A stretch of DNA of 64,000 bases from Candidatus Magasanikiibacteriota bacterium (GTDB taxonomy: Bacteria > Patescibacteriota > Patescibacteriia > Magasanikbacterales > GWA2-37-8), in the NCBI GenBank assembly GCA_041666745.1, contig JBAYGI010000002.1:36291-100290 (forward strand), written 5' to 3'. The notes below the pieces were generated by a model. That model did no database searches, was not told where the DNA came from, and worked only from the letters and a program-made list of their open reading frames with translations. Shown one piece after another: positions 1 to 64,000 of this stretch (positions are counted from its first letter, which is position 1; the number at the start of each line of letters is the position of its first letter). The translations under genes were made by a program, and so were the position numbers.

Positions 1-1
1 A

Positions 2-235
2 CAACCAAAAACAAAATTATTTGCTAGCTTTTTGAAAAGTTTACCAACTAAGTTAAAAACCTTTTTGGTTTTGACCGCTGAAAAAAATGCTGAAGTGATG
101 CGTATGACTGAAAATCTGAAAAAAGCCAAGACTTTGCGCGCGCAAGATAGCAATGTGATGGATTTACTTTCCAAAGGTGTAATCTTAACATCCAAAGATG
201 GAATTAAGAAAATGGAAGAAATTTTTGGAAAATAA
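2..235 (+). CDS. rplD: 50S ribosomal protein L4, C-terminal fragment (gene begins upstream of window)
   Basis: Open frame from window start; C-terminus ...NVMDLLSKGVILTSKDGIKKMEEIFGK resembles L4 C-terminal consensus; position immediately upstream of rplW-rplB. Confidence 0.55.
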   Translation, partial: QPKTKLFASFLKSLPTKLKTFLVLTAEKNAEVMRMTENLKKAKTLRAQDSNVMDLLSKGVILTSKDGIKKMEEIFGK

Positions 236-269
236 TTTACTAATAAGATAGGTTTCCACTTTTGTGGGA

Positions 270-779
270 ATGACAAATAAAACTAATATGGGATTACTTG
301 ATCGCTGGTCAAAAAAGAATCAAACCAAACGTTTAGAAAAAACTTCTGAGCCAAAAGCTGAGGCTGAATTAGTCGAAGAAAAAAAAGTGAAAAAAACTAC
401 TGCTAAAAAAGTAACCAGTACAGCCGCGATCGAAGATGGTCATGAAGGTCACGATCATTCAGCACACGCTCATACTGCTGACAAAAAAGTTAAAAAAATT
501 ATCAACAGCATTTTATTACGCGCTTTGGTCACTGAAAAATCTGCGGTCAAACAAAGCGAAAATAAATATAGTTTTGTAGTGGCCAAAAATGCCAATAAAG
601 CTGTGATTAAAAAAGCGATCGAAGAAGTTTACAAAATTAAACCACTAAGTGTTAATATTATAAATGTTCAAGGCAAAGCAATGCGCTTTGGCAAACATTC
701 AGGTAAGAGAAGTGATTTCAAAAAAGCGATTGTTACTTTACCAAAAGGCAAAACAATCGTAATTCATGAAGGCGTTTAA
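270..779 (+). CDS. rplW: 50S ribosomal protein L23 with ~70-aa Lys/His-rich N-terminal extension
   Basis: C-terminal ~100 aa (...LLRALVTEKSAVK...YSFVVAKNANKAVIKKAIEEVYKIKPLSVNI...KKAIVTL) is a canonical L23 core; no in-frame ATG/GTG/TTG close to core so extension appears translated; ATG at 270 (GTG at 264 also possible). Confidence 0.85.
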   Translation: MTNKTNMGLLDRWSKKNQTKRLEKTSEPKAEAELVEEKKVKKTTAKKVTSTAAIEDGHEGHDHSAHAHTADKKVKKIINSILLRALVTEKSAVKQSENKYSFVVAKNANKAVIKKAIEEVYKIKPLSVNIINVQGKAMRFGKHSGKRSDFKKAIVTLPKGKTIVIHEGV

Positions 780-803
780 TTACCGAAAATATTTTAAATT
801 ATT

Positions 804-1646
804 ATGCCGATTAAAGTTTACAAACCAACAACCCCAGGCCGCAGAAAATCCAGTGTGGATGCTTTTTCTGATATTACAAAATTTGAACCGGAGAAATCTT
901 TGGTGACAGTTTTGAAAAGACATTCCGGTCGCAATAACCAAGGTAAATTGTGTGTTCGCCATCAAGGTGGTGGTGTGAAACGTTTTTATCGCTTGGTGGA
1001 TTTCAAACAAAAGAAGTTTGATGCTCCAGCTACTGTGATCGCTATCGAATATGATCCAAACCGTGGTCCACGTGTGGCTCTGATTGAATATTTGGACAAA
1101 ACTCGCGCTTATATTTTATGCCCACAAGGTTTGAATGTTGGCGATGTCGTGATGTCATCTGACAAAGCTATTGAAGCCAAAGTGGCCAATCGCATGAAAT
1201 TGGAACATATTCCAATCGGTTTGTTTGTTTATAGTATTGAAATGACCCCAGGTAAAGGTGGTCAACTCGTGCGCGGTGCCGGTTTGTCCGCTCAGTTTAC
1301 CGGTATTGAAGGTGAATATGCTCAACTACGATTACCTTCCGGTGAAACTCGCATGGTTCCAAAAGCTTGTTTTGCTTCTATCGGTATGGTTGGTAATGCT
1401 GATTATCGTTTGATTCGTTGGGGCAAGGCCGGTCGCATGAGATTGCGCGGTATTCGTCCTCGCGTTAAAGGTAAGAACATGAATCCGGTAGATCACCCGC
1501 ATGGTGGTGGTGAGGGACACTCTCCAATTGGTCAAAAACGCGGTCCACGTACTATCTATGGAAAAGCCGCTCGCGGTGTGAAGACTCGTAAACCACAGAA
1601 ATGGAGCAATAAATTTATTATCAGTTCACGTAGAAAAAAAATCTAA
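804..1646 (+). CDS. rplB: 50S ribosomal protein L2
   Basis: MPIKVYKPTTPGRRK... and HPHGGGEG motif; 280 aa. Confidence 0.95.
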   Translation: MPIKVYKPTTPGRRKSSVDAFSDITKFEPEKSLVTVLKRHSGRNNQGKLCVRHQGGGVKRFYRLVDFKQKKFDAPATVIAIEYDPNRGPRVALIEYLDKTRAYILCPQGLNVGDVVMSSDKAIEAKVANRMKLEHIPIGLFVYSIEMTPGKGGQLVRGAGLSAQFTGIEGEYAQLRLPSGETRMVPKACFASIGMVGNADYRLIRWGKAGRMRLRGIRPRVKGKNMNPVDHPHGGGEGHSPIGQKRGPRTIYGKAARGVKTRKPQKWSNKFIISSRRKKI

Positions 1647-1656
1647 TTAAAAAATT

Positions 1657-1998
1657 ATGACAAGAAGTTTAAAAAAAGGTCTTTACGTTGATCCACGCAT
1701 CATGAAGAAAGTGGTCAAAGTAAAAGACAGTGGTAAAAAAACCCCTATCAAAACATGGTCTCGCGCTTGTGTGATTTCTCCGGAAATGGTTGGCGTGACT
1801 TTCTTGGTACATAATGGAAAAGATTTTATTAGTGTTTTTGTAGATGAAAATATGGTTGGACACCGTTTGGGTGAATTTTCTCCAACCAAGAAGTTTGTTC
1901 GTCATGGTGGTAAGATGGCCAAAGAACAAGAAACAGCCGCTACTGCAGCCGCCGCTCCTAAATCCGCCGATGCTAAGCCGGCCGCCCCTAAAAAATAA
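1657..1998 (+). CDS. rpsS: 30S ribosomal protein S19 with Ala/Lys-rich C-terminal tail
   Basis: [19 protein letters not shown]...[18 protein letters not shown] canonical S19; tail [26 protein letters not shown]. Confidence 0.95.
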
Positions 1999-2029
1999 TC
2001 AAAGATAAAAAGATTTTTAAATTTTTTAT

Positions 2030-2401
2030 ATGAATCAGGCAGTAACTGCAAAATTAAACTTTTTGAGAATGAGTCCACGCAAAGCGCGATTGGTGGTTGA
2101 TTTGATTCGCGGTCGCAGAGTAGCCAAGGCTTTGGAAATTTTGACATTGTCCAACAAATTGGCCGCTAGACCGATTATGAAACTTTTGAATTCCGCTATC
2201 GCCAATGCCAAACACAATTTTAAGCTAGGACCGGAAAATTTGGTTATATCTACTATTATGGTTGATGGAGGTCCAATGTTGAAACGCTGGATGCCAAAAG
2301 CTCATGGCCGCGCTACACCAATTCGTGAACGCACTTCACATATTAGTTTAATTCTTACCGAGGTTGCCAAACCAGTTAAGAAAGTGAAAAAAACATCATA
2401 A
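2030..2401 (+). CDS. rplV: 50S ribosomal protein L22
   Basis: ...RMSPRKARLVVDLIRGRRVAKALEILT... L22 signature; operon position. Confidence 0.9.
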   Translation: MNQAVTAKLNFLRMSPRKARLVVDLIRGRRVAKALEILTLSNKLAARPIMKLLNSAIANAKHNFKLGPENLVISTIMVDGGPMLKRWMPKAHGRATPIRERTSHISLILTEVAKPVKKVKKTS

Positions 2402-2416
2402 TATAATTTGAATACT

Positions 2417-3103
2417 ATGGGACACAAAGTTCATCCGAAAATTCATCGCACCCCATTCATTTTTGCTTGGGATTCAAAATGGTTTGCTAAAAAAGAGCAG
2501 TATCCTAATTTTATCGAACAAGAAATTAAGATTCGAGATTTTTTGGCAAAAAAATTAAAGGAGGCCAGTATCGATGCAGTTAGTATCGAGCGTACTCCTA
2601 AAGAATTAGTAGTTACCATTTTGGCCGCTAAGCCAGGTGTGATTATCGGAAGAAATGGTCAAGGTTTGGAAATGGTTCGCAAAGAAATTGAAAAGAAAAT
2701 TTTACAGTTTAAAACCAAAGTAAAACTAAATATTCAGGCGGTGAATCAACCGGCTTTGTCCGCTCAGATTGTTGGACAGAGTATGGCTTCTGAAATTGAA
2801 CGTCGTATTCCTTTTCGTCGTGTTATGAAACAAGCGATGGAAAAAGTTATGACTGCTGGTGCTCAAGGTGTGAAATTCGCTGTAGCTGGACGTCTCAACG
2901 GTGTAGAAATTGCTCGTCGTGAAGTGATGGGTGCCGGAAAAATGTCCTTGATTACTTTGCGCAGTGATGTAGATTACGCCATTGTTGAAGCCAACACTAT
3001 TTACGGAAAGATCGGTGTTAAGGTCTGGATTTACAAAGGCGAAGCTTTTGGACGTCGAGATAAATTTGCAAAAAAAGAAGTTGAAAAAGAAAAAACTAAA
3101 TAA
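2417..3103 (+). CDS. rpsC: 30S ribosomal protein S3
   Basis: MGHKVHPKIHR... KH and S3-C domains; ATG at 2417 preferred over TTG at 2408. Confidence 0.95.
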   Translation: MGHKVHPKIHRTPFIFAWDSKWFAKKEQYPNFIEQEIKIRDFLAKKLKEASIDAVSIERTPKELVVTILAAKPGVIIGRNGQGLEMVRKEIEKKILQFKTKVKLNIQAVNQPALSAQIVGQSMASEIERRIPFRRVMKQAMEKVMTAGAQGVKFAVAGRLNGVEIARREVMGAGKMSLITLRSDVDYAIVEANTIYGKIGVKVWIYKGEAFGRRDKFAKKEVEKEKTK

Positions 3104-3118
3104 GATTTTTGAAACTGT

Positions 3119-3532
3119 ATGTTGATACCAAAAAAAGTTAAACATAGAAAATGGCAAAAAGGACGCGGTCGTTTTCGTGGTGTTGCTACTCGCAACAATG
3201 CGATTGCTTTTGGCCAGTTTGGTTTAAAAAGCACAACTGCCGGTTGGATTAACAGTCGTCAGATTGAATCCGCTCGTCGTGTATTGACTCGTTATGTTCG
3301 ACGTGGTGGTAAGATTTGGATTCGCGTTTTCCCAGATCGTCCAATTACCAAAAAAGGCAACGAAGTACCAATGGGCGGCGGAAAAGGTTCTCCGGATCAT
3401 TATGTCGCTGTTATTAAGCCGGGTACGATTATGTTTGAAATGGGTGGTATCACTCGTGAGTCTGCCAAGATTGCTATGGATTTGGCCGGTTACAAATTAG
3501 GGGTACGTACTAAATTTATTGAAAAGGCTTAA
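3119..3532 (+). CDS. rplP: 50S ribosomal protein L16
   Basis: [27 protein letters not shown]... canonical L16. Confidence 0.95.
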
Positions 3533-3545
3533 TCTTAAAGATTAT

Positions 3546-3812
3546 ATGGAAAAACAAGTAATTAAAAAAATAAGTCGAGAGTTTAAAGGTATAGTAACCA
3601 GCGCGGCAATGACTAAAACCATTACTGTGAAGGTTGATAGTATCAAAAAACATACAAAATATCCAAAAAGTTTTACTGTTAGTCGCAAGTATCATGTTCA
3701 TGATGAACAGCAAGTGGCTAAAGTAGGGGATAAAGTTCGTTTTGTAGAATGTCGTCCGCTATCGGCCACCAAACGTTGGAGACTGGTAGAAGTTTTAAAA
3801 GTTAATGGTTAA
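3546..3812 (+). CDS. rpsQ: 30S ribosomal protein S17
   Basis: ...GIVTSAAMTKTITVKVD...SRKYHVHDE...VGDKVRFVECRPLSATKRWRLVEVL; ATG at 3546, 14 nt after rplP stop; no room for rpmC between. Confidence 0.9.
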   Translation: MEKQVIKKISREFKGIVTSAAMTKTITVKVDSIKKHTKYPKSFTVSRKYHVHDEQQVAKVGDKVRFVECRPLSATKRWRLVEVLKVNG

Positions 3813-3824
3813 TCAGATTTTTAT

Positions 3825-4196
3825 ATGATGCAACATCGCTCAATGTTAAAAGTAGCAGATAATACCGGTGCCAAGAAATTGCAATGCATTCGTGTTTTGG
3901 GCGGTTATAAAAAACGCTACGGTCAGATTGGTGATATTATTACCTGCGTAGTAAAAGAAGCTACACCACACGGTATGGTAAAAAAGAGTGAAGTGGTTCA
4001 TGTAGTAGTGGTTCGTCAATGCAAAGAGATTCGCCGTTCGGATGGTACCTATATTCGTTTTGATGAAAATGCCGGTGTGATTGTGGATCGAAAAACTAAA
4101 GAACCAAAAGGCACTCGTATTTTTGGACCGATTGCTCGCGAGTTACGTACCAAAGGTTTTCAAAAAATTATTTCTTTGGCGCCGGAAGTGCTCTAA
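3825..4196 (+). CDS. rplN: 50S ribosomal protein L14
   Basis: [18 protein letters not shown]... canonical L14. Confidence 0.95.
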
Positions 4197-4208
4197 ATTA
4201 TATATAAG

Positions 4209-4261
4209 TTTCTGCGAAACTTGAAATTACATCGAGTTTCGCAAAAAGAAATAAATTTCTT
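4209..4261 (+). promoter_or_regulatory. Structured intergenic leader between rplN and rplX: 13-bp hairpin (TTTCTGCGAAACT ... AGTTTCGCAAAAAGA) followed by a small AT hairpin AAGAAAT-AA-ATTTCTT and T-run
   Basis: Inverted repeats read directly from sequence; this 86-nt gap is the only large intergenic gap in an otherwise tightly packed ribosomal operon. Confidence 0.3.
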
Positions 4262-4282
4262 TTTAACTCAACTCTAGTAATT

Positions 4283-4591
4283 ATGAAAATTAAATCAAAC
4301 GACAAAGTAAAAATTATTAAGGGCAAAGATCGCAACAAAGAAGGCAAGATTATTCAGGTTTTTCCAGTTGCCGGTAAAGTTGTAGTAGAAGGATTGAACT
4401 TAATGAAAAAACATTTACGCACTCGTAAAGCTGGAGAAAAAGGACAGGTAATTGAGTTGTCCGCTCCGGTACGCGTAGAAAATGTTTCATTAATTTGTCC
4501 AAAATGCAATCGCACTACTCGCGTTGGTTTTAAATTAGATGGCAAAGATAAAAAACGCGTTTGCCGCAAATGTAAAGAGTTTATTGATTAA
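4283..4591 (+). CDS. rplX: 50S ribosomal protein L24 (KOW) with C-terminal CxxC...CxxC zinc-ribbon variant
   Basis: MKIKSNDKVKIIKGKDRNKEGKI... KOW; C-terminus ICPKCNRTTRVGFKLDGKDKKRVCRKCKEF aligns to the usual ...PTRVGY..DGKKVRV... tail but with four Cys. Confidence 0.9.
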   Translation: MKIKSNDKVKIIKGKDRNKEGKIIQVFPVAGKVVVEGLNLMKKHLRTRKAGEKGQVIELSAPVRVENVSLICPKCNRTTRVGFKLDGKDKKRVCRKCKEFID

Positions 4592-4595
4592 TTTT

Positions 4596-5138
4596 ATGAC
4601 ACCTAATTTATACCAAAAATACAAAACAGAAGTAGTGCCGGCTTTGAAAGCTGAACTCAAATTGAAAAACACCATGCAGGTGCCAAAAATTACCAAAGTG
4701 GTGATCAATGTTGGTGTTGGTCGTTTTGTAAAAGAAGCAAGTTATATTGAAAATGTAGAAAAAACTTTGTCCAAAATTACCGGTCAGAAACCGATTCGCA
4801 CCAAAGCTAAAAAAGCTATTTCCAATTTTAAAATTAGACAAGGACAAGAAATCGGTGTGGTAGTAACTTTGCACGGAAAACGCATGTATCAATTTTTAGA
4901 AAAATTGGTCAATGTAAGTTTTCCTCGTATTCGCGATTTCCGCGGTATTACCGACAAAGCTTTTGATCGCCAAGGAAATTACACTCTGGGCTTGAAAGAA
5001 AATACTGCTTTTCCAGAAGTAAAAACCGGTGAAATTGAAAAAATGCATGGTTTGCAAATTATTATCAACACTACCGCCAAAGATCGTGTTGCCGGAAAAG
5101 CATTGTTAACTCATCTAGGATTTCCTTTTATAAAATAA
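4596..5138 (+). CDS. rplE: 50S ribosomal protein L5
   Basis: MTPNLYQKYKTEVVPALKAELKLKNTMQVPKITKVVINVGVG...; ATG at 4596 directly after rplX stop. Confidence 0.9.
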   Translation: MTPNLYQKYKTEVVPALKAELKLKNTMQVPKITKVVINVGVGRFVKEASYIENVEKTLSKITGQKPIRTKAKKAISNFKIRQGQEIGVVVTLHGKRMYQFLEKLVNVSFPRIRDFRGITDKAFDRQGNYTLGLKENTAFPEVKTGEIEKMHGLQIIINTTAKDRVAGKALLTHLGFPFIK

Positions 5139-5141
5139 TAT

Positions 5142-5327
5142 ATGGCAACAGAAGCACAAATTTCCAAATCAAATAAAAAACCAAAATTTTCTACTCGCAT
5201 TGTCCGACGTTGTTGGAAGTGCGGACGCAAACGCGCCTTTATTCGTCATTTTGGTTTGTGTCGTATTTGCTTTCGTGAATTGGCTAACGCCGGTAAATTA
5301 CCGGGTGTACGAAAGTCAAGCTGGTAA
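5142..5327 (+). CDS. rpsN: 30S ribosomal protein S14 type Z (zinc-binding, 61 aa)
   Basis: ...[24 protein letters not shown]... C-x2-C...C-x2-C short-form S14. Confidence 0.9.
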
Positions 5328-5367
5328 TTAATTTTTATTTTATAACATTAAATAATCAACTGTATTT

Positions 5368-5757
5368 ATGATGACTGATCCAATCGCTGACATGCTCACC
5401 CGCATTCGTAATGCATACAAGGTGCGCAAACAAGAAGCGACATTTCCATATTCCAAACTAAAGATGAAAATCTGCGAAATTTTGGTACGTGAAGGATATT
5501 TGGAAAAAGTCCAAACTAACGAAGATAAATTTCCACAGATTGTGGTTACTTTGAAATATTCCGGACGTCAAGGTGCTTTGGAAAGTATCAAAAGAATCAG
5601 TAAGCCGGGTTCACGTTGTTATGTACAGGCTGATCAACTCACCAAAGTACTCAATGGTTTTGGTGTATCGATTGTGTCCACTTCCAAAGGTATTATGACT
5701 GGTAAAGAGGCCCGTGGAGCCAAACTAGGCGGCGAATTAATTTGTGAAGTATATTAA
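5368..5757 (+). CDS. rpsH: 30S ribosomal protein S8
   Basis: MMTDPIADMLTRIRNA... canonical S8. Confidence 0.95.
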   Translation: MMTDPIADMLTRIRNAYKVRKQEATFPYSKLKMKICEILVREGYLEKVQTNEDKFPQIVVTLKYSGRQGALESIKRISKPGSRCYVQADQLTKVLNGFGVSIVSTSKGIMTGKEARGAKLGGELICEVY

Positions 5758-5783
5758 TCAGACAGAATTATTAATAAAAACAT

Positions 5784-6332
5784 ATGTCTCGTATCGGTAA
5801 AAAAATTAGAAAAATTCCACAAGGCGTAACCGTGGAAGTGAAAAATGAAGAATTGGTAGTAAAAGGACCAAAAGGTGAATTGCGCCTAAAATTACACCCA
5901 CGTATCACAGCGTCTATTGCTGATGGTCAAGTTTCTGTTAGTGTAGTTAGTCCGGAAAATACCAAAGACAAAGCGTTGTGGGGTACATTTTCCAGTATTA
6001 TTGAAAATATGTTGGATGGTGTGACTACCGGTTTTAAAAAACAACTGGAAATTAACGGTGTCGGTTATAAAGCTTCCTTGAAAGGTGCGAATTTGGTTTT
6101 GGAAGTTGGTTTTTCTCATCCGGTAGAATTAATACCGGCTGGTGGTATTAAATTTGAAGTAGAAAAAAATGTGATTACAGTTAGCGGAATTGATAAGCAG
6201 ATGGTTGGAGAAATGGCCGCTCAAATTCGCAGTACTAAAAAAGTAGAACCTTATAAAGGCAAAGGTATCAAGTATCTTGGTGAAATAGTACGTCGCAAGG
6301 CTGGTAAGACTGCCGCTAAAGGGGCTGCATAA
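5784..6332 (+). CDS. rplF: 50S ribosomal protein L6
   Basis: MSRIGKKIRKIPQGVTVEVK... two L6 repeats. Confidence 0.95.
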   Translation: MSRIGKKIRKIPQGVTVEVKNEELVVKGPKGELRLKLHPRITASIADGQVSVSVVSPENTKDKALWGTFSSIIENMLDGVTTGFKKQLEINGVGYKASLKGANLVLEVGFSHPVELIPAGGIKFEVEKNVITVSGIDKQMVGEMAAQIRSTKKVEPYKGKGIKYLGEIVRRKAGKTAAKGAA

Positions 6333-6357
6333 TTTAGTTTAAAGAATATATAAAAAT

Positions 6358-6732
6358 ATGCGTAGATTGACTCAAACAAATAAAAATGAATTACGCCAAG
6401 TGCGTCATGCTCGTGTGCGCTCTCATTTGAGTGGCACCAAGTTGAAACCACGCTTGTCTGTTTTTCGTAGTCTAAGAAGTATTACCGCTCAATTGATTAA
6501 TGATGAAGCCGGTAAAACCCTTGCTCAGGCCAGTGGAAAAGAAGTCGGCAAAGAAAAGGTAGAAGGTTATACTGGAAAGATTTTGACTGCTTTTTTGGTT
6601 GGTAAAAAAATTGCTGAAAAAGCTAAAACGGTTGGAATTACCAAGATAGTATTTGATCGTGGTGGTTACCAATATCACGGACGTGTTCAGGCTTTGGCTG
6701 ATGGTGCTCGCGCCGGTGGCTTGGAATTTTAA
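6358..6732 (+). CDS. rplR: 50S ribosomal protein L18
   Basis: ...RHARVRSHLSGTKLKPRLSVFRSLRSITAQLIND... L18. Confidence 0.9.
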   Translation: MRRLTQTNKNELRQVRHARVRSHLSGTKLKPRLSVFRSLRSITAQLINDEAGKTLAQASGKEVGKEKVEGYTGKILTAFLVGKKIAEKAKTVGITKIVFDRGGYQYHGRVQALADGARAGGLEF

Positions 6733-6761
6733 TTTGTTTTGTAATGTATTGATTTAAATTT

Positions 6762-7235
6762 ATGCAAAAAAGTTTCAAGAGACCAGGTAGACAACAAGAA
6801 AAATCCGAGTTTGATTCCAATATTTTGGATTTGGCTCGCGTAACTCGTGTTACCGAAGGTGGAAAACATATGAGTTTTCGTGCTTTGGTAGTAGTTGGTG
6901 ATCGCAAGGGTCGCGTTGGTTTTGGTGTTGAAAAAGGCAAAGATGTACAGATTGGCGTGGATAAAGCCACTCGTCAAGCCAAAAAGAATTTGATCAAAGT
7001 GCCGATTGTTAACGAAACTATTCCACACGCAGTTTACATGAAGTTTAAAGCAGCCAAAGTAATGTTGAAACCAGCTCCAAAAGGTTCTGGTATTATCGCT
7101 GGTGGCGCAGTTCGTGTTGTGTTGGATTTGGCCGGTGTTCCAAATGTTTCTTCCAAGATTATTGGTAAAACAAAAAATAAAATTACTATTATCAAGGCGA
7201 CTTTCGAAGCTTTAAAAGCCTTGCGTTCCAAATAA
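6762..7235 (+). CDS. rpsE: 30S ribosomal protein S5
   Basis: ...VTRVTEGGKHMSFRALVVVGDRKGRVGFGVEKGKDVQIGVDKATRQAKKN... S5. Confidence 0.95.
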   Translation: MQKSFKRPGRQQEKSEFDSNILDLARVTRVTEGGKHMSFRALVVVGDRKGRVGFGVEKGKDVQIGVDKATRQAKKNLIKVPIVNETIPHAVYMKFKAAKVMLKPAPKGSGIIAGGAVRVVLDLAGVPNVSSKIIGKTKNKITIIKATFEALKALRSK

Positions 7236-7257
7236 AAAAACTAAAAATAATTTTTAT

Positions 7258-7698
7258 ATGAAATTAGCCATCCATACTCTCAAGGCATCCAAAGGCTCAC
7301 GCCATACCGCCAAAAAACTTGGTCGTGGTAATGCTTCCGGTCATGGAAATTATTCCGGGCATGGTGGTAAAGGACAAACCGCTCGTTCCGGTGGTAGTCG
7401 TGGTTTGAAATTGAAAGGTTTCAAACGTTTGATGCAATCCACTCCAAAATTACGTGGTTTTACCAGTATTGCTACTAGACCATCCGAGGTTTATTTGAGT
7501 GATTTGGAAAAACACTTTGCGGTTGGTGAGATCGTAAATTTGATAACTTTGAAAGAAAAAAACATCTTGTCCGCTTCAGTAAAAACTGCTAAAATAGTAG
7601 GGACAGGAGAATTAAAGAAAAAATTGACAGTTGAAGGTATCAAAACAACTGCCAGCGCCAAAGTCGCTATCGAAAAAGCCGGAGGAGAAGTTAAATAA
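7258..7698 (+). CDS. rplO: 50S ribosomal protein L15 (follows S5 directly; no L30 gene between)
   Basis: ...GRGNASGHGNYSGHGGKGQTARSGG... L15 glycine-rich motif. Confidence 0.9.
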   Translation: MKLAIHTLKASKGSRHTAKKLGRGNASGHGNYSGHGGKGQTARSGGSRGLKLKGFKRLMQSTPKLRGFTSIATRPSEVYLSDLEKHFAVGEIVNLITLKEKNILSASVKTAKIVGTGELKKKLTVEGIKTTASAKVAIEKAGGEVK

Positions 7699-7709
7699 CC
7701 CTTCACTTT

Positions 7710-8984
7710 ATGTGGGAAAAAATTGAACAAGTTTGGAAAATTAAAGATATTAGAAAAAATATCTTATTTGTCTTGGCCATGTTGGTAGTATTTCGTTTGG
7801 CTTCACATGTGCCGGTTCCGGGAGTAAATGTCGCCAATTTAAAAAATTATTTGGAAGGCAATCAGATCATGGGGTTGTTGAATGTGTTTTCCGGTGGTAC
7901 CATGTCAAATTTTTCAGTGATCATGTTGGGTGTGGCTCCGTATATTACGGCTTCTATTATTTTTCAGTTGTTGGCGATGATTGTGCCGGCTTTGGAAGAA
8001 ATGACTAAAGAAGGTGAATCCGGCCAACAGCGCATCAACATGTATACTAGATATCTGACAGTACCTCTAGCATTTTTGCAATCTTTTGCTATGATCCGTT
8101 TGTTGCAAAATTCCTCTCGTCCGATTTTATCGGATTTGACTCCTTTTAGAATGATTACCATTATGGCCACCATTACTGCCGGAACAATGTTTTTGGTGTG
8201 GCTCGGTGAATTGATTTCAGAAAAGAAAGTTGGCAACGGGATGTCCTTGTTGATTTTTGCCGGTATCGTTTCTTCTTTGCCAACAATTTTACGCAATGCT
8301 TTTATCAACTATACTTCGGCTGATTTTTATACTTTTGTTCTGATGGCCGGTGTAGCGGTTTTGACTGTAGTTGGTGTGGTATTTATCAATGAGGGACAGA
8401 GAAATATTCCGGTCAATTATGCCAAACAAATGCGTGGCAATCATGTTTACGGCGGTTCTTCTTCACACTTGCCAATTCGTGTAAATATGTCCGGTGTAAT
8501 TCCGATTATCTTCGCGATTTCTTTGGTGTTATTTCCACCGATGGTTGCTCAGTTTTTCGTACATGCCCGTAGTGCTTGGTTGTCTGTAATGGCAGTGAAG
8601 ACTATCGCCTTGTTTCAAAATCAATTATTTTATGGTTGTGCTTATTTCTTGTTAGTATTTTTCTTCACTTATTTCTATACAGCCGTTATTTTCCATCCTC
8701 AAAAAATTGCGGAGAATTTGCAACGTCAGGGTGGGTTCGTGCCAGGTATTCGTCCAGGTAAAGAAACTGAAAAATATTTGGGCATGACTGTAAATCGTAT
8801 CAATTTAATCGGCGCTACTTTCCTAGGTTTGATTGCAGTGTTACCATTGTTGGTCCAAGGGGCTTCGGGTACGACCTCGTTTCAGATTGGTGGTACTAGT
8901 TTGTTGATCGTAGTGGCAGTGGCTATCGAAGCGGCCAAACAGATTGAATCTCAGGTGACAATGCATGAGTACGACCGTATTTAA
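7710..8984 (+). CDS. secY: Preprotein translocase subunit SecY
   Basis: 424 aa, 10 TM pattern, ...MLGVAPYITASIIFQLL... SecY signature. Confidence 0.95.
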   Translation: MWEKIEQVWKIKDIRKNILFVLAMLVVFRLASHVPVPGVNVANLKNYLEGNQIMGLLNVFSGGTMSNFSVIMLGVAPYITASIIFQLLAMIVPALEEMTKEGESGQQRINMYTRYLTVPLAFLQSFAMIRLLQNSSRPILSDLTPFRMITIMATITAGTMFLVWLGELISEKKVGNGMSLLIFAGIVSSLPTILRNAFINYTSADFYTFVLMAGVAVLTVVGVVFINEGQRNIPVNYAKQMRGNHVYGGSSSHLPIRVNMSGVIPIIFAISLVLFPPMVAQFFVHARSAWLSVMAVKTIALFQNQLFYGCAYFLLVFFFTYFYTAVIFHPQKIAENLQRQGGFVPGIRPGKETEKYLGMTVNRINLIGATFLGLIAVLPLLVQGASGTTSFQIGGTSLLIVVAVAIEAAKQIESQVTMHEYDRI

Positions 8985-8998
8985 GATTTAATTCTTTA

Positions 8999-9108
8999 TC
9001 AAAAAAACACAGGTTACAACCACCTTTTCGCTTTTTTTGCCCGCGAGGGCAAAAGGATGAGCCTCGGCTCATAACCCGCTCAAAGGTAATTGTAACCTGT
9101 GTTTTTTT
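8999..9108 (+). ncRNA. Unclassified structured RNA / terminator-embedded conserved element, copy 1 (A-run, 13-bp outer stem ACACAGGTTACAA/TTGTAACCTGTGT, ~70-nt conserved core with GCGA-tetraloop hairpin and CUCG hairpin, U-run)
   Basis: Near-identical core repeated at 41602-41671 with completely different but perfectly paired outer stem and compensatory changes in inner hairpin (TGCCC-GCGA-GGGCA vs CAGCC-GCGA-GGCTG). Confidence 0.5.
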
Positions 9109-9176
9109 CGTCAGTTTGCAATTTCTGCTGTAAATCGGTATTTTTTTATTCTTTGAAATGGTATATAATTGGTGGT

Positions 9177-11294
9177 ATGAATTTAGAATCTTCAGTATCA
9201 TCTTTAAATAGGGTGGGGGAGGCGGCGGTGAAGCGATTGGATAAAATCGGTATTCATACTATTGAGGACCTGATTTTTTATTTTCCATTTCGTTATGATG
9301 ATTATTGTGGAGTTTTGAAAATTAAAGATTTGCAAGAAGGGGCGATGGTTTCGGTGCGTGCTAAGGTGGAATTGATTGCCAATCGTCGTAGTTTTAAAAC
9401 TCATAAAATTTTGACTGAGGCTTTGGTGTCAGACGATACCGGAAGTTTGCGAATTATGTGGTTTAACCAGCCGTATGTTATCAAAAATATTAAGCCGGGT
9501 GATATTTTTTTGTTTACCGGTACTGTCAAGGCGGATATGTTGGGATTACAATTGATTGCCCCCAACTATGAACGCGCTGTTAGTTCAGAAAATGTTTTGA
9601 CCGCCAAATTGGTGCCGGTTTATTATCTTACCGCCGGTTTGTCGCAAAAACACTTGAGATTTTTAATGAAGCAGGCTCTTTTTGTTGCGCAAAGTTTACC
9701 GGATTATTTACCATCTGAAATTTTGGAGGAACAAGATTTTTTACCATTAAATTTGGCTTTGCAAAGAATTCATTTTCCAGAAGATGAAAACGATTTGGCT
9801 AATAGTCAAAAGAGGTTAAAGTTTGACGAATTATTTTTGATTCAATTAAAATCTGAATTATCACGACAAAAACGCCAGTTAGAGCAGGCGTCAAAAATTC
9901 AATTTAAAGAAAATGAAATAAAAGAATTGGTAAAAAGATTGCCGTTTACCTTAACAAAATCCCAAAAAATATCCACTTGGGAAATTTTGAAAGATTTAGA
10001 AAAAAATAATCCAATGAATCGGTTGTTGTCTGGCGATGTGGGGTCGGGCAAGACGGTAGTGGCGGCGATTAGTATGTATTGCGCGGTTTTAAATGGCTTT
10101 CAAACAATAATGATGGCACCGACGGAAATTTTGGCCAAACAACATTTTGAAAGTTTAGCAAAATTGTTGGGTAAAAATTTAAATATCGCGTTGTTGACGC
10201 GATCGCAGTTTTTGGGGTCAGTGAATAATCAAGTGATAGAATTTAAAAAGAAAAATTTAATTCAGTGTATCGGTGAAGGTCAATTTGAGGTGGTGCTTGG
10301 CACGCATGCTTTGTTGTCTGAAAAAATAGTTTTGAATAAATTGGCTTTGGTGGTGATAGATGAACAACATCGTTTTGGAGTGCAACAAAGAAAATTAATA
10401 AAAGAAAAAATTACCGGGCTGAATGGTTTGTCGGCGCATTTTTTGAGTATGACTGCGACCCCGATTCCGCGTTCTTTGGCGTTGACTATGTATGGTGATT
10501 TGGATTTATCTGTGATTGATGAAATGCCTATCGGTCGTAAGGCGGTGACTGCTCGTTTGGTGGAATCATACAACCGACAAAAGGCCTATGATTTTATCGC
10601 GGCACAGGTAAAAAAAGGACGTCAAGCTTTTGTGGTTTGTCCTTTGATTTTGCCAACAAACAATTTAACCGGTGATGATGTTGGTCAGTTGGCGCTGTTT
10701 GATTCCGCGAATGAAAAGAAAAGCGTAATGAAAGAATACGAATATTTGTCCAAACAAATTTTCCCAAATTTGAATATTGGATATTTGCACGGTAAGATGC
10801 CACCAAAAGAAAAAGATGCGATTATGGAAAAATTTAAAAAAGGTGAAATAAATATTTTAATTTCTACAGCGGTGGTGGAAGTGGGGATAGATATTCCCAA
10901 CGCCAGCGTGATGATGATTGAAGGGGCAGAGAGGTTTGGCTTGGCGCAACTGCATCAATTTCGTGGGCGAGTGGGTAGAGCCCAACATCAATCATATTGT
11001 TTGTTGTCTACTACCAATGAAACCAGCGGTGTCACTTTGGAAAGATTGAAGTTTTTTGAAAAAAATAACAGTGGATTTAAATTGGCGGAAAAAGATTTGG
11101 AAACTCGTGGACCGGGCGAAGTTTATGGTACTTCACAAAGTGGTCAGGAGATGTGGCGGTTGGCTCGTCCTACTGATTATGAATTGATAAAAATAGCCAG
11201 AACAATGGCAAAAAGATTTGCCATGAAGTTGAAAAAATATCCAAAGTTGAAGGAAAAAATAAAAGATTTTATTACAGAAACCCATTGGGAATAA
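9177..11294 (+). CDS. recG: ATP-dependent DNA helicase RecG
   Basis: 705 aa; N-terminal wedge domain, Walker A GDVGSGKTVVA, DEQH box (VIDEQHRFGV), helicase C domain; ATG at 9177. Confidence 0.9.
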   Translation: MNLESSVSSLNRVGEAAVKRLDKIGIHTIEDLIFYFPFRYDDYCGVLKIKDLQEGAMVSVRAKVELIANRRSFKTHKILTEALVSDDTGSLRIMWFNQPYVIKNIKPGDIFLFTGTVKADMLGLQLIAPNYERAVSSENVLTAKLVPVYYLTAGLSQKHLRFLMKQALFVAQSLPDYLPSEILEEQDFLPLNLALQRIHFPEDENDLANSQKRLKFDELFLIQLKSELSRQKRQLEQASKIQFKENEIKELVKRLPFTLTKSQKISTWEILKDLEKNNPMNRLLSGDVGSGKTVVAAISMYCAVLNGFQTIMMAPTEILAKQHFESLAKLLGKNLNIALLTRSQFLGSVNNQVIEFKKKNLIQCIGEGQFEVVLGTHALLSEKIVLNKLALVVIDEQHRFGVQQRKLIKEKITGLNGLSAHFLSMTATPIPRSLALTMYGDLDLSVIDEMPIGRKAVTARLVESYNRQKAYDFIAAQVKKGRQAFVVCPLILPTNNLTGDDVGQLALFDSANEKKSVMKEYEYLSKQIFPNLNIGYLHGKMPPKEKDAIMEKFKKGEINILISTAVVEVGIDIPNASVMMIEGAERFGLAQLHQFRGRVGRAQHQSYCLLSTTNETSGVTLERLKFFEKNNSGFKLAEKDLETRGPGEVYGTSQSGQEMWRLARPTDYELIKIARTMAKRFAMKLKKYPKLKEKIKDFITETHWE

Positions 11295-11304
11295 AGTAAA
11301 AAAA

Positions 11305-11337
11305 CCAGCCAAAGGGTTGACTTTTGGCTGGTTTTTG
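11305..11337 (+). terminator. Rho-independent terminator of recG (CCAGCCAAAG-loop-CTTTTGGCTGG + TTTTTG)
   Basis: Inverted repeat plus T-run immediately after recG stop. Confidence 0.6.
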
Positions 11338-11426
11338 TTTATAATGTCGACGTTTGGTGTTTGTCTGCAAAGTGTGGCGGAAGTTCCGTCGCTTGGTGTG
11401 GCTGCGCTAGACCAGAGGAGTAGAGA

Positions 11427-11723
11427 ATGGAAATCTGCTGTATCAAGTTGCCGCGTTTCGCGGTATCTACGGTGTCGAACGGCGAACCAGACCAGCTCAT
11501 ACATGTGAATGTGCGAGCAGGCCGGTATACCAAACAGGTCATCGTTCGAAGGGATGACGCGATTTCCCTGTTGAAGGGATATGCGGGCAACCGCACCATC
11601 GATTTCTACGACGCGCTCGATTCGGAAGTCCCGGCCGGACAGATTCTGGCCAAGGATATTCTCGCCGTCAATTTGCCACGGACATCAAGGAAACGGGACG
11701 GACTTTACCTTTGTGGCCGTTAG
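11427..11723 (+). CDS. Hypothetical 98-aa ORF inside GC-rich island (possibly non-coding)
   Basis: ATG ORF, GC3 ~65% unlike host genes; no recognisable domain. Confidence 0.2.
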   Translation: MEICCIKLPRFAVSTVSNGEPDQLIHVNVRAGRYTKQVIVRRDDAISLLKGYAGNRTIDFYDALDSEVPAGQILAKDILAVNLPRTSRKRDGLYLCGR

Positions 11724-11743
11724 GCGGCGGCTTCTCTGCTCGT

Positions 11744-11771
11744 AGGCCGCGGATCTCTCGATCCGCGGCCT
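11744..11771. terminator. Perfect 12-bp palindrome with 4-nt loop (AGGCCGCGGATC tctc GATCCGCGGCCT), likely bidirectional terminator between convergent transcription units
   Basis: Seen directly; located 10 nt from stop of minus-strand gene 11782..12387. Confidence 0.5.
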
Positions 11772-11781
11772 CAGCATTTAT

Positions 11782-12387
11782 TTAGGCGCTAAAGACGTAA
11801 GTTTTTTTCTCCGGATTTAATTTGTAAACTGTCCACGGTCCACTACCATATATTTTATCCAGTTCTTGTAACAAAGAACTTTTTTCATTACTGTGCACTA
11901 CCAACGTACGAGTGGTTTCATCGGCGTGGGCGACACTGTATGTTAAATCGATGGCTATATAATAACCTTTGTTGTGATTGGCCGGATCGGGTATTTCCAA
12001 CAGTCCAATACTGTGAAATTTAAAATGAGCAAAAGCGCCTTTGGTTGGATTTTCATTTTCCAAATCAGAATATTTGGCTTGAGGGTATCTTTCAAAAAAT
12101 TTTTTATCATCATCGTCGGTTTGGTTGACGAGCATTTTGCCAAAATCTTGGGTAGCACTACGACAATTGGCGGCATATTCTTTTTCGGTACCACGGTCGC
12201 CTCTCAAAGCAGTTCTATTTTTTGAACGATAAAATTGAGTAATTACTTCGTCGATATCAAGCATAATATTTTCTTTTTCCGGTCCTAGATCCAGACGGAC
12301 TTTTCCTTCGCGATCCAGATGTTGGGTAACCACTCGTGGTTTGTCTTTTGCTTCGATAGCTGTTCCATGTCTACGTTCGAAAGGCAT
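11782..12387 (-). CDS. Hypothetical protein (201 aa), last gene of long minus-strand operon
   Basis: Long ORF with host-like composition, 16 nt downstream of radA; no recognised motif. Confidence 0.5.
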   Translation of the reverse strand: MPFERRHGTAIEAKDKPRVVTQHLDREGKVRLDLGPEKENIMLDIDEVITQFYRSKNRTALRGDRGTEKEYAANCRSATQDFGKMLVNQTDDDDKKFFERYPQAKYSDLENENPTKGAFAHFKFHSIGLLEIPDPANHNKGYYIAIDLTYSVAHADETTRTLVVHSNEKSSLLQELDKIYGSGPWTVYKLNPEKKTYVFSA

Positions 12388-12403
12388 ATGGTTTGGTAAT
12401 AAA

Positions 12404-13759
12404 TTATTTTTGAATTATTTTTTCTACCACTTCCTGAACATTTTTTATCGGTGCTATTTTTAAACCGGTAATTTTTGGTAATTTTGAAGATAGTGGAACG
12501 ACCGCTATTTCCAGTCCTAGATTTTTTATTTCAGTTAATCTTTTTTCGGTATGGTTGACCGATCGAACCTCACCGCTTAATCCTACTTCGCCAAAGGCGG
12601 CCAAACCGGGTGGTAGGGTTTTGTCTTTTAATCCGGAAGCAATCGCCAATATGACCGCCAAGTCAGCGGCCGGTTCATCTGCGGTTAGACCACCAACAAC
12701 ATTTAAAAAAACATCATAACTGTCCAGTGGTAGTCCGGCTCGACGAGATAAAACACCAATCAGAACTTGTAATCGGTTCAAATCAAAACCGGAGGCGCGA
12801 CGTTGGGGGAAACCAAAATTGGTTTTGGTAACCAGTGCCTGAATTTCGATGAGCATTGGGCGAGTACCTTCCATGATGGCGGTGATAACTGTGCCGGACA
12901 CCGGTTCTTTTCTTTCAGAAATCATGACAGCGGACGGATTTTTCACTTCGACCAATCCGTCTTTTTCCATAGTAAATACACCGACTTCATCGGTTGGTCC
13001 AAAGCGATTTTTTGCCGCTCGCAAAATACGAAAATCATGGAAGCGGTCACCTTCGAGATAGAGGACAGTGTCCACTAAATGTTCCAAAGTTTTTGGTCCG
13101 GCCACACCACCATCTTTGGTAACCTGACCGACCAATATAAAAGTGATATTATTTTTTTTGGCTGCTTCCATGAGTTTCACGGTGCAAGCTCGCACTTGAG
13201 ATACATTGCCAGCCTCGCCTTCAACTTCGTCAGAATAAACTGTTTGAATGGAATCAATAATCGCCAGTTTGCATTTGCTGGATATGCTGGTAACAATAAT
13301 ACTTTCAATATTTGTAGTGCTGGCCAATTGTAAAGTAGAGGAAGTGATATTCAAACGTGAAGCGCGCATTTTTATTTGTTGGGTAGATTCTTCTCCGGAG
13401 AAATATATTGTTTCTGCAATAATATTGGCCAGTTGTAAAGCGAGGGTAGATTTACCGATGCCGGGTTCACCGCCAAGCAATATTAAACTCCCAGGGACTA
13501 TGCCACCACCCAACACTCTATCCAATTCAGAAATATTAGATTGAAAGCGTTTAAAATTTTGATTGGAAATTTCTTGAAGTTTTTCGGTTTTTATCGGGGA
13601 ATAATTTTTGGAAATGTCAGCCGTTTCTTTTTCTTTGTTGGTTGGCGCGTTCGTTTTTTCTACCGTGCCCCATTTTCCACATTCCAAACAACGCCCGGTC
13701 CATTTTTGGAATTGAGCGCCACAGTTGGAGCAGGTGAAAATAATTGGGTTATTTTTCAT
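12404..13759 (-). CDS. radA: DNA repair protein RadA/Sms
   Basis: N-terminal C4 zinc finger CSNCGAQFQKWTGRCLECGKWG, Walker A GGEPGIGKSTL, KNRFG motif, Lon-like C-terminal domain; ATG at 13759 (MKNNPIIF...). Confidence 0.9.
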   Translation of the reverse strand: MKNNPIIFTCSNCGAQFQKWTGRCLECGKWGTVEKTNAPTNKEKETADISKNYSPIKTEKLQEISNQNFKRFQSNISELDRVLGGGIVPGSLILLGGEPGIGKSTLALQLANIIAETIYFSGEESTQQIKMRASRLNITSSTLQLASTTNIESIIVTSISSKCKLAIIDSIQTVYSDEVEGEAGNVSQVRACTVKLMEAAKKNNITFILVGQVTKDGGVAGPKTLEHLVDTVLYLEGDRFHDFRILRAAKNRFGPTDEVGVFTMEKDGLVEVKNPSAVMISERKEPVSGTVITAIMEGTRPMLIEIQALVTKTNFGFPQRRASGFDLNRLQVLIGVLSRRAGLPLDSYDVFLNVVGGLTADEPAADLAVILAIASGLKDKTLPPGLAAFGEVGLSGEVRSVNHTEKRLTEIKNLGLEIAVVPLSSKLPKITGLKIAPIKNVQEVVEKIIQK

Positions 13760-13766
13760 GTGATAA

Positions 13767-15866
13767 TTATTTAACCGGACATCGTTCTGCGCCTTTGGCT
13801 GGTGGTATACATGGAGACAACCCTGTATAACCGGTAATACGACAATAATTTCCAGCTTTTTGTGCTTCAAAATGCCAATTTTCGGCGCCATATCTTACAA
13901 AACCGGCGCTATACATAATAGCAGAGAGGGCGGATACTCCTTGTAGATTGGCGTTGCATTGTTTTGATGCACTGAAAGCGCCATCAGAAAATACTTTACC
14001 ATCTTTCATTAATACTAAATCTACCGCATATCCGGTACCATGTGGAGAATTACCCGGTTTAGCGACACTACCGGATTTTACTCCTCCGGGTTCTTTATCC
14101 GCCAATGCTTTTTGAGAAGCTATACTCCTACATTTTGATCTTACTGAAATTACATATCCTTGAGCTGCCGCTTTTTTACCAGCGTTCATTAATTTATCGG
14201 CCGTTATTTTTAAAACAAAATTTTCTCTTAGATCTTTTTTTGCGACTACTGATAACCCCGGACATTTATTGTTTTTGCATGCAGCCACCATGTCAACCCA
14301 ATTTGATGGGGGAGCGGCGGGGTTGATTTTATCACAAGCACCTTTTTCGCCTTCTACCACTCCGCCAGCCATACCGGCCATGCCAGCTTCCATATCTGAG
14401 GTGTCAACGTCGTCAGGAAGATCTTGTTGTTCGATATATTGTACTTTCAACGCCTGAAAATTCACCAAATCCGGATTGATGGTATATAAAATTGTATAAG
14501 ATCCCCACGCAATCAGTAACCCTACCACAATTTGCCCGATTTTTTTAAAACCGTTGACACGTTCTTCACCACCCATAACTGTTATTTTTACTCCTACTAC
14601 AATTATCATTATCACCCCAATAATACTGATAGCCACCATGGCTACTTTGTAAATCGCCGACATGTATTCACCAATGTATGGGAGATGGAGAAACCCCTCA
14701 TCGTCCACACTATTTTCTACATCACTAAATTTTAGTTGAGGAATATTTATTTCTAGAACCGGTTTTCTGATTTGCAAATCGGCTGTGACACCAAAAAAAG
14801 ATATCGAACTTTTATATTTTTTCATTGAAGCTTCATCTAACCAGCAATAATTATCTTTACAAATACCGATTCCATCAAGACCGCTACAGTCGTTATCTAC
14901 TTGGCATTTTTTGTCACTTTTTGTGCAGGTAGTTGAACCGCAATTCATCATATCAGCGAAAGAGGTAACGTTGTCGGAATCTTTATAGGCACACAAATGG
15001 TAACTACCATCCAAAAAACAAGCACCAGCTTTTCCACTAGCCTGGCAGTCGGAGTCACTCTTACACTCACCAATAATGGTTAAAGTTTCTTTTGGATAGC
15101 ATATTTTATTTACACATATGGATGTTATTATTATTTCCCCAGATGAACAATCAGATTGTTGCGTACAGGTTTTAGTTTTTATATTTTTTATACATTCATC
15201 GTAAGTTTTATACAAAGTATTTGATCCGCAGTCATCAATTTTATTAGAGATACATTTATCGTCTACTTTACAAAATTGTCCCGTAGAAACTGTGGTTTTT
15301 TTAGTTTCGCATTTTTCTGATGTCAAAGTAGATGAATCGCCAAAATTAGTTACACCAGCTTTATTAAGAAAGAATTTATTTATCGTTGCTGAACACCCAC
15401 CACCTTTTTCTACTGGTACAGGTGTACAAGAAAAAGCTTGGTTAGTTTTGTTGTATGTTAAACAGTAAAATTCTTCTATAGTTAAGGGGTCTTTTACAAA
15501 TTCGCCATTTCCTAATAACATTTTTGTGCTTCGGCAGTAGTGCAAATTATAATCAAATGATTTGAAAGGAGATTTTTCACATTTCCAATCGCCACCATCT
15601 TTTGGTGTACCATACTCTGTGGTGCAATCCTCGTCTTTGTAGCAAGTACAAAAATACTGATTTTTTCCATCTTTTGTTAAGGTGGTTTCTTCACAATCTA
15701 GGTTGGCTCCTCCATATTCGCAATCAGTGTTGAGAATATCACTTACGCAAGGATCCCCAATTTTACTTTTGGCGGCCATGGCGCTATTTGGCAAAAATAC
15801 CAAAGCGAAGATTATTGCAAAAAATATTTTTATGATATTTTTATTTTTTGTCATATCATTTAACAA
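13767..15866 (-). CDS. Secreted Cys-rich protein (~50 Cys) with two TM helices and C-terminal peptidase M15 (VanY / LAS-type D,D- or L,D-peptidase) domain
   Basis: Signal peptide MTKNKNIIKIFFAIIFALVFLPNSAMA; many C-x4-6-D-C modules; TMs at ~aa 400-450; C-terminal SPHGTGYAVDL and ENWHFEA zinc-ligand motifs typical of M15 family. Confidence 0.7.
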   Translation of the reverse strand: MLNDMTKNKNIIKIFFAIIFALVFLPNSAMAAKSKIGDPCVSDILNTDCEYGGANLDCEETTLTKDGKNQYFCTCYKDEDCTTEYGTPKDGGDWKCEKSPFKSFDYNLHYCRSTKMLLGNGEFVKDPLTIEEFYCLTYNKTNQAFSCTPVPVEKGGGCSATINKFFLNKAGVTNFGDSSTLTSEKCETKKTTVSTGQFCKVDDKCISNKIDDCGSNTLYKTYDECIKNIKTKTCTQQSDCSSGEIIITSICVNKICYPKETLTIIGECKSDSDCQASGKAGACFLDGSYHLCAYKDSDNVTSFADMMNCGSTTCTKSDKKCQVDNDCSGLDGIGICKDNYCWLDEASMKKYKSSISFFGVTADLQIRKPVLEINIPQLKFSDVENSVDDEGFLHLPYIGEYMSAIYKVAMVAISIIGVIMIIVVGVKITVMGGEERVNGFKKIGQIVVGLLIAWGSYTILYTINPDLVNFQALKVQYIEQQDLPDDVDTSDMEAGMAGMAGGVVEGEKGACDKINPAAPPSNWVDMVAACKNNKCPGLSVVAKKDLRENFVLKITADKLMNAGKKAAAQGYVISVRSKCRSIASQKALADKEPGGVKSGSVAKPGNSPHGTGYAVDLVLMKDGKVFSDGAFSASKQCNANLQGVSALSAIMYSAGFVRYGAENWHFEAQKAGNYCRITGYTGLSPCIPPAKGAERCPVK

Positions 15867-16512
15867 TAAACTTCGTTAGCATCTCCGTAATATTTATGTC
15901 GTTTTCCAGATTGATTTTTTTGTTGTTCACATAAATTGTCGGAACTTGATCGATGCCGAGTGTCGTGGCCAGCGCGGTGGTGCGAGCGATTTTTTGCGTG
16001 GCTTCATCGGAGTTGGCGCATTGCCACCAACTTACCGTGTTTATTTTTAAACCGTCGGCAATTTTTGTGAGATCAGATTCGCTGGAAATATTTTTTTGAG
16101 TATTTAAAATATCCGTATACTGCCAATATTTTCCTTGTTTGCCGGCACAAAAGGCGCTACGGTGAGGAAGGTCGTTGATTTTGTAAAATAAATTTTTGCG
16201 AGGCATATCTTTTAAAAACAATCGGACATCTTGCGGGTGATCTCTGACAAATTTGGTGATTTCGTAGTATTTAAGTTTGCAGACCGGACAAGAAAAATCA
16301 CTAAACAACACTATCGTGAGTGGGGCACCCGGATTCCCAAGTATTTGATCATCGTTTTCTATTGGGATTTCATAAAAACCCTCGCTTAATATCGGAGTCG
16401 CGTTTGGTGTGACGGTAATTTTTTTGGTTTTAATTATTTGAGCGGCAAAAATTGAACCGGCGATGATTACCGCTAACAGCAATAATAAATAAAATTGTTT
16501 GGTTTTGTGCAT
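15856..16512 (-). CDS. DsbA/BdbD-like thiol-disulfide oxidoreductase (thioredoxin fold, CPVC active site), membrane-anchored
   Basis: N-terminal TM, ...LFSDFSCPVCKLKYYEI... CxxC motif; 11-nt overlap with downstream Cys-rich gene. Confidence 0.75.
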   Translation of the reverse strand: MHKTKQFYLLLLLAVIIAGSIFAAQIIKTKKITVTPNATPILSEGFYEIPIENDDQILGNPGAPLTIVLFSDFSCPVCKLKYYEITKFVRDHPQDVRLFLKDMPRKNLFYKINDLPHRSAFCAGKQGKYWQYTDILNTQKNISSESDLTKIADGLKINTVSWWQCANSDEATQKIARTTALATTLGIDQVPTIYVNNKKINLENDINITEMLTKFIVK

Positions 16513-16529
16513 ATTAGCGATAATTAAAA

Positions 16530-17768
16530 TTATAATTTAATTTCAAAGACACCATTTTGTAAAGTGTCGGTGAAGAAAACTTTATTTTTTGCTTGATCGT
16601 AATTAATATTTTTTATACTATAATCACCACCCAAAGACACGTTGGTTTTCAAGCCGGTTTTCAAATCAATTTTGTACATGTCATCGTTGTTGTAGGTAGC
16701 CACTTCCGGCATTATACCAGCTCCTTGTGGCAGGTCGCGTGGTACGGCGCAAAATAGGGTACTATCACCGGCAAAAGTACATTTGTCTGCCCAAGTATTT
16801 AGTTTTAACATTTGACGGTTATTACCAATGCTATCACCGTATGAGTCTGTTATCCAAAGCTCCGGTTTGAAATCACTGCGAGTGCTGTACACACTATACA
16901 AAAGTTTTTGACCAGTCGGTGACCATTGTGGTTGGAAACCCAACCCTTCAACAACTGTAGATTTAAAATTTTCTCCGTGTAGTCCAACAAACAATACTTC
17001 ACGTCTTTCGCCACCAAGCGCTTCACCGGTTTGAGAAAAGGCGACAGTCTGTCGGCTAGGCGACCAGTCAATCTGCACTTTGTCCGCGTTATTTCCCATT
17101 GGTTCTACCAGTGTGGTGCCACTACCATCATCGTTGACTGTGACTAACCAACGATTTTCCGGGGATAGGCCGATACTTTTGGCGGCGATTTGAGCGCCGT
17201 CAGGTGAAAAGGAAAATTCTTGCCAATGTTTTGGGAGAGTAGTTTGTTTTTGTTTTTCAAAATCATAAACAATTTTGGAACCATCCGGATATTCCAATAC
17301 TGCTTTGTCGTTTTTGCTTGCCCAAGTAGCGTTGCTGACATTATAAAAAGTCTGATCAGAAAGTGATTTGATTTGTCCATCACTGGTGAGACGATAAAAT
17401 TTGCCATCGGCAGAATTGTAATAGCGCATATTACCAGCTTGACTGAATCCAGGATAGGTCACAAAATCCGAAGTCAATTTGTTTACCGGTGCGGCTTGGA
17501 AGTAACCACCAGGAGTGACTTGAGGAATTGGTAGTGGAGCAGTTTCAACGCCCCGTTCCAGTTGTCCGCCTTCTCTTTTTTCAGCGGTAGTGGTCATGAT
17601 TCTTTCGCCAGCCCCCGGAAGTTGTCCGGCTTGTTCTGGTGTGATTTCAGCCGATGGAACCGTAGGGGTGGTCGCTTTTTTGAATAATGTATATAGACCA
17701 AAACCAATCAAGGCGGCTACGACTAGTAGGGCGATGATTAAAAGAATGCGTTTGAGAACTGGATTCAT
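16530..17768 (-). CDS. Membrane-anchored TolB-like / PD40 beta-propeller repeat protein
   Basis: N-terminal TM; repeated ...SPDG.../...WSP.GQ.. blades (FSFSPDGAQIAAKS, WSPSRQTVAFS, QWSPTGQKLLYS). Confidence 0.6.
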   Translation of the reverse strand: MNPVLKRILLIIALLVVAALIGFGLYTLFKKATTPTVPSAEITPEQAGQLPGAGERIMTTTAEKREGGQLERGVETAPLPIPQVTPGGYFQAAPVNKLTSDFVTYPGFSQAGNMRYYNSADGKFYRLTSDGQIKSLSDQTFYNVSNATWASKNDKAVLEYPDGSKIVYDFEKQKQTTLPKHWQEFSFSPDGAQIAAKSIGLSPENRWLVTVNDDGSGTTLVEPMGNNADKVQIDWSPSRQTVAFSQTGEALGGERREVLFVGLHGENFKSTVVEGLGFQPQWSPTGQKLLYSVYSTRSDFKPELWITDSYGDSIGNNRQMLKLNTWADKCTFAGDSTLFCAVPRDLPQGAGIMPEVATYNNDDMYKIDLKTGLKTNVSLGGDYSIKNINYDQAKNKVFFTDTLQNGVFEIKL

Positions 17769-17782
17769 ATATTTAAATTAAA

Positions 17783-19171
17783 TTAAGTTTTTTGTGGTTG
17801 ATTTTCAGTTTGTTGTTCCTGATTTTGTTGATTTTCTTTGGCTTTTTGTTCATCCAGATATTCTTTTCGAGATCTTCCGGTAGCGGCCATCAGACGGTTT
17901 ATGGTCAATATTTCTTTTCTCTTTTTTAATCGTTCTTTGGTCGGTTTCAACACTTCCTTTAATTGATCTATTATTTCAGTTACTTCTTTTTCTATTTTAT
18001 CTACTGCGGCTGTTAACCTGTCTTTTATTATGGCGAAGTTTTTGATCAATAAAATTAAGACTATAAAAGGTGATACAACAATCAACAAAAGTCCAGGAAT
18101 TACCGCCGCGGCAAAACCGGCCGCTATTATTCTTCCGGTACCGACAAGCGCCATGGATAAAGCAGTGGTAATTTTAGTTGCCTCCAAGGTTACTTTGATA
18201 GTTTGCAAAGTAATTAATTTTGTTTCCAGTATAGTAATTTTGGCTTCATCTTTCGCGTTTGATATACCCATGGTCACGCCCATGATGGCACTATAAATTG
18301 TTGGTAGAAAACGTCTCAACAACCACATTGCGCCACTAGATTTAACTCCATCCATTTTATTTTCCAATTTTCTCAAATCAGATTCTAGGTCTCTTCGTTT
18401 TTTACCAAGTTGTTTCAATCTTGATCGATCACTTTGTAAGCTATTTTTTATATTTTTGCCCAAATTTCCCGGTGCATTTTTAACAGCCTTTACAATATTT
18501 TTTGGCGCATCTTTGATCGCCTGTGCGCCACTTTTTATTTTATTAACTCTATCGGTGATACCACCTTTGACACTATCTTTCATTCTTCCACCCAAACTTT
18601 TTTTCTTTGCTTTGTCGGAAGCCATATTGGAAGCGGCGGATTCCTCACTGCCAGGAGGTACTTTTTCAGGGGCTTTATCGGTAGTTGGGTGTGGGCCGGT
18701 TTCTTCGAGAGCTTTGTCCGGGATAGTTTTTGGGGGAGTGGTGTCACGTTTTGTATCGGTTGGTTCAGGAGGAATTGGTTGCTCGTCCGCGGTATCTTCA
18801 GTAGGAGTGGGTGGGGTTTCTTTTTCGGTACCTGGCGGAGGTGTTTGTGGAGATGGGGTAGGAGGTGGAGGAGGAAGGGGTTGAACGGGTTGTTGTTGTG
18901 GCGGTGTTGCATCAGGCTGTGGTGAAGTTTCTTCTGGAACAGGCGGAATAGTGGGCGGAAATTTTGGAGTCGGCGGAATTTCTTCCGGAGGTGTGATTTC
19001 AGTTTTCGGAGTTTTTATTACCGGGGTTTCTAAACCTAATTGAATTTTTTCATCTTTGATTTTTGCACTGTTAACGCCGGATATACCTGTTATTTCAATA
19101 TTATTATCGGCAACTAGACCATTTCTTTCTAATTCTTGTCTAATAAGTTTTTGTTCGTCTGGCGTAGCCAT
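17783..19171 (-). CDS. Proline-rich low-complexity membrane protein (hypothetical)
   Basis: PT/PP-rich segment aa ~50-180, Lys-rich middle, C-terminal hydrophobic TM cluster; GC-rich antisense ORFs here are by-products of proline codons. Confidence 0.5.
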   Translation of the reverse strand: MATPDEQKLIRQELERNGLVADNNIEITGISGVNSAKIKDEKIQLGLETPVIKTPKTEITPPEEIPPTPKFPPTIPPVPEETSPQPDATPPQQQPVQPLPPPPPTPSPQTPPPGTEKETPPTPTEDTADEQPIPPEPTDTKRDTTPPKTIPDKALEETGPHPTTDKAPEKVPPGSEESAASNMASDKAKKKSLGGRMKDSVKGGITDRVNKIKSGAQAIKDAPKNIVKAVKNAPGNLGKNIKNSLQSDRSRLKQLGKKRRDLESDLRKLENKMDGVKSSGAMWLLRRFLPTIYSAIMGVTMGISNAKDEAKITILETKLITLQTIKVTLEATKITTALSMALVGTGRIIAAGFAAAVIPGLLLIVVSPFIVLILLIKNFAIIKDRLTAAVDKIEKEVTEIIDQLKEVLKPTKERLKKRKEILTINRLMAATGRSRKEYLDEQKAKENQQNQEQQTENQPQKT

Positions 19172-19176
19172 ACATA

Positions 19177-21687
19177 TTATTTAACAAACAATTGTTTATC
19201 CGCAATATCCAGAGTGTATTGTTTTTTATTTTTCTTTTTTAAAATCTCGCTAGTCATTAGTTTTTCCATTTCAGTGCGGAGTTGGCGACGGATAGTGCGG
19301 GCATTGGCATTGGTGTTTGGCAACGAGGCGATATATTCGGATAATATTTTTTCTTTGGTTTCTATTTTGGTGTGATACTGTGCCAGCTGTTCATTGAATT
19401 TAGTTATTTCCAATTCGGCAATTTTTGCCAGATCATTGGCAGTTAGAGAATTGAATAAACAAACTTTGTCCAGACGGTTTATTATTTCAGGAGAAAAATA
19501 TTCTTTCAGTTTCTCGCTGATTTTTTTGCTGTAGGCTTCGCTTTGGGAAGCTGTCCCGCCAAAACCAAAATCCGCACGTTTGGCGTCTTGAGCGCCTAGC
19601 GAAGTCGTTAGTATTATTATAGCATGTTTTAAAGAAATTTTCTTGCCCGTGGAGTCGGTGATTTCCCCATTTTCCAAAATTTGTAATAATAGCTTGGTGA
19701 CATCTTTGTGGGCTTTGTCTATTTCGTCAAATAACACCACACAATGTGGGTTGTTTTTTATTTTATCGGTAAAGTTGTTGCTTTCTTTGTAGCCAATATA
19801 ACCGGCGGGAGAGCCGAGTAATTTGGATACGCCAAAACTTTCGTTGAACTCGCTCATATTTAATTTTATAAACGAGTCTTTGTTTGGATAGAGAGTTTCC
19901 GTGATAGTTTTGGCCAATTCAGTTTTTCCCATGCCACTTTGCCCGACAAACATAAAAGAGGCCAGCGGTCTGTCCGGGTGGTTTAATCCCAATCGGGCGC
20001 GATTGATGGTTTCAGCGACCTCGTGGATGACATTGTCTTGACCGATTACCAAAGTTTTTAATTTTTCTTCCAGATCCAATAATTCATTTTTTTCTTCCAT
20101 GATTAGTTCACTTGGTTTGGATCCGATAATTTTGGCGATTTGTTCCAACACATCGTGGTCGGTAATTTCTCCCAAAAATTTAGCTTGTTTTTCTTTGGCG
20201 ATTTTATTTTCTTTTTCTATTTCTTTGCGTAATTTTTCTTCCTGCATTTTGAGTTTTACCGCTTCATCGAATTTGTCAGATAGGGCGGCGGCTTCTTTGT
20301 CTGAAATAATCTTTTCCAATTTTTGTTTTAGGCGTTCTATTTTTCCAATCCAAGAAGAACTTTTGGAGTTGATTCGTTTGGCGGCGGCGGTCTCGTCCAG
20401 GATGTCGATCGCTTTGTCCGGTAAAAATTTGTTGGTGATATATCTTTCAGAAAGGCGAACGGCGGCTTCGACGGCTGATTTATTAATTTTAATATTATGG
20501 AAAATTTCGTAATTGGTTTTGATACCTTCCAATATTTTGACCGAATCTTCAACTGATGGTTCTTTGACAAAAATTGGCTGAAAACGGCGTTCTAGAGCGG
20601 AATCGCTTTCGATGTATTTTTTAAATTCATTTAAAGTCGTAGAACCAACACAACGAATTTGGCCACGCGCCAAGGCCGGTTTTAAAATGTTGGCGGCATC
20701 CATAGTGCCTTGGTTACTGCCGGCGCCGACAATGTTGTGTAGTTCGTCAATAAATAAAATAATATTGGGGTTGGCAATGACATCGTCGATTACTTGTCGC
20801 AGTCGTCCTTCGAATTCACCGCGATAAATTGTGCCGGCGATCAGCAGTCCCATATCCAACGCGTAGATTTTTTTGTTTAATAAAATATCCGGAACTTTGT
20901 TTTGCAAAATACGTTTGGCCAAACCTTCGATGATTGCAGTTTTGCCCACACCCGGATCACCCAGTAATACGGGATTATTTTTGGTGCGACGACAGAGAAT
21001 TTGGATTAGACGTTCGATTTCATTTTCGCGACCAATAATCGGGTCGATATTTTTTTGCAATTCCGGATTGGTCAAATTGGTGGCAAAAAAATCCAAAGCG
21101 GTTTCTTTTTTGTTGTTGCGTTTGTTGGTTTTTGGTAGGGGGGTATTATTATGTTCCGGACCAAACATATTTTCTTGCATTTTGTCTACTGCTTCCATCA
21201 CCTCGTTTATTTGCGGAAATTGCGAGGTGTTGGTGAGTACCGCGTTTAATTGTTTATAAATATCCGCCAAAGTAAGATGGTTATTTTTCAAAATTAAATT
21301 AATAGTAGGATTGTTGAGATCCACAATTCCTTTTAATAAATGTTCGGTACCGATATAGTTGTGGGCATGTTCTTGGGCAATCACCATGGCTTTTTCAATA
21401 GCGGTTTTGCAATCCGTAGATATTGGCGGTATTTGCAATTCGGCTGTGCCGGAAGATTTTTTCCCTGTTTTGGTGGCAGTCGGTAGTTCTAAAATTATTT
21501 TTTCAACATCTTTCAAGTCTACTTTTAAACGATTCAAAATTTCGGCCGCTACCGAGCCTTTTTGATTCTGCAAAATAAAAAACAGATGGATTGGTTCCAC
21601 TTCTTTATTTTCCAGTTTGGCGGCTAATTGGAAACTTTTGCTAAGAACGTCTTTGAGGTGGGTGGAAAATCTATCTAATATGGACAT
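19177..21687 (-). CDS. clpC: AAA+ chaperone ClpC/ClpB family (two nucleotide-binding domains)
   Basis: 836 aa; Clp_N repeats; Walker [11 protein letters not shown] and [10 protein letters not shown]; Walker B FIDELH / LFDEIDKAH; short middle domain suggests ClpC-type. Confidence 0.85.
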
Positions 21688-21769
21688 AATTACCCAGTTT
21701 AGTTGCTTTAAGAATAGGGATATTATATAATAAAAGAGTCTAATTTACAAGCTAAAAAAAGATAAAAAT

Positions 21770-23185
21770 ATGTTTCCAAAACAGGTATTTAAAGTCTATG
21801 ATATCCGCGGTCTAACAGAGGGTGAGTTGAGCGAAGATTTGGCCTATCGGATTGGCAGAGCGTATGGAGTGTTTTTGCGAGAAAGTAGCACTGTCATTCC
21901 GATCCGCCAGTCGGCGGGCGAGGAATCCCTCAAAGTGGTGGTCGGGCAAGACATGCGCGCCACCAGTCCGAAATATGCAAAAGAAGTAATTCGCGGGCTA
22001 AATGATGAAGGTCTAAATGTGGTAGATATCGGTTTGGCCAGCACGCCACTGTTTAATTTTGCTTGTACTTTTTATCCTGAACATTTGGCTGGTATCATGG
22101 TGACTGCCAGCCACAACCCGGCGCAATACAATGGTTTCAAAATGACCCTGCACGATGGTACGCCAGTCGGAGGAAAAACCGGTATGGATACGATTCGCGA
22201 TTTAGCAGAAAAAAATGAGTGGACATCGGCGAACGCAGAAAATGTCATTCCCGCGAAAGCGGGAATCCAGGCATCAATCACCCAAAAAGATGTCTTCCCA
22301 GATTACCTAAACAAAATTTTATCCATTGTAAAACCGGAAGAAATAAAACCATTAAAAATAGTAATTGACGCCGGCAACGGTATGGCCGCCGTCACATTCG
22401 TGGAATTATTAAAAAAGTTACCGGTGCAGGTTGAATATTTGTTTTTAAAACCGGATGGAAATTTTCCGAATCACGAGGCCAATCCGTTGAAAACTGAAAC
22501 ATTAAAAACATTGCAGGAAAAAGTAAAAGCCACCGGCGCGGATTTTGGTTTTGCCTTGGATGGAGACGCGGATCGTATGGGTTTAGTAGATGAAAATGGG
22601 GAAGTGGTGGAAGCGTCTTTTGTTGGGGCTTTGGCTGGTTTAGAAATTTTACGAGAACACCCTGGTGTACACATGCTTTATGATTTGCGCTCCAGTAAAA
22701 TTCAGAAAGAAGTTTGGGAAGCCAATGGCGCTACGACCGGTATGTGTCCGGTGGGGCATGCGAATATAAAAAAGATGATGAAAGATCAAAAGGCAGAGTT
22801 CGCCAGCGAGCTGTCTTTGCATCTGTATTTTCACTCCATGTGTGATGTGGAATCCACCGATTTGGCCCTGTTATATTTCTTGCGATTGTTATCTCGTAGT
22901 GGCAAAAAATTGAGCGAGCTGATCGCGCCGTTGAAAAAATATTTTCATTCCGGTGAGATAAATTTCAAAGTGGCCGACAAAGAAAAAGTGTTGAACAATT
23001 TACGTGTTCAATATGGCGATGCAAAAATAACCGAGTTGGATGGATTATCTTTTGAATATCCGACTTGGTGGTTTAATGTACGCGCGAGTAATACTGAGCC
23101 GGTTTTGCGGCTGAATTTGGAGGCGGATACCAAGGGTGAAATGGAAGAAAAATTGGTGAATGTGAAAAATATAATCAATGGATAG
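21770..23185 (+). CDS. Phosphoglucomutase/phosphomannomutase family (alpha-D-phosphohexomutase)
   Basis: Active-site TASHNPAQYNGFK, Mg-binding DGDADR, 471 aa; carries two in-frame GC-rich palindromic insertions. Confidence 0.85.
   Translation: MFPKQVFKVYDIRGLTEGELSEDLAYRIGRAYGVFLRESSTVIPIRQSAGEESLKVVVGQDMRATSPKYAKEVIRGLNDEGLNVVDIGLASTPLFNFACTFYPEHLAGIMVTASHNPAQYNGFKMTLHDGTPVGGKTGMDTIRDLAEKNEWTSANAENVIPAKAGIQASITQKDVFPDYLNKILSIVKPEEIKPLKIVIDAGNGMAAVTFVELLKKLPVQVEYLFLKPDGNFPNHEANPLKTETLKTLQEKVKATGADFGFALDGDADRMGLVDENGEVVEASFVGALAGLEILREHPGVHMLYDLRSSKIQKEVWEANGATTGMCPVGHANIKKMMKDQKAEFASELSLHLYFHSMCDVESTDLALLYFLRLLSRSGKKLSELIAPLKKYFHSGEINFKVADKEKVLNNLRVQYGDAKITELDGLSFEYPTWWFNVRASNTEPVLRLNLEADTKGEMEEKLVNVKNIING
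21893..21930. repeat. GC-rich palindromic element inserted in-frame in pgm (GTCATTCCGATCCGCCAGTCGGCGGGCGAGGAATCCC)
   Basis: Nested inverted repeats ATTCC...GGAAT and CCGCC-AGTC-GGCGG; encodes extra peptide SSTVIPIRQSAGEESLK just before conserved VVVGQDMR. Confidence 0.5.
22244..22270. repeat. GC-rich palindromic element GTCATTCCCGCGAAAGCGGGAATCCAG inserted in-frame in pgm (encodes VIPAKAGIQ; antisense WIPAFAGMT)
   Basis: Perfect 8-bp stem ATTCCCGC/GCGGGAAT with GAAA loop; reverse complement almost identical (27/28) to intergenic copy at 30481-30509. Confidence 0.6.
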
Positions 23186-23192
23186 AATAGTA

Positions 23193-25292
23193 TTATTCAA
23201 TCACTATCCTAGCATCCAACACTTTTACACCCCTGCCTTTTGGCAATACGAGCAGAGGATTGATATCCAATTCTTTAATATTTGGGAAATCAATCAGTAG
23301 TTGAGAAAGACGTCCGAGACAATCTATGAGTGCCTGAGTATCCATTATTGCTTGTCCACGGGCGCCATCTAATATCTTTTTGGATTTTAATTTGTTGATC
23401 ATTTTTTGGGCGTCGTAGGCGGTGAGAGGTGCCAGTCCAAAAGTTACATCTCTAAAAATCTCCACATAAGTTCCTCCCAGTCCGACCATAATAGTGTTGC
23501 CTAGTCCTTGGTCTTTGACACTACCCAAAATCATCTCGACTCCTTTTTCTTTGATCATTTCCATTATTAAAATTCCATCAATTTTGGCGAGGGGAAATTT
23601 GTGTTTAATGTTTTTAATCATCTCGGTAAATTTTGTTCCCGCTTCATTTGGCGCAACATTCAGCATCACCCCACCCGCATCGGTTTTGTGTAAGATATTT
23701 TGAGAAACAATTTTTAATACGACCGGCTGGCCGATTTTTTTTGCTATTTTTTCGGCCTCGCTGGCAGTTTTGGCGACTTCACTAAGCAATAAAGTAAAAC
23801 CATAATCTCGTAAAATTGGCAGAGCGTCGGCTTCCGGAAAAATAGTTTGTCCGCGTTTTTTGGCTTCGATAAAATATTTTTCAGCCGCTTTTTTGTTGGT
23901 ATTTTTAAGATTAAATTTGGTGTTACATTTATCTTTTCGAATATTGGCAAAGTGGGTGAGAGCGTCTAGCGCCTTGGCCGCTTCTTCTGGAAAATTAAAA
24001 GTAGACACACCGTTGGCGCGTAGCATTTTTATACTTTTTTCAACCAATTTTCCACCAATGAAACTAGCGACGATTGGTTTTTTGGATTTTTTCTTGGCGT
24101 TAATAATCGCTTGAGCGGTCAGGTCAAATTCGGTCATGGATTGAGGTGTCAGTACTACAATAATACTATCGACATTTTTGTCTTTTTCCAAAATATCTAT
24201 TACTGCTTTGTATCTTTCGGCTTTGGCATCTCCCAAAACATCAATCGGATTATGAAAATTCGCATAGGCTGGTAAAACCTTTCTTAATTTTTTTTCAGTA
24301 ACCTCAGAAATTTTGGCCATCTGTAATCCACTCAAAACTACTTCGTCGGTAGTTAGTACACCTGGTCCACCCGCATTGGTGATGATTGCCACATGACCGC
24401 CTTTTGGTAATTTATTGTGCGTAAAAATTCGTAAGTATTCAAAAAGTTCTGAGATTTTCTCGGCACGAATAATGCCGGCTTGGGAAAATAGTCCTTGGTA
24501 AGCACTGTCGTTGCCGGCCAGCGCGCCGGTATGCGAGGCGCTAGCGGAAGCACCGTCGCTAGTGCGTCCGGATTTGATGGCGATGATTGGTTTGGGATTT
24601 TTTCCGTGAGTAAGTTTTTTGGCGGCCGCAATTATGGCTGGGGCGTTGGTAAGTTCTTCGACATACATGGCAATCACTTTGGTTTTTTTGTCTTTGGCCA
24701 GATATTCAAAAAGATCAGCTTCAGACAACAAAGCTTTGTTACCAACACTGACAAATTTGGAAAAACCGATATCCAGTTTTTGAGCATAGTCCAAAATTGC
24801 TGTACAGAGCGCGCCACTTTGGGAGATAAAAGCAATATTGCCAAGCGGGGGCATGATATTGGCAAAAGAGGCATTCATTTTATTTTCCGGATTGATTATT
24901 CCCAAACAATTTGGGCCCACCAGAGCGATATTATTTTTTTGGCAGATTTTTTTTATCTGGTTTTCCAAACCAACATTGCCCACTTCTTTGAAACCGGCAG
25001 AGATAATAATCACCCCTTTTATTTTTTTCTTGGCAACGGTCTCTAGTACGGTTGGGACGATACCGCTAGGTACAACGATGATAGCCAAGTCTACTTTTTC
25101 TTTGATGGCCAACACAAAAGGATAACATTTGAGATCGTAAAGTTCAGTCGCTTTGGGATTGACTGGGAAAATTTTGCCCTTGTATCCTTGAGTAATTAAA
25201 TTTTTCACAATATCATTACCGACATGGCCAACTTCAGTCGAAGCGCCGATTATGGCAATAGATTTTGGATAAAAAATTGAATTGAGATCCAT
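23193..25292 (-). CDS. Acetyl-CoA synthetase (ADP-forming), fused alpha/beta subunits (CoA-binding + succinyl-CoA-synthetase-like + ATP-grasp)
   Basis: 699 aa; N-terminal SIAIIGAS...GHVG CoA-binding Rossmann, central CoA-ligase, C-terminal ATP-grasp region. Confidence 0.8.
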   Translation of the reverse strand: MDLNSIFYPKSIAIIGASTEVGHVGNDIVKNLITQGYKGKIFPVNPKATELYDLKCYPFVLAIKEKVDLAIIVVPSGIVPTVLETVAKKKIKGVIIISAGFKEVGNVGLENQIKKICQKNNIALVGPNCLGIINPENKMNASFANIMPPLGNIAFISQSGALCTAILDYAQKLDIGFSKFVSVGNKALLSEADLFEYLAKDKKTKVIAMYVEELTNAPAIIAAAKKLTHGKNPKPIIAIKSGRTSDGASASASHTGALAGNDSAYQGLFSQAGIIRAEKISELFEYLRIFTHNKLPKGGHVAIITNAGGPGVLTTDEVVLSGLQMAKISEVTEKKLRKVLPAYANFHNPIDVLGDAKAERYKAVIDILEKDKNVDSIIVVLTPQSMTEFDLTAQAIINAKKKSKKPIVASFIGGKLVEKSIKMLRANGVSTFNFPEEAAKALDALTHFANIRKDKCNTKFNLKNTNKKAAEKYFIEAKKRGQTIFPEADALPILRDYGFTLLLSEVAKTASEAEKIAKKIGQPVVLKIVSQNILHKTDAGGVMLNVAPNEAGTKFTEMIKNIKHKFPLAKIDGILIMEMIKEKGVEMILGSVKDQGLGNTIMVGLGGTYVEIFRDVTFGLAPLTAYDAQKMINKLKSKKILDGARGQAIMDTQALIDCLGRLSQLLIDFPNIKELDINPLLVLPKGRGVKVLDARIVIE

Positions 25293-25374
25293 AAAAAAAT
25301 CCGTGATAATTATTCACAGATTTATTTTAGCATTTTTTTGGGTTTTTGTATATAATTTTTTAGTTTGTCTATTT

Positions 25375-25599
25375 TTAGTTCTCAAAAAATTCATCCAAAG
25401 ATATTTCTGCTTGGCGCAATATATTTCTTAATGTACCGGGCGCTAATTCAGAGTGGTCTGGCACTATTACTGTGACGATTTTCCCATCTATGATTTTCCT
25501 TAATTTTTGGTGACTGCCTTTTTGCGATATCAAAACAAATCCTTTTTTATATAAAAAACTTAATATTTCTGATCCTGAAAAGTTGGCCAATCTGTTCAT
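25375..25599 (-). CDS. hicA: HicA-family mRNA interferase toxin
   Basis: ...KKGFVLISQKGSHQKLRK... YcfA/HicA GSH motif; ATG at 25599, 1 nt after hicB stop. Confidence 0.75.
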   Translation of the reverse strand: MNRLANFSGSEILSFLYKKGFVLISQKGSHQKLRKIIDGKIVTVIVPDHSELAPGTLRNILRQAEISLDEFFEN

Positions 25600-25600
25600 A

Positions 25601-25819
25601 TTAGGCCATCTCAAAATCCAATGTCTTAATCATTGGGTGTTCTTGGTATTGGTCTAAAAATTCTTTTGGCGCGTCTTCTAAATACAGTTCTATTGCTTCG
25701 CGTAAATTAGCTTCGGATTCCTCCAAGTTTTTTCCTTGAGAGGTTACCCCTAATTCGGCGCAAAAGGCAACATAGAATTTACCGTCAAAATGATAGGTTG
25801 TTGTTAATTTTAAAGTCAT
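25601..25819 (-). CDS. hicB: HicB-like antitoxin (UPF0150 fold)
   Basis: MTLKLTTTYHFDGKFYVAFCAELGVTSQGKNLEESEANLREAIELYLE...; ATG at 25819. Confidence 0.65.
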   Translation of the reverse strand: MTLKLTTTYHFDGKFYVAFCAELGVTSQGKNLEESEANLREAIELYLEDAPKEFLDQYQEHPMIKTLDFEMA

Positions 25820-25880
25820 AGTATTAACTTGTATTAATAAAGTGATTATACCATAATTCAGCAAAAAGTAAAATTGAATT

Positions 25881-26768
25881 TTACGCCATCCCACGTAGTT
25901 TTTTTATTCTATCTTCAATCGGTGGATGAGTGGAAAAAATTCCAGATAATTTTTTACCGGAAAACGGAGAAGAAATAAATAGGTGCGCGGTGGCTTGGGA
26001 GGTACGCGCCATTGGTATATTTTCTGCGCCAATTTTTTCTAATGCGCGTGCCAACCCTTCGGGGTAGCGGGTGAGCAAAGCACCACTGGCATCGGCCAAA
26101 TATTCACGACGACGAGAAACCGCCAATTTGATAAGTTCGGCAATAATAGGAGATAAAATAGCCAACACAATTCCAATAATCGCAAAAATAGCAAACGCAT
26201 CGCCACCCTCGCGATCACTACCGCGTCGGCGAAACATTCCACCGCGTAGAAAGATATTGGCCATAATGGAAACCGAACCAACCAAAACCGCGACCAACAT
26301 CATGAAACGAATGTCGTAATTTTTTATATGTGAAAGTTCATGCGCCAACACACCTTCCAATTCTTCGTTTTGTAATTTTTCAATCGCTCCGCGCGTAATG
26401 GCAATAGAAGCGGTGGCCGGATTGCGCCCGGTGGCAAAAGCGTTGATCGCACTTTCTTCCATGATGTAAATTTTTGGCATCGGCACGCCGGCGGTAATAC
26501 AGAGATTTTCTACCAGATGATAAACATATTTATTGTCGTCGTGTTCCAACGGTTTGGCACCACTGGTCCAGAGGGCGATTTTGTCTCCTTGGAAATATGA
26601 AATAGAGGTTATAAAAAGTGAAATAATCACGCCCAAAAAAAGCCCGCCATAGCCATCGCCACCATAACCGCGGTCAAAAACATAGCCCAAACCAACCACC
26701 AATCCAGCGGCGAGCATGAGTAAAAATATGGATTTTCGTTTGTTTGAGTCAATTTCTTGGTAGAGCAT
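25881..26768 (-). CDS. htpX: Zinc metalloprotease HtpX (peptidase M48)
   Basis: HELSHIKNYD HExxH motif, N-terminal TMs, 295 aa. Confidence 0.85.
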   Translation of the reverse strand: MLYQEIDSNKRKSIFLLMLAAGLVVGLGYVFDRGYGGDGYGGLFLGVIISLFITSISYFQGDKIALWTSGAKPLEHDDNKYVYHLVENLCITAGVPMPKIYIMEESAINAFATGRNPATASIAITRGAIEKLQNEELEGVLAHELSHIKNYDIRFMMLVAVLVGSVSIMANIFLRGGMFRRRGSDREGGDAFAIFAIIGIVLAILSPIIAELIKLAVSRRREYLADASGALLTRYPEGLARALEKIGAENIPMARTSQATAHLFISSPFSGKKLSGIFSTHPPIEDRIKKLRGMA

Positions 26769-26869
26769 AGTAATATTAATTTAACCATAAAAAAAGGGGG
26801 TTGTAAAGGTGTCGGGTTGACAAAATCAATTTTTTATCATAAAATAACATCACAAATAAATTACCAATT

Positions 26870-27106
26870 ATGTATAAAAACAATTTACAATTTTCCGTTG
26901 TTTATCAACAAGATGAAGATGGTGGGTTTATCGCCACTGTTCCGGCATTGCCGGGTTGCCATACTCAAGGTAAGGATTTACCACAAACAATATTGCGTAT
27001 AAAAGAGGCGGTAGATTTGTATATAGAAAGTTTGAAATCAGACAAATATATCCGTCAGGCAGCGCAAAGACAGGTATTAGTCGGCACTGTAATGGCAAAC
27101 GGTTAA
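26870..27106 (+). CDS. hicB: HicB-family antitoxin (UPF0150)
   Basis: ...FSVVYQQDEDGGFIATVPALPGCHTQGKDLPQTILRIKEAVDLYIES... classic HicB N-domain. Confidence 0.8.
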   Translation: MYKNNLQFSVVYQQDEDGGFIATVPALPGCHTQGKDLPQTILRIKEAVDLYIESLKSDKYIRQAAQRQVLVGTVMANG

Positions 27107-27107
27107 T

Positions 27108-27344
27108 ATGGTAAGTTTCAGTCAACTTCCAAATTTAAAAGCCAAGCAACTAATACATATTTTGGAAAAGATAGGTTTTGAAGTCGCAAGGCAAAAAGGC
27201 AGTCATGTAATTTTAATACACGAAAAAAGTAAATTACGCACGGTGGTGCCAATTCATTCAGGTGAAACAATCAAAAAATCTCTTTTGATGGAGATTGTAA
27301 AACAGGTAGGTTTATCAGTGGAAGATTTTTTGGAGTTGTTATAA
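27108..27344 (+). CDS. hicA: HicA-family toxin
   Basis: ...IGFEVARQKGSHVILIHEK...; 1-nt gap after hicB. Confidence 0.8.
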   Translation: MVSFSQLPNLKAKQLIHILEKIGFEVARQKGSHVILIHEKSKLRTVVPIHSGETIKKSLLMEIVKQVGLSVEDFLELL

Positions 27345-27387
27345 AAATTGTTAAAATCTATAAAATAAATTTGCGGACAAAGTTTAA

Positions 27388-27416
27388 AAAACACCGACTG
27401 CCAAGCCGGTGTTTTA
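27388..27416 (+). terminator. Putative terminator after hicA (AACACCG-loop-CGGTGTT + TTTT)
   Basis: 7-bp stem, 10-nt loop, T-run. Confidence 0.4.
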
Positions 27417-27433
27417 AATATGTGGACAAAAAT

Positions 27434-27463
27434 TTGACCAAATGCTTCGGGGGGGGGTAGAAT
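27434..27463 (+). promoter_or_regulatory. Sigma70-like promoter TTGACC-N18-TAGAAT whose spacer contains a G9 homopolymer tract (27449-27457)
   Basis: Hexamers read directly; ~40 nt upstream of ATG 27503; poly-G is exceptional in this AT-rich genome. Confidence 0.5.
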
Positions 27464-27502
27464 AGATGTGTTAAATATTTTTTTATTTTTTAATTAAATT
27501 AT

Positions 27503-28483
27503 ATGGTAGAAGGGTACAAACACAAACCATCATCAGTAGGAGATAAATTAAGAGGAGTTGCTGGTAGAATAGCGATGTTAGGAGGCGCGGCAGGTTTGCT
27601 TGGTGGCGTTGAACAGGTTGGTGAACACAGAGGAAAAGAGACTGCTCAAGAAAAAATTATGACAGGAAAAAATAAAAAAGAGGATAATACAAAAAATTTG
27701 GAGCAAGAAGTGGAAAATCGTCAGATGCATGTGATCAAAGAGATAGATCAATGTATACATGAATTAGAAAAAATCCCAAAAAATTTAAGTGTATCAGAAT
27801 TGTCTGATGTGACATTAAAAATGGAAAACATTCTTGATAATTATATTCAGTGGGCTTTTGATGATACTGGAGAACAAACAGATAATACAATTTTGATTTT
27901 AGGGAAAATACGCGAATTTGCTACAAAAATTGCCGAAGGACATGTTGATGAAGAAGATGAAAAAAACCAATTTAGAGCATTTATCACAGGAGATGGTGTG
28001 CTGGCCTACGAGGCAAAAAAAAGTCCGGATTTTAACATAATGGTTAATGAAGTAATAGCCAAAAAACGACTTGAGTTGATGGAATTTAAAAGATTATTTC
28101 TTACAGCTTTTAATAATAGGGATTTTCAAAGAGCAACAATTTACAGTCGTGATATTATATTCCTTGCGGAACAAATTTCGGGTTTGACTGCTAGTATGTA
28201 CTATGAAAAAGCAGACAGAGCAAAGTTTGGTAGTTATTATAGAAAAAGTGGAGAATTAGGTTTGGGAAGGGGTTTGGATTTGCATAGAGTCAGAGAACAT
28301 GTTAGTGAAATATCACAAGGTTCTCCAGAAGATTTTACTCGACCAGAATTTCTTACACCCCATGAAATAGATACTTTTATTGATATGCCAAAGTCAGGTT
28401 CGTCAAGAAAAACAGAAGAAGAAATCAGAATGCAAAAACAAGCCGATGAAAATAGTCGTGGCACGAGTCCGGCATTTGATTAA
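27503..28483 (+). CDS. Hypothetical protein (326 aa, no recognised domain), downstream of G9-tract promoter
   Basis: ATG ORF with host-like codon usage; acidic/Lys-rich; bracketed by promoter and strong terminator. Confidence 0.5.
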   Translation: MVEGYKHKPSSVGDKLRGVAGRIAMLGGAAGLLGGVEQVGEHRGKETAQEKIMTGKNKKEDNTKNLEQEVENRQMHVIKEIDQCIHELEKIPKNLSVSELSDVTLKMENILDNYIQWAFDDTGEQTDNTILILGKIREFATKIAEGHVDEEDEKNQFRAFITGDGVLAYEAKKSPDFNIMVNEVIAKKRLELMEFKRLFLTAFNNRDFQRATIYSRDIIFLAEQISGLTASMYYEKADRAKFGSYYRKSGELGLGRGLDLHRVREHVSEISQGSPEDFTRPEFLTPHEIDTFIDMPKSGSSRKTEEEIRMQKQADENSRGTSPAFD

Positions 28484-28488
28484 AAAAT

Positions 28489-28521
28489 AAAGCCGGCTTA
28501 CAAATAGCCGGCTTTATTTTT
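28489..28521. terminator. Bidirectional Rho-independent terminator (AAAGCCGGCT-tacaaat-AGCCGGCTTT flanked by A-run and T-run)
   Basis: Perfect 10-bp stem between convergent genes. Confidence 0.65.
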
Positions 28522-28538
28522 CATATTTTATAGAGGTT

Positions 28539-29891
28539 TTAAAGTACTAAATCTACACCTGCACTCCCGTCATAATTTTCAGGGTGAAATCGTTTATCAT
28601 TTTCTAAAACTAATTCTGTATCTTCCTCATTCCACAACCATCCAGTCGCGGTTAAAATCCAGTCTGGTTGAGCTGTATCTTCCATTAGTAGACTGGCATA
28701 TTCTCCGCGTTGTAAAACGGTATGCTTATCAAATGTTATTCCATACTGATCAATGATCGTCTGTAATTCTTCAAGTATTTTTTTATCGTCCCCATCCAAA
28801 TTAGTAGTATTGGTTTGAAATTTTATTTTTTGTTCAATGTATCGTTTTAATAAAAAATCGGCAACAGTCAAACTTCCTGTCTTGATCTCCTGCAAAAAGT
28901 CAAAAAAAAATTTCTTAGTTAACAAAAAGCTTTTTAATAGCTCTAATTTTTGTGTATCGTTTGCTGTCGTTTTTAGAAGATTAACAATTTTTTGACGGCC
29001 ATCAAATTTACTGTTTTCAGTTTCTGTTTCCGTTTCAGATTGTTGACCAATCATGTAATTTTTTGCTATCCTGATTTCATCTGCATCCAAATCATTCTTT
29101 GAAAGGATTTGATTTAGAAAATGTTCTCTTTTTTTATTAATAATTTCTCCTATAACCCCTGCCCTTTTAAGACGCATCGCCGGCTGATTATGTGAAGGAT
29201 CGGTTTTTTTGATAACATCTTTCACTAATTGGTAATCAGCTGGGGCCAATTCTTTTTTTGGGTCTTCGCTGGATAAATAAACGCGAGCGATTTCTGCCCA
29301 GTATTCAGTGGCTCTTCTAAGTTTCACATTCACATGGGAGTAAGATTCTTTAAAAATTTTATCCCAATCCACGTGTTCAACACGCTCAACATCATTGGAT
29401 ATATATCTATCTGGTGCTTGGCTACGCTCTATTACAGTTTTTTTAAAATTTTCTTTTTCTTCTGTGGTCATGCCGTTATTTGCTTCCCAATCATTGGCAT
29501 GTGCAATTTCATGTAAGAGAATGTTATCCCACAAATCATAATCGTTGTGATAGTGTGAATTTGATAAAATATAAATTTTACGTATATCTGGTGTGCTTAA
29601 ATTCGTTATATCGCGTATATGGATAGCTCTGGCACCTTGAGTAGATTGAGATAATGTTCCATAAGAACCTTCAAATCGTAATACAAAAATTTCTCCCAAC
29701 CAACCTTTTGGCACAGTACTTAAAATAGATGTTACCTGATCCTCTGTGACAGCAGCGTCAAATTTTTTTAAACCTCTCAAACAAATTTCTGGTCCTTCAA
29801 TTTCTGGTTTTACAATGTCAGGGGTTTCTAAAGGTTGTGTTGGTTTAGAAATGTGACTGTCAATATTTTGTGGTCTGCTTGTCTCGGGCAT
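28539..29891 (-). CDS. Hypothetical zincin-like protein with HExxH motif (NILLHEIAHANDWE), co-transcribed with lemA
   Basis: 450 aa, no signal peptide; HEIAH motif; start 4 nt after lemA stop. Confidence 0.5.
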   Translation of the reverse strand: MPETSRPQNIDSHISKPTQPLETPDIVKPEIEGPEICLRGLKKFDAAVTEDQVTSILSTVPKGWLGEIFVLRFEGSYGTLSQSTQGARAIHIRDITNLSTPDIRKIYILSNSHYHNDYDLWDNILLHEIAHANDWEANNGMTTEEKENFKKTVIERSQAPDRYISNDVERVEHVDWDKIFKESYSHVNVKLRRATEYWAEIARVYLSSEDPKKELAPADYQLVKDVIKKTDPSHNQPAMRLKRAGVIGEIINKKREHFLNQILSKNDLDADEIRIAKNYMIGQQSETETETENSKFDGRQKIVNLLKTTANDTQKLELLKSFLLTKKFFFDFLQEIKTGSLTVADFLLKRYIEQKIKFQTNTTNLDGDDKKILEELQTIIDQYGITFDKHTVLQRGEYASLLMEDTAQPDWILTATGWLWNEEDTELVLENDKRFHPENYDGSAGVDLVL

Positions 29892-29895
29892 ATTG

Positions 29896-30462
29896 TTAAA
29901 ACTTCACCTGCACGTTCTGTCTCTCACCCTCGGCTGCTTGGAAAAATTCGTATTTAGCAAATTTCAAAAAGCCGGCAAACATATTGGTCGGGAATGTCTG
30001 AATACTGGTATTGAAGTCGCGCACATTGCCATTGTAAAATCTGCGACTGGCTTGTATTTTATTTTCCGTATCCGAAATTTCATCTTGCAATTGCAAAAAG
30101 TTTTGGCTGGCTTTTAATTCCGGATAATTTTCTGTAACCGCAAACAAACTTTTTAAAGTAGAGGACAGAGCGTTTTCCGCTTGTTCGCGTTGTGCCAATG
30201 TCGCGCCGGAATTGTCGTGTACCGCCATCGCCGAGGTGCGTGCTTCGGTCAATTTTACCAATGTCTCGCGTTCGTGGGTCATATATCCCTTCACGGTTTC
30301 CACCAAGTTTGGGATAAGGTCGTATCGGCGTTTGAGCTGGACATCAATATCAGAAAAGGCCTCGTCCACGCGGTTTTTCCCGCGCACCAGACCATTAAAA
30401 ACGGCAATTATCCAGATTAGCACTATTGCCAGAACCGCTAAAATAATATAAAGTATAGGCAT
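29896..30462 (-). CDS. lemA: LemA family membrane protein
   Basis: N-terminal TM then ...FNGLVRGKNRVDEAFSDIDVQLKRRYDLIPNLVETVKGY... LemA signature. Confidence 0.8.
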   Translation of the reverse strand: MPILYIILAVLAIVLIWIIAVFNGLVRGKNRVDEAFSDIDVQLKRRYDLIPNLVETVKGYMTHERETLVKLTEARTSAMAVHDNSGATLAQREQAENALSSTLKSLFAVTENYPELKASQNFLQLQDEISDTENKIQASRRFYNGNVRDFNTSIQTFPTNMFAGFLKFAKYEFFQAAEGERQNVQVKF

Positions 30463-30480
30463 AAATAAAATGTTTATTAA

Positions 30481-30509
30481 CTGGATTCCCGCGTTCGCGG
30501 GAATGACAG
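30481..30509. repeat. Intergenic copy (reverse orientation) of palindromic element CTGGATTCCCGCGTTCGCGGGAATGACAG in divergent lemA/rseP promoter region
   Basis: Reverse complement matches 22244-22270 at 27/28 positions; GC-rich tail continues to ~30540. Confidence 0.55.
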
Positions 30510-30577
30510 TGTGGTTGGGCCGGTGGACGGCTCCGTTTAGTTATTGTATCTAATTTTTTAATATAAATCAAGCCATT

Positions 30578-31879
30578 ATGGCCTCACTCATCTTTTTCAT
30601 CATCGTATTGGCAATTTTAGTCTTGTCTCACGAGTTCGGTCATTTTATCGCCGCCAAAAAAACAGGCATGACCGTGCACGAATTTGGCTTTGGTTTTCCT
30701 CCGAGATTTTTTGGTATTCAATTTTTGAAGGTGAAAGAAATAAAAAAAGTGGCTGAAGTTGAAACAGTGGATGTAAAAGATGAAATGGTGCCGACCGCGG
30801 ATGGCGGGGAAATTTTGAAAGAAACTATTACCGATACAATTCAAGAAATAGATGTAGTGGAAGAAAAAAGAAAATGGCGTTTTGTGTGGGGCAATCGTGA
30901 ATTAAATGAGACCGATGAAAATTATGGCACAGTGTATTCGCTCAATTGGATCCCAATGGGTGGGTTTGTAAAAATTAAAGGTGAAAACGGTGAAGAAGAA
31001 AATGATCCGCACAGTTTTGCCGCCAAAAAGAATTGGCAAAAAGCGGTAGTGTTGTTTGCAGGCGTGGTGATGAATGTACTTTTGGCCGCCGTGCTTTTGA
31101 GTTTGGGATATATGATCGGACTGCCACAATCTTTAGATAAAATGGCGGATGTTTCCAATATAAAAGATAGACGAATAGAAATTTTGGGAGTATTGTCCGG
31201 CAAACCGGCAGAAAAAAATGGAGTGTTGGCGGGTGACGCGGTGGTGCAAGTGGGAGAAATGCAAAATCCGCGTCTGACGCAAATGCAGGAATATATTAAT
31301 GCTAATAAAGATAAAGAAATAGTCTTTAAATTTTTACGCGACGGACAAACAATAGAGAAAAAAATTACACCGTTATATAGCGAGGAAACAAAAAAAGCCG
31401 GCATCGGAATTTCCATCGCCGAACTCGGCACGGTAAAATATTCTTTTTTCCGTTCTATTTTTGAAGGAATAAAAGCGACCGGAATATATTTGAAAGAAAT
31501 TGTTTTGGCGTTTTATTATTTAATCGCCGGTTTGTTTGCCGGAAATGGCGCGGGAGATGCAGTATCAGGCCCAGTGGGAATCGCTGTGATGACCGGCCGA
31601 GTGGCGCGCCTTGGTATAATTTATCTCATCCAATTTACCGCAATGTTATCGTTGAATTTGGCGGTGTTTAATGTTTTGCCAATCCCTGCACTTGATGGTG
31701 GTCGTCTGCTGTTTCTCGCCATCGCCGCTATTCGCAGAAAACCGGTTTCGCAAAAATTAGAAAATATTTTCCACACGGTTGGTTTTGCTTTGTTGATGTT
31801 GTTGGTAGTAGTAGTCACTGTCCGCGACCTTTCAAATTTCAAAGTTCTGATAATTAATTTTTTTAAAAGATTGATGTAA
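30578..31879 (+). CDS. rseP: RIP metalloprotease RseP (site-2 protease, peptidase M50) with PDZ domain
   Basis: HEFGHF in TM1, PDZ segment, C-terminal LDGG motif region; 433 aa. Confidence 0.85.
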   Translation: MASLIFFIIVLAILVLSHEFGHFIAAKKTGMTVHEFGFGFPPRFFGIQFLKVKEIKKVAEVETVDVKDEMVPTADGGEILKETITDTIQEIDVVEEKRKWRFVWGNRELNETDENYGTVYSLNWIPMGGFVKIKGENGEEENDPHSFAAKKNWQKAVVLFAGVVMNVLLAAVLLSLGYMIGLPQSLDKMADVSNIKDRRIEILGVLSGKPAEKNGVLAGDAVVQVGEMQNPRLTQMQEYINANKDKEIVFKFLRDGQTIEKKITPLYSEETKKAGIGISIAELGTVKYSFFRSIFEGIKATGIYLKEIVLAFYYLIAGLFAGNGAGDAVSGPVGIAVMTGRVARLGIIYLIQFTAMLSLNLAVFNVLPIPALDGGRLLFLAIAAIRRKPVSQKLENIFHTVGFALLMLLVVVVTVRDLSNFKVLIINFFKRLM

Positions 31880-31880
31880 T

Positions 31881-32696
31881 ATGTCACGCAAAGGTGAGCC
31901 ATTTTTAACACCGGAAGATTTGAAAATTAGGGCAAAAGTATGGAAAGAGGATATTGGCGCAGAAGAAAAAGCAACCGCAGATTTATCTGCTGTTGTAGAT
32001 AATGTTACCAACACCATGACCTTGTCTAATATTTCTGCTTTACAAAATAAAACTGGTGAAAAGGCAGGCTCACGATTTTCTCCCTATGGTTATCAAGCGC
32101 GCCGTGTTGAAGGTGGTAGTGTTAGTGGGCTTAGAAGTATAGAATCCAGTCACCAAGAGTCATTTATTAAAAGAGTGGCAGAATTATTAGAAACGAAGAA
32201 AAAAGTTAAAATTTTAGATATTGGCGGTGGCGCTGGTTTATATGCGCAACAATTGCGTGATACTTTTGGCGATAAAGTGGATGTATTTACCACAGGAATA
32301 CGAAAAAGAAATGCTAAATTAGTGCGTCAAGAAGTTGGACAAAAATTGCATAAACAAGATTTAAAATGGCGTTCGGTTTTACAACTTTCAGATTATCCGG
32401 AATTTGATTTAATCATAGACACTTTCGGCGAATCAATGTATGGCATGAGGAATGTTAATGAAAACGGCGAATATGATACGGGTTTAAGGATTAAAGACCA
32501 AGAAAAATATTTTTCTGCTGTTGCTAAAAAATTATTGCCGGGCGGGTATGCCAGTTTGTTTGGAACTATTGACGCCATGGATTATGATCCGACATTTATG
32601 AAAATGATACATCGAGTAGAAAATGAATGTGGTGTAACAGCCAAGGTATATAATTCCGGTATGGTAAAAATTTCAAAACCATTAGAAAATAAATAA
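31881..32696 (+). CDS. Putative class I SAM-dependent methyltransferase-like protein
   Basis: Motif I-like ILDIGGGAGLYA; otherwise unassigned. Confidence 0.45.
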   Translation: MSRKGEPFLTPEDLKIRAKVWKEDIGAEEKATADLSAVVDNVTNTMTLSNISALQNKTGEKAGSRFSPYGYQARRVEGGSVSGLRSIESSHQESFIKRVAELLETKKKVKILDIGGGAGLYAQQLRDTFGDKVDVFTTGIRKRNAKLVRQEVGQKLHKQDLKWRSVLQLSDYPEFDLIIDTFGESMYGMRNVNENGEYDTGLRIKDQEKYFSAVAKKLLPGGYASLFGTIDAMDYDPTFMKMIHRVENECGVTAKVYNSGMVKISKPLENK

Positions 32697-32705
32697 AAAT
32701 GTAAT

Positions 32706-33752
32706 ATGCAATCCAAACTTGAACAACTCAAAAGCGAGGCCTTGCTCGCGATAAAATCCGCCAAAGATAAAATGCAGTTGGAGGATTTGGAAAATAAAAT
32801 ATTGGGACGCAAAAGCGGGGAGCTCACCAATTTGCTAAAAGGCCTAAAAGATTTGGCCGATGACGCGCGCAAAGTGGTGGGGCAGGTGGCCAATGAGGTG
32901 AAAAAAGAAATTGAAACCGCGATGCAAGATAAGAAAAAAGAATTACAAAGCGCCGATTGGGGCAGTGCTTTGCAAAAAGAAAAAGTAGATATCACCCAGC
33001 CGGCTTTACCGCCAACTGAGCGTGGATATTTTCATCCCAATACTATTATTCAAAAGGATTTGGAAGAACTTTTTACTTCCATGGGTTTTATGGTTTTGGA
33101 CGGTCCAGAATTGGAAAGCGAATATTACAATTTTACCGCGGTGAATATTCCGGCCAGCCATCCGGCGCGTGATATGCAGGATACTTTTTATATTAAAAAT
33201 CATGGACAAGAATCAGATTCACCCTGGGTCATGCGCACTCACACTTCTTCAATGCAAGTGCGAGCCGCGCAAAAATATGGCGCGCCTTTGCGAGCTATTG
33301 TGCCGGGGAAATGTTATCGCAACGAGGCAACCGACGCTCGTCATGAACACACATTTTATCAACTGGAAGGTTTTATAATAGACAAAGAAATAACCTTCGC
33401 TCATATGAAAGGTATATTTCAGGCCGTAGCCGATCATTTGTATGGCAAAGGCACCAAAATTCGTTTAATGCCAAAATATTATCCGTTCGTGGAGCCGGGA
33501 GTGCGCGGAGAAGTTACTTGTTTCTTGTGTAAAGGAAAGGGTTGTAGAGTTTGTAAAGATAGTGGTTGGTTGGAAGTAATGCCGGGCGGTATGATTCACC
33601 CCAATGTTTTGCGCGAAGGAAAAATTGATCCGGATGTTTACCAAGGTTTTGCTTTTGGTTTTGGTTTGTCGCGTTTGGTGATGTTGAAATATGGCATTGA
33701 AGATGTTCGTTTACTTGAAAGCGGTGATTTAAAATTTCTAAAACAGTTTTAA
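32706..33752 (+). CDS. pheS: Phenylalanine--tRNA ligase alpha subunit
   Basis: Class II aaRS motifs, ...RDMQDTFY..., 348 aa. Confidence 0.95.
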   Translation: MQSKLEQLKSEALLAIKSAKDKMQLEDLENKILGRKSGELTNLLKGLKDLADDARKVVGQVANEVKKEIETAMQDKKKELQSADWGSALQKEKVDITQPALPPTERGYFHPNTIIQKDLEELFTSMGFMVLDGPELESEYYNFTAVNIPASHPARDMQDTFYIKNHGQESDSPWVMRTHTSSMQVRAAQKYGAPLRAIVPGKCYRNEATDARHEHTFYQLEGFIIDKEITFAHMKGIFQAVADHLYGKGTKIRLMPKYYPFVEPGVRGEVTCFLCKGKGCRVCKDSGWLEVMPGGMIHPNVLREGKIDPDVYQGFAFGFGLSRLVMLKYGIEDVRLLESGDLKFLKQF

Positions 33753-33753
33753 T

Positions 33754-36201
33754 ATGTTAATCTCATACAATTGGCTAAAACAATATATCAACCTGCCGGA
33801 TTCTGTGTCTGCGCAAGAAGTGGGAGATAAATTGAAAAATGCGGTGGTGGAGGTGGAAAAGGTGGAAGCGCAGGGGGCGGATTTGGATAAAATTGTGGTT
33901 GGCAAAGTGACGAGTGTACAGAAACATCCCAATGCGGATAAATTAAATATTTGTACCGTGGAATTTGGTGAAAAATTTCCAGCGCAGGTGGTTTGTGGTG
34001 GAAGTAATGTAGTTGAGGGAATGTTGGTGGCGTTTGCTCCGCTTGGCGCCAAGGTGCGTTGGCATGGCGAGGGTGAATTGGTGGAATTGAAAAAAGCCAA
34101 GATTCGCGATATTGAATCTTATGGTATGATTTGCGCTTCTACTGAAATTGGTTTGGGTGCAATGTATCCGCTTAAAAGCGAAAAAGAAATTTTGGATTTA
34201 ACAGATAAAAATTTAAAAGTGGGTATGCCATTGGCCGAAGCGCTCGGACTTAATGACGCCATTTTTGAAATAGACAACAAATCCCTTTCCAACCGTCCCG
34301 ATCTATGGGGGCATTATGGTATCGCGCGCGAAGTGGCGGTGTTGTATAATCGCGATTTGAAAAATTATGAGACGAAGAAAATTGGCAGTGGAAAAGGTTT
34401 TAAATTGAAAGTGGAAGTGCAAGACAAAAAATCCTGCCCGCGGTATATGGCTGTGGCGGTGGAAAATGTGGTTATCGCGCCATCGCCGGCTTGGTTGCAA
34501 AATGCGTTGGTGGCGATTGGTCTGCGCCCGATAAACAACATCGTGGACATTACCAATTTTGTGATGATGGATTTGGGTCAGCCGATGCACGCCTTTGATG
34601 CCAAAAATATTGATGGAAAAATTATTGTGCGCAACGCGCAGAACAACGAAAAATTTATTACATTAGACGAACGTGAACATATTTTAAATGAAAATGATTT
34701 GGTAATCGCCGATGACCAAAAAGCGATCGCTTTGGCCGGTGTGATGGGTGGTTTGCAAAGTGGCGTAGAGGATAACACCAATACCGTTATTTTTGAATCC
34801 GCCAATTTTGATTCTTCCACTGTGCGTAAAACCTCGGTGCGTTTGGGTTTGCGAACAGATAGCGCTCAGCGATTTGAAAAATCTTTGGATCCAAATATGT
34901 GCGAGCAGGCGCTGTGTAAAGCGGTGGAATTAACTTTGCAATTATGTCCGGAGGCGAAAGTTGCCAGTCCGGTGTCCGATGTCAAAAGTTTTTCATTGCC
35001 GGTTGGCCCGATAGATGTGCCAAAAAATATTTTTGAGAAAAAATTGGGTGTGGTGATTCCGGAAAAAGATATTTTAAACACATTGACTCGGCTTGGTTTT
35101 GAAGTGAAAGCCAAAAAAGATATTTACAAAATTACCATTCCAACCTGGCGCGCTACCAGAGATGTCGGTATTGCCGAAGATATTGTGGAAGAAGTTTTGC
35201 GTTTTTATGGTTATGAAAATATTGTGTCCGCTTTACCGAGTATGCCGATCACTCCACCGGAGAAAAACCATCTACGCGCGTTGGAACATACGGTCGGTGA
35301 TGTGTTGGTAAAAAATTTGGCCTACACCGAAACATATAATTATTCTTTTGTCAGTGAACAGCAAATTTTGGCTTTGGGAGATGATTTGAAAAAATATATT
35401 GAGCTGGATAATCCGCTTTCCAAAGAGCGACCATATCTGCGTCGCAATTTATTGCCGAATTTGATGGAAAATGTAAAAAATAATATTGCCGATACGGCGG
35501 AAGTAAAAATATTTGAAATTGGAAAAGTTTTTTCTACCAATGAAAATGGTCTGCGCGCCAATGCCAATGGAGATGAACTTTTGCCGGGTCAAGATAGTTG
35601 GTTGGCCGGTGTGTATGTCGCCAAAAAAGTAGAAACACCATATTGGCAAGCCGTGTCGGTATTGGAAAATATTTTTGCGGAGTTGAAAACGCGCTATGAA
35701 ATACTACCACCGGATAAAGCGATGGCGTGGGAACATCCATCGCGTTTGGGTTTGGTATCGGTGAAAGGGAAAACCGTTGGTGTTGTTTGTGAAATCAATC
35801 CGTTGACAGCAAATAATTTGGGTATTGACCAGCGAGTCGGTGTGTTGCAATTGAATTTATCCGCGTTGTCAGATATTTTGGAAGTACAAAATTTTCAATC
35901 ACACTACAAACACACGTCAATATATCCAGAGGTAGTGCGCGATTTGGCGTTCTTGGTGAAAAAGGAAATCAGTCACAGAGAAATTAAAGAAGCATTGAAA
36001 AATATTGATCCATTGCTAAAAAAAGTGGAGCTGTTCGATGTTTATGAAGGGAAAAATATTGGTGAAGGATACAAAAGTATGGCCTACCACCTGACTTTGG
36101 GAAGTGATGATCGCACTTTGACCACTGCCGAGGTTGATACTGCATTCGTCAAAGCGCAAGAAAAGTTAAAAAAACAGTTTGATGTCGAGGTGAGGAAGTG
36201 A
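33754..36201 (+). CDS. pheT: Phenylalanine--tRNA ligase beta subunit
   Basis: MLISYNWLKQYINLP..., tRNA-binding, B3/4, B5, FDX-ACB domains; 815 aa. Confidence 0.95.
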   Translation: MLISYNWLKQYINLPDSVSAQEVGDKLKNAVVEVEKVEAQGADLDKIVVGKVTSVQKHPNADKLNICTVEFGEKFPAQVVCGGSNVVEGMLVAFAPLGAKVRWHGEGELVELKKAKIRDIESYGMICASTEIGLGAMYPLKSEKEILDLTDKNLKVGMPLAEALGLNDAIFEIDNKSLSNRPDLWGHYGIAREVAVLYNRDLKNYETKKIGSGKGFKLKVEVQDKKSCPRYMAVAVENVVIAPSPAWLQNALVAIGLRPINNIVDITNFVMMDLGQPMHAFDAKNIDGKIIVRNAQNNEKFITLDEREHILNENDLVIADDQKAIALAGVMGGLQSGVEDNTNTVIFESANFDSSTVRKTSVRLGLRTDSAQRFEKSLDPNMCEQALCKAVELTLQLCPEAKVASPVSDVKSFSLPVGPIDVPKNIFEKKLGVVIPEKDILNTLTRLGFEVKAKKDIYKITIPTWRATRDVGIAEDIVEEVLRFYGYENIVSALPSMPITPPEKNHLRALEHTVGDVLVKNLAYTETYNYSFVSEQQILALGDDLKKYIELDNPLSKERPYLRRNLLPNLMENVKNNIADTAEVKIFEIGKVFSTNENGLRANANGDELLPGQDSWLAGVYVAKKVETPYWQAVSVLENIFAELKTRYEILPPDKAMAWEHPSRLGLVSVKGKTVGVVCEINPLTANNLGIDQRVGVLQLNLSALSDILEVQNFQSHYKHTSIYPEVVRDLAFLVKKEISHREIKEALKNIDPLLKKVELFDVYEGKNIGEGYKSMAYHLTLGSDDRTLTTAEVDTAFVKAQEKLKKQFDVEVRK

Positions 36202-36211
36202 TTATACACAG

Positions 36212-36250
36212 AAACTCCGCAAAACAACTTGCGGAGTTTTTTTATTTTTC
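36212..36250 (+). terminator. Rho-independent terminator of pheT (AAACTCCGCAA-loop-TTGCGGAGTTT + T-run)
   Basis: 11-bp stem then TTTTTTATTTTT. Confidence 0.7.
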
Positions 36251-36257
36251 AAATTTG

Positions 36258-36266
36258 TGGTATAAT
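36258..36266 (+). promoter_or_regulatory. Extended -10 promoter element TGgTATAAT upstream of PAS gene
   Basis: TG-N-TATAAT 40 nt upstream of ATG 36307 with GGAGG RBS. Confidence 0.4.
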
Positions 36267-36306
36267 TTCTATAGTAAGAAACTCGTTTAATATAAAAATT
36301 TATCAT

Positions 36307-36828
36307 ATGGAGGAAATCAACTACCAAAAAGCGTTAAAAGATCTGGAAGCATCCGAAAAACGCTATCGTCGGTTGTTTGAAACAGCGCAAGACGGTGTTC
36401 TTATAATAGATTTTAATACGGGGATAATTTTAGATGTTAATCCATTTTTGGTTGATATGCTGGGCTATTCCAAAGATGATTTATTAAAAAAATATCTTTG
36501 GGATGTTGGCTTTTTGAGAGATGTGGTCGCTTCCAAGGAAAATTTTATGGCCTTGCAGACTGAAAAACTTGTTCGTTTTGAAGATTTACCATTGGAAACC
36601 AAAGACGGAAAAAGGAAAGACGTAGAATTTGTCGCCAATGCTTATCAGGTAAATGGAGATCATGTGATTCAATGCAATATCCGCGATATCACCGCTCGTA
36701 AAAAAGCCGAAAGCCAGTTGAAAGAAAAAATGGAGGAATTAGAAAAAATGAATCAAGCGATGATTGGCAGGGAATTGGAAATGGTAAAGTTGAAGGAAAA
36801 AATAAAGGAGTATGAAAATAAAAAGTAA
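36307..36828 (+). CDS. PAS domain-containing protein (stand-alone sensor)
   Basis: ...YRRLFETAQDGVLIIDFNTGIILDVNPFLVDMLGYSKDDLLKKYLWDV... PAS fold; C-terminal coiled coil. Confidence 0.7.
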   Translation: MEEINYQKALKDLEASEKRYRRLFETAQDGVLIIDFNTGIILDVNPFLVDMLGYSKDDLLKKYLWDVGFLRDVVASKENFMALQTEKLVRFEDLPLETKDGKRKDVEFVANAYQVNGDHVIQCNIRDITARKKAESQLKEKMEELEKMNQAMIGRELEMVKLKEKIKEYENKK

Positions 36829-39244
36829 AATCTTTTTAAATTTGTTTTTAATTTCCATTTTTTCTGTGGCAGTAGTGTCCGGCTCTATTTATTATTTCGG
36901 TCGTCAAATAATTATAGATAATATTGCCAGTTACAATTATATTTTGGCGCAAAATGATATTGACGCGGTCGATCGTTTTGTTGATCGTCGATTGGAACGA
37001 TGGCAGTCGTATGTTTCCAGCAACACAGATTTATGGAATGCTTTGCATCAGTCGAATGATAAATTTGCAAAAATGGATGGTCGTGAAGTGTTTATAAAAA
37101 CTGAAGATGATGCTTGGAAAAAGGAAGACAAAAATACAATCACTCCATTCATGAAAACTATTTTGGAGAATCCTATTTCCGATGGTTTGCGATTGCGTAC
37201 GGCTTTTTATGAAAAACAATCCGGTTACAAAATCTTTCCTGAATTTTTTGTTACCAACAAATATGGGGCGTTGATAGCCACTACCAATAAGACCACTGAC
37301 TATCTCCAGTCCGATGAAGATTGGTGGCAAAAGGCCGAAGATGAGGGTGTGTGGGTCGGTGACCTATCTTTTGATGAGAGCAGTGGTGTAAATGGCTTGG
37401 AGTTTTGTATTCGCATTGATGATAACGAAGGTAATTTTGTGGGGGTGGCTAAAATTATCTATAATATTAAAGATATTTCCAATATTATTGATAGTGTTAT
37501 AAAACCACTGGCGAGCGGTGTTGAAATTACCAGTTTAGGTTTTACTCGCAAAACAGTTAATGTTAGTTTGCTCACCAAAGATAGGAAATTAATTTATTCA
37601 ACGAAAAGTGGTTTTGGTAATTTAAAGGATTATCCTTTTTCTTCCATATTAAATACAATGATTGATAGTCGCAAGCCATATTTGGTGGCTACGGTGGATG
37701 GAACAGAAAAACTGTTTAGTCATGGCGATTCTCTCGGGTATAGTGATTTTAAAGGATTTGGTTGGTCGTTGATGGTAGAAAAAGATACACAAGAAGTATT
37801 GGCGCCTCTGGGGGTATTGTTGAATTGGTTATTTGTTTCTATTTTGGTAGTTTTTGGTCTCGTAGTTATATTGGCGCTGTGGTTGTCTAGTTCTTTTAAT
37901 AAACCGATTAAAAAATTAATGCAAAAAGTGGAGCAAGTGGAAAATGGTGACCTAGACATTAAATTAGAATCGTTAAGTCGTGATGAAATTGGTCAATTGG
38001 CCAAATCATTTGGAGATATGGTGGTGGCGGTAAAGGAATCTCGTCGAGAAATAAATAAAAAAGTGGAAGAGCAAACCGCGGAAATTAGACAAAAGTCTTC
38101 AGATTTAATTGATAAACAAAAAGCCATTTTAAATATTTTGGAAGATGTTAAAACTGAGAAAGAAAATGTTGAACGCGAACGTGACAAAGTGAACGCGATT
38201 TTGCATGGTATTGGTGACGGAGTATTTGTGGTGGATAAAGATTATAAAATTACAGTATTCAATTCAGTGGCGGAAAATATTTCCGGTTTTAGCGTGAAAG
38301 AAGTGATCGGAAAGCGTTATAATTCGGTATTAAAGTTTGTGTTTGAAAAAGATGAAAAAGTTCAAGACGAATTTGTGCGTAGCGCTATGGAGAGTGGTAG
38401 GGTTAAACAAATGTCCAACCATACTGTGATGGTGCGTAAAGATGGTCAGCATATGCCGGTAGCTGATTCGGCGGCTCCGCTAAAAGATGAAAAAGGCAAG
38501 GTTGTCGGTTGTGTAGTGGTATTTCGCGATGTTACAAAGGAAAGAGAAATTGATAAAATGAAATCCGAGTTTGTTTCAGTAGCTTCGCATCAATTGAGTA
38601 CACCGCTTACCGGTATAAAATGGTTTACCGAATTGTTGTTGAAAAATAAATTAAGCCCAACCGCCAAAGATTATGTGAAGCAAATTGCTGTCAGCAATGA
38701 GCGCATGGTGCATTTGGTGGATGATCTATTGAATGTTTCGCGCATAGAAACCGGACGAAAGTTCGATATATTACCGGTCGAAGTGGATGTAGTGTCTATT
38801 TTAAATCAAGTGATAGACGCCCAAAATGTATTGGCCCCTCTTAAAAAATTAAAAATCGAATTGGAAAAATCTTCTCCCCAAAAATTAATTTTATTGGTGG
38901 ATGGTGAAAAAATGCGTCAGGTATTTCAAAATCTCGTCAACAATGCCTTTAAATATTCCAAAGAAGGCGGTCATGTCGAAGTTGGTATTAAAGAAGATAA
39001 AAATGCGGTGGTTTTTTATGTAAAAGATAGGGGAATTGGAATACCAGAGAATCAACAGCATAGATTATTCGAGAAATTTTTTCGAGCCACCAATGCTTTA
39101 ACCGCGCATACCGATGGTACCGGTCTAGGTTTGTATATCATAAAAGCGATTGTCGAGGGTCATAAAGGAAAAGTTTGGTTTGAATCAAAAGAAAATGTAG
39201 GAACAACTTTCTTTGTTTCTTTACCAATTTTGAGTAAAAAATAA
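36812..39244 (+). CDS. Membrane sensor histidine kinase (TM - ~300-aa extracytoplasmic sensor - TM - HAMP - PAS - HisKA - HATPase_c)
   Basis: H-box SVASHQLSTPLTGI, G-boxes DRGIGIP...GTGLGLYIIK; two TMs flanking periplasmic domain. Confidence 0.85.
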   Translation: MKIKSKIFLNLFLISIFSVAVVSGSIYYFGRQIIIDNIASYNYILAQNDIDAVDRFVDRRLERWQSYVSSNTDLWNALHQSNDKFAKMDGREVFIKTEDDAWKKEDKNTITPFMKTILENPISDGLRLRTAFYEKQSGYKIFPEFFVTNKYGALIATTNKTTDYLQSDEDWWQKAEDEGVWVGDLSFDESSGVNGLEFCIRIDDNEGNFVGVAKIIYNIKDISNIIDSVIKPLASGVEITSLGFTRKTVNVSLLTKDRKLIYSTKSGFGNLKDYPFSSILNTMIDSRKPYLVATVDGTEKLFSHGDSLGYSDFKGFGWSLMVEKDTQEVLAPLGVLLNWLFVSILVVFGLVVILALWLSSSFNKPIKKLMQKVEQVENGDLDIKLESLSRDEIGQLAKSFGDMVVAVKESRREINKKVEEQTAEIRQKSSDLIDKQKAILNILEDVKTEKENVERERDKVNAILHGIGDGVFVVDKDYKITVFNSVAENISGFSVKEVIGKRYNSVLKFVFEKDEKVQDEFVRSAMESGRVKQMSNHTVMVRKDGQHMPVADSAAPLKDEKGKVVGCVVVFRDVTKEREIDKMKSEFVSVASHQLSTPLTGIKWFTELLLKNKLSPTAKDYVKQIAVSNERMVHLVDDLLNVSRIETGRKFDILPVEVDVVSILNQVIDAQNVLAPLKKLKIELEKSSPQKLILLVDGEKMRQVFQNLVNNAFKYSKEGGHVEVGIKEDKNAVVFYVKDRGIGIPENQQHRLFEKFFRATNALTAHTDGTGLGLYIIKAIVEGHKGKVWFESKENVGTTFFVSLPILSKK

Positions 39245-39247
39245 AAT

Positions 39248-41125
39248 ATGCCAAAATCAAAATTAATCAGCAAGTGCATGGCCGAGCATGAAAGCGGGCA
39301 ATGTCACCTTTTTCGTCTGTTTTTTGAATACAGTCCGGATCCGATGTTTATCGAAACTATCGATGGAAAAATACTAGACTGCAATGTGTCTGCTTTGAAA
39401 ATGTTGGGCTATACCAAACATGAAATGTTGAGTTTGAATGTGGAGGATTTAATCCCAAAAGATAAAAGAAAAATTTTGCCGGAAATAATGAAGAAAATAA
39501 TTCATGTCGGTTCCGCTGTTTTGGAAAGTGAAAATATCAAAAAAGACGGTTCAGTTGTCCAAGTAGAAGCGCATTTAAAACTGATTCATCAAGAGGGGCG
39601 ACCACTAATATTTGCGGTAGTTGTAAATATTGGGCACCATAAAAAGATTGAAAAAGATTTAAAAGATAGTGAGGAAAAGTATAGAACTTTGTTTTTGCAC
39701 CAAGATGCGATCCTTGCTTCTATTCCGGATATTATCATGGAAGTTGATAAAAACAAGGTATATACTTGGGCAAACAAAAAGGGTTTTGAATTTTTTGGAG
39801 CTGACGTATTAGGTAAACGAGCGTCTCATTATTTTATAGGCAAACAAGCAACTTACAAAATAGTCGAGCCTCTTTTTGTTGGTACAAAAGATGCTATATA
39901 TGTGGAAAGTTGGCAAAGAAGAAAGGATGGAGAAAAACGATTGCTGGCTTGGTGGTCCAGATCGTTAAAAGATGATCAAGGAAATATTATTGGCGCAATT
40001 TCTACAGCGCGTGATGTTACCGATTATAGGTTGATGGAGGAAAAATTAATAGAAAACAAAAAAAGAGATGAAATCGTCTTTAGTTCAATCGTAGATACAA
40101 TTTTTGTTTGCGATAAAAAGGGTAAAATTTTAAATTTTAACAAAGCGGCTGAGAATTTGACTGGTATTTCTGCGAAAGAAGCAATCGGGAGTCATTATCA
40201 CAGAGTGTTTAGTTTTGTTGAAGAGGTTAGCAATAAACCTAGCTATGATTTTATAGTTGAAGCGATAGAAAAAGAAAAAATAATAAAAAATATCAACCAC
40301 ATGATGCTTGTTTTGAAAGATGGGAGAAAGATATCGATATCCGGGTCAACCGCGCCAATAAAGAATACTAAAGAAGGGACGGTTGGATGTGTGGTGACAT
40401 TGCGAGATATAACAAAAGAAAGAGCGGTGGATAAAACAAAATCAGAATTTGTTTCCGTAGCTTCGCATCAGTTGCGTACACCACTCACTGGTATTAAATG
40501 GTTTGTTGAATTGTTATTAAAAAATAAATTAAGTCCAACCGTAAAAGATTATATTGATCAAATCGCTATCAGCAATGAGCGTATGATACGTTTAGTGGAC
40601 GATTTGTTGAGTGTCTCACACATAGAAACAGGGCGAAGGTTTAATGTGGTTGCAAATGTTGTAGATGTAGTACCTGTTTTAAGACAGATTATGGATGAAC
40701 AGCGTTTGTTGGCCAAGTTGAAGAAAGTGGAATTAGTGTGCAGTAAAACCGCTCCATTGGAATTAATACTGAAGGTGGATGTAGAAAAAATACGGATAAT
40801 ATTTCAAAATTTAATCAGTAATGCTGTTAAATATTCAAAAAAAGGCGGTAAGGTGGAAGTGGGTTGCGAACAGCAAGACAAACAGGTGGTTTTCTATGTA
40901 AGAGACTTTGGTTTTGGTATACCGGATAGTGATAAGCATAGAATTTTTGAAAAGTTTTTTCGTGGTGAAAATGCTTTGTTGGCCAATACCGATGGTACGG
41001 GGCTGGGTCTTTTTATCGTGAAGGCGGCCGTAGAAGATCATGGAGGTGAGATTTGGTTTGAATCACAAAAAAATAAAGGTTCAACCTTTTATTTTTCTTT
41101 GCCGACGGTGAATAAAAAAAATTGA
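39248..41125 (+). CDS. Cytoplasmic multi-PAS sensor histidine kinase, paralog of upstream kinase
   Basis: Three PAS/PAC modules, H-box SVASHQLRTPLTGI, HATPase_c; C-terminal ~240 aa highly similar to 36812..39244. Confidence 0.85.
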   Translation: MPKSKLISKCMAEHESGQCHLFRLFFEYSPDPMFIETIDGKILDCNVSALKMLGYTKHEMLSLNVEDLIPKDKRKILPEIMKKIIHVGSAVLESENIKKDGSVVQVEAHLKLIHQEGRPLIFAVVVNIGHHKKIEKDLKDSEEKYRTLFLHQDAILASIPDIIMEVDKNKVYTWANKKGFEFFGADVLGKRASHYFIGKQATYKIVEPLFVGTKDAIYVESWQRRKDGEKRLLAWWSRSLKDDQGNIIGAISTARDVTDYRLMEEKLIENKKRDEIVFSSIVDTIFVCDKKGKILNFNKAAENLTGISAKEAIGSHYHRVFSFVEEVSNKPSYDFIVEAIEKEKIIKNINHMMLVLKDGRKISISGSTAPIKNTKEGTVGCVVTLRDITKERAVDKTKSEFVSVASHQLRTPLTGIKWFVELLLKNKLSPTVKDYIDQIAISNERMIRLVDDLLSVSHIETGRRFNVVANVVDVVPVLRQIMDEQRLLAKLKKVELVCSKTAPLELILKVDVEKIRIIFQNLISNAVKYSKKGGKVEVGCEQQDKQVVFYVRDFGFGIPDSDKHRIFEKFFRGENALLANTDGTGLGLFIVKAAVEDHGGEIWFESQKNKGSTFYFSLPTVNKKN

Positions 41126-41194
41126 TTTGATTTTTTGTCAGTTTTTTATTTTCGTGATATAATAGTCATAGGTAATTATTTAAAAGAGGGGTAT

Positions 41195-41581
41195 ATGTTT
41201 ACAAACTCAAAAGATATTTTATATTTAGTTATTTCGTTTTGCGTGCTGTGGGTGACTTTTTTCTTGTGTTGGATGTTTTATTATTTGATGCGTTTGTTGC
41301 GCAATGCCAATGAGATCGTCGAGGAATTTCGGGTGCGACTGCAGACTTTGACCGAGGCTATAAATTATATTCGCGGAAAAGTGGAACACATGTCCGGTTT
41401 GATGACTTTGATTACTGACGGCGCTTCCGGTTTGATTCAAAAAGTAATCGCCAAAAAAACCCACGAATGGGTAGAGGATGGATCCGAAAAGATAAATAAA
41501 AGCGCCAAAGAGGCGGTGGCTAGGGCAGTGGCTGTGACTGCTAAAAAAATGAAGAAAGCTACTAAGGCGATCAAAAAATAA
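41195..41581 (+). CDS. Hypothetical small membrane protein (1 TM + helical Lys-rich tail)
   Basis: ATG at 41195 preceded by AGAGGGG RBS; TM LYLVISFCVLWVTFFLCWMFYYL. Confidence 0.5.
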   Translation: MFTNSKDILYLVISFCVLWVTFFLCWMFYYLMRLLRNANEIVEEFRVRLQTLTEAINYIRGKVEHMSGLMTLITDGASGLIQKVIAKKTHEWVEDGSEKINKSAKEAVARAVAVTAKKMKKATKAIKK

Positions 41582-41690
41582 TAAAAAATACGCACATATA
41601 ACCACCTTTTCGCTTTTTTCAGCCGCGAGGCTGAAAGGATGAGCCTCGGCTCATAACCCGCTCAAAGGTAATTATATGTGCGTATTTTTT
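41582..41690 (+). ncRNA. Unclassified structured RNA / terminator-embedded conserved element, copy 2 (outer stem ATACGCACATATAA/TTATATGTGCGTAT)
   Basis: Core 41602-41671 matches 9020-9089 except compensatory changes in GCGA hairpin; flanked by A-run and U-run. Confidence 0.5.
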
Positions 41691-41699
41691 ATTATTTTT

Positions 41700-41728
41700 T
41701 TGACTGTGGATAAGGTTTGGAGTATGAT
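41700..41728 (+). promoter_or_regulatory. Sigma70-like promoter TTGACT-N17-TATGAT for gdh
   Basis: Consensus-like hexamers ~30 nt upstream of start. Confidence 0.45.
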
Positions 41729-41759
41729 TAACAATTATATTTAATTTTTAATTGTGAAT

Positions 41760-42986
41760 ATGCAAAATCCGTTCGAAAATGCGTTGGTTCAGTTGGAAAA
41801 AGCGGCCAAAATCATGAATCTGGATAAAAATATCTATGAGATATTGAAACAGCCGGATCGTATTTTGATTGTATCAATACCGGTAAAAATGGACAGTGGT
41901 GAGGTGAAGGTGTTTACTGGTTATCGTTCTCAATACAACAATGCCATGGGGCCATATAAAGGTGGTATTCGTTATCATGAAAATGTGTCGATTGATGAGG
42001 TGAAGGCGTTGTCTTTTTGGATGATGGTCAAGTGCGCTACCGTGAATATTCCGATGGGTGGCGGAAAGGGTGGTATTATCGTAGATTCCAAGAAATTGTC
42101 GGTGGGTGAGTTGGAGAGGTTATCGCGTGGTTATATCCAAAAAATTTGGCGTGAAATCGGGTCGGACAAGGATGTACCAGCGCCGGATATGTATACCACT
42201 CCGCAAATTATGGGGTGGATGAGGGATGAGTTTGAAAAACTTTTGGGTCAGGCTGATCCGGGGGTAATTACCGGTAAAGCAATCGCGGATGGTGGTAGTG
42301 AGGGGCGTGAAACAGCCACGGCTCAGGGTGGGGTTTATGTGGTGCGTGAATTGGCCAAAAAATTAAATTTAAATCCGAGTGAAGTAAAAGTGGTGATCCA
42401 GGGCATGGGCAATGTTGGTGGTTTTATGGCCAAATTACTGAGTGCGGATGGTTATAAAATTATTGCGATTAGTGACAGTAAAGGTGGAATATACAATGAA
42501 AACGGTTTGGATGTGTCAGCGGTATTTGAACACAAAAAACAAACTGGATCGTTGGTTGGTTTTGTGGGTGCTCAAATTGTTTCCAATGAACAGTTGTTGG
42601 AATTGAATACGGATATTTTGGTGCCTTCAGCTATGGAAAACCAAATCACTTCTCAAAATGTCAATAATATCAAAGCGAAAATAATAGTTGAAATGGCCAA
42701 CGGTCCAACCACTCCGGAAGCGGATGAAATTTTGGCTGGGCGCAATATTATCGTGGTGCCAGATGTTTTGTCCAATGCCGGTGGGGTGACGGTCAGTTGT
42801 TTTGAATGGGAACAAAATATTAAAAATGAAAAATGGACTGAGGCGCAAGTGTTTGCGAAGTTAGAGCCGATGATGGTACAGTCCTTTGGTGAGGTTTGGG
42901 ATACCAAAGAAAAATACCAGATCACTATGCGCGCGGCGGCCTTTGTAAAAGCGATTGAACGAGTAGCCAACAAAATGATTGTTTAA
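41760..42986 (+). CDS. gdhA: Glutamate dehydrogenase (Glu/Leu/Phe/Val dehydrogenase family)
   Basis: ...GPYKGGIRYHENVSIDEVKALSFWMMVKCATVNIPMGGGKGGI... catalytic motif, NAD(P) Rossmann GMGNVG; ATG at 41760 (GTG 41754 alternative). Confidence 0.9.
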   Translation: MQNPFENALVQLEKAAKIMNLDKNIYEILKQPDRILIVSIPVKMDSGEVKVFTGYRSQYNNAMGPYKGGIRYHENVSIDEVKALSFWMMVKCATVNIPMGGGKGGIIVDSKKLSVGELERLSRGYIQKIWREIGSDKDVPAPDMYTTPQIMGWMRDEFEKLLGQADPGVITGKAIADGGSEGRETATAQGGVYVVRELAKKLNLNPSEVKVVIQGMGNVGGFMAKLLSADGYKIIAISDSKGGIYNENGLDVSAVFEHKKQTGSLVGFVGAQIVSNEQLLELNTDILVPSAMENQITSQNVNNIKAKIIVEMANGPTTPEADEILAGRNIIVVPDVLSNAGGVTVSCFEWEQNIKNEKWTEAQVFAKLEPMMVQSFGEVWDTKEKYQITMRAAAFVKAIERVANKMIV

Positions 42987-42999
42987 GTAAAATTCGGTT

Positions 43000-44763
43000 A
43001 TGTTAGGCAGAGAGCGAATAAAAAAATGGTCACCATATATTTTGGTAATACTTTTATATTCGCTCTCTTTTTTTATCTTAACATATCCGCTGATAAAAAA
43101 TTTCGGTAGTGGCATTATTGGCTATCAAGGGAGTGACGCGCCGATATTTTTTTGGAATGCTTGGTTTTGGAAACAAAAATTATTAAACTGGGATTGGTCG
43201 TATTTTACCAATCTTATTTTTTTTCCATTGTATCCATCAGTACTGTTGCATACCAATACTCAGGTGCAAGGGCTATTGGCGACGATAATCGGATTGGTAA
43301 CCGGTAATTCGACCTTGGGCTTCAATTTGGTTTTTTGGTTTTCCACGGTGGCGGGCGCGTTTTTTGCGTTTTTATTTTTTAATTTAAAAACAAAAAATAC
43401 CATCGCGTCTTTTTTGGCCGGACAATATTTTGGCTTTCAGCACTTGTTTGGGATATATAGTTTATTTGGCACCCAAAATGTATTAAGTTTTTGGTATCTT
43501 CCGGCTAGTCTTTATTTCTTTGAACTATTTTTAATTAAAGCGAAAAAAAATTATCTGTTTTGGTTGGCGGTAATATTAAGTTTGGCATTTTATAATGAGC
43601 TGATAGTTTTTTTATTTTCCATTGCGACCATTTTTTTGTATGGCTTGGGAGTGATGGTTTTGGAAAAAAAGAAAATCAAAACATATTTGATTCCCGCTTT
43701 ATTAGTCGTTGTTATATTTTTTGTTTTGTCTTTGCCAAAAATATTGGCCATAAATTGGAAAGCCGGTGGAGCAGGGGATACTCCCACACCCACCTTGATG
43801 GATGTGGATTATTATCACAGTGATATTATAAATTTATTTCGTCCATCGGTGCATCATTTGATAGGTGATCAACTTGGCCGGTTGGGCGGTAACTTTGCCC
43901 TATATAATGGCAACGCATTTTTGGGTTTTTCTTTTTTCTTGGTGTTGTTTATTTGGTTGTTGTATTACAAAAAACATAAATCGTCATCAGAAGATAAAAA
44001 CAGTTTTTTAATATATAGTTTTGGAGCGGTGATGATATTTTTGTTGGCCTGTGGTCCGTATTTACATTTGTTTGGTTATGCTACCGGTATAGTGATGCCC
44101 CACTGGTTTATATTCAAGCTCTGGTCGGGGATAAACAATTTGCGCGTGCCACCACGCTGGCTATTTGTGTTTATATTTTTCATCGCCGGAATTTTGTCGT
44201 TGTGGTTAAAAAATATCTTTGAGCATACAACCAAACAAATGAAAATATTTTTAAGTTTAGTTATTTATTCGTTGTTGATTTTTGATTGTTGGTTTGTTCC
44301 CAAAAATATTATTTTTACCACCCCTGATTCGCCGGTATTTGAAAAAATCGTCGCGGACAAAAACGGCAGTGTGCTAGAGGTTCCGGTTTTGATTGCGAGC
44401 GGTCAGTTCAATTTGAATGGTAGTGAATATTCATCATTGTTGCGCCAAACTTGGCACCAGCACCAACAACTCGGCGGGATGCTCAGTCGTTTGCCGTTTG
44501 CTTGGCGAGATTATTATCAACAGGCTCCGGTATTAAAATATTTTATAAATTATGAAACCACACTGGCGGATCAAGCGGATTTGGAAAAAGATAATATAAA
44601 TAATTTTGTAAAAGTTTATGATTTGCGGTATATTATTTTGGATAAAAGCAAGTTATCTATATCAGATAAAGCGGGAAAAAGTTTGTTAGAATATATTAAT
44701 AATAAATTAAAGTTTAAAGTTTATTTTGAAGATGATAAATATTTGGTATTTATCGTCAAATAA
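43000..44763 (+). CDS. Polytopic integral membrane protein (587 aa), possibly GT-C-like glycosyltransferase
   Basis: >10 predicted TM segments, aromatic-rich; no firm family assignment. Confidence 0.45.
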   Translation: MLGRERIKKWSPYILVILLYSLSFFILTYPLIKNFGSGIIGYQGSDAPIFFWNAWFWKQKLLNWDWSYFTNLIFFPLYPSVLLHTNTQVQGLLATIIGLVTGNSTLGFNLVFWFSTVAGAFFAFLFFNLKTKNTIASFLAGQYFGFQHLFGIYSLFGTQNVLSFWYLPASLYFFELFLIKAKKNYLFWLAVILSLAFYNELIVFLFSIATIFLYGLGVMVLEKKKIKTYLIPALLVVVIFFVLSLPKILAINWKAGGAGDTPTPTLMDVDYYHSDIINLFRPSVHHLIGDQLGRLGGNFALYNGNAFLGFSFFLVLFIWLLYYKKHKSSSEDKNSFLIYSFGAVMIFLLACGPYLHLFGYATGIVMPHWFIFKLWSGINNLRVPPRWLFVFIFFIAGILSLWLKNIFEHTTKQMKIFLSLVIYSLLIFDCWFVPKNIIFTTPDSPVFEKIVADKNGSVLEVPVLIASGQFNLNGSEYSSLLRQTWHQHQQLGGMLSRLPFAWRDYYQQAPVLKYFINYETTLADQADLEKDNINNFVKVYDLRYIILDKSKLSISDKAGKSLLEYINNKLKFKVYFEDDKYLVFIVK

Positions 44764-44778
44764 ATTTATAATAAAAAT

Positions 44779-45648
44779 ATGCCTGAATTACCGGAAGTAG
44801 AAACAATTCGCCGTGATTTGGAAAATAAAATTACCGGTGAAAAAATTAAAGATATTAAAATTTTGGCTACCAAAAGCATTCACAATAAATCTTCGGATTT
44901 TTTAAAAGTTTTGGTGGGTAATAATTTTAAACATATTGAACGCCGTGGTAAGTTGTTGATGTTGGCTTTGAGTAAAGTGGATAAATTTGCCTATCTGTTG
45001 GTGCATTTGAAAATGACCGGACAATTAATTTATCGTAACAAAAAACAATTGTTGGTTGGTGGCCATAGTCAAACTGGCATGACTACTGGGGTACCCAACA
45101 AATTCACACGCGCCATCTTCGTGTTTAGTAATGGTGGGCAGTTATTTTTCAACGATTTGCGTCGGTTTGGATATTTGAAATTGGTGTCGAAAGAAGAAAA
45201 AGAAAAAATAGTGACTAACAATTTTGGTATTGAACCGTTAACGCCGGATTATACTTTGGAAGCGTTTGCCGATTTATTCAAAAAGCGTCAGACCAATATC
45301 AAGGCACTGCTTTTGAATCAAAAATTAATTGCCGGTATTGGCAATATTTATGCCGACGAGACTTGTTTTGAAGCTCGGATTTTACCGTTTAGAAAAGTAT
45401 CAAGCTTGACTGGACAAGAAATTAAAAAACTTTATCGAGCGATTGAACATGTTTTAAAATTATCTATAAAAAACCGTGGAACAACCTTTAATAATTATGT
45501 AGATAGTGATGGTAATATCGGTAGTCATATTAATTTTTTAAAAGTGTATGGACGAGCTGGTCAAAAATGTAGGCGTTGTCGGCATATTATTTTAAAGAAA
45601 AAACATGCCGGGCGCGGTACGCATTATTGCGCTAATTGCCAGAAATAA
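44779..45648 (+). CDS. mutM: Formamidopyrimidine-DNA glycosylase (Fpg/MutM)
   Basis: MPELPEVETIRRDL catalytic N-terminus (Pro2, Glu3), H2TH, C-terminal zinc finger CRRC...CANC. Confidence 0.9.
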   Translation: MPELPEVETIRRDLENKITGEKIKDIKILATKSIHNKSSDFLKVLVGNNFKHIERRGKLLMLALSKVDKFAYLLVHLKMTGQLIYRNKKQLLVGGHSQTGMTTGVPNKFTRAIFVFSNGGQLFFNDLRRFGYLKLVSKEEKEKIVTNNFGIEPLTPDYTLEAFADLFKKRQTNIKALLLNQKLIAGIGNIYADETCFEARILPFRKVSSLTGQEIKKLYRAIEHVLKLSIKNRGTTFNNYVDSDGNIGSHINFLKVYGRAGQKCRRCRHIILKKKHAGRGTHYCANCQK

Positions 45649-45651
45649 TTT

Positions 45652-46554
45652 ATGAATTTGCCCGGCTGTACTGTTACCCTATGTACTTATAATCGTTTGG
45701 CATCTTTGAAAAAGAGTTTGAGTTCTTTGTTGTCTTTGGATTATCCGGAATTTGAAATTGTGATTATCAATGATGCTTCTACCGACGGCACTGCCAAGTA
45801 TCTAGCTACTTTAAAGGATCCAAAAATAAAAATAGTCAATCATCAAAAAAATCTCGGTTTAAGCGAAGCGAGAAATAGCGGAATTAAATCTGCTCATTAT
45901 GATTTTATTGCATCGATAGATGATGATTGTGTAGCCGATAAAAATTGGTTAAAAAATTTAATGACCGGTTTTACTTCCGACGAAATCGCTTTTGTGTTTG
46001 GACAGGTTTTTTATATCTCAGAAAATTATCACGGATATTTTCCGGAAAGATTGGTGCAAAATATCGGAGCTCGTTGGCCGATGGGAGGTAATATCGTTTA
46101 TCGTAAAAAAGTTTTTGATAAAATCGGTTATCTAAATTCGGATTTTTTTTATTTCAACAACGAAGACAGTGAAATTGCTATTCGAGCGGTGGCCAATGGT
46201 TTTGGATATGCGCGCGCTAGCAACGCGATTATTATTCATGAGTCGGCCAACTGGAATGTGCAATCACTGTGGCGCTCAGCTCGTAACGGGGCAGTGTGGC
46301 CAAAGCTAAAAAAACTCTACCCCAAACATTATTTGCATTTCCGCCCAAAAATATTATGGGGGTTGGTTGTTTTACCATGGGATTATTTTTTTATTCTTAC
46401 TTTACCGGTCTGCGTTCCGATATTATTGGTACGTTACGTGGTTCATGGTAAACGTGATTTTAAAATATTTTTTGCCAAGTGGCCGATTTTGCTGTTTTTG
46501 CGTCGCTATTATATTTGGAAGGAAGCGGTCAAAAATAAAGTTTGGATGTTTTGA
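45652..46554 (+). CDS. Glycosyltransferase family 2 with C-terminal TM region
   Basis: ...VTLCTYNRLASLKKSL...YPEFEIVIINDASTDGT... GT-A DxD region. Confidence 0.75.
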   Translation: MNLPGCTVTLCTYNRLASLKKSLSSLLSLDYPEFEIVIINDASTDGTAKYLATLKDPKIKIVNHQKNLGLSEARNSGIKSAHYDFIASIDDDCVADKNWLKNLMTGFTSDEIAFVFGQVFYISENYHGYFPERLVQNIGARWPMGGNIVYRKKVFDKIGYLNSDFFYFNNEDSEIAIRAVANGFGYARASNAIIIHESANWNVQSLWRSARNGAVWPKLKKLYPKHYLHFRPKILWGLVVLPWDYFFILTLPVCVPILLVRYVVHGKRDFKIFFAKWPILLFLRRYYIWKEAVKNKVWMF

Positions 46555-46618
46555 GTTTGGTGACATCCTTGCAATTTCTGCCTATTTTAGATAAGATAGT
46601 TGGGTATTTATTATCATT

Positions 46619-49111
46619 ATGAAAAAGTATAACCATCAGGAAGTTGAAAAAAAATGGAAGAAAAAGTGGGAGGATAGTGAAATTTACAAAACAGCGGATA
46701 CTTCGGATAAACCAAAATATTATGTTTTGGATATGTTTCCGTATCCGTCTGGCGCCGGTTTGCATGTTGGTCATCCCAAAGGATATATTGCTACAGATAT
46801 TATTGCGCGTCAAAAAATGATGCAAGGTTACAATGTACTTCACCCGATGGGTTGGGACGCGTTTGGTTTGCCGGCAGAAAATTATGCCATCGCGAACAAA
46901 GTGCATCCGAGTGTGGCCACGGCCAAAAACATCAAAACTTTCAAAAAGCAATTGGGTTTGCTTGGTTTTACCTATGATTGGAATCGCGAAGTGAATACTA
47001 CCGACCCGGCATATTACAAATGGACACAATGGGCATTTGTTCAAATGTTTAAAAAAGGTTTGGCTTATGAATCTTTTGAGCCGATCAACTGGTGTCCGAG
47101 TTGTCAGACCGGTTTGGCCAACGAAGATTTGAACGATGGAAAATGTGAGCGCTGTGGTAGTGAGATTGAACACAAGCCGATGCGCCAATGGGTTTTGAAA
47201 ATTACTGATTATGCGGAGAGGTTATTGAAAGATTTAGAAAAATTACCACAATGGCCGGAACATATTAAAAAAATGCAGAGTGATTGGATTGGAAAGAGTG
47301 AAGGGGCGGAAGTGGATTTTACGATTGTCATCCCGAGCGAAGCCGAGGGATCCCTCCACTCGTTGCGACACTCAGTCGGGATGACAACTCTCAAAGTATT
47401 CACCACTCGTCCGGATACTTTGTTTGGTGCGACCTATATGGTAATAGCGCCGGAACATAAAATTTTAGAACAATTAAAAGAAAAAATTTCCAATTGGACA
47501 GAAGTGCAAAAATATATTACCGATGCGAATAAAAAATCCGATTTGGAACGCACGGATTTGGCCAAAGAAAAAACCGGCGTGCGAATCAAAGGTGTGGAAG
47601 CGATAAATCCAGTCACGGAAGAATCGTTACCAATTTTTGTAGCTGATTATGTTTTGGCCGGTTATGGTACCGGAGCGATCATGTCTGTACCAGCGCACGA
47701 TGAACGAGATTGGGAATTTGCTAAAAAATATAAACTACCGATAGTAGATGTAGTATTGCCAATGGATAAAAACGGCGCTGTTCTTTTTGATGCCAACAAT
47801 TTAAGTGAAAGTGCTTTTTGTGAAAATGGTGTGGCGGTGAATTCGGACTTTTTAAATAATTTACCTACCGAAGAAGCCAAAGAAAAAATGATTGGATGGT
47901 TGGAAGAAAAAGGAATAGGCAAAAGGAAAGTACAATACAAATTACGCGATTGGGTTTTTTCTCGTCAGCGTTATTGGGGTGAGCCGATTCCTTTGGTAAA
48001 ATGTGAAAAATGTGGTTGGATCCCAGTTCCGGAAAATGAATTACCGCTTGAACTTCCAAAAGTAAAAAATTACGCACCTAGTGGTACCGGGGAATCACCG
48101 CTCGCCACTATCGACAAATGGGTAAATACCAAATGTCCGCAGTGTGGTGGCAAAGCCCAACATGAAACCAACACCATGCCACAGTGGGCGGGGAGTTGTT
48201 GGTATTATTTACGCTATGAAGATCCACACAATGAAAAAGAATTGGTAAACAAAAACAAAGAAAAATATTGGAGTCCGGTAGATTTGTATGTTGGTGGAGC
48301 CGAGCATGCCACGCGTCATTTGATCTACGCGCGTTTTTGGCATAAATTTTTATTTGATATCGGTGTGGTGCAAAACGACGAACCGTTTACTCGTTTGCAA
48401 AATGTCGGTTTAATTTTGGCCGAAGATGGACGCAAAATGAGTAAGCGCTGGAACAATGTGATCAACCCCGACGATGTGGTAAAAGAATACGGTGCCGACG
48501 CCATGCGTTTGTATGAAATGTTTATGGGACCATTTGATCAGCCATGTGCTTGGAATACTCAAGGGTTGGTAGGTATGAAAAGATTTTTGGAAAGAGTTTG
48601 GGGGTTGTTGGGGAAAAATACCGGATCCCCGATCGGGTCGGGGATGACAAGTGGTGCTATAACTCTATTACATCAGACAATAGAAAAAGTTTCAAAAGAT
48701 ATTGAAACACTTTCTTTCAACACCGCCATCGCCAAGATGATGGAGTTGGTGAATGAGTTTAATAAACATGAGCAAATCACCACAAAAGATTTGAAAACTT
48801 TTTTACAATTACTCGCTCCCTTTGCCCCTCATATTAGTGAAGAATTATGGGGCGTGTTGGGAGAAAAAGAAAGCATATTCAAGTCAGTTTGGCCAAAACA
48901 TGATCCGGAACTGGCAAAAGATGTTGAAATTACTCTGGCTGTGCAGATAAATGGTAAATTACGCGACACCATCACCGTGTCTGCTGATATTTCCGAAGAA
49001 CAAGCCAAACAAACTGCTTTATCTAGTGAAAAAGTAAAAAAATGGCTGGAAAACAAACCCCCTCAAAAGGTGATTTATGTTAAAGGGAAACTGATCAGTA
49101 TAGTAGTGTAA
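46619..49111 (+). CDS. leuS: Leucine--tRNA ligase
   Basis: HVGHPKGY (HIGH), KMSKS, CP1 editing domain; 830 aa; carries two in-frame GC-rich palindromic insertions. Confidence 0.95.
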   Translation: MKKYNHQEVEKKWKKKWEDSEIYKTADTSDKPKYYVLDMFPYPSGAGLHVGHPKGYIATDIIARQKMMQGYNVLHPMGWDAFGLPAENYAIANKVHPSVATAKNIKTFKKQLGLLGFTYDWNREVNTTDPAYYKWTQWAFVQMFKKGLAYESFEPINWCPSCQTGLANEDLNDGKCERCGSEIEHKPMRQWVLKITDYAERLLKDLEKLPQWPEHIKKMQSDWIGKSEGAEVDFTIVIPSEAEGSLHSLRHSVGMTTLKVFTTRPDTLFGATYMVIAPEHKILEQLKEKISNWTEVQKYITDANKKSDLERTDLAKEKTGVRIKGVEAINPVTEESLPIFVADYVLAGYGTGAIMSVPAHDERDWEFAKKYKLPIVDVVLPMDKNGAVLFDANNLSESAFCENGVAVNSDFLNNLPTEEAKEKMIGWLEEKGIGKRKVQYKLRDWVFSRQRYWGEPIPLVKCEKCGWIPVPENELPLELPKVKNYAPSGTGESPLATIDKWVNTKCPQCGGKAQHETNTMPQWAGSCWYYLRYEDPHNEKELVNKNKEKYWSPVDLYVGGAEHATRHLIYARFWHKFLFDIGVVQNDEPFTRLQNVGLILAEDGRKMSKRWNNVINPDDVVKEYGADAMRLYEMFMGPFDQPCAWNTQGLVGMKRFLERVWGLLGKNTGSPIGSGMTSGAITLLHQTIEKVSKDIETLSFNTAIAKMMELVNEFNKHEQITTKDLKTFLQLLAPFAPHISEELWGVLGEKESIFKSVWPKHDPELAKDVEITLAVQINGKLRDTITVSADISEEQAKQTALSSEKVKKWLENKPPQKVIYVKGKLISIVV
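47326..47386. repeat. GC-rich palindromic element inserted in-frame in leuS (TGTCATCCCGAGCGAAGCCGAGGGATCCCTCCACTCGTTGCGACACTCAGTCGGGATGACA)
   Basis: 10-bp terminal inverted repeat GTCATCCCGA/TCGGGATGAC plus inner palindrome GAGGGATCCCTC; encodes extra ~14-20 aa (IVIPSEAEGSLHSLRHSVGMTT) in a loop that is 8 aa in E. coli LeuS. Confidence 0.55.
48623..48649. repeat. Second GC-rich palindromic element in leuS (GGATCCCCGATCGGGTCGGGGATGACA; encodes PIGSGMTSG)
   Basis: 8-bp stem ATCCCCGA/TCGGGGAT; shares GGGATGACA terminus and GGATCC with the other family members. Confidence 0.45.
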
Positions 49112-49116
49112 AAGTT

Positions 49117-49150
49117 AATCACAGGTCAACAGCCTGTGATTTTGTTTTTT
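49117..49150 (+). terminator. Rho-independent terminator of leuS (AATCACAGG-tcaacag-CCTGTGATT + TTTGTTTTTT)
   Basis: 9-bp stem and T-run 6 nt after stop. Confidence 0.7.
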
Positions 49151-49219
49151 CCAATAATATGTTATAATATACTCAAGCTTAAAAAGGTGGGGCTGTTTTT
49201 ATCTTAGTTCGGTTTTTTT

Positions 49220-49612
49220 ATGTTTGGAAGAAAAAAAGTTATATCTAAAAAAATATTGATCGTAGAAGATGATTCGTTATTGGTCAAAGTTTTGTCCGCT
49301 AGTTTTTTAGAAGAAAAATTTCAGGTAGTTACGGTTGAAAATGGTTTGGAAGTGATGGAGGCGGTAAAGAAATTTTCTCCCGATATGATTTTGTTGGATT
49401 TGATCATCCCCGGCATTGATGGATTTGCCGTTCTCAAACAACTCAAAGAAGATGATGCTACCAAAAATATTCCGGTAGCTATTATGTCCAATTTGGGTTC
49501 AGTTAGTGATGTGAAATCCACCAAAGCGCTTGGCGCCGATGAATATTTCATCAAGGCCAATACCGAGATGGAAAAAATAGTTAAATATGTTAAAAATAAA
49601 CTAAAAATTTAA
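49220..49612 (+). CDS. Single-domain response regulator (CheY-like receiver)
   Basis: ILIVEDD...DMILLDLIIPGIDG...K; 130 aa, no output domain. Confidence 0.8.
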   Translation: MFGRKKVISKKILIVEDDSLLVKVLSASFLEEKFQVVTVENGLEVMEAVKKFSPDMILLDLIIPGIDGFAVLKQLKEDDATKNIPVAIMSNLGSVSDVKSTKALGADEYFIKANTEMEKIVKYVKNKLKI

Positions 49613-49613
49613 T

Positions 49614-49997
49614 ATGCCAAAATCAGAAAAAAAGACGATACTAATAGTAGAGGATGACGAGGTGTTGTTGCGCGCTTTGTATCTGATGTTTCACAAAAGT
49701 GAATATACGATTGCGTCGGCTACCGATGGTGATACCGCTCTCAAGATGACACAGCGCTTGAAACCGGATTTGGTTCTGCTTGATTTACTGTTGCCAAAGA
49801 TGAATGGTTTTCATTATTTAAAGTTTTTAAAAGATCAGCCGGATATCAAAAATATTCCAGTTATTGTTTTGTCCAATTTAGGAGATAAAGAAAACATAGA
49901 AAAAGCAAAGGCATTGGGAGCCCTTGACTATTATATCAAATCAGACACAGATTTGACTGTGTTGGCCGACAAAGTAAAGAAACTTTTAAAAGGTTAA
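49614..49997 (+). CDS. Single-domain response regulator (CheY-like receiver), second copy
   Basis: ILIVEDDEVLL...DLVLLDLLLPKMNG...; 127 aa. Confidence 0.8.
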   Translation: MPKSEKKTILIVEDDEVLLRALYLMFHKSEYTIASATDGDTALKMTQRLKPDLVLLDLLLPKMNGFHYLKFLKDQPDIKNIPVIVLSNLGDKENIEKAKALGALDYYIKSDTDLTVLADKVKKLLKG

Positions 49998-50018
49998 TTT
50001 ACCCTAAAAAACAAGGAG

Positions 50019-50840
50019 ATGAAAAATAGATGGTTAAACTTAGTGTTGCTTTTAACCAATCGGATTTACACCAAGAAACAGCTGATAATAGAACAAAGCG
50101 GGTTGGGGGCAGTTTATAATATTTTTCTTTTGATCGTCCTAGAAATAGTGCTGGCGGTTATTTCTTTACCTCTTTATATCAGTCTTCGCTCCGCTTCGGT
50201 CACGGCATTTTTATCTGAAAAGGGGAGTTATGCCAAAGTAGATTTCGATTACAATATTCGACGTATTCTCACTTTGACCGGTGTTGGTATCGTGGCGTTG
50301 ATTTGGGTGATTAAATTATCGCTCATTATTTTGTTACCAAAAATTTATGGCCCATTACCGCTTTATGTGGTGACTGATTTTCGACCGGCGGATATTTTGT
50401 CCAAAGAATTGGTGATGGCTGAGACGGGCATCCAGACAGCGCGTATTATGAAAACAATGCCCAAACCGGAAGTGACCGGAGTAACCAAATTAAAAGGCGG
50501 TGATTATACTTTTTTGGGTACCGGCCAACCAAATTCCACAGTGATTTTGTTATTGACTGACAAACAAACGGCCATTTATTCAGGTTTGACTGATAAGAGC
50601 GGTAAGTGGGAAATAGACTATTCTCAGAGTAAATTCAAACTCGGTCCGGGCAATCATTCGGTGATCGTTTTTGGTTATGATCAAAAGCTCGGAGTACGCA
50701 GTGAAACCGGTTTGGAGCAATTTTTTAAGGTGCAGACTTCTTTGATGGACAGTTTGGTTGCTAATGTAGATGTGCTGGCCAATTGGTCCGTGGTAATTAT
50801 TATTTTACTGGGAGTATTTTTGACTTTTTTAACTTTATAA
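50019..50840 (+). CDS. Membrane protein with N-terminal 2-TM anchor module (shared with giant protein), one Ig-like domain and C-terminal TM
   Basis: N-terminus MKNRWLNLVLL...IVLAVISLPLYISL...RRILTLTGVGIVALIWVIKL parallels giant-protein N-terminus. Confidence 0.5.
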   Translation: MKNRWLNLVLLLTNRIYTKKQLIIEQSGLGAVYNIFLLIVLEIVLAVISLPLYISLRSASVTAFLSEKGSYAKVDFDYNIRRILTLTGVGIVALIWVIKLSLIILLPKIYGPLPLYVVTDFRPADILSKELVMAETGIQTARIMKTMPKPEVTGVTKLKGGDYTFLGTGQPNSTVILLLTDKQTAIYSGLTDKSGKWEIDYSQSKFKLGPGNHSVIVFGYDQKLGVRSETGLEQFFKVQTSLMDSLVANVDVLANWSVVIIILLGVFLTFLTL

Positions 50841-50841
50841 T

Positions 50842-53800
50842 ATGGCCACTCGTTGGCTCAATTTTTTCTTTCGTTTTTCCGGATATGTTTTTGGTTTAAA
50901 ACAAAAGATTGTTAAATCAGATAGTTTGTGGAAAGTTATTCCCGAAGCCATTTTTTTGCTTTTGTTAGAATTTAGTTTTGCGATAGTTTCTTTGCCGATG
51001 TATTTACTGGTGCCACCGGAAAAAGTACAAGAGACCGGCGCTATTTTTCCTAGCGCAAATAAAGAAAAACCTCAAATTAGCACCTATGTTGTCAGACGAA
51101 AAATCAGTTTGGTCACTACTTTGAGCGCGGCTATAATATTTTTTTCTAAATTAATTTTTGTTGGGATTGTTTCTTTTTATTTGTTGGGCGCGCAACAACT
51201 TTTGGCGTCTACCCAAGATTGGGATTTTACCACTTCTTCTCAATATATTACCAGCAGTTCATCGATTGAATTTGTTGGCGGAACTGCGCAATTAAAAGAT
51301 TTAGGGGCTACTGTTACCGGTTCTACTATCAACGCCGGCGTTACTACCACTGGTAATAACTGGGCATATAATGATTGGACAGACCCATCAAATGTGGTCG
51401 TGGGTGGAACTAGGCAGACATCCAATGGAAATCCGGGACCATACTTAAATGTGAATATTGCGATCACCGGTTCGGCAACCCAAAATAGAACAGGCGCCGG
51501 CTATTGGACGCAATCATTTGTTACTACGGTCGCCTCGCCAGACACAGCCACTTTGAATTTGGATTGGAAGTCCATTACCTATACATCACCAACTGCTCCA
51601 GCCACTTATCGGCTATATGCTTTTATTGATACATCTCCCACTACGACTCCACCCTCGTCCACCAGCACCGCGGTTTGGAATAGTGGGGAAATCACCGGTA
51701 CTACCAATTGGGCAAGTATTTCAGCAGTGAATATCGCCAGTAAAGTTCCAACAGCCGGTACCTATTATTTAAAAATTGCCGCCTATGCCACTAGTCCAAA
51801 AGTGGCTACAAGTTTTTCCTATATTTCCGGTTTTGACAATATTATTGTAAATTGGTCAAAGGTTACCCATGTTTATGATTCTACAAAACCAACTGTTACC
51901 CCGAGTAGTTCGTTGACCATGGCCAAGACGGTGAGTTGGAATTCTTTTGCTGAAACAGCGACAAAAAATGGTGGTGAAATTTATTATCAATTAACCGGAG
52001 ATGATGGCAGTACTTGGAAATATTGGAATGGTTCGGCTTGGGCTACGGCCAGTGCGTCAAATTATAATATTGCCACCGATGTAAATACTTATATTGGTAG
52101 TTTTGCGACCAGTAGTAACCAAATTAAATTTAAAGCATTTTTATCCAGTAGTGGCAGTCAGCAGGTGATTTTGGACAATGTGGCGATTGGTTACACGGAA
52201 AATTTACCACCGACAGTGGCAAATTTAGCGCCGGCGCAAAACATACAAAATGGGTATGTATTTGTAAATTATAATTTACAAGATACCGAAAGCGATCCGT
52301 CCAGTTTAGTCAATTATGAATATTCATTAACCGGTGCGTTTGCCGGTGAACAGGTGGCGATGACCGCCTCGACGACTGACCCGGCACATAGTGGTATTTC
52401 AAATTTGACCACATCACCGGCAGGGGTGGCGCATACTTTTGTTTGGGATGCCAAATCACAGTTGGGGGCAGTATACAACACCAGTGTATATGTAAGAATG
52501 CGCGGTAACGACAGTATCCAAAGTGGCGCCTATACGACTTCGACGGTATTCACGGTAGATTATGTAAATCCAGTAGTAACAAATGTTTCGGCGACTCAAC
52601 CTTTGAATACTACAACCGTGCAAATCAGCTATGATCTTTCTGACAATACAACAGATAATTTATTTACAGATTTTCAAGTGTCTGGTGATGGTGGATCTAC
52701 TTGGGCGGTCGCGACTTCATCCGCCAGCGGAGCGGTTGGTAGCGGAGTAACCGCTGGAGCAGGCAAAATAATCTATTGGAATGCCGGTACAAATTATGGT
52801 GGTCATCAGCAAAGTAATATGCAGGTGCGTGTGCGAGCCAAAGATAAATGGCAAAATATTGATGGGTTTGTTACTTCGACCAATTTTTCATTGGATACTT
52901 TGGCGCCAGCGACTTTGGTAACTGCGGATTTAAAAGCTCAACCAAATGCGGGCGATACGACGGTTTTAATTGGTGGCAGTTTCACTGAAGTAAATCCAAG
53001 TACCAATACTTTTTATGCGGCAGTGACCGGTGGCGCTTATGATGGCGCTACTATCGGCACTCTCAATTCCGCCAGTCCTTCGAATCAAGCGACAACGGTA
53101 ACGACATCTCTCAAAGGCAATGATTATATTTCCAAAGTAAAAATCACCCATACGGATAAATATGGACAATCTTTTGATAATGAAAATACATCACCAAGCA
53201 CCACTTTTAAATTTGTAAAACCATACACACCGGCCGCACCAACTTTATCTAACCCGATAACTACTCATTTGGATTTGGTGGTGAATTCAAATGTAAACGA
53301 AGCTAGTGGTTTGGAATATGCTATTTATGAAACCACGACGGCGAAATATGTCCAAAGTAATGGGACACTCGGTGTGTCGGCCGTTTGGCAAACTTCCGTG
53401 GCTTGGGGCACCAAAACCGTAACTGGTCTATCTTCACCGGTTTCACAATATATTTTTCAAGTAAAATCTCGCAATACTTCAGATGGCGCGCATGCTGTTT
53501 CGTCTGAATCGGCATTTTCGGCGACCGCTCAAATTCCGAACACAGCTCCGTCAATCGCTTTAAATACTTACGCTCAAACTACAGATGGCACTGATTATGT
53601 GACGATTGCCTACACCGGTACCGATGGTCAAGGTGATATTAGTGGTGTACCGACCTACCAATATTCTACCGATAATGCAACGTGGCATACTATGACACAA
53701 AAATCCGGTGTGGGAAGTAGTGGAACTTCCAGTTTGGTATTTTTACCAACCGGTAGCGCTTATAATTTTGCTTGGGATTCAAATGCTGATTTACCGACTG

Positions 53801-56800
53801 TCGAAACTTCCACAACAAAAATCCGTTTGAAACCAAATGATTCTTTGATTGACGGTAGTACGGTAACATCAAACGCGTTTACGGTTGATCATAAGGCGCC
53901 GGTAATTTCAGCCGTGACCGCATTGCAGGGTGCAGGTACACGCACGGTAACTTTTTCATATACTCTAACAGATGCAAATACTTCTTTTGTAGATTTACAA
54001 GTTTCAAATGATGGCGGTATGACTTGGGCGATTGCAACTTCAACTGTGAGTGGAAGTGTAGGGGCGGGTGTAACACCAGGGGCAGGGAAGATAATTACTT
54101 GGAATGTGGCAACAGATTTCAACGAACAGTACAATACCAACATGAAAGTGCACATTCGGGCGCGCGATAGTTTTGGTAACCAAGGTGTATATGATCCATC
54201 TTCCCCGTTTACTGTGGATACTCATGCACCGGTGATTTCCAATATTACAGCTGTTCAGGACTCATCCGCTGACACCTTTACTTTTCATTATGATATCAGT
54301 GAGGATGCCAGCAACTCGACTTTGGTGCTTGCCATTTCATCCAATGGCGGTTCAACTTGGGTGGTGGCCACTTCTACCGCTACCGGAGATATTGGTTCAG
54401 TCGCGAATGGCACGAATAAAACTATTACTTGGAACGGCGCGACCGATTTCGCCGATCAAGAAAAAACCAACATGCAAATTCGTTTGACTGCGAACGATCA
54501 ATATGACAATAGTAGTAATTTGGCTTCAGGTAATTTTAATTTGGATACTTATGCGCCACGCGTGACGGCGGTGAGTGGACTCCAATCTACTGGAAATACC
54601 ACTGTCGGTTTTTCTTATACTTTGACCGATCAAAATAGTTCTTTGGTGCAGATAGATATTTCTTCTGATGGTGGTTCGACTTGGAATGTGCCTTCTTCCA
54701 GTCTCACCGGTGATATTGGCAATGTCAGTCCGGGTTCAAAATCTATCACTTGGAATGCGAAAACAGATTTTTCAAATCAACAAATCAGCAACATGCGCGT
54801 ACGCGTACGCGGTAAAGATATTTTCAACAATCAATCCGGAAATACAACCTCGACAAATTTTTCTTTAGATACTCTAAATCCGGCTTCATTAGTAATAACA
54901 GATTTGAAAGCTCAGCCATTGGCTGGTGATACGGCGGTTTTAATCGGCGGATCATTTACCGAGGTAAACCCGAATACCAATATTTTTTCTGTGGCTATTG
55001 ATGGTGGGTCCTATGGTTCCGGTGTTGCCGGTACCGTAAATACCGCCTCTCCGTCTGATCAATCAACCGCGGTGGGTGTTACTTTAAAAGGCAATGATTA
55101 TATTTCCAAAGTAAAAATTACTCATACTGATGATTATGGTCAAGCGACCGATAATGAAAACACCTCACCAAGTACAACTTTTAAATATGTAAAACCATAT
55201 ACACCGGCCGCTCCAACCGTGGACAACCCAACAGTTGGTACGGTTGATGCCTTGATTAATAAAAATGTAAATGAAGCGGATGGTTTGGAGTACGCGATTT
55301 ATGAAACTTCACAAAGTAAATATGTTCAAGCCAACGGTACTTTGGGAACAGGAGCGGTATGGCAACCGTTGGGTGTGTTGGTAGGACAGTGGGGAGAATT
55401 TTTATCAGTGTCCGGAAAAGTGCGAGTAAATAGTTTGGCTACTCATTCTTATCTTTATCAATTTGAAATAAAATCACGCAATAGTAGTGATGGAGCGCAC
55501 TTGACCAGTAGTGAGAGCGCATTTTCTGCCGGCGCATCGTCTGCCAATCAGTCGCCGGTGATTACGATAAATTCGGCCAGCCAAACCACTGACGGTAGTA
55601 AATATATACCAATTAATTATACCGGTTCTGATTTGGAAAGCGAAACAAATGTTTTGGTAAAATTTGAATATTCCACTGATAATTCCAACTGGCACACAAT
55701 GACTGAAAAATCCGGTGTGGGAAGCAACGGTACCACCGGCTTAGCTTTTGTTTATACCGGCACCGCGCATTTATTTGCTTGGGATGTTGGCACGGATTTA
55801 GCCAACACTGAAGACAACACAGTATATGTACGTTTGCAAGCCAACGATGGTACAAGCAGTGGCAATGTTGCAACCGTATCGGCATTTACCGTGGATACCA
55901 AAAACCCATCGATTGCTTCACTGACCGCCAATCAAGTCTTGGGTCTACATAATGTATCCATCGGTTATAATCTGACAGATTTAAATACATCCACAGTGAT
56001 ATTAAATATTTCATCTGATGGTGGTTCGACTTGGAATATTACTTCTTCAACAGTGAGTGGGGCGGTGGGAGTGGGAGTGACACCGGGTGATGGCAAGAGT
56101 ATTACTTGGAATGCGTTGGCGGATTTTGCCAATCAGGAAAGTTCAAACATGAAAGTGCGTCTGCGCGCGACTGATAGTTTTGGTAATCAAGATATATTTG
56201 TAACATCATCTGCTTTTATCGCCGATACCAAAGTTCCAGTGGTTAGCAATGTTTCAGCAGTACAAAATAGCGGTAATAATTTTGTGACTGTGGGCTACGA
56301 TCTGTCTGATGCCAGCACGTCAACGGTTTACTTGGAAGTTTCATCTGACAGTGGGTCGTCTTGGACGGTTACATCTACCAATGTTAGTGGAAATGTCGGC
56401 GCGAACGTGACACCGGGAAGTGACAAAACAATTACTTGGAATGCCGGCATAGATTTTCCAAGTCAACAAGTAGCTACCATGAGAGTACGTGTTAAAGCTA
56501 CAGATGTTTATAATAATGCCGGTGAAAATACGGAGTCGGCAGATTTTGCCTTGGACAGTAAAGCGCCACTTTTGACAAACGTATCGGCCGCGCAAGTAAT
56601 CGGTTCAGACAATTTTAATTTTACGTATGATTTATTTGACAGCGCAAATGTAATAATTTCTTTGGACATTTCTTCCAACGGCGGTTCTACTTGGACAGTG
56701 GCGACATCTAGCTTGTCTGGAGCAGTTGGATCCGGTGTAGCTCCCGGTTTTGGAAAAACTGTTTCTTGGAACGGTGCGGTTGATTTCAACAGTCAGCAAA

Positions 56801-59800
56801 AAAATAACATGAAAATTCGAATTCGGGGTACTGACATTTTCAATAATACCAGTATAAATTTTGAATCAGATGTATTTAATTTGGATACTTTGGCACCAGC
56901 TACCGCAATCGGTGTTGATGTAAAATCTCAACCCAATGCCGGAGACACAACTGTATTGGTCGGTGGATCATTTACTGAAACAAATCCATCTGCCAATATT
57001 TTTGTAGTGGCGATTAATGATGGTGCTTATGTCGCTTCGACTACCGGTCAGTCCGGTACTGCCACCCCAGCGGATCAAGCAACCGGGGTTGGGACAACAT
57101 TGACCGGCAGTGATTATATTTCCAAAGTAAAGATAGTGGAAACTGATAATTTTGGTCATAATTCTACCAATGAAAATACCTCACCAAATACAACTTATAA
57201 ATATGTAAAACCGTATACACCATCCGCGCCGACTGTAAATAATCCACAAAATACTTCTCTTGATGTGACAGTAAATGCAAATATTAGTGAATCATCCACG
57301 GTTGAATATGCAATAATGGAAGTTTCTACCAATAAGTATGTTCAAACCAATGGTACTTTGGCCAGTAGTACAGTTTGGAAAACTTTGGGCGTTGGAGCCG
57401 GTCAATGGGGGAATACCAGTGGAGTATCGGGAAAAATTACTGTCAGTAGTTTGAATTCTCCGGTAGCAAATTATAGTTTCAAAGTAAAGTCGCGCAATCC
57501 TTCTGATGTGGCGCATGCTATTAGTAGTGAAAGTGATTTTTCTAATATTACTACTATTACAAATAGTGCGCCAACAATTTCGATTGTGTCTGCTAGTCAG
57601 TCCAACAATACCAATTATGTTGTAATTAATTACACCGGTACGGATGGGCAAAATGATACCAACAATTTAACCGGTTACCAATTTTCAACCAACACTACAA
57701 ATTGGTTTACAATGACCGAAAAATCCGGTGTGGGTAGCAGTGGTACAAATAATTTAATTTTTAGTTCGACCGGCACCGCCTTTAATTTTGCTTGGAACAT
57801 CGCGGTAGATTTACCAAATACGGAAGTGCCGACCGTTTATGCGCGCTTGCAATCCAGCGATACTTTGGCTAGTAGTAATTTGGCAGTGTCCTCAGCTTTT
57901 TCAGTCGATACTGTCGGGCCGGTTGTTTCCAATATTCTTGTTAGCCAAACTCCAAATACAAACAATGTCGTGATCAATTATGATTTGTCAGATAATTCAG
58001 GAAGTAACAATACGGTAATTTTGCAAATTTCTTCAAACGGTGGTTCGACATGGACAGTACCTACCACAACTTTGAGTGGCGAAGTAGGAACCGGAGTTAG
58101 TGTTGGTACCGGTAAGACTGTAATTTGGAACGTCGGTGTAGATTACAACAATCAAGAAAACGATGTGATGAAAGTGCGTATAGTTGGTATTGATCGTTTT
58201 GACAATATTGGAAGCTTTGTTTCTTCAGATGATTTTACAGTGGACACCAAAGCGCCAGTCGTGAGTATTGATTCCATTATACAGGAGGCTGGCGATGGGG
58301 TAATTGACGTCTCATATGATATTTCTGATCATACCATGTCGGGAAATTTTGTAGATATGCAAATTTCAGATGATGGCGGTGCTACTTGGAATGTAGTGAC
58401 TACTACTGTAGGTGGTGATATTGGTGCCGGTGTGCCATCGGATGGTGAAACTTTTGATTGGAACGCTAAAGTTGATTTTCCAAATCAAGAACAATCCGAC
58501 ATGAGAGTGAAAGTAAGAGCCAGAGATTACTTTGGCAACCAAGGTGTATTTGTTTCATCAGGAAATTTTTCAGTGGATACCAAAGGACCGGTGGTTTCAT
58601 CGGTGACCGCTTCACAATCTACCGGTACCTCCACTATTACTATTAATTATAATTTAACTGATTTAACCGCCTCAAATTTAGATGTTATTCTTGATGTTTC
58701 AGATGACGGTGGATTTTCATGGACGGTGGCTACCACCACTCTCGCGGGAAATATTGGTGGGTCACAAACAACCGGCAGTGGAAAAACAATCACCTGGAAT
58801 TCAAACGTAGATTATCCTGGAATATATAACACGGCAATGCAGGTACGCGTTCGTGCTATTGATACTTGGAATAATGTTGGCAGTAATGAGGCTTCTTCAA
58901 ACTTTACAGTTGATACAGCAGTTCCTTCTATTTCCAATATTACCGCTTCACAAACAGTTGGATCCAATAGTGTAACAGTTCATTATGATCTTTCTGATGA
59001 CACCACAACCAATCTCACGGTAGCTTTGGATATTTCTTCGGATAATGGATCTACATGGACAGTCGCTACTACCACATTATCCGGAAATATTGGCAGTGGT
59101 CAAACGACTGGTGTAAACAAAACAATTACTTGGAATGCCGGAATTGATTTTGCTAATCAATACAATACTGTAATGAAAGTTCGTGTCCGAGCGCTTGATT
59201 ATTATACCAATTTTGCCAGTGCAATTTTGGGAACTGCTTTTACTCTTGACACCAAGAATCCGGTTGTTTCAAATGTAGTCGCGGAACAAACTGTGGGTAC
59301 GACCAACTTTGTGATTAACTATGATCTAAATGATGATAACATTTCCAATCTGACAGTAGCTCTGGATATTTCTTCGGACAATGGTTCTACCTGGACAGTC
59401 GCTACTAGTACATTGTCCGGCAATGTCGGTGTAGGTCAGGATGTGGGTACAAACAAAGCAATCACCTGGAATGCTGGAACGGATTACAATTCTCAATATA
59501 AAACACAAATGAAAGTGCGCGTGAGAGCGGTTGATAACTATTCCAATTCAAGTGGTAATGTTAATTCAAGTGCCTTTGGGTTGGACACCAAAAATCCTAT
59601 CATCAGCAATCTCACTGCCATACAAAATGTTGGTTACAATAATGTGGTGATTGGTTATGATTTAACAGAGGACACTACTTCAAGTATTGTGGTTGCTTTG
59701 GATATTTCCAACAACAGTGGTTCTACTTGGACAGTGGCGACTACCACTCTGACTGGCAATATTGGAAGTGGTCAAACTGCGGGTAACGGTAAAAGTATAA

Positions 59801-62800
59801 TCTGGTATGCGGATACTGATTTTGACAATCAATACAAAACCGGCATGAGAGTTCGTTTGCGAGCTATTGATATTTTCAATAATCAAAGTGGTGACACAGA
59901 AACTTCCGACTTTACTTTGGATACCGCCAATCCGGTTGTTTCCAATGTCATAGCCGGTCAAACTTTGGGTTCGGATAGTGTTACAATAAATTATGATTTA
60001 GCTGATAATTCTACAGACAATGTTTTGGTCGTTTTGGATGTTTCATCTGACAATGGTTCTTCATGGACGGTAGCTACTTCTTCTTTGTCCGGTGATATCG
60101 GAACAAGTCAGACGACCGGTTCAAATAAATCAGTTACTTGGAATGCCGGAGGGGATTTTGGTGAGCAGTACAACAACAACATGCAAGTTCGTGTGCGAGC
60201 AATGGATAAATTTACCAATTGGGGTACTTATGTAAGTTCCTCAAATTTCATGGTTGATACCAAAGCGCCGGTTATTTTAACTTTAGCGAATTTGAAGGCT
60301 CAGCCTAATGCCGGCGACACCACAGTTTTGATCGGTGGAAACTTTTCTGAAGATAATCCGGACACCAATGATTTTTACGTGGCAAATAATGGCGGGAGTT
60401 ACAGTGTGGCCACGGCAGGAGATAATAATACCGCCAACCCGTCTGACCAAATCACTGCTGTCGGCTCAACCTTGAAAGGCAGTAGCTATATTTCTAAAGT
60501 AAAGATATTACATACGGATGATTTTGGAAATATAAAATCAAATGAAAACATTAATCCTGCCAGTGGTTATAAATATGTAAAACCATACACACCGGCAACT
60601 TTGACAGTAAATAACCCTACTTCCAGTTCGGTAGACGTCGCAGTGAATAAAAATACCAACGAAGTGTCAGGTTTGGAATATGCGATTTATGAAAATTCAA
60701 CCGGTAAATATGTGCAGACAGATGGCACGCTCAATACTGATGCCGTTTGGCAAACCGGAGCAAGTTGGGGTACAAAAACTGTGATCGGTTTGAGTTCACC
60801 TGTGTCCGTTTATGTTTTTCAAACCAAATCCAGAAATAGCGCCGATACTGCTCATGCCACATCCAGCGAGAGTTCTTTGTCCGCTGGTGCTTCGGCCGGT
60901 AATAATTCACCGGTAATTTCTATAAATTCTGTTGTCCAAAGCGCAGGCTCGAATTATGTGATGATCAATTATACCGGTTCAGATAATGAAAACGATGTGG
61001 TAAATTTGGTCAACTACGAATATTCATTAAATGATGTCGATTGGTTTGCGATGACCGAAAAATCCGGTGTTGGCAGTGATGGTAAAACCAATTTGGCCTT
61101 TACTTCCGGTGGAACGGCATTGGTATTTGCTTGGAATGCAGGCGCTGATTTATCTAATGTAGAGGATGCATCGGTGTATATTCGTCTTAGAGGTAATGAC
61201 GGTGTCCTTAATGGCAATTTGGAACAAAGTTCCGCTTTTGCGCTGGATTTGAAAGTACCAACCATTAGTAATATTAGCGCGAGTCAAGTAATTGATAGTA
61301 GTACAGTCGCTATCGCTTATGATTTATCTGATCTCACCGCTACAAGCAATACAGTTGTAATGGATATTTCTTCAGACAATGGATCGACTTGGACAATAGC
61401 GACTACAACCTTATCCGGTAATATTGGCAGTGGACAAAATGTTGGGGTTGGAAATACCATTAGTTGGAATGCGGGAGTAGATTTTGCTGATCAATATAGT
61501 ACACAAATGAAAGTTAGAATACGAGCGGTTGATTATTATGGAAATCAAAACGGCAGTGTTGTTTCAGGAGCCTTTACGGTTGATACCGCCGCTCCAATAA
61601 TAACCAATGTATCAGCTTCACAAATTTCCAACACCAACAATGTATCAATAACTTACGATTTGGCTGACACAAATAATTCAACCGTGGCAATTGATATTTC
61701 AGAAGATGGTGGGTCAACTTGGGCAGTAACCGATATTTCAGTTGCCGGTAATATTGGAGCGGGTGTTGCGCCGGGTACCGGTAAAACAATTGTTTGGAAT
61801 GCCGGCACGGATTTTGGCGGGCAATCACAATCGGATATGCGTGTGAGAGTGAGAGCTACTGATACTTATGGAGAAACTAGCGCCAATGTGTCATCGGCAA
61901 ATTTCTCGGTTGATACCGCTGTTGCTTTGTTGACAAATGTTTCGGCTACTCAGTCTATTGGATCAACCAACGTGATAATAAATTATGATTTAGCAGATTC
62001 AAATAATTCAACCGTTGTGATTGATATTTCTGATGATGGTGGATCAACATGGACCGTCACGGATACTTCTGTTTCCGGAAATATTGGCACCGGTGTCACA
62101 CCTGGCAACGGTAAATCTATAACTTGGAACGCTGACACGGATTTTGATTATCAATATCAAACAGATATGCGTGTGAGAGTACGCGCGACTGATGTGTATG
62201 GCAATCAAACCGCATATGTTGAATCTTCCAATTTTATTTTGGACACGGATAATCCGGTAGTAACAAATGTGGCTGTGGCGCAGACGGTTGGAACAAAAAA
62301 TGTAGTTATTACATATGATATCGCGGAAAATAATAATTCAACTGTGGCGATTGATATTTCAGAAGACGGTGGATCAACATGGACCGTCACGGATACTTCG
62401 GTTTCCGGAAATATTGGCGCCGGTGTCACACCAGGCACGGGTAAATCTATCACTTGGAATGCCGGCGCTGATTTTAATGGGCAGGCACAATCCGACATTC
62501 GAGTTAGAGTTCGAAGTGTAGATATTTTTGGTAATCAAGGAAATTATATCGAATCAAATAATTTTGCTCTGGACACTGCCACTCCGGTGATATCAAATAT
62601 TTCAGCCGGTCAATCGGCAGGTAGTAATAATGTAACTGTGGTCTATGATTTATCTGACGACAATACTTCCAATCTCAATGTTGCGTTGGATATATCTTCA
62701 GACAATGGGGTTACTTGGACGGTAGCGACCAGTACGGTGAGTGGCAATATTGGCGGTAGTCAAACCGCCGGTTTTGGAAAGAGTATTTCCTGGAATGCCG

Positions 62801-64000
62801 GTACAGATTTTTCGAATCAGTTTAGTGAAAATTTCCGAATACGTTTAAGAGCCTATGATATTTTTGGCAACCAAAGTAATAATTTTAGTTCGCCATTATT
62901 TACAGTAGACACACAAGCGCCGACTGTTTCTGGTGTGGTCGCTTCGCAGTCCGGCAATGGTGTAGTGGTGGTGAATTATAGTTTGGTTGATAATTCAGCC
63001 TTTAACAATTCTGTGACAATTGGTATTTCCGATGACGATGGCATTTCTTGGAATGTGGTAACTACTTCTGTAAGCGGGGATGTTGGAGTCAACCAAAATA
63101 CGGGTGTGCGTACTTTTGTTTGGGACGCGCCAATTGATTTTTACAGCCAACTTAATTCAGGCATGAAAGTACGTGTGCGAGCCACGGACACCTTTGGTAA
63201 TCAAGGAAGTTTTGTTCAATCATCTGCCTTTAGTTTGGATACCAAAGCTCCGGTGATTAGTAATGTTGCTGTCACACAAACTCTCAGTACGGATACAATT
63301 GTTGTTCATTATGATTTAACTGAAAATACTACGACATCTACTGTATCAGTGGAAGCCTCAGATGATGGTGGTTTGACATGGAATGTGACTATCACAAGTT
63401 TGACCGGCTCCGTTGGCAATGTTACAGCGGGTAGTAAAACCATCAATTGGAATGCCGGCGCGGATTTTGTTAATCAGGAAAAAAATAATATGCGTGTTCG
63501 TTTACACGCCTCGGACACTTTTGGTAATCTGAGCAGTAATTTTAGTTCAAGTGATTTTGTGCTCGACACCAAGGCTCCGGTTGGATTAGCTACAATCAGT
63601 AAATTTAGTTCAGCCACCGGCTCGGTTACTTTAAATTGGTCTGCGGGAGTGACTGATATCAATTTCAATCATTATGAAATTTGGCATGGAACGAACCAAA
63701 GTGATGTAAACAATCGCACCAGTTCAGCTTTGAAATGGAGCACGACCGACGATTCGGGATTGTCCAATATTTTGACCATTTCCACAGTTATTACCGGTAT
63801 TCCAACCGACGGAGATTATTTTGTGAAGATATTTGCTGTTGATGACTATAATCACGAAGCTACTATTCCAAGTATTGCGGTGTTTCAAACCGCAGTTACA
63901 CCGGTGACAGTAATTACCAGCGGTGGTGGTGGTGGCTTTGTCGCTCCGATAATTACTCGTTTGAGTCGTCCGATTTTAGATCCGATTGTTCCAATGGAAA
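50842..64000 (+). CDS. Giant surface/adhesin-like protein, partial (>4386 aa, continues past window end): N-terminal 2-TM anchor, ~550-aa unique region, >=21 tandem ~110-aa Asp-box (SxDxGxTW) beta-sandwich-type repeats interleaved with 4 copies of a ~330-aa FN3-containing supermodule
   Basis: ATG 50842 two nt after upstream stop; single open frame to 64000 (absent from supplied ORF track only because it lacks a stop); periodic motifs LDISSDNGSTWTVAT...KTITWNAG.DF.NQ...MKVRVRA.D every ~330 nt. Confidence 0.8.
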   Translation, partial: MATRWLNFFFRFSGYVFGLKQKIVKSDSLWKVIPEAIFLLLLEFSFAIVSLPMYLLVPPEKVQETGAIFPSANKEKPQISTYVVRRKISLVTTLSAAIIFFSKLIFVGIVSFYLLGAQQLLASTQDWDFTTSSQYITSSSSIEFVGGTAQLKDLGATVTGSTINAGVTTTGNNWAYNDWTDPSNVVVGGTRQTSNGNPGPYLNVNIAITGSATQNRTGAGYWTQSFVTTVASPDTATLNLDWKSITYTSPTAPATYRLYAFIDTSPTTTPPSSTSTAVWNSGEITGTTNWASISAVNIASKVPTAGTYYLKIAAYATSPKVATSFSYISGFDNIIVNWSKVTHVYDSTKPTVTPSSSLTMAKTVSWNSFAETATKNGGEIYYQLTGDDGSTWKYWNGSAWATASASNYNIATDVNTYIGSFATSSNQIKFKAFLSSSGSQQVILDNVAIGYTENLPPTVANLAPAQNIQNGYVFVNYNLQDTESDPSSLVNYEYSLTGAFAGEQVAMTASTTDPAHSGISNLTTSPAGVAHTFVWDAKSQLGAVYNTSVYVRMRGNDSIQSGAYTTSTVFTVDYVNPVVTNVSATQPLNTTTVQISYDLSDNTTDNLFTDFQVSGDGGSTWAVATSSASGAVGSGVTAGAGKIIYWNAGTNYGGHQQSNMQVRVRAKDKWQNIDGFVTSTNFSLDTLAPATLVTADLKAQPNAGDTTVLIGGSFTEVNPSTNTFYAAVTGGAYDGATIGTLNSASPSNQATTVTTSLKGNDYISKVKITHTDKYGQSFDNENTSPSTTFKFVKPYTPAAPTLSNPITTHLDLVVNSNVNEASGLEYAIYETTTAKYVQSNGTLGVSAVWQTSVAWGTKTVTGLSSPVSQYIFQVKSRNTSDGAHAVSSESAFSATAQIPNTAPSIALNTYAQTTDGTDYVTIAYTGTDGQGDISGVPTYQYSTDNATWHTMTQKSGVGSSGTSSLVFLPTGSAYNFAWDSNADLPTVETSTTKIRLKPNDSLIDGSTVTSNAFTVDHKAPVISAVTALQGAGTRTVTFSYTLTDANTSFVDLQVSNDGGMTWAIATSTVSGSVGAGVTPGAGKIITWNVATDFNEQYNTNMKVHIRARDSFGNQGVYDPSSPFTVDTHAPVISNITAVQDSSADTFTFHYDISEDASNSTLVLAISSNGGSTWVVATSTATGDIGSVANGTNKTITWNGATDFADQEKTNMQIRLTANDQYDNSSNLASGNFNLDTYAPRVTAVSGLQSTGNTTVGFSYTLTDQNSSLVQIDISSDGGSTWNVPSSSLTGDIGNVSPGSKSITWNAKTDFSNQQISNMRVRVRGKDIFNNQSGNTTSTNFSLDTLNPASLVITDLKAQPLAGDTAVLIGGSFTEVNPNTNIFSVAIDGGSYGSGVAGTVNTASPSDQSTAVGVTLKGNDYISKVKITHTDDYGQATDNENTSPSTTFKYVKPYTPAAPTVDNPTVGTVDALINKNVNEADGLEYAIYETSQSKYVQANGTLGTGAVWQPLGVLVGQWGEFLSVSGKVRVNSLATHSYLYQFEIKSRNSSDGAHLTSSESAFSAGASSANQSPVITINSASQTTDGSKYIPINYTGSDLESETNVLVKFEYSTDNSNWHTMTEKSGVGSNGTTGLAFVYTGTAHLFAWDVGTDLANTEDNTVYVRLQANDGTSSGNVATVSAFTVDTKNPSIASLTANQVLGLHNVSIGYNLTDLNTSTVILNISSDGGSTWNITSSTVSGAVGVGVTPGDGKSITWNALADFANQESSNMKVRLRATDSFGNQDIFVTSSAFIADTKVPVVSNVSAVQNSGNNFVTVGYDLSDASTSTVYLEVSSDSGSSWTVTSTNVSGNVGANVTPGSDKTITWNAGIDFPSQQVATMRVRVKATDVYNNAGENTESADFALDSKAPLLTNVSAAQVIGSDNFNFTYDLFDSANVIISLDISSNGGSTWTVATSSLSGAVGSGVAPGFGKTVSWNGAVDFNSQQKNNMKIRIRGTDIFNNTSINFESDVFNLDTLAPATAIGVDVKSQPNAGDTTVLVGGSFTETNPSANIFVVAINDGAYVASTTGQSGTATPADQATGVGTTLTGSDYISKVKIVETDNFGHNSTNENTSPNTTYKYVKPYTPSAPTVNNPQNTSLDVTVNANISESSTVEYAIMEVSTNKYVQTNGTLASSTVWKTLGVGAGQWGNTSGVSGKITVSSLNSPVANYSFKVKSRNPSDVAHAISSESDFSNITTITNSAPTISIVSASQSNNTNYVVINYTGTDGQNDTNNLTGYQFSTNTTNWFTMTEKSGVGSSGTNNLIFSSTGTAFNFAWNIAVDLPNTEVPTVYARLQSSDTLASSNLAVSSAFSVDTVGPVVSNILVSQTPNTNNVVINYDLSDNSGSNNTVILQISSNGGSTWTVPTTTLSGEVGTGVSVGTGKTVIWNVGVDYNNQENDVMKVRIVGIDRFDNIGSFVSSDDFTVDTKAPVVSIDSIIQEAGDGVIDVSYDISDHTMSGNFVDMQISDDGGATWNVVTTTVGGDIGAGVPSDGETFDWNAKVDFPNQEQSDMRVKVRARDYFGNQGVFVSSGNFSVDTKGPVVSSVTASQSTGTSTITINYNLTDLTASNLDVILDVSDDGGFSWTVATTTLAGNIGGSQTTGSGKTITWNSNVDYPGIYNTAMQVRVRAIDTWNNVGSNEASSNFTVDTAVPSISNITASQTVGSNSVTVHYDLSDDTTTNLTVALDISSDNGSTWTVATTTLSGNIGSGQTTGVNKTITWNAGIDFANQYNTVMKVRVRALDYYTNFASAILGTAFTLDTKNPVVSNVVAEQTVGTTNFVINYDLNDDNISNLTVALDISSDNGSTWTVATSTLSGNVGVGQDVGTNKAITWNAGTDYNSQYKTQMKVRVRAVDNYSNSSGNVNSSAFGLDTKNPIISNLTAIQNVGYNNVVIGYDLTEDTTSSIVVALDISNNSGSTWTVATTTLTGNIGSGQTAGNGKSIIWYADTDFDNQYKTGMRVRLRAIDIFNNQSGDTETSDFTLDTANPVVSNVIAGQTLGSDSVTINYDLADNSTDNVLVVLDVSSDNGSSWTVATSSLSGDIGTSQTTGSNKSVTWNAGGDFGEQYNNNMQVRVRAMDKFTNWGTYVSSSNFMVDTKAPVILTLANLKAQPNAGDTTVLIGGNFSEDNPDTNDFYVANNGGSYSVATAGDNNTANPSDQITAVGSTLKGSSYISKVKILHTDDFGNIKSNENINPASGYKYVKPYTPATLTVNNPTSSSVDVAVNKNTNEVSGLEYAIYENSTGKYVQTDGTLNTDAVWQTGASWGTKTVIGLSSPVSVYVFQTKSRNSADTAHATSSESSLSAGASAGNNSPVISINSVVQSAGSNYVMINYTGSDNENDVVNLVNYEYSLNDVDWFAMTEKSGVGSDGKTNLAFTSGGTALVFAWNAGADLSNVEDASVYIRLRGNDGVLNGNLEQSSAFALDLKVPTISNISASQVIDSSTVAIAYDLSDLTATSNTVVMDISSDNGSTWTIATTTLSGNIGSGQNVGVGNTISWNAGVDFADQYSTQMKVRIRAVDYYGNQNGSVVSGAFTVDTAAPIITNVSASQISNTNNVSITYDLADTNNSTVAIDISEDGGSTWAVTDISVAGNIGAGVAPGTGKTIVWNAGTDFGGQSQSDMRVRVRATDTYGETSANVSSANFSVDTAVALLTNVSATQSIGSTNVIINYDLADSNNSTVVIDISDDGGSTWTVTDTSVSGNIGTGVTPGNGKSITWNADTDFDYQYQTDMRVRVRATDVYGNQTAYVESSNFILDTDNPVVTNVAVAQTVGTKNVVITYDIAENNNSTVAIDISEDGGSTWTVTDTSVSGNIGAGVTPGTGKSITWNAGADFNGQAQSDIRVRVRSVDIFGNQGNYIESNNFALDTATPVISNISAGQSAGSNNVTVVYDLSDDNTSNLNVALDISSDNGVTWTVATSTVSGNIGGSQTAGFGKSISWNAGTDFSNQFSENFRIRLRAYDIFGNQSNNFSSPLFTVDTQAPTVSGVVASQSGNGVVVVNYSLVDNSAFNNSVTIGISDDDGISWNVVTTSVSGDVGVNQNTGVRTFVWDAPIDFYSQLNSGMKVRVRATDTFGNQGSFVQSSAFSLDTKAPVISNVAVTQTLSTDTIVVHYDLTENTTTSTVSVEASDDGGLTWNVTITSLTGSVGNVTAGSKTINWNAGADFVNQEKNNMRVRLHASDTFGNLSSNFSSSDFVLDTKAPVGLATISKFSSATGSVTLNWSAGVTDINFNHYEIWHGTNQSDVNNRTSSALKWSTTDDSGLSNILTISTVITGIPTDGDYFVKIFAVDDYNHEATIPSIAVFQTAVTPVTVITSGGGGGFVAPIITRLSRPILDPIVPME
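52560..63600 (+). repeat. Diverged tandem coding repeats (~330-nt unit x >=21; ~1-kb supermodule x4 beginning ~52925, ~54901, ~56920, ~60290) within giant gene
   Basis: Recurring peptide motifs at regular spacing; nucleotide copies are diverged (not identical). Confidence 0.7.

Follow-up and report, generated by a model that had tools for sequence, protein, structure and literature searches.

Two copies of a structured element

The window, the whole stretch of 64,000 nucleotides analysed here from a Candidatus Magasanikiibacteriota bacterium, carries two copies of a structured element, both on the forward strand. Copy 1 (9001..9108: A-run and arm, Y-shaped core, arm and T-run) begins 17 nt past the stop codon of secY (8984) and is followed by recG, which starts at ~9177. 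Copy 2 (41573..41700) comes after a hypothetical ORF of 148 amino acids, the last codons and TAA stop (41579-81) of which lie inside its 5′ arm, and precedes the gene for a Glu/Leu/Phe/Val dehydrogenase (gdh), a gene neighbourhood that agrees for both copies with the one given in an earlier note on this DNA. Directly after copy 2, a sigma-70-like promoter match for gdh (TTGACT-17-TATGAT, 41700..41728, forward strand), which is a consensus match only and is located outside the repeat, supports a presumptive terminator position of copy 2.

The 5′ arm of the outer stem P1 of copy 1, AAAAAAACACAGGTTACAA (9001..9019), forms 19 of 19 Watson–Crick pairs with the 3′ arm TTGTAACCTGTGTTTTTTT (9090..9108), which has a run of seven T at its end. 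In between lies the conserved core (9022..9087), which encloses a three-way junction and is built from the helix P2 (ACCTTT 9022-27 / AAAGGT 9082-87), a TC/TC internal loop (9028-29 / 9080-81), the helix P2b (GC 9030-31 / GC 9078-79), the hairpin P3 (9033..9056) of 10 layers with a GCGA loop (9043-46) and two invariant U.G pairs at the base, the hairpin P4 with the sequence ATGAGC-CTCG-GCTCAT (9057..9072), and the junction strand AACCC (9073..9077), which is invariant in 115 sequences, in columns that were fixed by the collection search pattern. Copy 2 is composed of the same parts, with a 5′ arm of 29 nt (41573..41601) forming 29 of 29 Watson–Crick pairs with the 3′ arm and its T-runs (41672..41700), and a core (41604..41669) consisting of P2 (41604-09 / 41664-69), the TC/TC loop (41610-11 / 41662-63), P2b (41612-13 / 41660-61), P3 (41615-38, with GCGA at 41625-28), P4 (41639-54) and AACCC (41655-59).

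Direct reading of the sequence bears out the proposal that the same ~75-nt core is present at both loci: 38 nt (9052-9089 and 41634-41671) are identical, with 0 matches expected from 100 shuffles, and P4 as well as the ACCTTT/AAAGGT helix do not differ between the copies. The P3 stems, TGCCC/GGGCA versus CAGCC/GGCTG, are distinguished by three adjacent pairs around the GCGA loop, all of them compensatory as had been noticed, and the outer arms are indeed perfectly complementary within the copies and unrelated between them (19 bp in copy 1 and 29 bp in copy 2, A/T runs counted). From the description of the outer stems as covarying, the complementarity stands; the difference between the window arms is not strict covariation because the arms of the two copies are not homologous, and true compensatory change in the arms is found only between orthologues. 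The predicted folds amount to -54.1 and -52.3 kcal/mol (z of approximately -10 against dinucleotide shuffles, on both strands), and a covariance model of 115 relatives has exactly two matches in the window, at 90.2 and 88.2 bits, with the next one at 16 bits.

Like canonical intrinsic (Rho-independent) terminators, the element combines a stable stem with a subsequent U-run 3′ of a stop codon, often with a mirrored A-run in a two-way arrangement; the arms of the window copies end with T7 and T6...T7, respectively. Unlike in canonical terminators, the place of the apical loop of 3-8 nt is taken by the structured core, and a scan of the window for the standard terminator consensus detected neither copy because the ‘loop’ is a folded module of ~70 nt. 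Anatomy and position of both copies are, as had been suggested, those of bidirectional intrinsic terminators with a structured insert, from which we infer that the window copies would act in termination. The window also harbours plain terminators (A-run, hairpin, T-run) without the core at 28483-28521 and 36212-36239. The arms of the former, AAAGCCGGCT..AGCCGGCTTT, resemble the arms of copy L021 of the element, and plain terminators and element arms may be related.

A repeat family of Magasanikbacteria and related Patescibacteria

More copies were sought in related genomes, and more than 115 have been recovered from Ca. Magasanikbacteria and related Patescibacteria MAGs. A first degenerate pattern search matched 16 metagenome stretches and a second pattern, in which most of P2 was left free, more than 105 stretches in species-representative genomes, among the matches listed. 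The covariance model, built from 115 distinct cores, recognizes 113 matches at E<1e-3 in 780 kb of retrieved loci and 21 further full-length copies in the remaining loci. Nearly all matches are located in Ca. Magasanikbacteria/Magasanikiibacteriota or in unnamed Patescibacteria MAGs, with one weaker copy (L121, 44.7 bits) in Ca. Giovannonibacteria; the MAG CAZHYJ possesses at least 13-15 copies.

The view that the element belongs to no known RNA family is upheld by Rfam 15, which gave 0 matches at the gathering threshold across the 64-kb window and, at E<=10, nothing but miRNA-hairpin artefacts that scored well under threshold for a type A copy (copy 1) and a type B copy. Hammerhead, twister, twister-sister, pistol, hatchet and HDV-like ribozymes, riboswitches, SRP, 6S and Y RNA-like families, none of which reached the gathering threshold, were rejected, and so was a tRNA-like element, as ARAGORN predicts no tRNA in the window; positions 1-64000 are thus free of tRNA genes and of Rfam families at the gathering threshold. 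A phage or plasmid origin was equally dismissed, with no blastn match in phage and plasmid collections and with pattern matches in viral contigs that are due to chance (<=16.9 bits) or unrelated. A search of the full-text literature retrieved no account of such an element in Magasanikbacteria or Patescibacteria. On balance, both loci probably belong to a hitherto undescribed family of interspersed repeats, small, palindromic and non-coding, that occurs in Ca. Magasanikbacteria and related Patescibacteria.

With respect to the genomes themselves, the TPA MAGs CAZHYJ, CAYZHG, CAZXEV and CAZXFG (L046, L053, L061 and others) are labelled ‘uncultured Gammaproteobacteria’ and carry this Patescibacteria repeat; they also contain Magasanikbacteria-like genes and a gdh 78% identical to that of the window, and the label looks wrong. 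An independent assembly of the organism of the window (L127, Logan contig SRR6484324_43789, positions 1-27) ends inside copy 2, and the repeat evidently fragments short-read assemblies.

From the outside to the inside, the fold common to the family starts with the P1 arms, which a small internal loop separates from P2 (5-6 bp); a symmetric internal loop, UC/UC, lies between P2 and P2b (GC/GC), a three-way junction with P3 and P4 follows, and the AACCC strand leads from P4 back to P2b. P1 has a median length of 18 bp and arms that are locus-specific or fast-evolving. P3, which comprises ~10 layers, displays the loop GCGA in 73 of 92 distinct cores and otherwise mostly another GNRA loop, with a C-G pair closing the loop, and P4, with 6-8 bp, carries C(YNYG)G loops, namely C(CUCG/UUCG/UGCG/CUUG/UGUG)G. 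In the model-based alignment, in which paired cells amount to 90.7%, 19 of the 24 pairs are altered on both sides, with 437 cells showing double-sided change, and the covariation score of 0.418 compares with 0.139 in shuffles, none of 500 reaching the observed value, and with 0.05-0.13 in slid controls. A conserved structured element with abundant compensatory change, as the earlier note had proposed from two copies, is therewith borne out, and the three-way junction of P2/P2b, P3 with its GNRA loop and P4 is strongly supported.

Approximately 25 unpaired nucleotides are invariant, which is partly imposed by the search patterns, yet the covariance model found no intact copy without them. Two subtypes can be distinguished, type A with a continuous P3 stem and type B with a 3x3 internal loop in P3, which are linked by a switch of the pair 17-53 from U-A to C-G. 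The two U.G pairs at the P3 base are invariant, with three variants (C-G twice, U-A once) that all still pair, and their GG could pair alternatively with the CC of AACCC. A mini-ORF in P4 (AUG AGC CUC GGC UCA UAA) was discarded, as its frame is lost in variants with another P4 length, and so was a helix beyond the TC dinucleotides that flank the arms (‘P0’), the pairing of which is inconsistent.

Gene context, mobility and constraint

According to greedy ORF calls, 47 copies are situated in tandem in sense, 21 in tandem in antisense, 25 between convergent and 7 between divergent genes, with antisense context confirmed by Pfam at two loci, L106 (rsmA and sua5) and L070 (transketolase and a sulfatase-like gene). 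Among 116 copies, 37 possess an A-run and a T-run, 21 a T-run only, 3 an A-run only and 55 neither; 61 of the 116 are counted with a U-run. In the one-way terminators, the U-run is nearly always located 3′ of the plus strand of the core (21 versus 3), and between convergent gene pairs two-way versions occur in 14 of 24 cases. About half of the copies, including both copies of the window, thus look like intrinsic terminators, and because about half have no U-run, termination is not the sole role of the family.

Copies occupy the 3′ ends of genes or lie between genes that are unrelated, among them secY, gdh, rsmA and transketolase, and this is not the placement of a riboswitch or cis-regulatory leader. 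An independent sRNA gene with its own promoter was rejected as no positioned -10/-35 signal is present 5′ of the arms. Orientation set by the direction of replication was rejected as well, as GC skew is no better predictor than the gene strand (81:49) and as two copies 4 kb apart on one contig face in opposite directions.

Non-coding copies are many, and comparison of related genomes demonstrates presence and absence, with 16 ‘empty’ comparisons at orthologous sites and filled versus empty pairs such as L013/L044, window/L107, L128/L133, L042/L049 and L107/L061. For example, the filled site in L013 corresponds in L044 to a plain terminator whose outer stem is the same and whose loop is AATTT. 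The site of copy 2 is filled in the window, in L009, L061 and L128-131, and empty in L107, L132 and L133, where plain terminators are found, and in L134/135, where there is none; at three other sites the empty state is without any hairpin. The idea that the arms are always pre-existing host terminators with the core inserted in the loop fits two sites (L044, L107/L133) and is contradicted by the empty sites without a hairpin, by copies inside rsmA and by unrelated loci with common arms. Replacement has been observed at the secY site, where L090 has a type B core with unrelated arms.

The ends of the element are genome-specific. P2 reads TTTTT/AAAAA in 12 of 13 CAZHYJ copies and TCTTT in 5 of 8 JBAYHH copies. 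In the window clade, CCTTT is present in all 6 copies, including the secY copy, the orthologues of which have CTCTT. This terminal conservation covers P2 and ~5 nt beyond, and the arms farther out contain hardly any sequence information (0.02-0.27 bits). Two copies from the same MAG with non-alignable flanks, L114 and L116, agree in the 5′ flank, in 24 nt of arm and in P2 and possess different interiors (L114:2288-2362 of type B, L116:7506-7577 of type A), and L026 and L119, which have unrelated flanks, have 13 nt of arm in common. Such mosaic copies suggest recombination between copies.

Insertion into a coding gene, as known for RPEs (Rickettsia palindromic elements), is tolerated in rsmA (ksgA, 16S rRNA dimethyltransferase) of two species, where the element with its arms lies in sense with the frame open (L076:4502-4575 on the minus strand, L096:237-310 on the plus strand) and adds ~35-45 residues in a loop that has 6-11 residues in 10 homologues. 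The copies are apparently translated, with a product that reads ..GNVL..CSLFSRASAKGCDCGRITRS..YKVIANLPYQITS.. and is annotated by NCBI as a protein of 318 amino acids. A homologue nearer to L096 than L076 is has no insertion, and the insertion has therefore also been cleanly lost. Furthermore, core and P2 are reversed in L078:3233-3305 compared with L089:1647-1718 and L087:4584-4655, with collinear flanks that are 87% identical, so that both orientations occur at one locus, as in an invertible DNA switch, between species only; recombination between the inverted arms would be the obvious route for such flips.

A target-site duplication is not apparent, no direct repeat of >=3 nt exceeding the shuffled control and only a TC dinucleotide being found in 26 of 116 copies, and no split ends indicative of an autonomous partner or transposase have been found in 952 kb. 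Judged from these comparisons, the family is shown to spread and reshuffle at the DNA level like a MITE or an RPE. The earlier description as the opposite of a MITE is therewith overturned by more than 115 copies that show gain and loss, genome-specific ends, identical arms elsewhere, insertion in rsmA, inversion of the core and both orientations. The related claim of selection on RNA structure is retained for the structural conservation and not for RNA structure as the only cause, given the mobile-repeat behaviour.

On the other hand, copies at orthologous sites are conserved to an unusual degree. At the secY site, four species have the same arms and core, and the 108-nt element is 90-95% identical where the four-fold degenerate sites of secY are only 43-55% identical. 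The stem differences at this site are all compensatory (five double changes compared with L030, one of them in P1) and the remainder falls into loops; the arm of copy 1 is retained in the orthologues L051 and L077, and one compensatory pair is altered in L030. The antisense copies L106/L111/L024, at verified genes, are likewise conserved between orthologues, and in the rsmA copies the codons of the conserved segments are identical in proteins with an identity of only about 60%. No sign of relaxed constraint was seen in antisense copies, which are no less stable than sense copies. To judge from such identities, orthologous copies are under nucleotide-level purifying selection, also antisense to genes and inside rsmA, which is predicted neither by a purely selfish repeat nor by a purely cis-acting terminator.

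Related systems and possible roles

RPEs (Ogata et al., 2000) are listed in PMC3184786. Like RPEs, the family presented here consists of palindromic non-coding repeats of ~100-150 nt that are dispersed in reduced genomes, between genes as well as in frame in coding genes, without a transposase of their own, and the rsmA copies are the same phenomenon as the in-frame insertions of RPEs. Unlike in RPEs, the apical three-way junction is conserved and the long arms are mostly locus-specific; many copies have U-runs at gene 3′ ends, and old copies are under nucleotide-level constraint.

The bcr1 repeat of the Bacillus cereus group (Okstad, 2004; Klevan, 2007) is described in the respective entry of PMC3184786 as a transcribed element of ~155 bp with a conserved outer stem and 5-bp direct repeats, which forms a long stem with two independent stem-loops, shows compensatory changes and has a non-conserved genomic distribution. 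The family shares with bcr1 the nature of a small dispersed repeat and the overall Y/cruciform architecture, but its outer arms differ between most copies and no target-site duplication beyond 2 nt is present. SPRITE, in the same source, is a dispersed repeat of ~105 nt with the appearance, and presumably the function, of a portable intrinsic terminator (PMC3184786). Whereas SPRITE is essentially a terminator hairpin, the family contains an additional three-way-junction core that is conserved, and a U-run is missing from half of the copies.

REP/BIME elements provide another comparison, being, like the present family, intergenic palindromes that occur in either orientation and are enriched at the 3′ ends of genes and between convergent ones. 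REPs, 20-40 nt in length with conserved stems and a 5′ GTAG, have been proposed to stabilize mRNA 3′ ends, and the RAYT (Y1 HUH) nuclease cuts at a conserved dinucleotide that flanks their hairpins. Unlike in REPs, the loop region and not the stem is conserved here, and no RAYT was found with approximate queries in 1.05 Mb. By analogy, the family appears closest in behaviour to RPE, bcr1 and SPRITE, from which it is set apart by the three-way-junction cap, the fast-evolving arms and the unusually strong constraint on old copies. It is a new family of a known kind of repeat and not a new principle.

The reading we favour, with slightly better than even confidence, is that of a new structured repeat similar to RPE, bcr1 and SPRITE which acts as a portable terminator cap and behaves as a small mobile palindromic element. 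Each copy is a long hairpin with the conserved Y-shaped core of ~75 nt at its tip, and the family is gained and lost at orthologous sites, copied with its arms to unrelated loci and inserted in frame in rsmA, with a core that can flip between the inverted arms. Upon transcription, the core would fold first (P3, P4, then P2) and unite the two arm halves, so that the very stable P1 stem would close immediately before the U-run. Roughly half of the family, both window copies included, would thereby serve as portable, often bidirectional intrinsic terminators and 3′-end caps. The ~25 invariant unpaired nucleotides would present a recognition surface for a putative trans-acting factor, either an enzyme that mobilizes the element or an RNA-binding host protein.

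More doubtful is a dedicated host RNA element, with the Y-core as a protein-binding or tertiary-folded module in which, for example, the GNRA loop docks on the P1/P2 boundary. Such an RNA might, as a tentative proposal, act in cis at mRNA 3′ ends and intercistronic sites on stability, processing or termination efficiency, with the repeat-like spread being secondary. This reading accommodates the ~25 invariant unpaired nucleotides together with the near-constant length of P3, the strong purifying selection at orthologous sites and a set of features that point to the plus strand as RNA, namely the GNRA and C(YNMG)G-type loops on this strand, the polarity of the U-run, which tracks the core strand (21 versus 3), the bias to gene 3′ ends, to sense (47 versus 21) and to convergent over divergent context (25 versus 7), and the invariant tandem U.G pairs at the P3 base, with all three variants still pairing. 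However, covariation in the stems is almost exclusively from Watson–Crick to Watson–Crick pair with no wobble preference, and RNA and DNA-level palindrome maintenance are not told apart by it. The core contains 17 G.U against 24 A.C mismatches and distal P1 contains 12 against 36, no helix prefers G.U over A.C, and in antisense contexts A.C mismatches, equivalent to G.U in the host mRNA, occur 10 versus 1. Copies are also conserved in both orientations, with equal stability in those antisense to verified genes and those in sense, the orientation of the core changes between species, one copy lies in frame inside rsmA, and the partner protein is putative only. Altogether, the element can be read as one that must fold whichever strand is read, with its palindrome being maintained in the DNA as well.

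Flanking TC dinucleotides lead to a further reading, in which the element is, by analogy with REP/RAYT or IS200/IS605, a single-stranded DNA substrate of an HUH/Y1-type nuclease; we regard it as unlikely. The hairpin would be cut at the TC that bracket it and integrate beside TTTC in exposed single-stranded DNA such as hairpin loops. In 26 of 116 copies (22%; e.g. L113, L114, L116, L074 and L095), both arms are bordered by TC, as in ..TAGTTTC[arms]TCTTTATT.., and the two ends of one copy tend to carry TC together (33 observed versus 12.6 expected). The core is likewise bracketed, in every copy, by its UC/UC loop (9028-29 / 9080-81 in the window). Such TC flanks could mark where a nuclease cleaves or where the element inserts, or they could be a mismatch motif of the RNA. 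Pairing that is Watson–Crick only, empty sites that retain small AATT-like loops, and the presence of both orientations without target-site duplication are in line with a nuclease substrate, and the loops C(GCGA)G and C(CNNG)G are stable in DNA, too. However, tblastn with IS608 TnpA and E. coli RAYT, with approximate query sequences, retrieved no significant match, and hence no nearby Y1 transposase, in 1.05 Mb, a tiny fraction of the genomes. P3 and P4 are dissimilar, unlike the LE/RE hairpins of IS200/IS605, most copies have no TC flanks, and purifying selection on old orthologous copies is left unexplained.

Quite unlikely, in our estimate, is that the Y-core itself is the active molecule, either a self-processing RNA or a single-stranded DNA/RNA substrate of a dedicated nuclease or recombinase, which would build portable terminators by producing inverted arms of its own or bringing them along, and could be flipped between them. 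If so, genome-reduced CPR bacteria would possess a genome-wide and reversible setting of transcript ends, and the conservation in every orientation and inside a gene would therefore be explained. A new class of small self-cleaving ribozyme or other catalytic RNA carried by the repeat, comparable to the often multi-copy hammerhead and twister ribozymes that occur in both orientations, and suggested by invariant junction nucleotides, multiple copies, a variable outer stem and a topology (helix, conserved internal loop, short helix and three-way junction with two hairpins, one loop conserved) that recalls twister-sister-like architectures, is highly improbable, as no ribozyme family matched even at E<=10 and the in-frame, apparently translated rsmA copies speak against efficient self-cleavage.

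To our knowledge, almost no non-coding RNA or mobile-element biology has been described for bacteria of the Candidate Phyla Radiation, the genomes of which are tiny. The repeat family is abundant, with tens of copies per Mb, strongly structured and conserved between species with saturated synonymous sites, yet at the same time subject to gain, loss, inversion and even translation. It thus offers a tractable case of a selfish palindromic repeat entangled with host transcript 3′-end formation and a model for annotating features that are overlooked by current tools, both window copies having escaped terminator scans and Rfam, and it accounts for assembly breaks in repeat-bearing MAGs. Should the invariant core have an activity of its own or a dedicated partner, a new RNA or single-stranded DNA–protein system would be at hand.

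Other repeats were encountered in the retrieved loci. A different repeat of ~36 nt, TGTCATCCTGATCCGCCAAAGGCACAGAA(A/G)GATCCC, is found in L090 at ~7300-7400 and in L107 at ~4230-4330, both on the contig JAVHSM010000024.1, in opposite orientations. Another palindromic repeat, GTCATTCCCGTACAAACGGGAA ... TTCCCGTTTGCACGGGAATGAC (L133:2715-2805), occupies the spacer between gdh and fpg; in relatives, this spacer is empty.

Follow-up and report, generated by a model that had tools for sequence, protein, structure and literature searches.

The GC-rich island downstream of recG in this DNA is best explained, with a probability that we put at about 70%, as a self-contained single-gene unit that encodes a lineage-specific small basic protein and has a conserved mRNA architecture and a transcript predicted to pair with itself. 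The island occupies positions 11340-11780 of the 64,000-nt stretch analysed here (the window). To our knowledge, almost nothing is known about gene regulation in the CPR/Patescibacteria, a group of uncultured bacteria with very small genomes. The locus offers a compact and testable case that combines a predicted promoter of consensus type inside a terminator, a leader that is conserved, a predicted lock between the 5' and 3' parts of the mRNA, and a fast-evolving small protein.

The island and its 98-aa open reading frame

We measured base composition across the window and compared the island with the rest. GC content is 0.549 at 11340-11780 and 0.394 for the window as a whole. Among 1,274 segments of 300 bp taken along the 64 kb (mean GC 0.394, sd 0.043), the four most GC-rich all fall in the island, with a maximum of 0.57. 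The jump to roughly 55% GC that a first-pass annotation had estimated by eye is therefore confirmed, and the observation of a GC-rich island is both real and accurate. Its position between convergent genes was also correctly described: recG (+) ends at 11294 on one side, and on the other a 201-aa ORF (11782-12387, -) converges on the island and is followed by radA (-). The second most GC-rich spot in the window (0.53; 18550-18950, -) lies inside a 462-aa ORF (17783-19171) and appears to be a glycine- and proline-rich low-complexity stretch, unlike the island unit.

Open frames are found on both strands of the island, with ORFs of 63, 98 and 54 aa on the plus strand and of 86 and 123 aa on the minus strand. 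This multi-frame openness had been noted in the annotation and taken as a sign of non-coding sequence, an interpretation that does not survive, as the 98-aa ORF (11427-11723, +) is a protein gene with homologues. Two further details given for this ORF hold up, namely a third-position GC content (GC3) of about 65% (0.626 as computed) and the absence of a recognizable motif (no Pfam match). At first the island looked unique, because blastn aligns its DNA with the islands of related genomes only at the ends.

We searched for homologues of the 98-aa ORF at the protein level. A word-indexed search of 5.8 billion proteins returned only the query itself, and a phmmer pass over 1.84 billion representatives gave matches of 90-100 aa to P0008, P0009 and P0011 (E = 9e-6, 1.5e-5 and 3e-4). 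Two more members came from syntenic contigs, giving a family (family A) composed of the window ORF, P0008, P0009, P0011, P0012 and P0013. The three top non-self phmmer matches (P0006, P0007 and P0010) are internally repetitive proteins of 763-964 aa in which 4-12 stretches are matched, and we treated them as artefacts. The small ORF at locus L005 enters the family through the profile only; a likeness between it and the window ORF seen by eye was set aside, its BLASTP score not being significant. A search of the 5.8 billion proteins with the family A profile added nothing to the six known members. Thus, family A is tiny and lineage-restricted, being confined to a few Candidatus Magasanikbacteria genomes. 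Its members are 90-109 aa long and 25-40% identical, with similarity that covers most of their length, and they share the core IVRRGDV..L..G.....(V/I)..Y..LDS..P.G.I...DI..V..P and a basic tail.

The pattern of conservation is that of a coding sequence. In six-frame tblastn comparisons with the relatives' islands the frame of the ORF gave the best matches (E = 2e-16 and 5e-14, 60 bits), against antisense echoes with E values of 2e-8 or weaker and at most 39 bits. A conserved antisense ORF was considered and rejected, because the relative frame in which the antisense strand is open changes from one orthologue to the next. Synonymous divergence exceeds non-synonymous divergence in all 15 pairs of family A genes (pS 0.64-0.88, which is saturated; pN 0.37-0.55). 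The ORF is preceded by a Shine-Dalgarno sequence, GAGGAG, at 11415-11420 with a 6-nt spacer to the ATG, and an in-frame TAG stands two codons upstream of the start; the length of the ORF, its start codon and the Shine-Dalgarno sequence are conserved across the family A orthologues. Judged from these comparisons, the 98-aa ORF is a genuine protein-coding gene and not a strict ORFan. The first-pass annotation had offered 'ORFan' as one reading and a clear protein homologue as what would overturn it, and five homologues were found. The case illustrates that, in an AT-rich genome, a GC-rich island with open frames on both strands may turn out to be a coding gene, and that the homologues needed to prove it can escape a word-indexed protein search.

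The protein encoded in the window has a pI of 9.2, a GRAVY score of -0.15 and no membrane segment; across family A the pI ranges from 9.2 to 10.1 and GRAVY from -0.15 to -0.72. Two AlphaFold2 runs on the six-sequence alignment, with pLDDT values of 41 and 47, suggest an all-beta fold at low confidence. The protein evolves about six times faster than RecG. Sequence and profile searches of Pfam, PHROGs, PADLOC and the PDB gave no match for family A, for the second small-gene family described below (family B) or for the 201-aa neighbour. Because the protein is basic and predicted to be beta-rich, and the leader of its mRNA is structured, our guess is that it is a nucleic-acid-binding accessory protein, possibly one that recognizes its own leader and regulates its own synthesis.

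The locus in related genomes and its base composition

The relatives of its RecG mark the source of the window as a Candidatus Magasanikbacteria bacterium (CPR), and we analysed the same site in related genomes. In the closest genomes, whose RecG is 70-83% identical to that of the window over the stretches compared, a promoter and one or two small genes lie between recG and radA, and the small genes are GC-rich in most of them. The recG and radA genes are convergent wherever the contig reaches far enough. In every contig that extends into the flanks (L003, L004, L005, L083, L086, L087 and L088; L085 is too short) the small genes are directly downstream of recG, and the gene that converges from the opposite side is radA or else a homologue of the 201-aa ORF. 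Promoter and leader are homologous, too, among the family A genes. Family A and family B occur together in L083, L084, L085 and L087, with B downstream of A; B occurs alone in L003, L004 and L086, and A alone in the window, L005 and L088. The 201-aa ORF, which is conserved in some relatives with the C-terminal motif KIYGSGPWT(V/I)YKLNPEKKTYVF, is missing in L005 and L087, where radA follows directly. One of the contigs, L004 (CAZXEV010000024.1), bears the title 'uncultured Gammaproteobacteria bacterium'. Its RecG, however, shares 77% identity with that of the window and its locus has the Magasanikbacteria layout, so that the bin is probably mislabelled.

Family B consists of arginine-rich proteins of 69-88 aa, encoded at L083 724-990, L085 611-877, L086 764-1015, L004 7260-7526, L003 3877-4119 and L087 2700-2909. 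An hhalign comparison detected no homology between families A and B. The B gene has its own predicted hairpin-embedded promoter in L083, L085 and L087; a local hairpin, GGGG-AAU-CCC, is formed by its ribosome-binding region in L004 and L083. GC3 reaches 0.84 in this family and dN/dS is 0.2-0.4. Between L004 and L086 the pS of family B is 0.38, compared with 0.70 for the adjacent recG, which hints at either constraint on synonymous sites or recent exchange. The window sequence beyond the family A stop codon aligns with the B unit's 3' end, terminal hairpin included; the window lineage thus appears to have deleted B and kept its terminal hairpin. In a more distant member of the Magasanikbacteria (L006, RecG 51% identical), the recG-radA spacer (7463-8109) also has a very high GC content (62-72%); the small ORF in this spacer is a different one, lies on the minus strand (MKFISVTKARRLRAAG...) and has in front of it a GGAGAA motif that resembles a Shine-Dalgarno sequence. 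The gap between recG and radA may serve more generally as a place where GC-rich small genes reside.

The composition of the island could reflect recent horizontal transfer, or an assembly chimera with DNA of a GC-richer organism. Deviant GC (0.549) and GC3 (0.626) would fit such an origin, as would the lack of any relative of the ORF in the word-indexed search of 5.8 billion proteins, and the first-pass annotation had accordingly thought the island foreign. However, the same site downstream of recG is taken by orthologues in genomes between which recG has reached saturation at synonymous positions (pS 0.59-0.75), and these genomes also share homologous leaders, promoters and terminal hairpins. 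Relatives were absent from phage, plasmid and viral collections, and we found no tRNA, integrase or flanking direct repeats. As a transferred islet the unit would thus be atypical in composition only, since relatives carry orthologues and no signature of mobility was found. As to a chimeric join, a separately listed contig of a Logan assembly, SRR6484324, has identical junctions, although it possibly derives from the same data as the window. A chimera is unlikely, and very probably did not arise here, because these junctions are identical and the orthologous loci share the layout. Taken as a whole, an origin by recent import or misassembly is very improbable.

The high GC of the 98-aa gene is not a sign of recent import and calls for another explanation. 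Among 28 long ORFs of the window GC3 averages 0.357 (sd 0.06, maximum 0.446), well below the 0.626 of this gene. Expression-linked codon bias was rejected as the cause, since the ribosomal-protein genes of the window reach only 0.26-0.37; amino-acid content was rejected as well. The genes used as this highly expressed comparison set lie at 264-8984 (+), a series of co-directional small genes that ends in a 424-aa SecY-like ORF and that, judged from the translations, looks like an S10/spc-type ribosomal-protein operon. The GC3 bias is present in five of the six family A genes and in all family B genes (0.50-0.84), and both family A and recG show saturation at synonymous sites when these genomes are compared. 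Because the bias persists despite this saturation, a directional force must maintain the GC content, the candidates being selection on the RNA and a local bias of mutation or conversion. The locus therefore poses an evolutionary puzzle, that of a vertically inherited gene with a GC3 of about 0.6 in a genome at 0.36 despite full synonymous turnover.

Predicted promoter, leader fold and long-range pairing

The predicted promoter of the unit lies within the terminator of its neighbour. The recG gene is followed by a hairpin at 11300-11336 (+) with perfect 14-bp arms, a 9-nt loop and a T-run behind it, the GC-rich hairpin and T-run that define an intrinsic terminator. Its loop holds the -35 box of a predicted sigma-70-type promoter (11317-11345, +; TTGACT-17 nt-TATAAT) that matches the consensus at 11 of 12 positions, a level reached by three sites on both strands of the 64 kb. 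The hairpin-plus-promoter layout recurs in L003, L004, L085, L086 and L087, and a predicted promoter is conserved before every A and B unit examined. The 98-aa gene is thus predicted to have its own near-consensus promoter.

At the other end, the perfect 12-bp stem that the first-pass annotation placed at 11744-11771 is present, with a 4-nt loop. It lies between the convergent genes and is assigned to neither strand. The hairpin is conserved in L003, L086 and L087 with a compensatory change from a G-C to an A-T pair (GGCCGCGG versus GGCCACGG). It has no canonical U-run; a T-rich tract begins 6 nt past the stem, which is why a terminator scan left the element uncalled. We predict that it is a terminator-like element common to both convergent genes.

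We used RNAalifold on the six orthologues to assess the 5' leader, which is about 75 nt long and conserved in sequence. The predicted stem at 11352-11412 (+) comprises three nested helices: an outer helix (11352-11357 with 11407-11412), a second helix (11365-11369 with 11397-11401) and a hairpin (11375-11380 with 11386-11391). The Shine-Dalgarno sequence is just outside this fold. Across the alignment 88% of cells can pair, compared with 34-46% in slid controls, 8 of the 20 pairs show changes on both sides, and the covariation score was reached by none of 500 shuffles. These results support, but do not prove, a leader fold that is conserved with compensatory changes in these six related sequences. 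Searching 456 kb of sequence (the window and its relatives) with a covariance model of the leader gave these six copies and no others. A scan of metagenomes with the leader pattern gave one chance match, inside an unrelated ORF; the family profile is too variable for back-translated scans.

A further element of the predicted architecture connects the two ends of the transcript. The ribosome-binding region CAGAGGAG (11413-11427, +), which comprises the GAGGAG, the spacer and the first base of the start codon, can form the 5' arm of a long-range helix, the 3' arm of which is a pyrimidine box, GCTTCTCTGCTC (11730-11741, +), that begins 7 nt past the stop codon and acts on paper as an anti-Shine-Dalgarno sequence. 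In the window the register is 10 bp, GAGTAGAGAA (11418-11427) with TTCTCTGCTC (11732-11741), and an alternative register pairs CAGAGGAGT (11413-11421) with GCTTCTCTG (11730-11738). An equivalent box, within about 20 nt after the stop codon and complementary to the Shine-Dalgarno sequence or start, is found in all six orthologues. The helices are 7-11 bp long, and complementarity is kept while the sequences differ: outside an AGAG/CTCT core, the same paired position is A-T, G-C, C-G or G-U in different orthologues. The core itself is invariant in the six sequences and hence uninformative on covariation.

The strength of the predicted duplex sets these genes apart. Its energy is -19.3 kcal/mol in the window and between -13.3 and -20.7 kcal/mol in the six units, compared with a mean of -5.8 and a best value of -10.1 kcal/mol for 37 other genes of the window, and only 0-3% of background windows pair as well as the A units. 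In partition-function calculations on full-length transcripts, the probability of pairing between the Shine-Dalgarno sequence and the box is about 0.9-1.0 in five of the six and 0.53 in the sixth; for the window transcript the ensemble gives 0.94-0.99, but the MFE structure computed for a fragment of slightly greater length gives part of the ribosome-binding region other partners. The outer leader helix and the long-range helix abut at 11412/11413. Family B transcripts, analysed identically as an internal control, showed no such pairing. Thus, conserved complementarity between the Shine-Dalgarno/start region and the downstream box is shown by computation, and the pairing itself is a prediction.

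If this pairing forms, the full-length mRNA would close on itself over about 300 nt, masking the ribosome-binding site and leaving the transcript compact and stable. Translation would then need the 5'-3' helix to be opened, whether by trimming of the 3' end, by a factor acting in trans or by a terminating ribosome. The box would lie under a ribosome that terminates at the stop codon, so the site could stay open for as long as translation continues. The same logic of fold-back inhibition is documented for type I toxin mRNAs such as aapA1 (PMC5416894; PMC6733600).

The structure of the transcript bears on two suggestions of the first-pass annotation. It had proposed an unrecognized structured RNA, after failing to match the island to tmRNA, RNase P RNA, SRP RNA or tRNA, a failure borne out by searches with Rfam and ARAGORN. 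No Rfam model, those of 6S RNA, riboswitches and large GC-rich ncRNAs included, reached its gathering threshold in the whole 64 kb, the island at E values up to 10 gave only chance matches to the recG terminator hairpin, and ARAGORN found neither a tRNA nor a tmRNA. Predicted structure is indeed conserved in the leader and in the 5'-3' pairing, but conservation in a single reading frame and the negative Rfam result do not fit a stand-alone RNA gene. It had also described a nest of palindromes. The short palindromes exist, but inside the ORF they do not exceed what its base composition would produce. Folded by itself, the coding sequence of the window scores z = -0.76, no better than composition-matched shuffles; over family A the values run from +0.5 to -2.5, which control genes also show, and exceptional RNA structure within the coding sequence was rejected. 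On its sense strand the whole unit does fold better than shuffled sequences, with z-scores of -3.6 and -3.0 for the window and between -3.4 and -8.8 for its relatives, in every case a stronger signal than on the antisense strand; this is due to the untranslated regions and hairpins and not to the coding sequence. Instead of a nest, the significant inverted repeats are the recG terminator, the terminal hairpin and the long-range pair.

Some of the island palindromes had, in addition, been likened to a GTCATYCCCG...CGGGRATGAC element family. That family does occur elsewhere in the window, but the island has no copy and shares only GTCAT/ATGAC with it; a search of the window with a looser form of the pattern for this GTCATTCCCGCG...CGCGGGAATGAC-type repeat, which has a GTCATYCC core and the reverse complement of that core on either side of a short loop, gave no match, island included. 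The copies seen by eye, of the form GTCATTCCCGCG-AAAG-CGGGAATCC and variants, are at 22244-22268, 30483-30508 and 48623-48648 and are unrelated to the island. Two of them fall within long ORFs (21770-23185 and 46619-49111), and the third is intergenic.

Alternative readings and comparison with known systems

The island could instead specify a structured RNA about 420 nt long, either non-coding or with a dual function, in which the open frame is incidental or comes second to what the RNA does. In favour of this are the better-than-shuffled folding of the entire unit on its sense strand, a strong predicted promoter, an end formed by a hairpin, and a GC content that stays high although synonymous sites are saturated. 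However, the orthologues resemble one another at the protein level, in one frame, and their coding DNA cannot be aligned; pS exceeds pN; ORF length, start codon and Shine-Dalgarno sequence are conserved; the coding part alone is not unusually structured; and no Rfam family matches. We consider an RNA as the primary product highly doubtful. A different possibility is a module like type I toxin-antitoxin systems, with a toxic 98-aa protein whose mRNA is kept inert by its fold-back and by a yet-unseen antisense RNA. In type I toxin mRNAs such as aapA1 the Shine-Dalgarno sequence is sequestered by a long-distance 5'-3' interaction (PMC5416894; PMC6733600). Such sequestration is predicted in all six family A units, and a toxin gene would also be consistent with the strong stand-alone predicted promoter, with a protein that is small and evolves fast, and with a distribution of A and B that is patchy across close relatives. 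Against this, a scan with the promoter consensus detected no conserved antisense promoter, two of the six units each having one weak site (9/12) at different positions, and neither PADLOC nor Pfam gave a toxin match. Type I toxins are usually hydrophobic and shorter than 60 aa, whereas the 98-aa product is hydrophilic and basic and has no membrane segment. Membership of family A in the type I class is thus not supported, because there is no conserved antisense promoter and the protein is about 100 aa long and hydrophilic; we regard a toxin-antitoxin module as a whole as unlikely. The single-gene unit with a self-pairing mRNA remains our preferred reading.

This unit shares features with several known systems. 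Like hok of plasmid R1 and aapA1/IsoA1 of Helicobacter pylori, it would produce a stand-alone small-gene transcript from a strong promoter, predicted to be compact, stable and poorly translated. It differs from them in that the 3' partner comes immediately behind the stop codon, with more 3' structure beyond it in most orthologues, in that the product is a hydrophilic basic protein of about 100 aa and not a short hydrophobic peptide, and in that the consensus promoter scan detected no antisense RNA gene at the family A units. Some small RNA-binding proteins are regulated autogenously through structured leaders, as in ribosomal-protein leaders and the cspA 5' UTR. Family A resembles these in being a small basic protein gene with a conserved leader that ends beside the Shine-Dalgarno sequence, but it has no homology to the ribosomal, cold-shock, Hfq or S1 families, and that its protein binds its own leader is pure conjecture. 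With the lineage-specific hypothetical small proteins of the CPR/Patescibacteria it has in common the absence of a Pfam domain, a narrow range and rapid evolution; it stands out among them through a GC3 almost double the genome mean, a predicted consensus promoter placed inside the upstream terminator, and untranslated regions in which RNA structure is conserved.

A broader and more speculative proposal is that the A unit of the window and the A and B units of its relatives represent an undescribed CPR-specific class of self-contained small-gene cassettes, in which selection at synonymous sites keeps the transcripts GC-rich and the family A mRNA is locked by the anti-Shine-Dalgarno box next to the stop codon. 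We hold this to be possible, though rather improbable. If true, the cassette would be an equivalent of type I toxin mRNAs that involves neither a membrane protein nor an antisense RNA, or else a switch whereby the terminating ribosome unmasks the start site for the following one.

Far from the island, a giant gene, a single ORF of at least 4,389 codons (50833-63999, +), runs off the end of the window; because it spans this region, almost no other ORFs are listed beyond 50.8 kb.

Follow-up and report, generated by a model that had tools for sequence, protein, structure and literature searches.

A predicted hairpin-anchored M15 peptidase beside a DsbA-type oxidoreductase in a conserved cell-envelope operon of Magasanikbacteria

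Monoderm bacteria possess LAS-type zinc peptidases of MEROPS family M15B, such as LdcB/DacB and VanY, that act outside the cytoplasm on peptidoglycan stem peptides and are held at the membrane by an N-terminal transmembrane helix or a lipid anchor. The peptidase described here, encoded in a 64-kb stretch of Candidatus Magasanikiibacteriota contig JBAYGI010000002.1 (the window), resembles them in fold, in its SxHxxGxAxD and ExxH motifs and in the Arg and Gln of SxxRxxxxQ, and is predicted to share their location, membrane attachment and type of substrate. Sequence identity is, however, just ~20-30%, anchoring relies on a pilin-like hairpin of two helices within the chain, preceded by a 320-aa domain with 30 Cys, and the catalytic domain carries 8 Cys. 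DsbA-family oxidases serving pilin-type or transfer-apparatus envelope proteins are known from BdbD/BdbC of Bacillus subtilis and from F-type TrbB/TraF. The locus encodes an oxidase of this family, but a BdbC, DsbB or VKOR partner is not seen, and what it presumably oxidizes is a hydrolase fusion that could hold up to 19 disulfides.

Polymorphic toxin and effector families likewise join one conserved module to many unrelated enzyme domains and form tandem paralogs that evolve faster than neighboring genes; in the family described here, by contrast, the conserved module is central and membrane-embedded, an adjacent immunity gene is not seen, and nearly all members of the lineage have the slot, on the chromosome. 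The VirB2-like pilins of Patescibacteria (PF18895), as in the arrays of Southlakia epibionticum and TM7x, carry, after a Sec signal, a homologous hydrophobic hairpin of two helices joined by a short loop and often occur, like the hairpin genes here, as tandem sequence-divergent copies (PMC12102498). Here, however, the hairpin lies within proteins 340-940 aa long, flanked by large extracellular domains, has additional conserved juxtamembrane strands, and is not encoded beside virB4, trsD or virB3. VirB1-type hydrolases of monoderm type IV secretion systems (T4SSs; PrgK, pIP501 TraG, CwlT, TcpG) are membrane-anchored and carry the same SLT, CHAP, NlpC/P60 and M23-type domains (PMC12102498), but their genes belong to T4SS clusters and their anchor is a plain N-terminal one, whereas the hairpin family shares a housekeeping slot between clpC and radA with DsbA and a propeller.

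Four minus-strand ORFs, consecutive as the first-pass annotation had stated, make up the block (Table 1), which is a conserved cell-envelope operon of Magasanikbacteria, a lineage of CPR bacteria. Gaps of 14 and 17 nt separate the first three, and clpC, syntenic in nearly all related loci, lies 5 nt upstream of the first, here called gene X. An 11-nt overlap between the dsbA and peptidase genes had also been reported; it exists only if TTG 15866 is the start codon, whereas with ATG 15854 the dsbA TGA and the peptidase start are 1 nt apart. The NCBI record (P0001) uses ATG 15854, and in the ortholog of a related locus (L001), too, the start immediately follows the dsbA stop. NCBI lists the identical protein, from Candidatus Magasanikbacteria, as 'M15 family metallopeptidase'. 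The likely radA start lies 7 nt past the peptidase stop codon, at M45, in agreement with ortholog lengths of 446-468 aa. Since no terminator-like site occurs in the short gaps between the genes from clpC to radA, we regard them as a single transcription unit; it likely starts at a promoter candidate that matches the consensus at 10 of 12 positions, a consensus match only, and a palindrome probably ends both this unit and the plus-strand recG. Continuation into radA had been called an unusual functional mix, but clpC and radA are neighbors in the Bacillus clpC operon, and here the envelope block lies between them. CtsR controls radA and disA (PMC10633939).

Table 1. Features of the envelope block and its flanks, in window coordinates.
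Feature	Position	Strand	Details
Sigma-70-like promoter candidate	21722..21750	-	clpC-pgm divergent intergenic region; TTGTAA-17-TATAAT
clpC-type AAA+ chaperone gene	19177..21687	-	Clp_N, AAA, AAA_lid_9, AAA_2, ClpB_D2-small domains
Gene X	17783..19171	-	462 aa
Beta-propeller gene	16530..17768	-	412 aa
DsbA-type gene	15856..16512	-	218 aa
Cys-rich M15 peptidase gene	13767..15854	-	695 aa from ATG 15854; alternative TTG 15866 gives 699 aa
Sec signal peptide MTKNKNIIKIFFAIIFALVFLPNSAMA	15774..15854	-	predicted cleavage after AMA
Cys-rich ectodomain	14817..15773	-	aa 32-350, 30 Cys
Family-defining conserved core	14412..14789	-	aa ~360-485
Transmembrane helical hairpin, VirB2/T4SS_pilin-like	14478..14681	-	aa 396-463
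M15 (LAS) zinc peptidase domain, VanY/LdcB type	13836..14243	-	SxHxxGxAxD nt 14019-14048; ExxH nt 13872-13883
radA/sms	12404..13759	-	downstream flank; TIGR00416 542 bits
Palindromic terminator	11300..11336	.	16-bp stem

The C-terminal domain is confirmed as an intact VanY/LdcB-type M15 zinc peptidase by Pfam, invariant catalytic residues and a confident AlphaFold model, so that the LAS/M15 assignment made earlier holds in HMM match, motifs and fold. It carries SPHGTGYAVD at aa 607-616 and ENWH at aa 662-665, and R580, Q585, H609, D616, E662 and H665 are invariant in 29-31 relatives. Foldseek matched it to VanX, LdcB, VanXY, VanY and ChiX with probability 1.0, and its PDB sequence matches are Ply500 (the best, covering the N-terminal half only) and YodJ/LdcB. 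With Pfam VanY the domain scores 26.4 bits where the cutoff is 25, and a score so close to threshold counts against a wall-remodeling role. The site has the ExxH of LdcB, VanY and VanX, in contrast to a DxxH catalytic class, and is typical of trimming carboxypeptidases, not of lysins.

The protein begins with a predicted signal peptide (MTKNK...SAMA, cleaved before the next A; helix aa 2-20 in the structure model), as had been proposed. It has 38 Cys, 30 N-terminal and 8 C-terminal, and not the ~50 first counted. This amounts to 5.4% overall and 8.2% in aa 36-400, compared with 0.65% in the window's other 42 ORFs, an enrichment far beyond chance. The description of ~390 aa of C-x4-6-D-C-rich modules was right about Cys richness, but only eight overlapping matches to C-x3-7-D-C occur; the ectodomain contains repeated C-x5-C-x8-10-C-x4-8-C knots, with 91% conservation in Cys columns vs 26% in others. 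AlphaFold models it mostly at pLDDT 70-94, and neither a Pfam match nor a PDB fold match was found for it.

The gene product encoded directly upstream is a membrane-anchored DsbA-type thiol:disulfide oxidoreductase, in line with the first-pass annotation: it matches Thioredoxin_4 (57.5 bits) and DSBA (38 bits), has a CPVC active site (nt 16279-16290, aa 75-78) whose CxxC is kept in orthologs, and has a second Cys pair at aa 122 and 165. PDB relatives are 3gyk, Wolbachia DsbA1 (3f4s) and B. subtilis BdbD (3eu3). The proposed adjacency of such an oxidase to a Cys-rich exported peptidase extends well beyond this genome, dsbA lying directly upstream of a hairpin gene in 56 of the 59 informative genomes. 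DsbB or VKOR genes were not seen in the 64-kb window, which counts against a module matured by DsbA.

The only segment that aligned in all 56 homologs is a core composed of a juxtamembrane strand (LEINIPQLKFSD...YLHLPYIGEY), transmembrane helix 1, a GGEER loop, transmembrane helix 2 and NPDLVNF..LKVxYIE. The two transmembrane helices reported earlier are indeed present (aa ~396-463; AlphaFold helices 392-426 and 430-459 in 695-aa numbering, pLDDT 80-89); that they and their flanks (aa ~360-485) are the family's sole conserved part had been overlooked. The query itself falls below the PF18895 T4SS_pilin threshold and matches TrbC/VirB2 weakly (aa 414-461, E 0.0066), while 60 of 92 and 53 of 99 relatives match PF18895 at E<=1e-3, some above the gathering threshold. 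By sequence, the core is homologous to the VirB2-like T4SS_pilin hairpin of Patescibacteria. The charge pattern (flanks -4 and -7, loop +1), the cleaved signal peptide and the even number of helices together predict a topology with the peptidase and N-terminal domains outside the cell, which gives the peptidase a plausible export route. Acidic linkers of low confidence adjoin the hairpin (pLDDT <50 at 351-362 and 474-497, 695-aa numbering), and in the structure model only ~70 residues tether the peptidase to helix 2, a length that favors a nearby substrate.

A profile of this core retrieved 27,642 cluster representatives at E<=1e-3 and 600 matches at E<=1e-30, and thereby outlined a large and apparently undescribed family. 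Core sequences are 60-80% identical between paralogs with unrelated flanks; the N-terminal Cys-rich domain is swapped among relatives, as are the enzyme domains (VanY/M15, amidase, SLT, C39-like, GDSL, metallophosphatase and others), so that M15 is just one of many interchangeable cargo domains. Most cargo belongs to the classical autolysin spectrum (VanY/M15, Amidase_2, SLT, M23, NlpC/P60, CHAP, glucosaminidase), and some relatives carry domains with no obvious wall role (GDSL, metallophosphatase, EEP, C39/C70, GH18). Outside the membrane core, all 56 family members have 6-44 Cys; inside the aligned core window, one or two Cys occur in four of them.

Gene order is conserved: clpC, the Pro-rich membrane protein, the propeller, DsbA, 1-4 hairpin-hydrolase genes and radA follow one another in ~55 of 59 informative genomes (propeller upstream in 56/59, radA downstream in 54/60), and propeller, DsbA and hairpin gene(s) stay in order down to ~40% ClpC identity while surrounding genes vary. 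Relative to the L001 locus, identity is 92% for RadA, 86% for ClpC, 82% for the propeller, 72% for DsbA, 50% for the hydrolase and 36% for gene X; the hydrolase gene evolves much faster than its neighbors and even among related genomes may encode an entirely different catalytic domain. Gene X, described earlier as a Pro-rich membrane protein, does have 51 Pro in 462 aa and hydrophobic segments (aa ~286-307 and ~334-378); its N-terminal ~280 aa are Pro-rich, probably disordered and lack a signal peptide, and its tail is a basic coiled coil. It has no Pfam or NCBIfam family and evolves fast, positional orthologs in close relatives being 36-49% identical and distant ones unalignable; the slot between clpC and the propeller is nevertheless always filled by a 1-2.5 kb gene. 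The propeller protein (transmembrane helix aa 3-30, disordered linker aa 33-88, propeller aa 95-411) is a generic membrane-anchored extracytoplasmic seven-bladed PD40-type beta-propeller. Its proposed likeness to TolB stands as far as the PD40-type propeller goes; TolB identity was rejected on a TIGR02800 score of 18.9 bits against a cutoff of 343, the seven blades and the absence of the TolB N-domain.

We favor, at about even chances for the reading as a whole, a DsbA-matured, hairpin-anchored peptidoglycan-remodeling module, vertically inherited in Magasanikbacteria (Patescibacteria class ABY1) and inserted between clpC and radA. The peptidase protein would be exported by Sec, lose its signal peptide and be held in the cytoplasmic membrane by the hairpin, whose short basic loop would face the cytoplasm and so leave the 30-Cys domain and the peptidase both outside. 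The membrane-anchored DsbA would make its disulfides (up to 19), and the peptidase would cut or trim stem peptides at the cell surface. What the analysis shows directly is which domains are present, the catalytic residues, the fold, the modularity of the family and the synteny. We infer how the protein sits in the membrane, that DsbA acts on it, that it docks to gene X or the propeller, and which wall it targets. Counted in favor are the autolysin-type cargo, one hairpin-hydrolase paralog pair adjoining mraZ-rsmH and murJ, the short tether, the synteny and the Cys pattern.

Host-directed pilin-effector fusions are a less probable reading, though one with a real chance. Here the hairpin would be a genuine VirB2-type pilin module, and a T4SS encoded elsewhere in the genome would extract the hairpin proteins from the membrane and build them into a pilus as minor or tip subunits, or present them otherwise, so that wall enzyme and adhesin-like Cys-rich domain reach the host wall where the episymbiont touches it. 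Both ends of the pilin are on the outer surface in solved conjugative pili, so terminal fusions would be displayed. Apart from this, the core's homology to PF18895, the weak TrbC/VirB2 match of the query and the polymorphic, fast-diverging cargo fit such a role, and Magasanikbacteria genome GCA_000992085.1 (L021) carries the locus plus VirB4, TrsD and VirB3 (the published T4SS census does not include its member KKQ40794.1 in the rows for this genome). Southlakia needs both its pilin arrays and its T4SS, which also speaks for this reading, and in Saccharibacteria a secretion system with homologous pilins is essential for epibiotic growth (PMC10633639, PMC12857230), a homology that counts against a module acting on its own wall. 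Against pilin-effectors, VirB4, VirD4 and VirB6 genes are absent from the 64-kb window and a VirB4-like P-loop ORF from the +/-10 kb around each of ~88 related loci, nearly every genome has the locus as a fixed housekeeping slot, and no immunity-like gene is present; 200-350 aa domains on both subunit termini would be hard to pack in a VirB2-type filament, and the ExxH site is of carboxypeptidase type. Host peptidoglycan as the target is speculation.

Improbable to our minds is a released soluble lysin, as first proposed, in which the hairpin is a transient anchor and proteolysis on one side of it or both frees the Cys-rich domain and/or the peptidase to lyse neighbors. The acidic linkers could be cleavage sites, heavy disulfide bonding suits extracellular life, and among PDB sequences the phage endolysin Ply500 matches best; but that match is confined to the N-terminal half, the motif is ExxH as in LdcB, VanY and VanX and not DxxH, neither a conserved protease site nor a dedicated protease was found, and juxtamembrane segments that are the family's most conserved are hard to explain in a disposable anchor. 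Of the claimed 'secreted lytic or remodelling factor', export stands, while the hairpin would keep the protein from being free. We would also be surprised if these were independent envelope genes in a compact genome, with DsbA a general oxidase and the hairpin an ordinary pilin-resembling anchor. CPR genomes are gene-dense, DsbA may be the genome's only one, and helical hairpins are low in information, the query itself scoring below threshold; yet propeller, DsbA and hairpin keep their order in 55/59 genomes across that range of ClpC divergence, paralog cores are conserved far above a generic anchor's need, and the core profile's stringent matches number in the hundreds.

In the favored peptidoglycan-remodeling module, the hairpin and juxtamembrane strands are the family's conserved handle, with enzyme and N-terminal domain as exchangeable cargo. 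This handle would dock the enzyme to conserved membrane partners, for which the highly conserved anchored propeller and the variable gene X product are the best candidates, a partnership we think plausible. Fast hydrolase evolution, cargo replacement and cargo with no obvious wall role also fit an effector in an arms race; as a wall-remodeling module formed by these partners, the system would have as its main site of action the wall of the producer itself or the producer's contact surface.

The block is a lineage-wide envelope operon whose last gene is variable and encodes a hairpin-anchored, putatively DsbA-dependent surface enzyme. All four minus-strand ORFs described in the first-pass annotation were found (see table). 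Spacers between gene X, the propeller gene and the DsbA-like gene measure 14 and 17 nt, clpC ends 5 nt before gene X, and the Cys-rich/M15 (hydrolase) gene is followed after 7 nt by the likely radA start at 13759. The 11-nt overlap formerly called between the DsbA-like and hydrolase genes requires a TTG start at 15866; an ATG at 15854 lies 1 nt past the dsbA TGA, and an identical NCBI protein begins there (695 aa, 'M15 family metallopeptidase', Candidatus Magasanikbacteria). The hydrolase ortholog of a related locus, L001, likewise starts immediately after the dsbA stop. A promoter-like site lies upstream of clpC and a strong terminator downstream of the unit; no terminator-like sites occur in the short clpC-to-radA intergenic gaps, and no structured RNA or tRNA was found within the block.

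Genes of the block, with window coordinates
Feature	Coordinates	Strand	Description
Pro-rich protein (gene X)	17783-19171	-	ORF, 462 aa, 51 Pro
Propeller gene	16530-17768	-	ORF, 412 aa
DsbA-like gene	15856-16512	-	ORF, 218 aa
Cys-rich/M15 gene	13767-15866	-	ORF, 699 aa

Adjacency of clpC and radA is ancestral in monoderm clpC operons. It is this linkage, and not function, that accounts for the continuation into radA, earlier regarded as an odd functional mix; a functional link to radA was set aside, the block being an insertion between two anciently adjacent genes. Alongside this linkage we note that CtsR regulates radA and disA (PMC10633939). Other genes in the window encode ribosomal proteins, secY, recG, radA, clpC, pgm, acetyl-CoA synthetase, htpX, lemA, rseP, pheST, histidine kinases and leuS. 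A signalling cluster at 36229-41125 and 49220-49612 (a PAS protein, two PAS/HAMP histidine kinases and a stand-alone receiver) is notably dense for a reduced CPR genome. From 50833 to 64000 on the plus strand runs a single ORF of >4389 codons that extends past the window end; with its N-terminal hydrophobic segments, Thr/Ser-rich repetitive beta-type sequence and zero cysteine, it probably encodes a giant CPR surface protein. The 487-nt intergenic stretch at 11295-11781 has 53% GC against 39% for the window, a predicted RNA fold with z = -3.8, a GC-rich terminal hairpin and no Rfam match. A near-consensus sigma-70 promoter within it (11317-11345, plus strand, 11/12 matches) faces a region without a plus-strand gene. 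Apart from the recG terminator the stretch is unconserved in related loci, and tblastn against the related loci retrieved gave no relatives of its 98-aa ORF (11427-11723). Such a stretch may represent either a strain-specific small RNA or inserted foreign DNA. Between radA and recG, related loci L003 (11165-13588), L014, L011, L023, L031 and L049 carry an opposite-strand ORF of 800-850 aa, of which the copies in L003 and L004 have no precomputed Pfam match; the window equivalent is just a 201-aa ORF (11782-12387).

The product of the last gene is, as predicted from sequence and model, a VanY/LdcB-type peptidoglycan peptidase. Its C-terminal M15/LAS domain was borne out by a marginal HMM match (PF02557 VanY, 26.4 bits, cutoff 25), while PF01427 Peptidase_M15 fails (24.2 bits, cutoff 27). 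The zinc ligands and catalytic Glu H609, D616, E662 and H665 (His-x6-Asp ... His, ExxH) are invariant in 29-31 aligned relatives, as are R580 and Q585. PDB sequence matches include Ply500 and YodJ/LdcB, and Foldseek matched the modelled domain (AlphaFold pLDDT 90-98) with probability 1.0 to VanX 1r44, LdcB 4ox3 and 4mph, Ply500 2vo9 and VanY 5hnm, and also to VanXY and ChiX. The ExxH motif presumably groups the domain with VanX/VanY/LdcB and not with the DxxH endolysin group.

The signal peptide, two hydrophobic helices and SPHGTGYAVD and ENWH motifs noted earlier are all present in the protein, and the cysteine count, put at ~50, is 38 in the 699-aa form. Of these, 30 fall in aa 36-400 and 8 in the C-terminal domain, while the membrane part is free of cysteine; this content is ~8x the 0.65% of the window's other 42 ORFs. 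Within the N-domain, conservation reaches 91% in Cys columns compared with 26% in the remaining ones, in sequence terms the signature of a disulfide scaffold on what would be a fast-evolving surface domain. In the full-length AlphaFold model (pLDDT 79.3) the Cys-rich N-domain is structured (mostly 70-94), and the model further contains a long hairpin of helices (80-89), acidic linkers of low confidence and the M15 domain. Foldseek matched neither the Cys-rich domain nor the hairpin to a fold in the PDB. In the hairpin, as predicted, a short cytoplasmic loop connects two hydrophobic helices whose outer termini both lie outside; the net charge is -4 ahead of TM1, +1 within the loop and -7 beyond TM2. 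Taken with a cleaved signal peptide, this charge pattern would place both large domains outside the cell, so that the peptidase is predicted to be extracytoplasmic and not cytoplasmic. What does not hold is the freely secreted exoprotein: model, charge and topology led us to drop that reading for a protein predicted to be membrane-tethered by its hairpin.

Overlooked in the first-pass annotation is a conserved core around these two TM helices. The sole segment common to the query and 56 database homologs spans aa ~360-485 and comprises a juxtamembrane strand, the two TM helices with a GGEER loop between them, and an NPDLVNF..LKVxYIE segment. More distant homologs match Pfam PF18895 T4SS_pilin over this segment above threshold (27.2-31.2 bits) and align to the query's core at E 1e-15 to 1e-33; the query itself has no PF18895 match at E<=0.1 and matches TrbC/VirB2 (PF04956) weakly at the core (17.1 bits, cutoff 27.9). 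VirB2-like pilins are small mature proteins (about 70-120 aa) with little beyond the hairpin, whereas in the 695-aa query the hairpin is preceded by ~320 aa and followed by ~230 aa, and 93 complete hairpin ORFs in related genome loci have a median length of 525 aa (range 238-943).

The enzymatic cargo attached to this core varies widely. Database homologs carry VanY, M15_4, Amidase_2, Peptidase_C39_2, SLT, GDSL, or NlpC/P60 plus metallophosphatase, behind Cys-rich N-terminal domains of 0 to ~430 aa. All 56 family members have 6-44 cysteines outside the membrane core (four have 1-2 inside the aligned core window), in agreement with the fixed DsbA neighbour. Against 1.84 billion cluster representatives, a core profile returned 27,642 matches at E<=1e-3, 8,478 at E<=1e-10 and 600 at E<=1e-30, the best 150 being 340-830 aa long with one exception. 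T4SS_pilin was matched at E<=1e-3 by 53 of 99 further representatives, in which cargo was VanY (16), SLT (14), Amidase_2 (13), C39_2 (12), C70 (6), GDSL (5) and M23 (3), together with single GH18, glucosaminidase and CHAP domains. Pfam annotation of 92 hairpin ORFs from related loci gave T4SS_pilin in 60 (E<=1e-3), VanY in 17, Amidase_2 in 8, C39_2, GDSL and SLT in 6 each, M15_4 in 4, Metallophos in 3 and CHAP in 2. Tandem paralogs have cores 42-100% identical and often unrelated flanks. The family thus joins a conserved module to interchangeable enzymatic domains, as polymorphic effectors do; unlike in polymorphic effector/toxin systems, no cognate immunity gene adjoins the hydrolase gene, which radA follows directly in the window and in most loci (as an exception, two hairpin paralogs of one locus are separated by a small cupredoxin-like gene). 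A phage origin of the core was rejected, as no relative was found in IMG/VR viral contigs.

The DsbA-like assignment was upheld by Thioredoxin_4 (57.5 bits, cutoff 23.2) and DSBA (38, cutoff 25.6). The protein has a CPVC active site at aa 75-78, with the CxxC preserved in four orthologs, and an N-terminal hydrophobic anchor (aa 4-30) that predicts an extracytoplasmic location; its PDB relatives include BdbD. No DsbB/VKOR-like Pfam match was obtained for the ORFs in 11782-50840 other than 49614-49997, about half of the window's ORFs. Of the proposed TolB-like propeller, the PD40-type fold stood (the PD40 HMM score is just over threshold), but the TolB identity did not (TIGR02800, 18.9 bits, cutoff 343). 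TolB has a TolA-binding alpha/beta N-domain, a six-bladed propeller and tol-pal neighbours; here the AlphaFold model (pLDDT 82.7, pTM 0.72, built with database homologs) consists of a TM helix, a ~55-aa disordered linker and about seven blades, without the N-domain, and tol-pal genes do not adjoin. The TolB score far under its cutoff and this predicted architecture together argue for a membrane-anchored PD40 propeller, not TolB. Gene X has no Pfam or NCBIfam family match, and a homolog search with its C-terminal half returned no matches, not even itself, so that its family was traced solely by position in related loci. It lacks a signal peptide and comprises a ~280-aa disordered half, hydrophobic segments and a basic coiled-coil tail.

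Scanning a single genome for each species yielded 396 core relatives, and 79 loci were kept. A DsbA homolog lies directly upstream in 56 of the 59 loci with enough upstream sequence, a propeller occurs in 56 of the same 59 and both in 55, while radA is found within 3 kb in 54 of 60 loci with enough downstream sequence; in 23 loci, two to four hairpin genes stand in tandem. With one exception, all long contigs examined share the order pgm(-), clpC, X, propeller, dsbA, hairpin gene(s), radA, recG(-). Identity to the L001 locus decreases from RadA (92%), ClpC (86%), propeller (82%) and DsbA (72%) to the hydrolase (50%) and X (36%). Many MAG records among the related loci L018-L088 are labelled 'uncultured Gammaproteobacteria bacterium', and one 'Candidatus Udaeobacter'; since gene content and synteny are those of Magasanikbacteria-like CPR, we regard these labels as placeholders or wrong.

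Scanned window ORFs include no T4SS genes (virB4, virB3, virB6, trsD). None turned up in the +/-10 kb flanks of the related loci either, where the large P-loop ORFs of ~88 loci include no VirB4-like one. The remaining P-loop ORFs, typed by length, P-loop position or, where available, precomputed Pfam, look FtsH-, PilB-, Der-, UvrA- or MutS-like, apart from a gene X ortholog and an unassigned 785-aa ORF of locus L015. In some genomes, hairpin-family genes of 300-575 aa form arrays of three to five members (L074, 8514-15833; L076, 5236-9216), most with C-terminal domains that lack a Pfam match. The L074 array again follows a DsbA homolog, and the flanks of the two arrays are leuS and rpoC, not T4SS genes. 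A T4SS cluster around the block was thus rejected for the window, for both arrays and for the large P-loop ORFs of the ~88 loci. For the Magasanikbacteria genome GCA_000992085.1, a census table reports virB4, trsD and virB3 (PMC12102498), elsewhere in the genome; T4SS machinery therefore coexists there with the module, unlinked. The census rows for this genome do not include KKQ40794.1, a hairpin-SLT protein from its clpC-radA locus (L021).

We consider it about an even chance that the operon is a wall-remodelling module at the producer's own surface, in which the propeller and gene X would be partners recognising the hydrolase's conserved juxtamembrane handle and the enzyme would remodel the wall. 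This interpretation draws on the fixed and nearly universal slot in the lineage, the mostly classical autolysin spectrum of cargo, the short tether to the peptidase and one hairpin paralog pair that adjoins mraZ and murJ. Its main rival, host-directed display or delivery of the hairpin-hydrolases via a T4SS, is possible yet clearly the less probable of the two; pilin homology of the hairpin, cargo polymorphism, fast divergence and some non-wall cargo speak for it.

A more specific version of host targeting appears doubtful: the hairpin-hydrolases would be pilin-effector fusions, with a T4SS extracting these VirB2-type carriers and displaying enzymes and Cys-knot adhesins on or at the tip of a host-reaching pilus, after maturation by the propeller-DsbA operon. 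If true, this would constitute a previously unknown effector delivery route and explain the need for pilins and T4SS to live on hosts. Release of the enzyme as a soluble lysin is improbable, and so, to a like degree, is mere gene packing.

The components (M15 peptidase, DsbA, PD40 propeller, VirB2-like hairpin) are known. A large polymorphic hydrolase family that has a pilin-type hairpin for its conserved core, however, appears undescribed in the searchable literature, as does a fixed operon of hairpin-hydrolase with DsbA and propeller. PF18895 occurs there only in a 2025 Patescibacterial T4SS census (PMC12102498) and one structure-clustering preprint; the census counts its matches as VirB2-like pilins and notes tandem pilin arrays, with no mention of pilin-hydrolase fusions (PMC12102498). 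Among such systems, essentiality for growth has been shown only for the VirB2-like pilins and T4SS of Patescibacteria, and reviews and a Southlakia Tn-seq study describe the pilin array and T4SS as essential but of unknown function (PMC10633639, PMC12857230).

Much of bacterial diversity belongs to the Patescibacteria (CPR), which live mostly attached to other microbes, and our findings bear on how such cells manage their own wall and get through that of the host. Besides pilins, a very large family of surface enzymes, mostly peptidoglycan hydrolases, has the pilin-type hairpin as its conserved handle. Throughout one lineage these enzymes occupy a fixed operon that also encodes a conserved propeller and a dedicated DsbA, and the fusion unites 'VirB2-like' and 'VirB1-like' functions in a single polypeptide. 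Should the module prove to be no more than an anchor for autolysins, the label 'T4SS pilin', which thousands of CPR proteins bear, would need qualifying; in an uncultured group, the family provides testable candidates for wall remodelling or host attack.

Follow-up and report, generated by a model that had tools for sequence, protein, structure and literature searches.

Hairpin repeats of the NTS/SRM family in frame within housekeeping genes of a Magasanikiibacteriota bacterium

We find a known repeat family, the short oriented hairpin repeats NTS/SRM, in a new host and with a new behavior, in-frame insertion into genes. The host is an uncultured, ultra-small Candidatus Magasanikiibacteriota bacterium of the CPR/Patescibacteria, and the window, which is the whole 64,000-nt stretch of DNA analyzed here, carries six elements in total: two in pgm, three in leuS and one in an intergenic spacer. 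All five genic copies (elements A, B, D, E and F) are in frame, free of stop codons and placed in loops or inter-domain linkers. We found no earlier description in the literature of in-frame palindromic or repeat-peptide insertion in CPR bacteria.

Results

Two extra segments in an intact pgm gene

The gene pgm (21770..23185, plus strand) encodes a phosphomannomutase/phosphoglucomutase of 471 aa and holds elements A and B. We judge pgm to be an intact gene, with the pseudogene reading ruled out, because its product aligns over its full length with solved PGM/PMM structures (E = 1e-77, PDB), all four of the Pfam domains I-IV are found, and the catalytic blocks TASHNP, DGDADR and RxSNTEP are invariant in the ortholog alignment. 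This agrees with a previous reading of the window made from the letters alone (hereafter the sequence-only reading), which had held that the frame of this essential-looking enzyme is unbroken. Pgm is also 100% identical to one Candidatus Magasanikbacteria protein.

Element B (22243..22270, plus strand; TGTCATTCCCGCGAAAGCGGGAATCCAG) is a canonical NTS/SRM copy. It contains the 27-mer GTCATTCCCGCGAAAGCGGGAATCCAG at 22244-22270 on the plus strand, whose stem arms ATTCCCGC and GCGGGAAT pair over 8 bp around a GAAA loop, and its in-frame translation, VIPAKAGIQ (V159-Q167), lies in the linker of Pgm domains I and II, between the Pfam domain limits 5-151 and 178-277. The stem, the loop and the peptide are exactly as the sequence-only reading had described them, and the antisense ORF that it had pointed out (22072..22281) does read WIPAFAGMT. 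Element A (21893..21928, plus strand) is a variant hairpin repeat of the form GTCATTCC-GATCCGCCAGTCGGCGGGCGA-GGAATCC that is in frame as V42-S53 (VIPIRQSAGEES). The peptide lies within SSTVIPIRQSAGEESLK, immediately ahead of VVVGQDMR, so the related palindrome previously placed at 21893, just before the VVVGxDxR block, is confirmed in sequence and position. Element A adds a net 8 aa to the domain I loop that connects helix 22-38 with strand 55-60.

Both segments are extra when Pgm is compared with 120 orthologs, and the possibility that they are native sequence is not borne out by this alignment. In loop A, 115 of the 120 orthologs have a segment of 17 aa and the window protein alone has one of 25 aa, and loop B has a modal length of 22 aa (90/120 orthologs) versus 32 aa in the window. 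For the extra segments of both Pgm and LeuRS (below), gaps against solved structures agree with the ortholog loop lengths. Placement in loops, a point raised by the sequence-only reading, is supported by an AF2 model of Pgm in which both inserts fall in low-pLDDT stretches at loop or linker sites: the 10-residue block 41-50 (element A) has a pLDDT of 57, and values of 54-64 run across residues 151-170 (element B).

Four further elements in leuS and an intergenic spacer

The sequence-only reading had reported two elements; both are real, and the count was too low by four. Element C (TGTCATTCCCGCGAACGCGGGAATCCAG; 30481..30508, minus strand) is an intergenic NTS/SRM copy between the divergent genes lemA and rseP; it precedes the lemA start by 19 nt. 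The other three lie in leuS (46619..49111, plus strand), an intact ORF for a leucyl-tRNA synthetase of 830 aa. LeuRS matches PDB 1h3n with E = 1e-225, its HIGH-type (HVGH) and KMSKS-type (KMSKR) motifs are aligned, and its Pfam domains are found, with the anticodon-binding domain beginning at aa 682.

Elements D (GTCATCCCGAGCGAAGCCGAGGGATCC; 47327..47353, plus strand; read as VIPSEAEGS) and E (GTCATCCCGACTGAGTGTCGCAACGAGTGGAGGGATCC; 47348..47385, minus strand; read as GSLHSLRHSVGMT) are the left and right halves of a convergent pair at the junction of the catalytic and editing domains of LeuRS. The two have GGATCC in common and form an outer 12-bp palindrome, GTCATCCCGA.../...TCGGGATGAC. The segment that holds them is 32 aa long in the window versus a modal length of 17 aa among orthologs. 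Element F (TGTCATCCCCGACCCGATCGGGGATCCGG; 48621..48649, minus strand), an SRM copy, is read in frame as GSPIGSGMT at about aa 668-677, just ahead of the anticodon-binding domain. Single elements are thus 27-38 nt long and the D/E pair 59 nt.

When a profile built from 15 copies was run against the window with nhmmer, no additional degraded copies came up. Scans for Rfam families (at the gathering threshold) and for tRNAs were also empty there, which rules out a known RNA family or a tRNA fragment. Relatives have hydrolase and NUDIX domains inserted in LeuRS at the same junction as D/E, and a check of these domain insertions gave no evidence of flanking elements. In relatives, comEC directly adjoins leuS.

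Family identity and hairpin folding

NTS contains the dRS3 core and belongs to the Ssn-related motifs, or SRM (Chenal 2025, PMC11893778). Elements B and C each differ from the NTS consensus CGTCATTCCCGCGMAVGCGGGAATCYRG by one mismatch, T for C at position 1, and so fall within the limit of at most one mismatch used by the authors of Chenal 2025; A, D, E and F exceed that limit. The published SRM pattern, HGTCWYN(0-2)YYVSBRHN(0-5)WNVSBRGN(0-2)RNCYNB, is matched by B, C and F (three hits versus 0.11 expected from Markov-simulated sequences). Elements A, D and E fall outside it, and the features in common are only GTCAT, a hairpin and ATCC, in that order. With up to 3 mismatches allowed, two occurrences of the 27-mer are found in the window versus 0.00 expected. 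Because the 27-mer and SRM counts are far above expectation, the repeats are not due to chance. The dRS3 core ATTCCC-N8-GGGAAT, a 20-bp palindrome, is perfect in both B (ATTCCCGCGAAAGCGGGAAT) and C (ATTCCCGCGAACGCGGGAAT). The hallmarks of the family are the conserved motif TGTCAT on the 5' side, a stem of 8 bp encompassing the dRS3 core and, past the stem, a conserved C. In the light of these comparisons, the extra segments of pgm appear to be copies of NTS/SRM repeats.

Folded as single-stranded DNA and compared with shuffles, B, C and F have z scores of -4.3, -5.3 and -2.1, respectively. The D/E composite folds at -16.6 kcal/mol (z = -3.5), and the minimum-energy fold of element A shows the inner CCGCC/GGCGG stem only (z = -1.7). 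Across 15 variants of the hairpin, 96.7% of cells are paired, three stem positions have changed on both sides, and the covariation score was reached by none of 500 shuffles. The hairpin stem is thus maintained through compensatory base changes.

Presence and absence of the elements in relatives

Alignment to syntenic relatives shows that the elements are presence/absence insertions. Element A is missing from the DNA of two of these relatives, L001 and L002. About 54 nt of the loop differs from them, with a net 24 nt gained, and we consider A to be a member of a variant subfamily and not a clean insertion; A-like variants also occur in other Patescibacteria (L154, L141 and L049). Element B is missing from L002 and is found at the same site in L001, where 26 of 27 nt are identical and the flanks are 77% identical; the two pgm genes are 76.9% identical overall and 54.7% identical at third codon positions. 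An independent assembly from a different sample thus carries element B at its site. The claim of two insertions in pgm therefore stands in that both segments are extra and are missing from one or both of these relatives; it does not stand for A as a clean event.

For the other elements, C is missing from the orthologous spacer of L001, and the D/E pair is an exact gain of 45 nt versus L244 and L245. Element F has a diverged orthologous copy, together with a plus-strand partner, in L244 and is missing from L245. One relative has no elements in 22 kb. The net gains of the genic insertions (+24, +30 and +45 nt) differ from the lengths of the elements. Copies at various stages of decay are seen as well: other Pgm orthologs carry the degraded peptides VIPVQTGIQ and VISVKTGIQ, and the copies in L244 and L001 contain G:T wobbles. 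The same Pgm and LeuRS loops carry element-type peptides in many other Patescibacteria, and SecA of a Sungiibacteriota MAG and Tgt of a Parcubacteria MAG contain further copies in frame. A diversity-generating retroelement is present in relative L001; for the window we rejected one, since ORF 27503..28483 has no reverse-transcriptase domain.

Dispersal of the repeat across phyla

Among the matches listed, the exact 28-mer is found in at least 120 stretches from more than 20 phyla, and its translations (VIPAKAGIQ, SFPRKRES, HSRESGNP, WIPAFAGMT and LDSRFRGND) appear in many short spurious ORFs. The sequence-only reading had expected just such a wide dispersal of the 27-mer and its peptides. Around 134 exact copies, a convergent partner lies within 200 nt downstream in 45% of cases versus 7% for a divergent partner upstream, and there is no target-site duplication beyond chance. 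In a Rickettsia endosymbiont, the exact 28-mer forms the terminal inverted repeats of a 119-bp unit, at 5735-5853 of locus L133.

These data bear on the simplest alternative, in which the segments are native, fast-evolving loops or assembly artefacts that resemble a repeat by chance. Both Pgm loops and both LeuRS sites do vary in length among orthologs, as this alternative would have it. However, identity of the 28-mer in more than 20 phyla is incompatible with chance, element B recurs at its site in the independent assembly, and the elements are GC-rich palindromes in a genome of 39% GC. The enrichment in the window, the alignments to relatives and the dispersal across phyla together refute this explanation, whose probability we regard as negligible.

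Association with Ssn GIY-YIG nucleases

NTS is the published target of Ssn, a family of GIY-YIG single-strand DNA nucleases whose cleavage and binding depend on the flanking GTCAT and on the C that follows the stem; in Neisseria meningitidis, NTS and Ssn modulate transformation (PMC11893778). In other genomes, we find that GIY-YIG (PF01541) ORFs directly adjoin NTS copies at 9 loci, among them the NTS-gene-NTS arrangements of L082 and L173, and that an Ssn-like gene adjoins a D-type element in L246-L248. GIY-YIG genes are the only recurrent neighbors of the repeats in the loci examined, and a protein search with an Ssn-like protein returned 361 homologs.

No GIY-YIG/Ssn gene was detected in the 64-kb window by six-frame motif regex, tblastn or hmmsearch --max, no ssn gene (cd10448 GIY-YIG) in about 65 kb of syntenic DNA of relatives, and no GIY-YIG gene in about 14 element-bearing loci of Patescibacteria. 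Because ssn is missing from all three, the mover of the window elements can only be inferred. The best match of the Ssn search in the window was the NTS translation itself.

A second alternative is that something else moved the elements, such as a HUH transposase of the REP/RAYT or IS200/IS605 type or recombination with imported, element-bearing DNA, and that Ssn is unrelated to their spread in Patescibacteria. In addition to the lack of ssn near any Patescibacteria copy examined, the insertions resemble replacements of loop DNA and not clean integrations, and the demonstrated activities of Ssn are the binding and cutting of single-stranded DNA, not transposition (PMC11893778). Against this, neither the annotated genes of the window nor its ORFs scanned against Pfam include any kind of transposase, the elements bear the GTCAT flank and post-stem C that Ssn requires and not the GTAG of REPs, and the recurrent neighbors are GIY-YIG genes alone. 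On balance we hold a mover unrelated to Ssn to be very unlikely.

The third alternative is that the hairpin has been domesticated as a DNA signal, for example as a tag that places genes under Ssn-dependent control of transformation or recombination, with the in-frame peptide as the price. Several observations fit: element B is nearly identical in two pgm genes that differ at 45% of third positions, the stem is retained by compensatory changes, conservation of the exact 28-mer extends over more than 20 phyla, comEC lies beside leuS in relatives, and the NTS-gene-NTS arrangement is that of the Neisseria system, in which transformation is modulated. However, copies decay in other orthologs, close relatives thrive without A, C and D/E (and one without any element in 22 kb), and near-identity can also result if insertion was recent or recurred at a hot spot. 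A selected signal of this kind seems to us quite unlikely.

Discussion

We propose that NTS/SRM copies, as miniature derivatives of an NTS-ssn-NTS arrangement, were inserted in frame in this genome and that the peptides they encode are tolerated; as an overall account we consider this probable. The family would have spread into an AT-rich Magasanikbacteria genome as miniature, non-autonomous derivatives of the NTS-ssn-NTS cassette, recognized as single-stranded hairpins by an Ssn-family GIY-YIG nuclease that may be encoded elsewhere in the genome or the community. With almost no intergenic space available, selection would retain only those insertions that preserve the frame in permissive surface loops, read in one of five stop-free frames. 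Some insertions were apparently brought into frame by an accompanying loss of codons native to the loop. Peptides such as VIPAKAGIQ and GSPIGSGMT would then be tolerated passengers and not functional modules. A bolder extension, which we think unlikely, is that SRM/NTS hairpins are an active and general remodeling force on the housekeeping proteins of CPR/Patescibacteria. The hairpins would repeatedly hit loops that are permissive or exposed as single-stranded DNA (Pgm, LeuRS, SecA, Tgt) and be selected as DNA with a dual DNA/protein code. Breaks or recombination triggered by them might also be the starting point for larger gains, such as the hydrolase and NUDIX domains inserted in LeuRS of relatives.

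These findings join three separate topics: the dRS3/NTS repeats and Ssn of Neisseria, the in-frame palindromic elements of Rickettsia, and the unusual insertions of CPR proteins. If the behavior is genome-wide, many unexplained short inserts in CPR housekeeping proteins would be repeat-derived, as would many "hypothetical proteins" with VIPAKAGIQ, SFPRKRES, RGND or AGMT. This is relevant to annotation, to alignment-based phylogeny of CPR bacteria and to how a 28-nt element can be shared unchanged by more than 20 phyla. Orthologous alleles that have or lack the inserts are also natural test cases for the tolerance of essential enzymes to loop insertion.

Comparison with known systems

REPs have a conserved GTAG 5' of the hairpin. 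The elements described here are similar to the REP/BIME-RAYT system in that they are short hairpins with an oriented, conserved 5' motif, are frequently found in inverted pairs and, in other genomes, flank a small single-domain nuclease gene. The two differ in motif (GTAG in REPs versus TGTCAT here), in nuclease fold (HUH in RAYT versus GIY-YIG) and in location, REPs being extragenic by definition. We do not assign the elements to REPs, given the TGTCAT motif and the lack of any transposase family match in the scanned window ORFs. Among MITEs (such as Correia, ERIC and QMITE1), terminal inverted repeats round a short spacer resemble the D/E pair and many copies elsewhere, and MITEs are sometimes intragenic with open frames (PMC10969869). 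Solo 28-nt hairpins, however, are far shorter than typical MITEs. Convergent pairs are common but the 134 exact copies show no target-site duplication beyond chance, and we likewise set this class aside.

The sequence-only reading had drawn an analogy to the Rickettsia palindromic elements (RPEs), which are palindromic repeats found in frame in unrelated housekeeping genes, with the encoded peptide at sites compatible with the fold (PMC10969869). The analogy holds for behavior, as all five genic copies here are in frame in loops or linkers, and those in SecA and Tgt of other Patescibacteria are likewise in frame. It does not extend to family membership: RPEs are about 150 bp long and form ten Rickettsia families, whereas the elements here belong to the NTS/SRM family and, at 27-59 nt, are set apart by length. 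The dRS3 core is perfect in B and C; dRS3 itself is described as an intergenic repeat of pathogenic Neisseria and a target of phage integration, whereas the core here lies in coding DNA of an unrelated phylum.

The closest likeness is to NTS/SRM-Ssn itself. Both have an oriented GTCAT flank, a hairpin of 8 bp and a post-stem C, and both occur as dispersed copies; in other genomes, the repeats also bracket small GIY-YIG genes. The differences are that the window lacks ssn, that variants A, D and E lie outside the published pattern, and that the present host belongs to the CPR; neither Patescibacteria nor Candidate Phyla are mentioned in the main text of PMC11893778. Finally, only 2% of NTS copies in N. 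meningitidis are inside genes (PMC11893778), whereas five of the six copies here are genic and in frame, and the behavior of the family in this genome therefore differs from that of the reference system.

Hairpin repeats in the window

We find six short hairpin repeats in an AT-rich window (GC ~39%) that encodes CPR (Patescibacteria) core genes: a ribosomal protein operon, secY, recG, radA, clpC, pgm, an ADP-forming acyl-CoA synthetase, lemA, rseP, pheST, histidine kinases, gdh, fpg and leuS. A protein annotated in a Candidatus Magasanikbacteria MAG matches the window Pgm at 100% identity. A sequence-only reading had described two palindromic segments in pgm, and both were confirmed exactly in sequence and reading: element A (21893-21928; GTCATTCC-GATCCGCCAGTCGGCGGGCGA-GGAATCC) is read in frame as VIPIRQSAGEES at residues 42-53, and element B (22243-22270; TGTCATTCCCGCGAAAGCGGGAATCCAG) as VIPAKAGIQ at residues 159-167. 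Searching the window uncovered four additional elements of this kind: C in the lemA/rseP spacer (30481-30508, minus strand), a convergent pair inside leuS formed by D (47327-47353, plus strand) and E (47348-47385, minus strand), and F, also inside leuS (48621-48649, minus strand). The reading frame is preserved in all five genic elements (A, B, D, E and F). The elements are not a chance occurrence, since the 27-mer is expected 0.00 times in the window and the published degenerate pattern for Ssn-related motifs (SRM) was found 3 times against 0.11 expected.

The window holds other repeats as well. One, with two copies, is intergenic at both sites, 8997-9112 (secY/recG) and 41570-41703 (histidine kinase/gdh). 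Its near-identical ~75-nt core (..AACCACCTTTTCGCTTTTTT..GCCGCGAGG..AAAGGATGAGCCTCGGCTCATAACCCGCTCAAAGGTAATT..) lies within a long outer stem whose sequence differs between copies with complementarity kept, and the inner hairpin also has compensatory changes. This repeat, which has a predicted RNA fold of -54.4 kcal/mol (z = -9.6) and matched no Rfam family at threshold, may represent a structured RNA or a further palindromic mobile element. Between the convergent recG (end 11294) and ORF 11782..12387(-) lies a perfect 11-bp palindrome, GC-rich and probably a bidirectional terminator (11745-11770; GGCCGCGGATC-TCTC-GATCCGCGGCC). From ~52600 to 64000, a long tandem array of diverged ~330-336-nt (~110 aa) repeats with SxDGGxTW and TWNAG motifs, presumably a giant repetitive surface protein, occupies at least the last 11 kb and continues past the window end. 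Lastly, the syntenic relative L001 carries a diversity-generating retroelement module (bAvd and reverse transcriptase; 16575-17958) between an M48 peptidase gene and lemA; the two ORFs in the window counterpart (26800-29900), 27503..28483 and 28539..29891, have no Pfam match.

The elements resemble the Neisseria Transformation Sequence

A full-text search with the 20-mer core turned up Neisseria sequences and, through these, Chenal et al. 2025 (PMC11893778), who describe the 28-nt Neisseria Transformation Sequence (NTS; CGTCATTCCCGCGMAVGCGGGAATCYRG), which includes the classical dRS3 repeat ATTCCC-N8-GGGAAT. SsnA, a small GIY-YIG nuclease, binds the NTS as a single-stranded DNA hairpin, with cleavage a few nucleotides upstream; critical positions are the three bases 5' of the palindrome and the C directly 3' of it, and SRMs typically bracket ssn genes (NTS-ssnA-NTS) (PMC11893778). 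Elements B and C have one mismatch to the NTS consensus, at position 1, and the broader SRM pattern is matched by B, C and F. A, D and E fall outside the published pattern and still have in common a TGTCAT start, a GC-rich hairpin and an ATCC end. A-like variants (GTCAT-YCYGA-YCCGCC-loop-GGCGG...) are found in another Magasanikbacteria MAG (L154), a Sungiibacteriota MAG (L141) and a viral-collection contig (L049). Judged by sequence, B, C and F are NTS/SRM members and A, D and E are variants.

Fold predictions for single-stranded DNA give clean 8-bp hairpins for B, C and F and a compound palindrome for D with E; the minimum-energy fold of A has the inner stem only. When 15 distinct copies taken from Patescibacteria loci were aligned, pairing held in 96.7% of stem cells, both sides had changed at three stem positions, one of these three was split 8 to 7 between T:A and C:G, and the observed covariation was reached by 0 of 500 shuffles. 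These data show that the hairpin itself is maintained, beyond sequence alone.

The elements are insertions

Several alignments show that the elements are insertions. Against solved structures, element A falls within a 15-residue gap of Xanthomonas PGM and D/E correspond to ~15 extra residues relative to Thermus LeuRS. The earlier claim that pgm carries two extra segments held up against 120 Pgm orthologs, both loops being longer than the ortholog mode: the loop-A segment spans 17 aa in 115 orthologs and 25 aa in the window protein only, and the loop-B segment is 32 aa against a mode of 22 aa (90/120). The LeuRS comparison, with 121 sequences, gave modal lengths of 17 aa for the D/E segment (32 aa in the window) and 36 aa for the F segment (39 aa in the window).

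At the DNA level, we also compared the window with syntenic contigs from its close relatives (L001/L244, L002 and L245). Element A is missing from both relatives compared, C is missing from the orthologous lemA-rseP spacer of a relative, D/E are an exact +45 nt, and F is missing in L245 and represented in L244 by a diverged copy with an additional (+) partner. Element B is missing in L002 and present in L001 at the same codon position. The elements are polymorphic between close relatives, with their structure maintained, and the idea that they are native loops or an assembly artefact is refuted by the evidence. The two copies of B are identical at 26/27 nt despite the divergence of the pgm genes (76.9% identity overall, 54.7% at third codon positions). 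This suggests either that the DNA itself is constrained or that insertion was recent or happened repeatedly. Within genes, the insertions are unclean, in that net gains of +24, +30 and +45 nt are unequal to element lengths and adjoining native loop codons are replaced. Surviving insertions may have been accompanied by frame-restoring deletions, or insertion may have replaced target DNA.

The insertions are tolerated in protein loops

Whether the Pgm inserts fall in loops had been raised as a question, and modelling suggests that they do. In an AlphaFold model made from the ortholog alignment (mean pLDDT 86.8), residues 41-50 (insert A, pLDDT 57) and 151-170 (insert B, 54-64) are among the lowest 10-residue blocks, and both inserts lie between secondary-structure elements, B in the linker of domains I (5-151) and II (178-277). 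In LeuRS, D/E are located where the catalytic and editing domains meet and F directly precedes the anticodon-binding domain. Catalytic motifs are intact in both proteins; these essential enzymes tolerate the elements in their loops, in frame.

Other Patescibacteria have versions of the element at these loops, using several reading frames: SFPRKRES..GFPIKSGMT and the decaying forms VIPVQTGIQ and VISVKTGIQ in Pgm, and VIPAKARIQ..GSPIKSGMT, VIPVKTGI..GSPIESGMT, VIPSEAEGSL and MDSRFRGNDK in LeuRS. Further in-frame copies are in SecA (a Sungiibacteriota MAG) and Tgt (a Parcubacteria MAG). Read from sequence, five of the six frames of the 28-mer have no stop codon, so that copies can readily persist within genes. 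Many LeuRS orthologs (P0122-P0230) from Magasanikbacteria and other Patescibacteria carry whole inserted domains, with lengths up to 950-1320 aa. These include an alpha/beta-hydrolase domain (PF00561/PF06821) at residues 239-257 or 465 and a NUDIX domain (PF00293) within the editing domain; the insert sites follow residues 239-257, 383-398 and 465 (window numbering), the first being the D/E site.

Distribution, pairing and GIY-YIG neighbors

The exact 28-mer occurs in at least 120 stretches in a scan of one-genome-per-species contigs. Among the matches listed are CPR (Magasanikbacteria, Falkowbacteria, Jacksonbacteria, Sungiibacteriota, Parcubacteria and Saccharibacteria) and non-CPR bacteria (Rickettsia, Sphingomonas, Planctomycetota, Bacteroidetes, Chloroflexi, Nitrospirota, Omnitrophota and many more), with local GC of 32%-70%. 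A looser NTS core pattern matched at least 120 viral-collection contigs. Most copies of the 28-mer among the matches listed fall in short spurious ORFs and are therefore intergenic, and a minority are deep within long ORFs; the peptides that the sequence-only reading had linked to "hypothetical proteins" trace to such intergenic copies.

The 120 listed genome loci (L124-L243) contain 134 exact copies. As a set they show no target-site duplication, and the flanks are unconserved except for positions -8 to -1, a tract rich in pyrimidines (~60-70%) that coincides with the reported Ssn cut region. Of these copies, 45% have a convergent partner no more than 200 nt downstream and only 7% a divergent partner upstream. 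Small GIY-YIG ORFs (PF01541) directly adjoin copies in nine fetched loci, and two of these, L082 and Sphingomonas cavernae L173, have the NTS-gene-NTS arrangement. Based on these neighbors, convergent pairs, including D/E in leuS, look like empty ssn cassettes. Most homologs of the NTS-adjacent GIY-YIG protein (P0241-P0360) are only on very short contigs (0.5-2 kb), which fits assembly breaks at flanking repeats; if assemblies do break there, ssn genes are easily missed in MAGs.

Origin of the elements

These data show the elements to be dispersed insertions of a hairpin repeat of the NTS/SRM type. We propose that they would originate from, and be recognized by, an Ssn-type GIY-YIG system with single-stranded DNA as its substrate, and that in a gene-dense CPR genome selection would leave only in-frame, loop-located insertions. 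Stand-alone GIY-YIG genes are reported to be exchanged by Patescibacteria (PMC12455944). The weak point of an Ssn mechanism is that no ssn gene was found across the 64 kb of the window, across ~65 kb of DNA from relatives or in the vicinity of ~14 Patescibacteria copies. The demonstrated Ssn activity is DNA cutting only, not transposition (PMC11893778), and another mobilizing enzyme or simple recombination is a rival explanation. A further alternative is a domesticated DNA signal, for example in transformation control, and here the presence of comEC beside leuS in relatives may matter since in Neisseria the NTS/Ssn system targets transforming single-stranded DNA. The comEC gene (PF03772) directly follows leuS in L244 (13083-14582) and is separated from it by one polysaccharide-deacetylase gene in L245 (13365-14873); in the window, the first sizeable ORF downstream of leuS (50019..50840) matched nothing in Pfam.

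Comparison with known repeats

The sequence-only reading had likened the elements to Rickettsia palindromic elements (RPE). The analogy stands for behavior, namely in-frame insertion into housekeeping genes (PMC10969869), but not for membership in RPE families, for which the window elements are too short. A Rickettsia endosymbiont of Polydrusus tereticollis (L133, 5735-5853) has an AT-rich unit of 119 bp whose inverted ends are two exact 28-mers. Given that this unit is within the RPE size range, some RPE-like units may be NTS pairs. The contrast with the NTS itself is in location: just 2% of N. meningitidis copies are intragenic, a rarity that is emphasized in that report (PMC11893778), whereas 5 of 6 window elements are genic. 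The literature searched contained no earlier account of NTS/SRM elements inserted in frame into genes of CPR bacteria. We therefore rate the behavior and the host as noteworthy and new and the repeat family as already known, a finding of moderate interest with practical use for CPR annotation and alignment.
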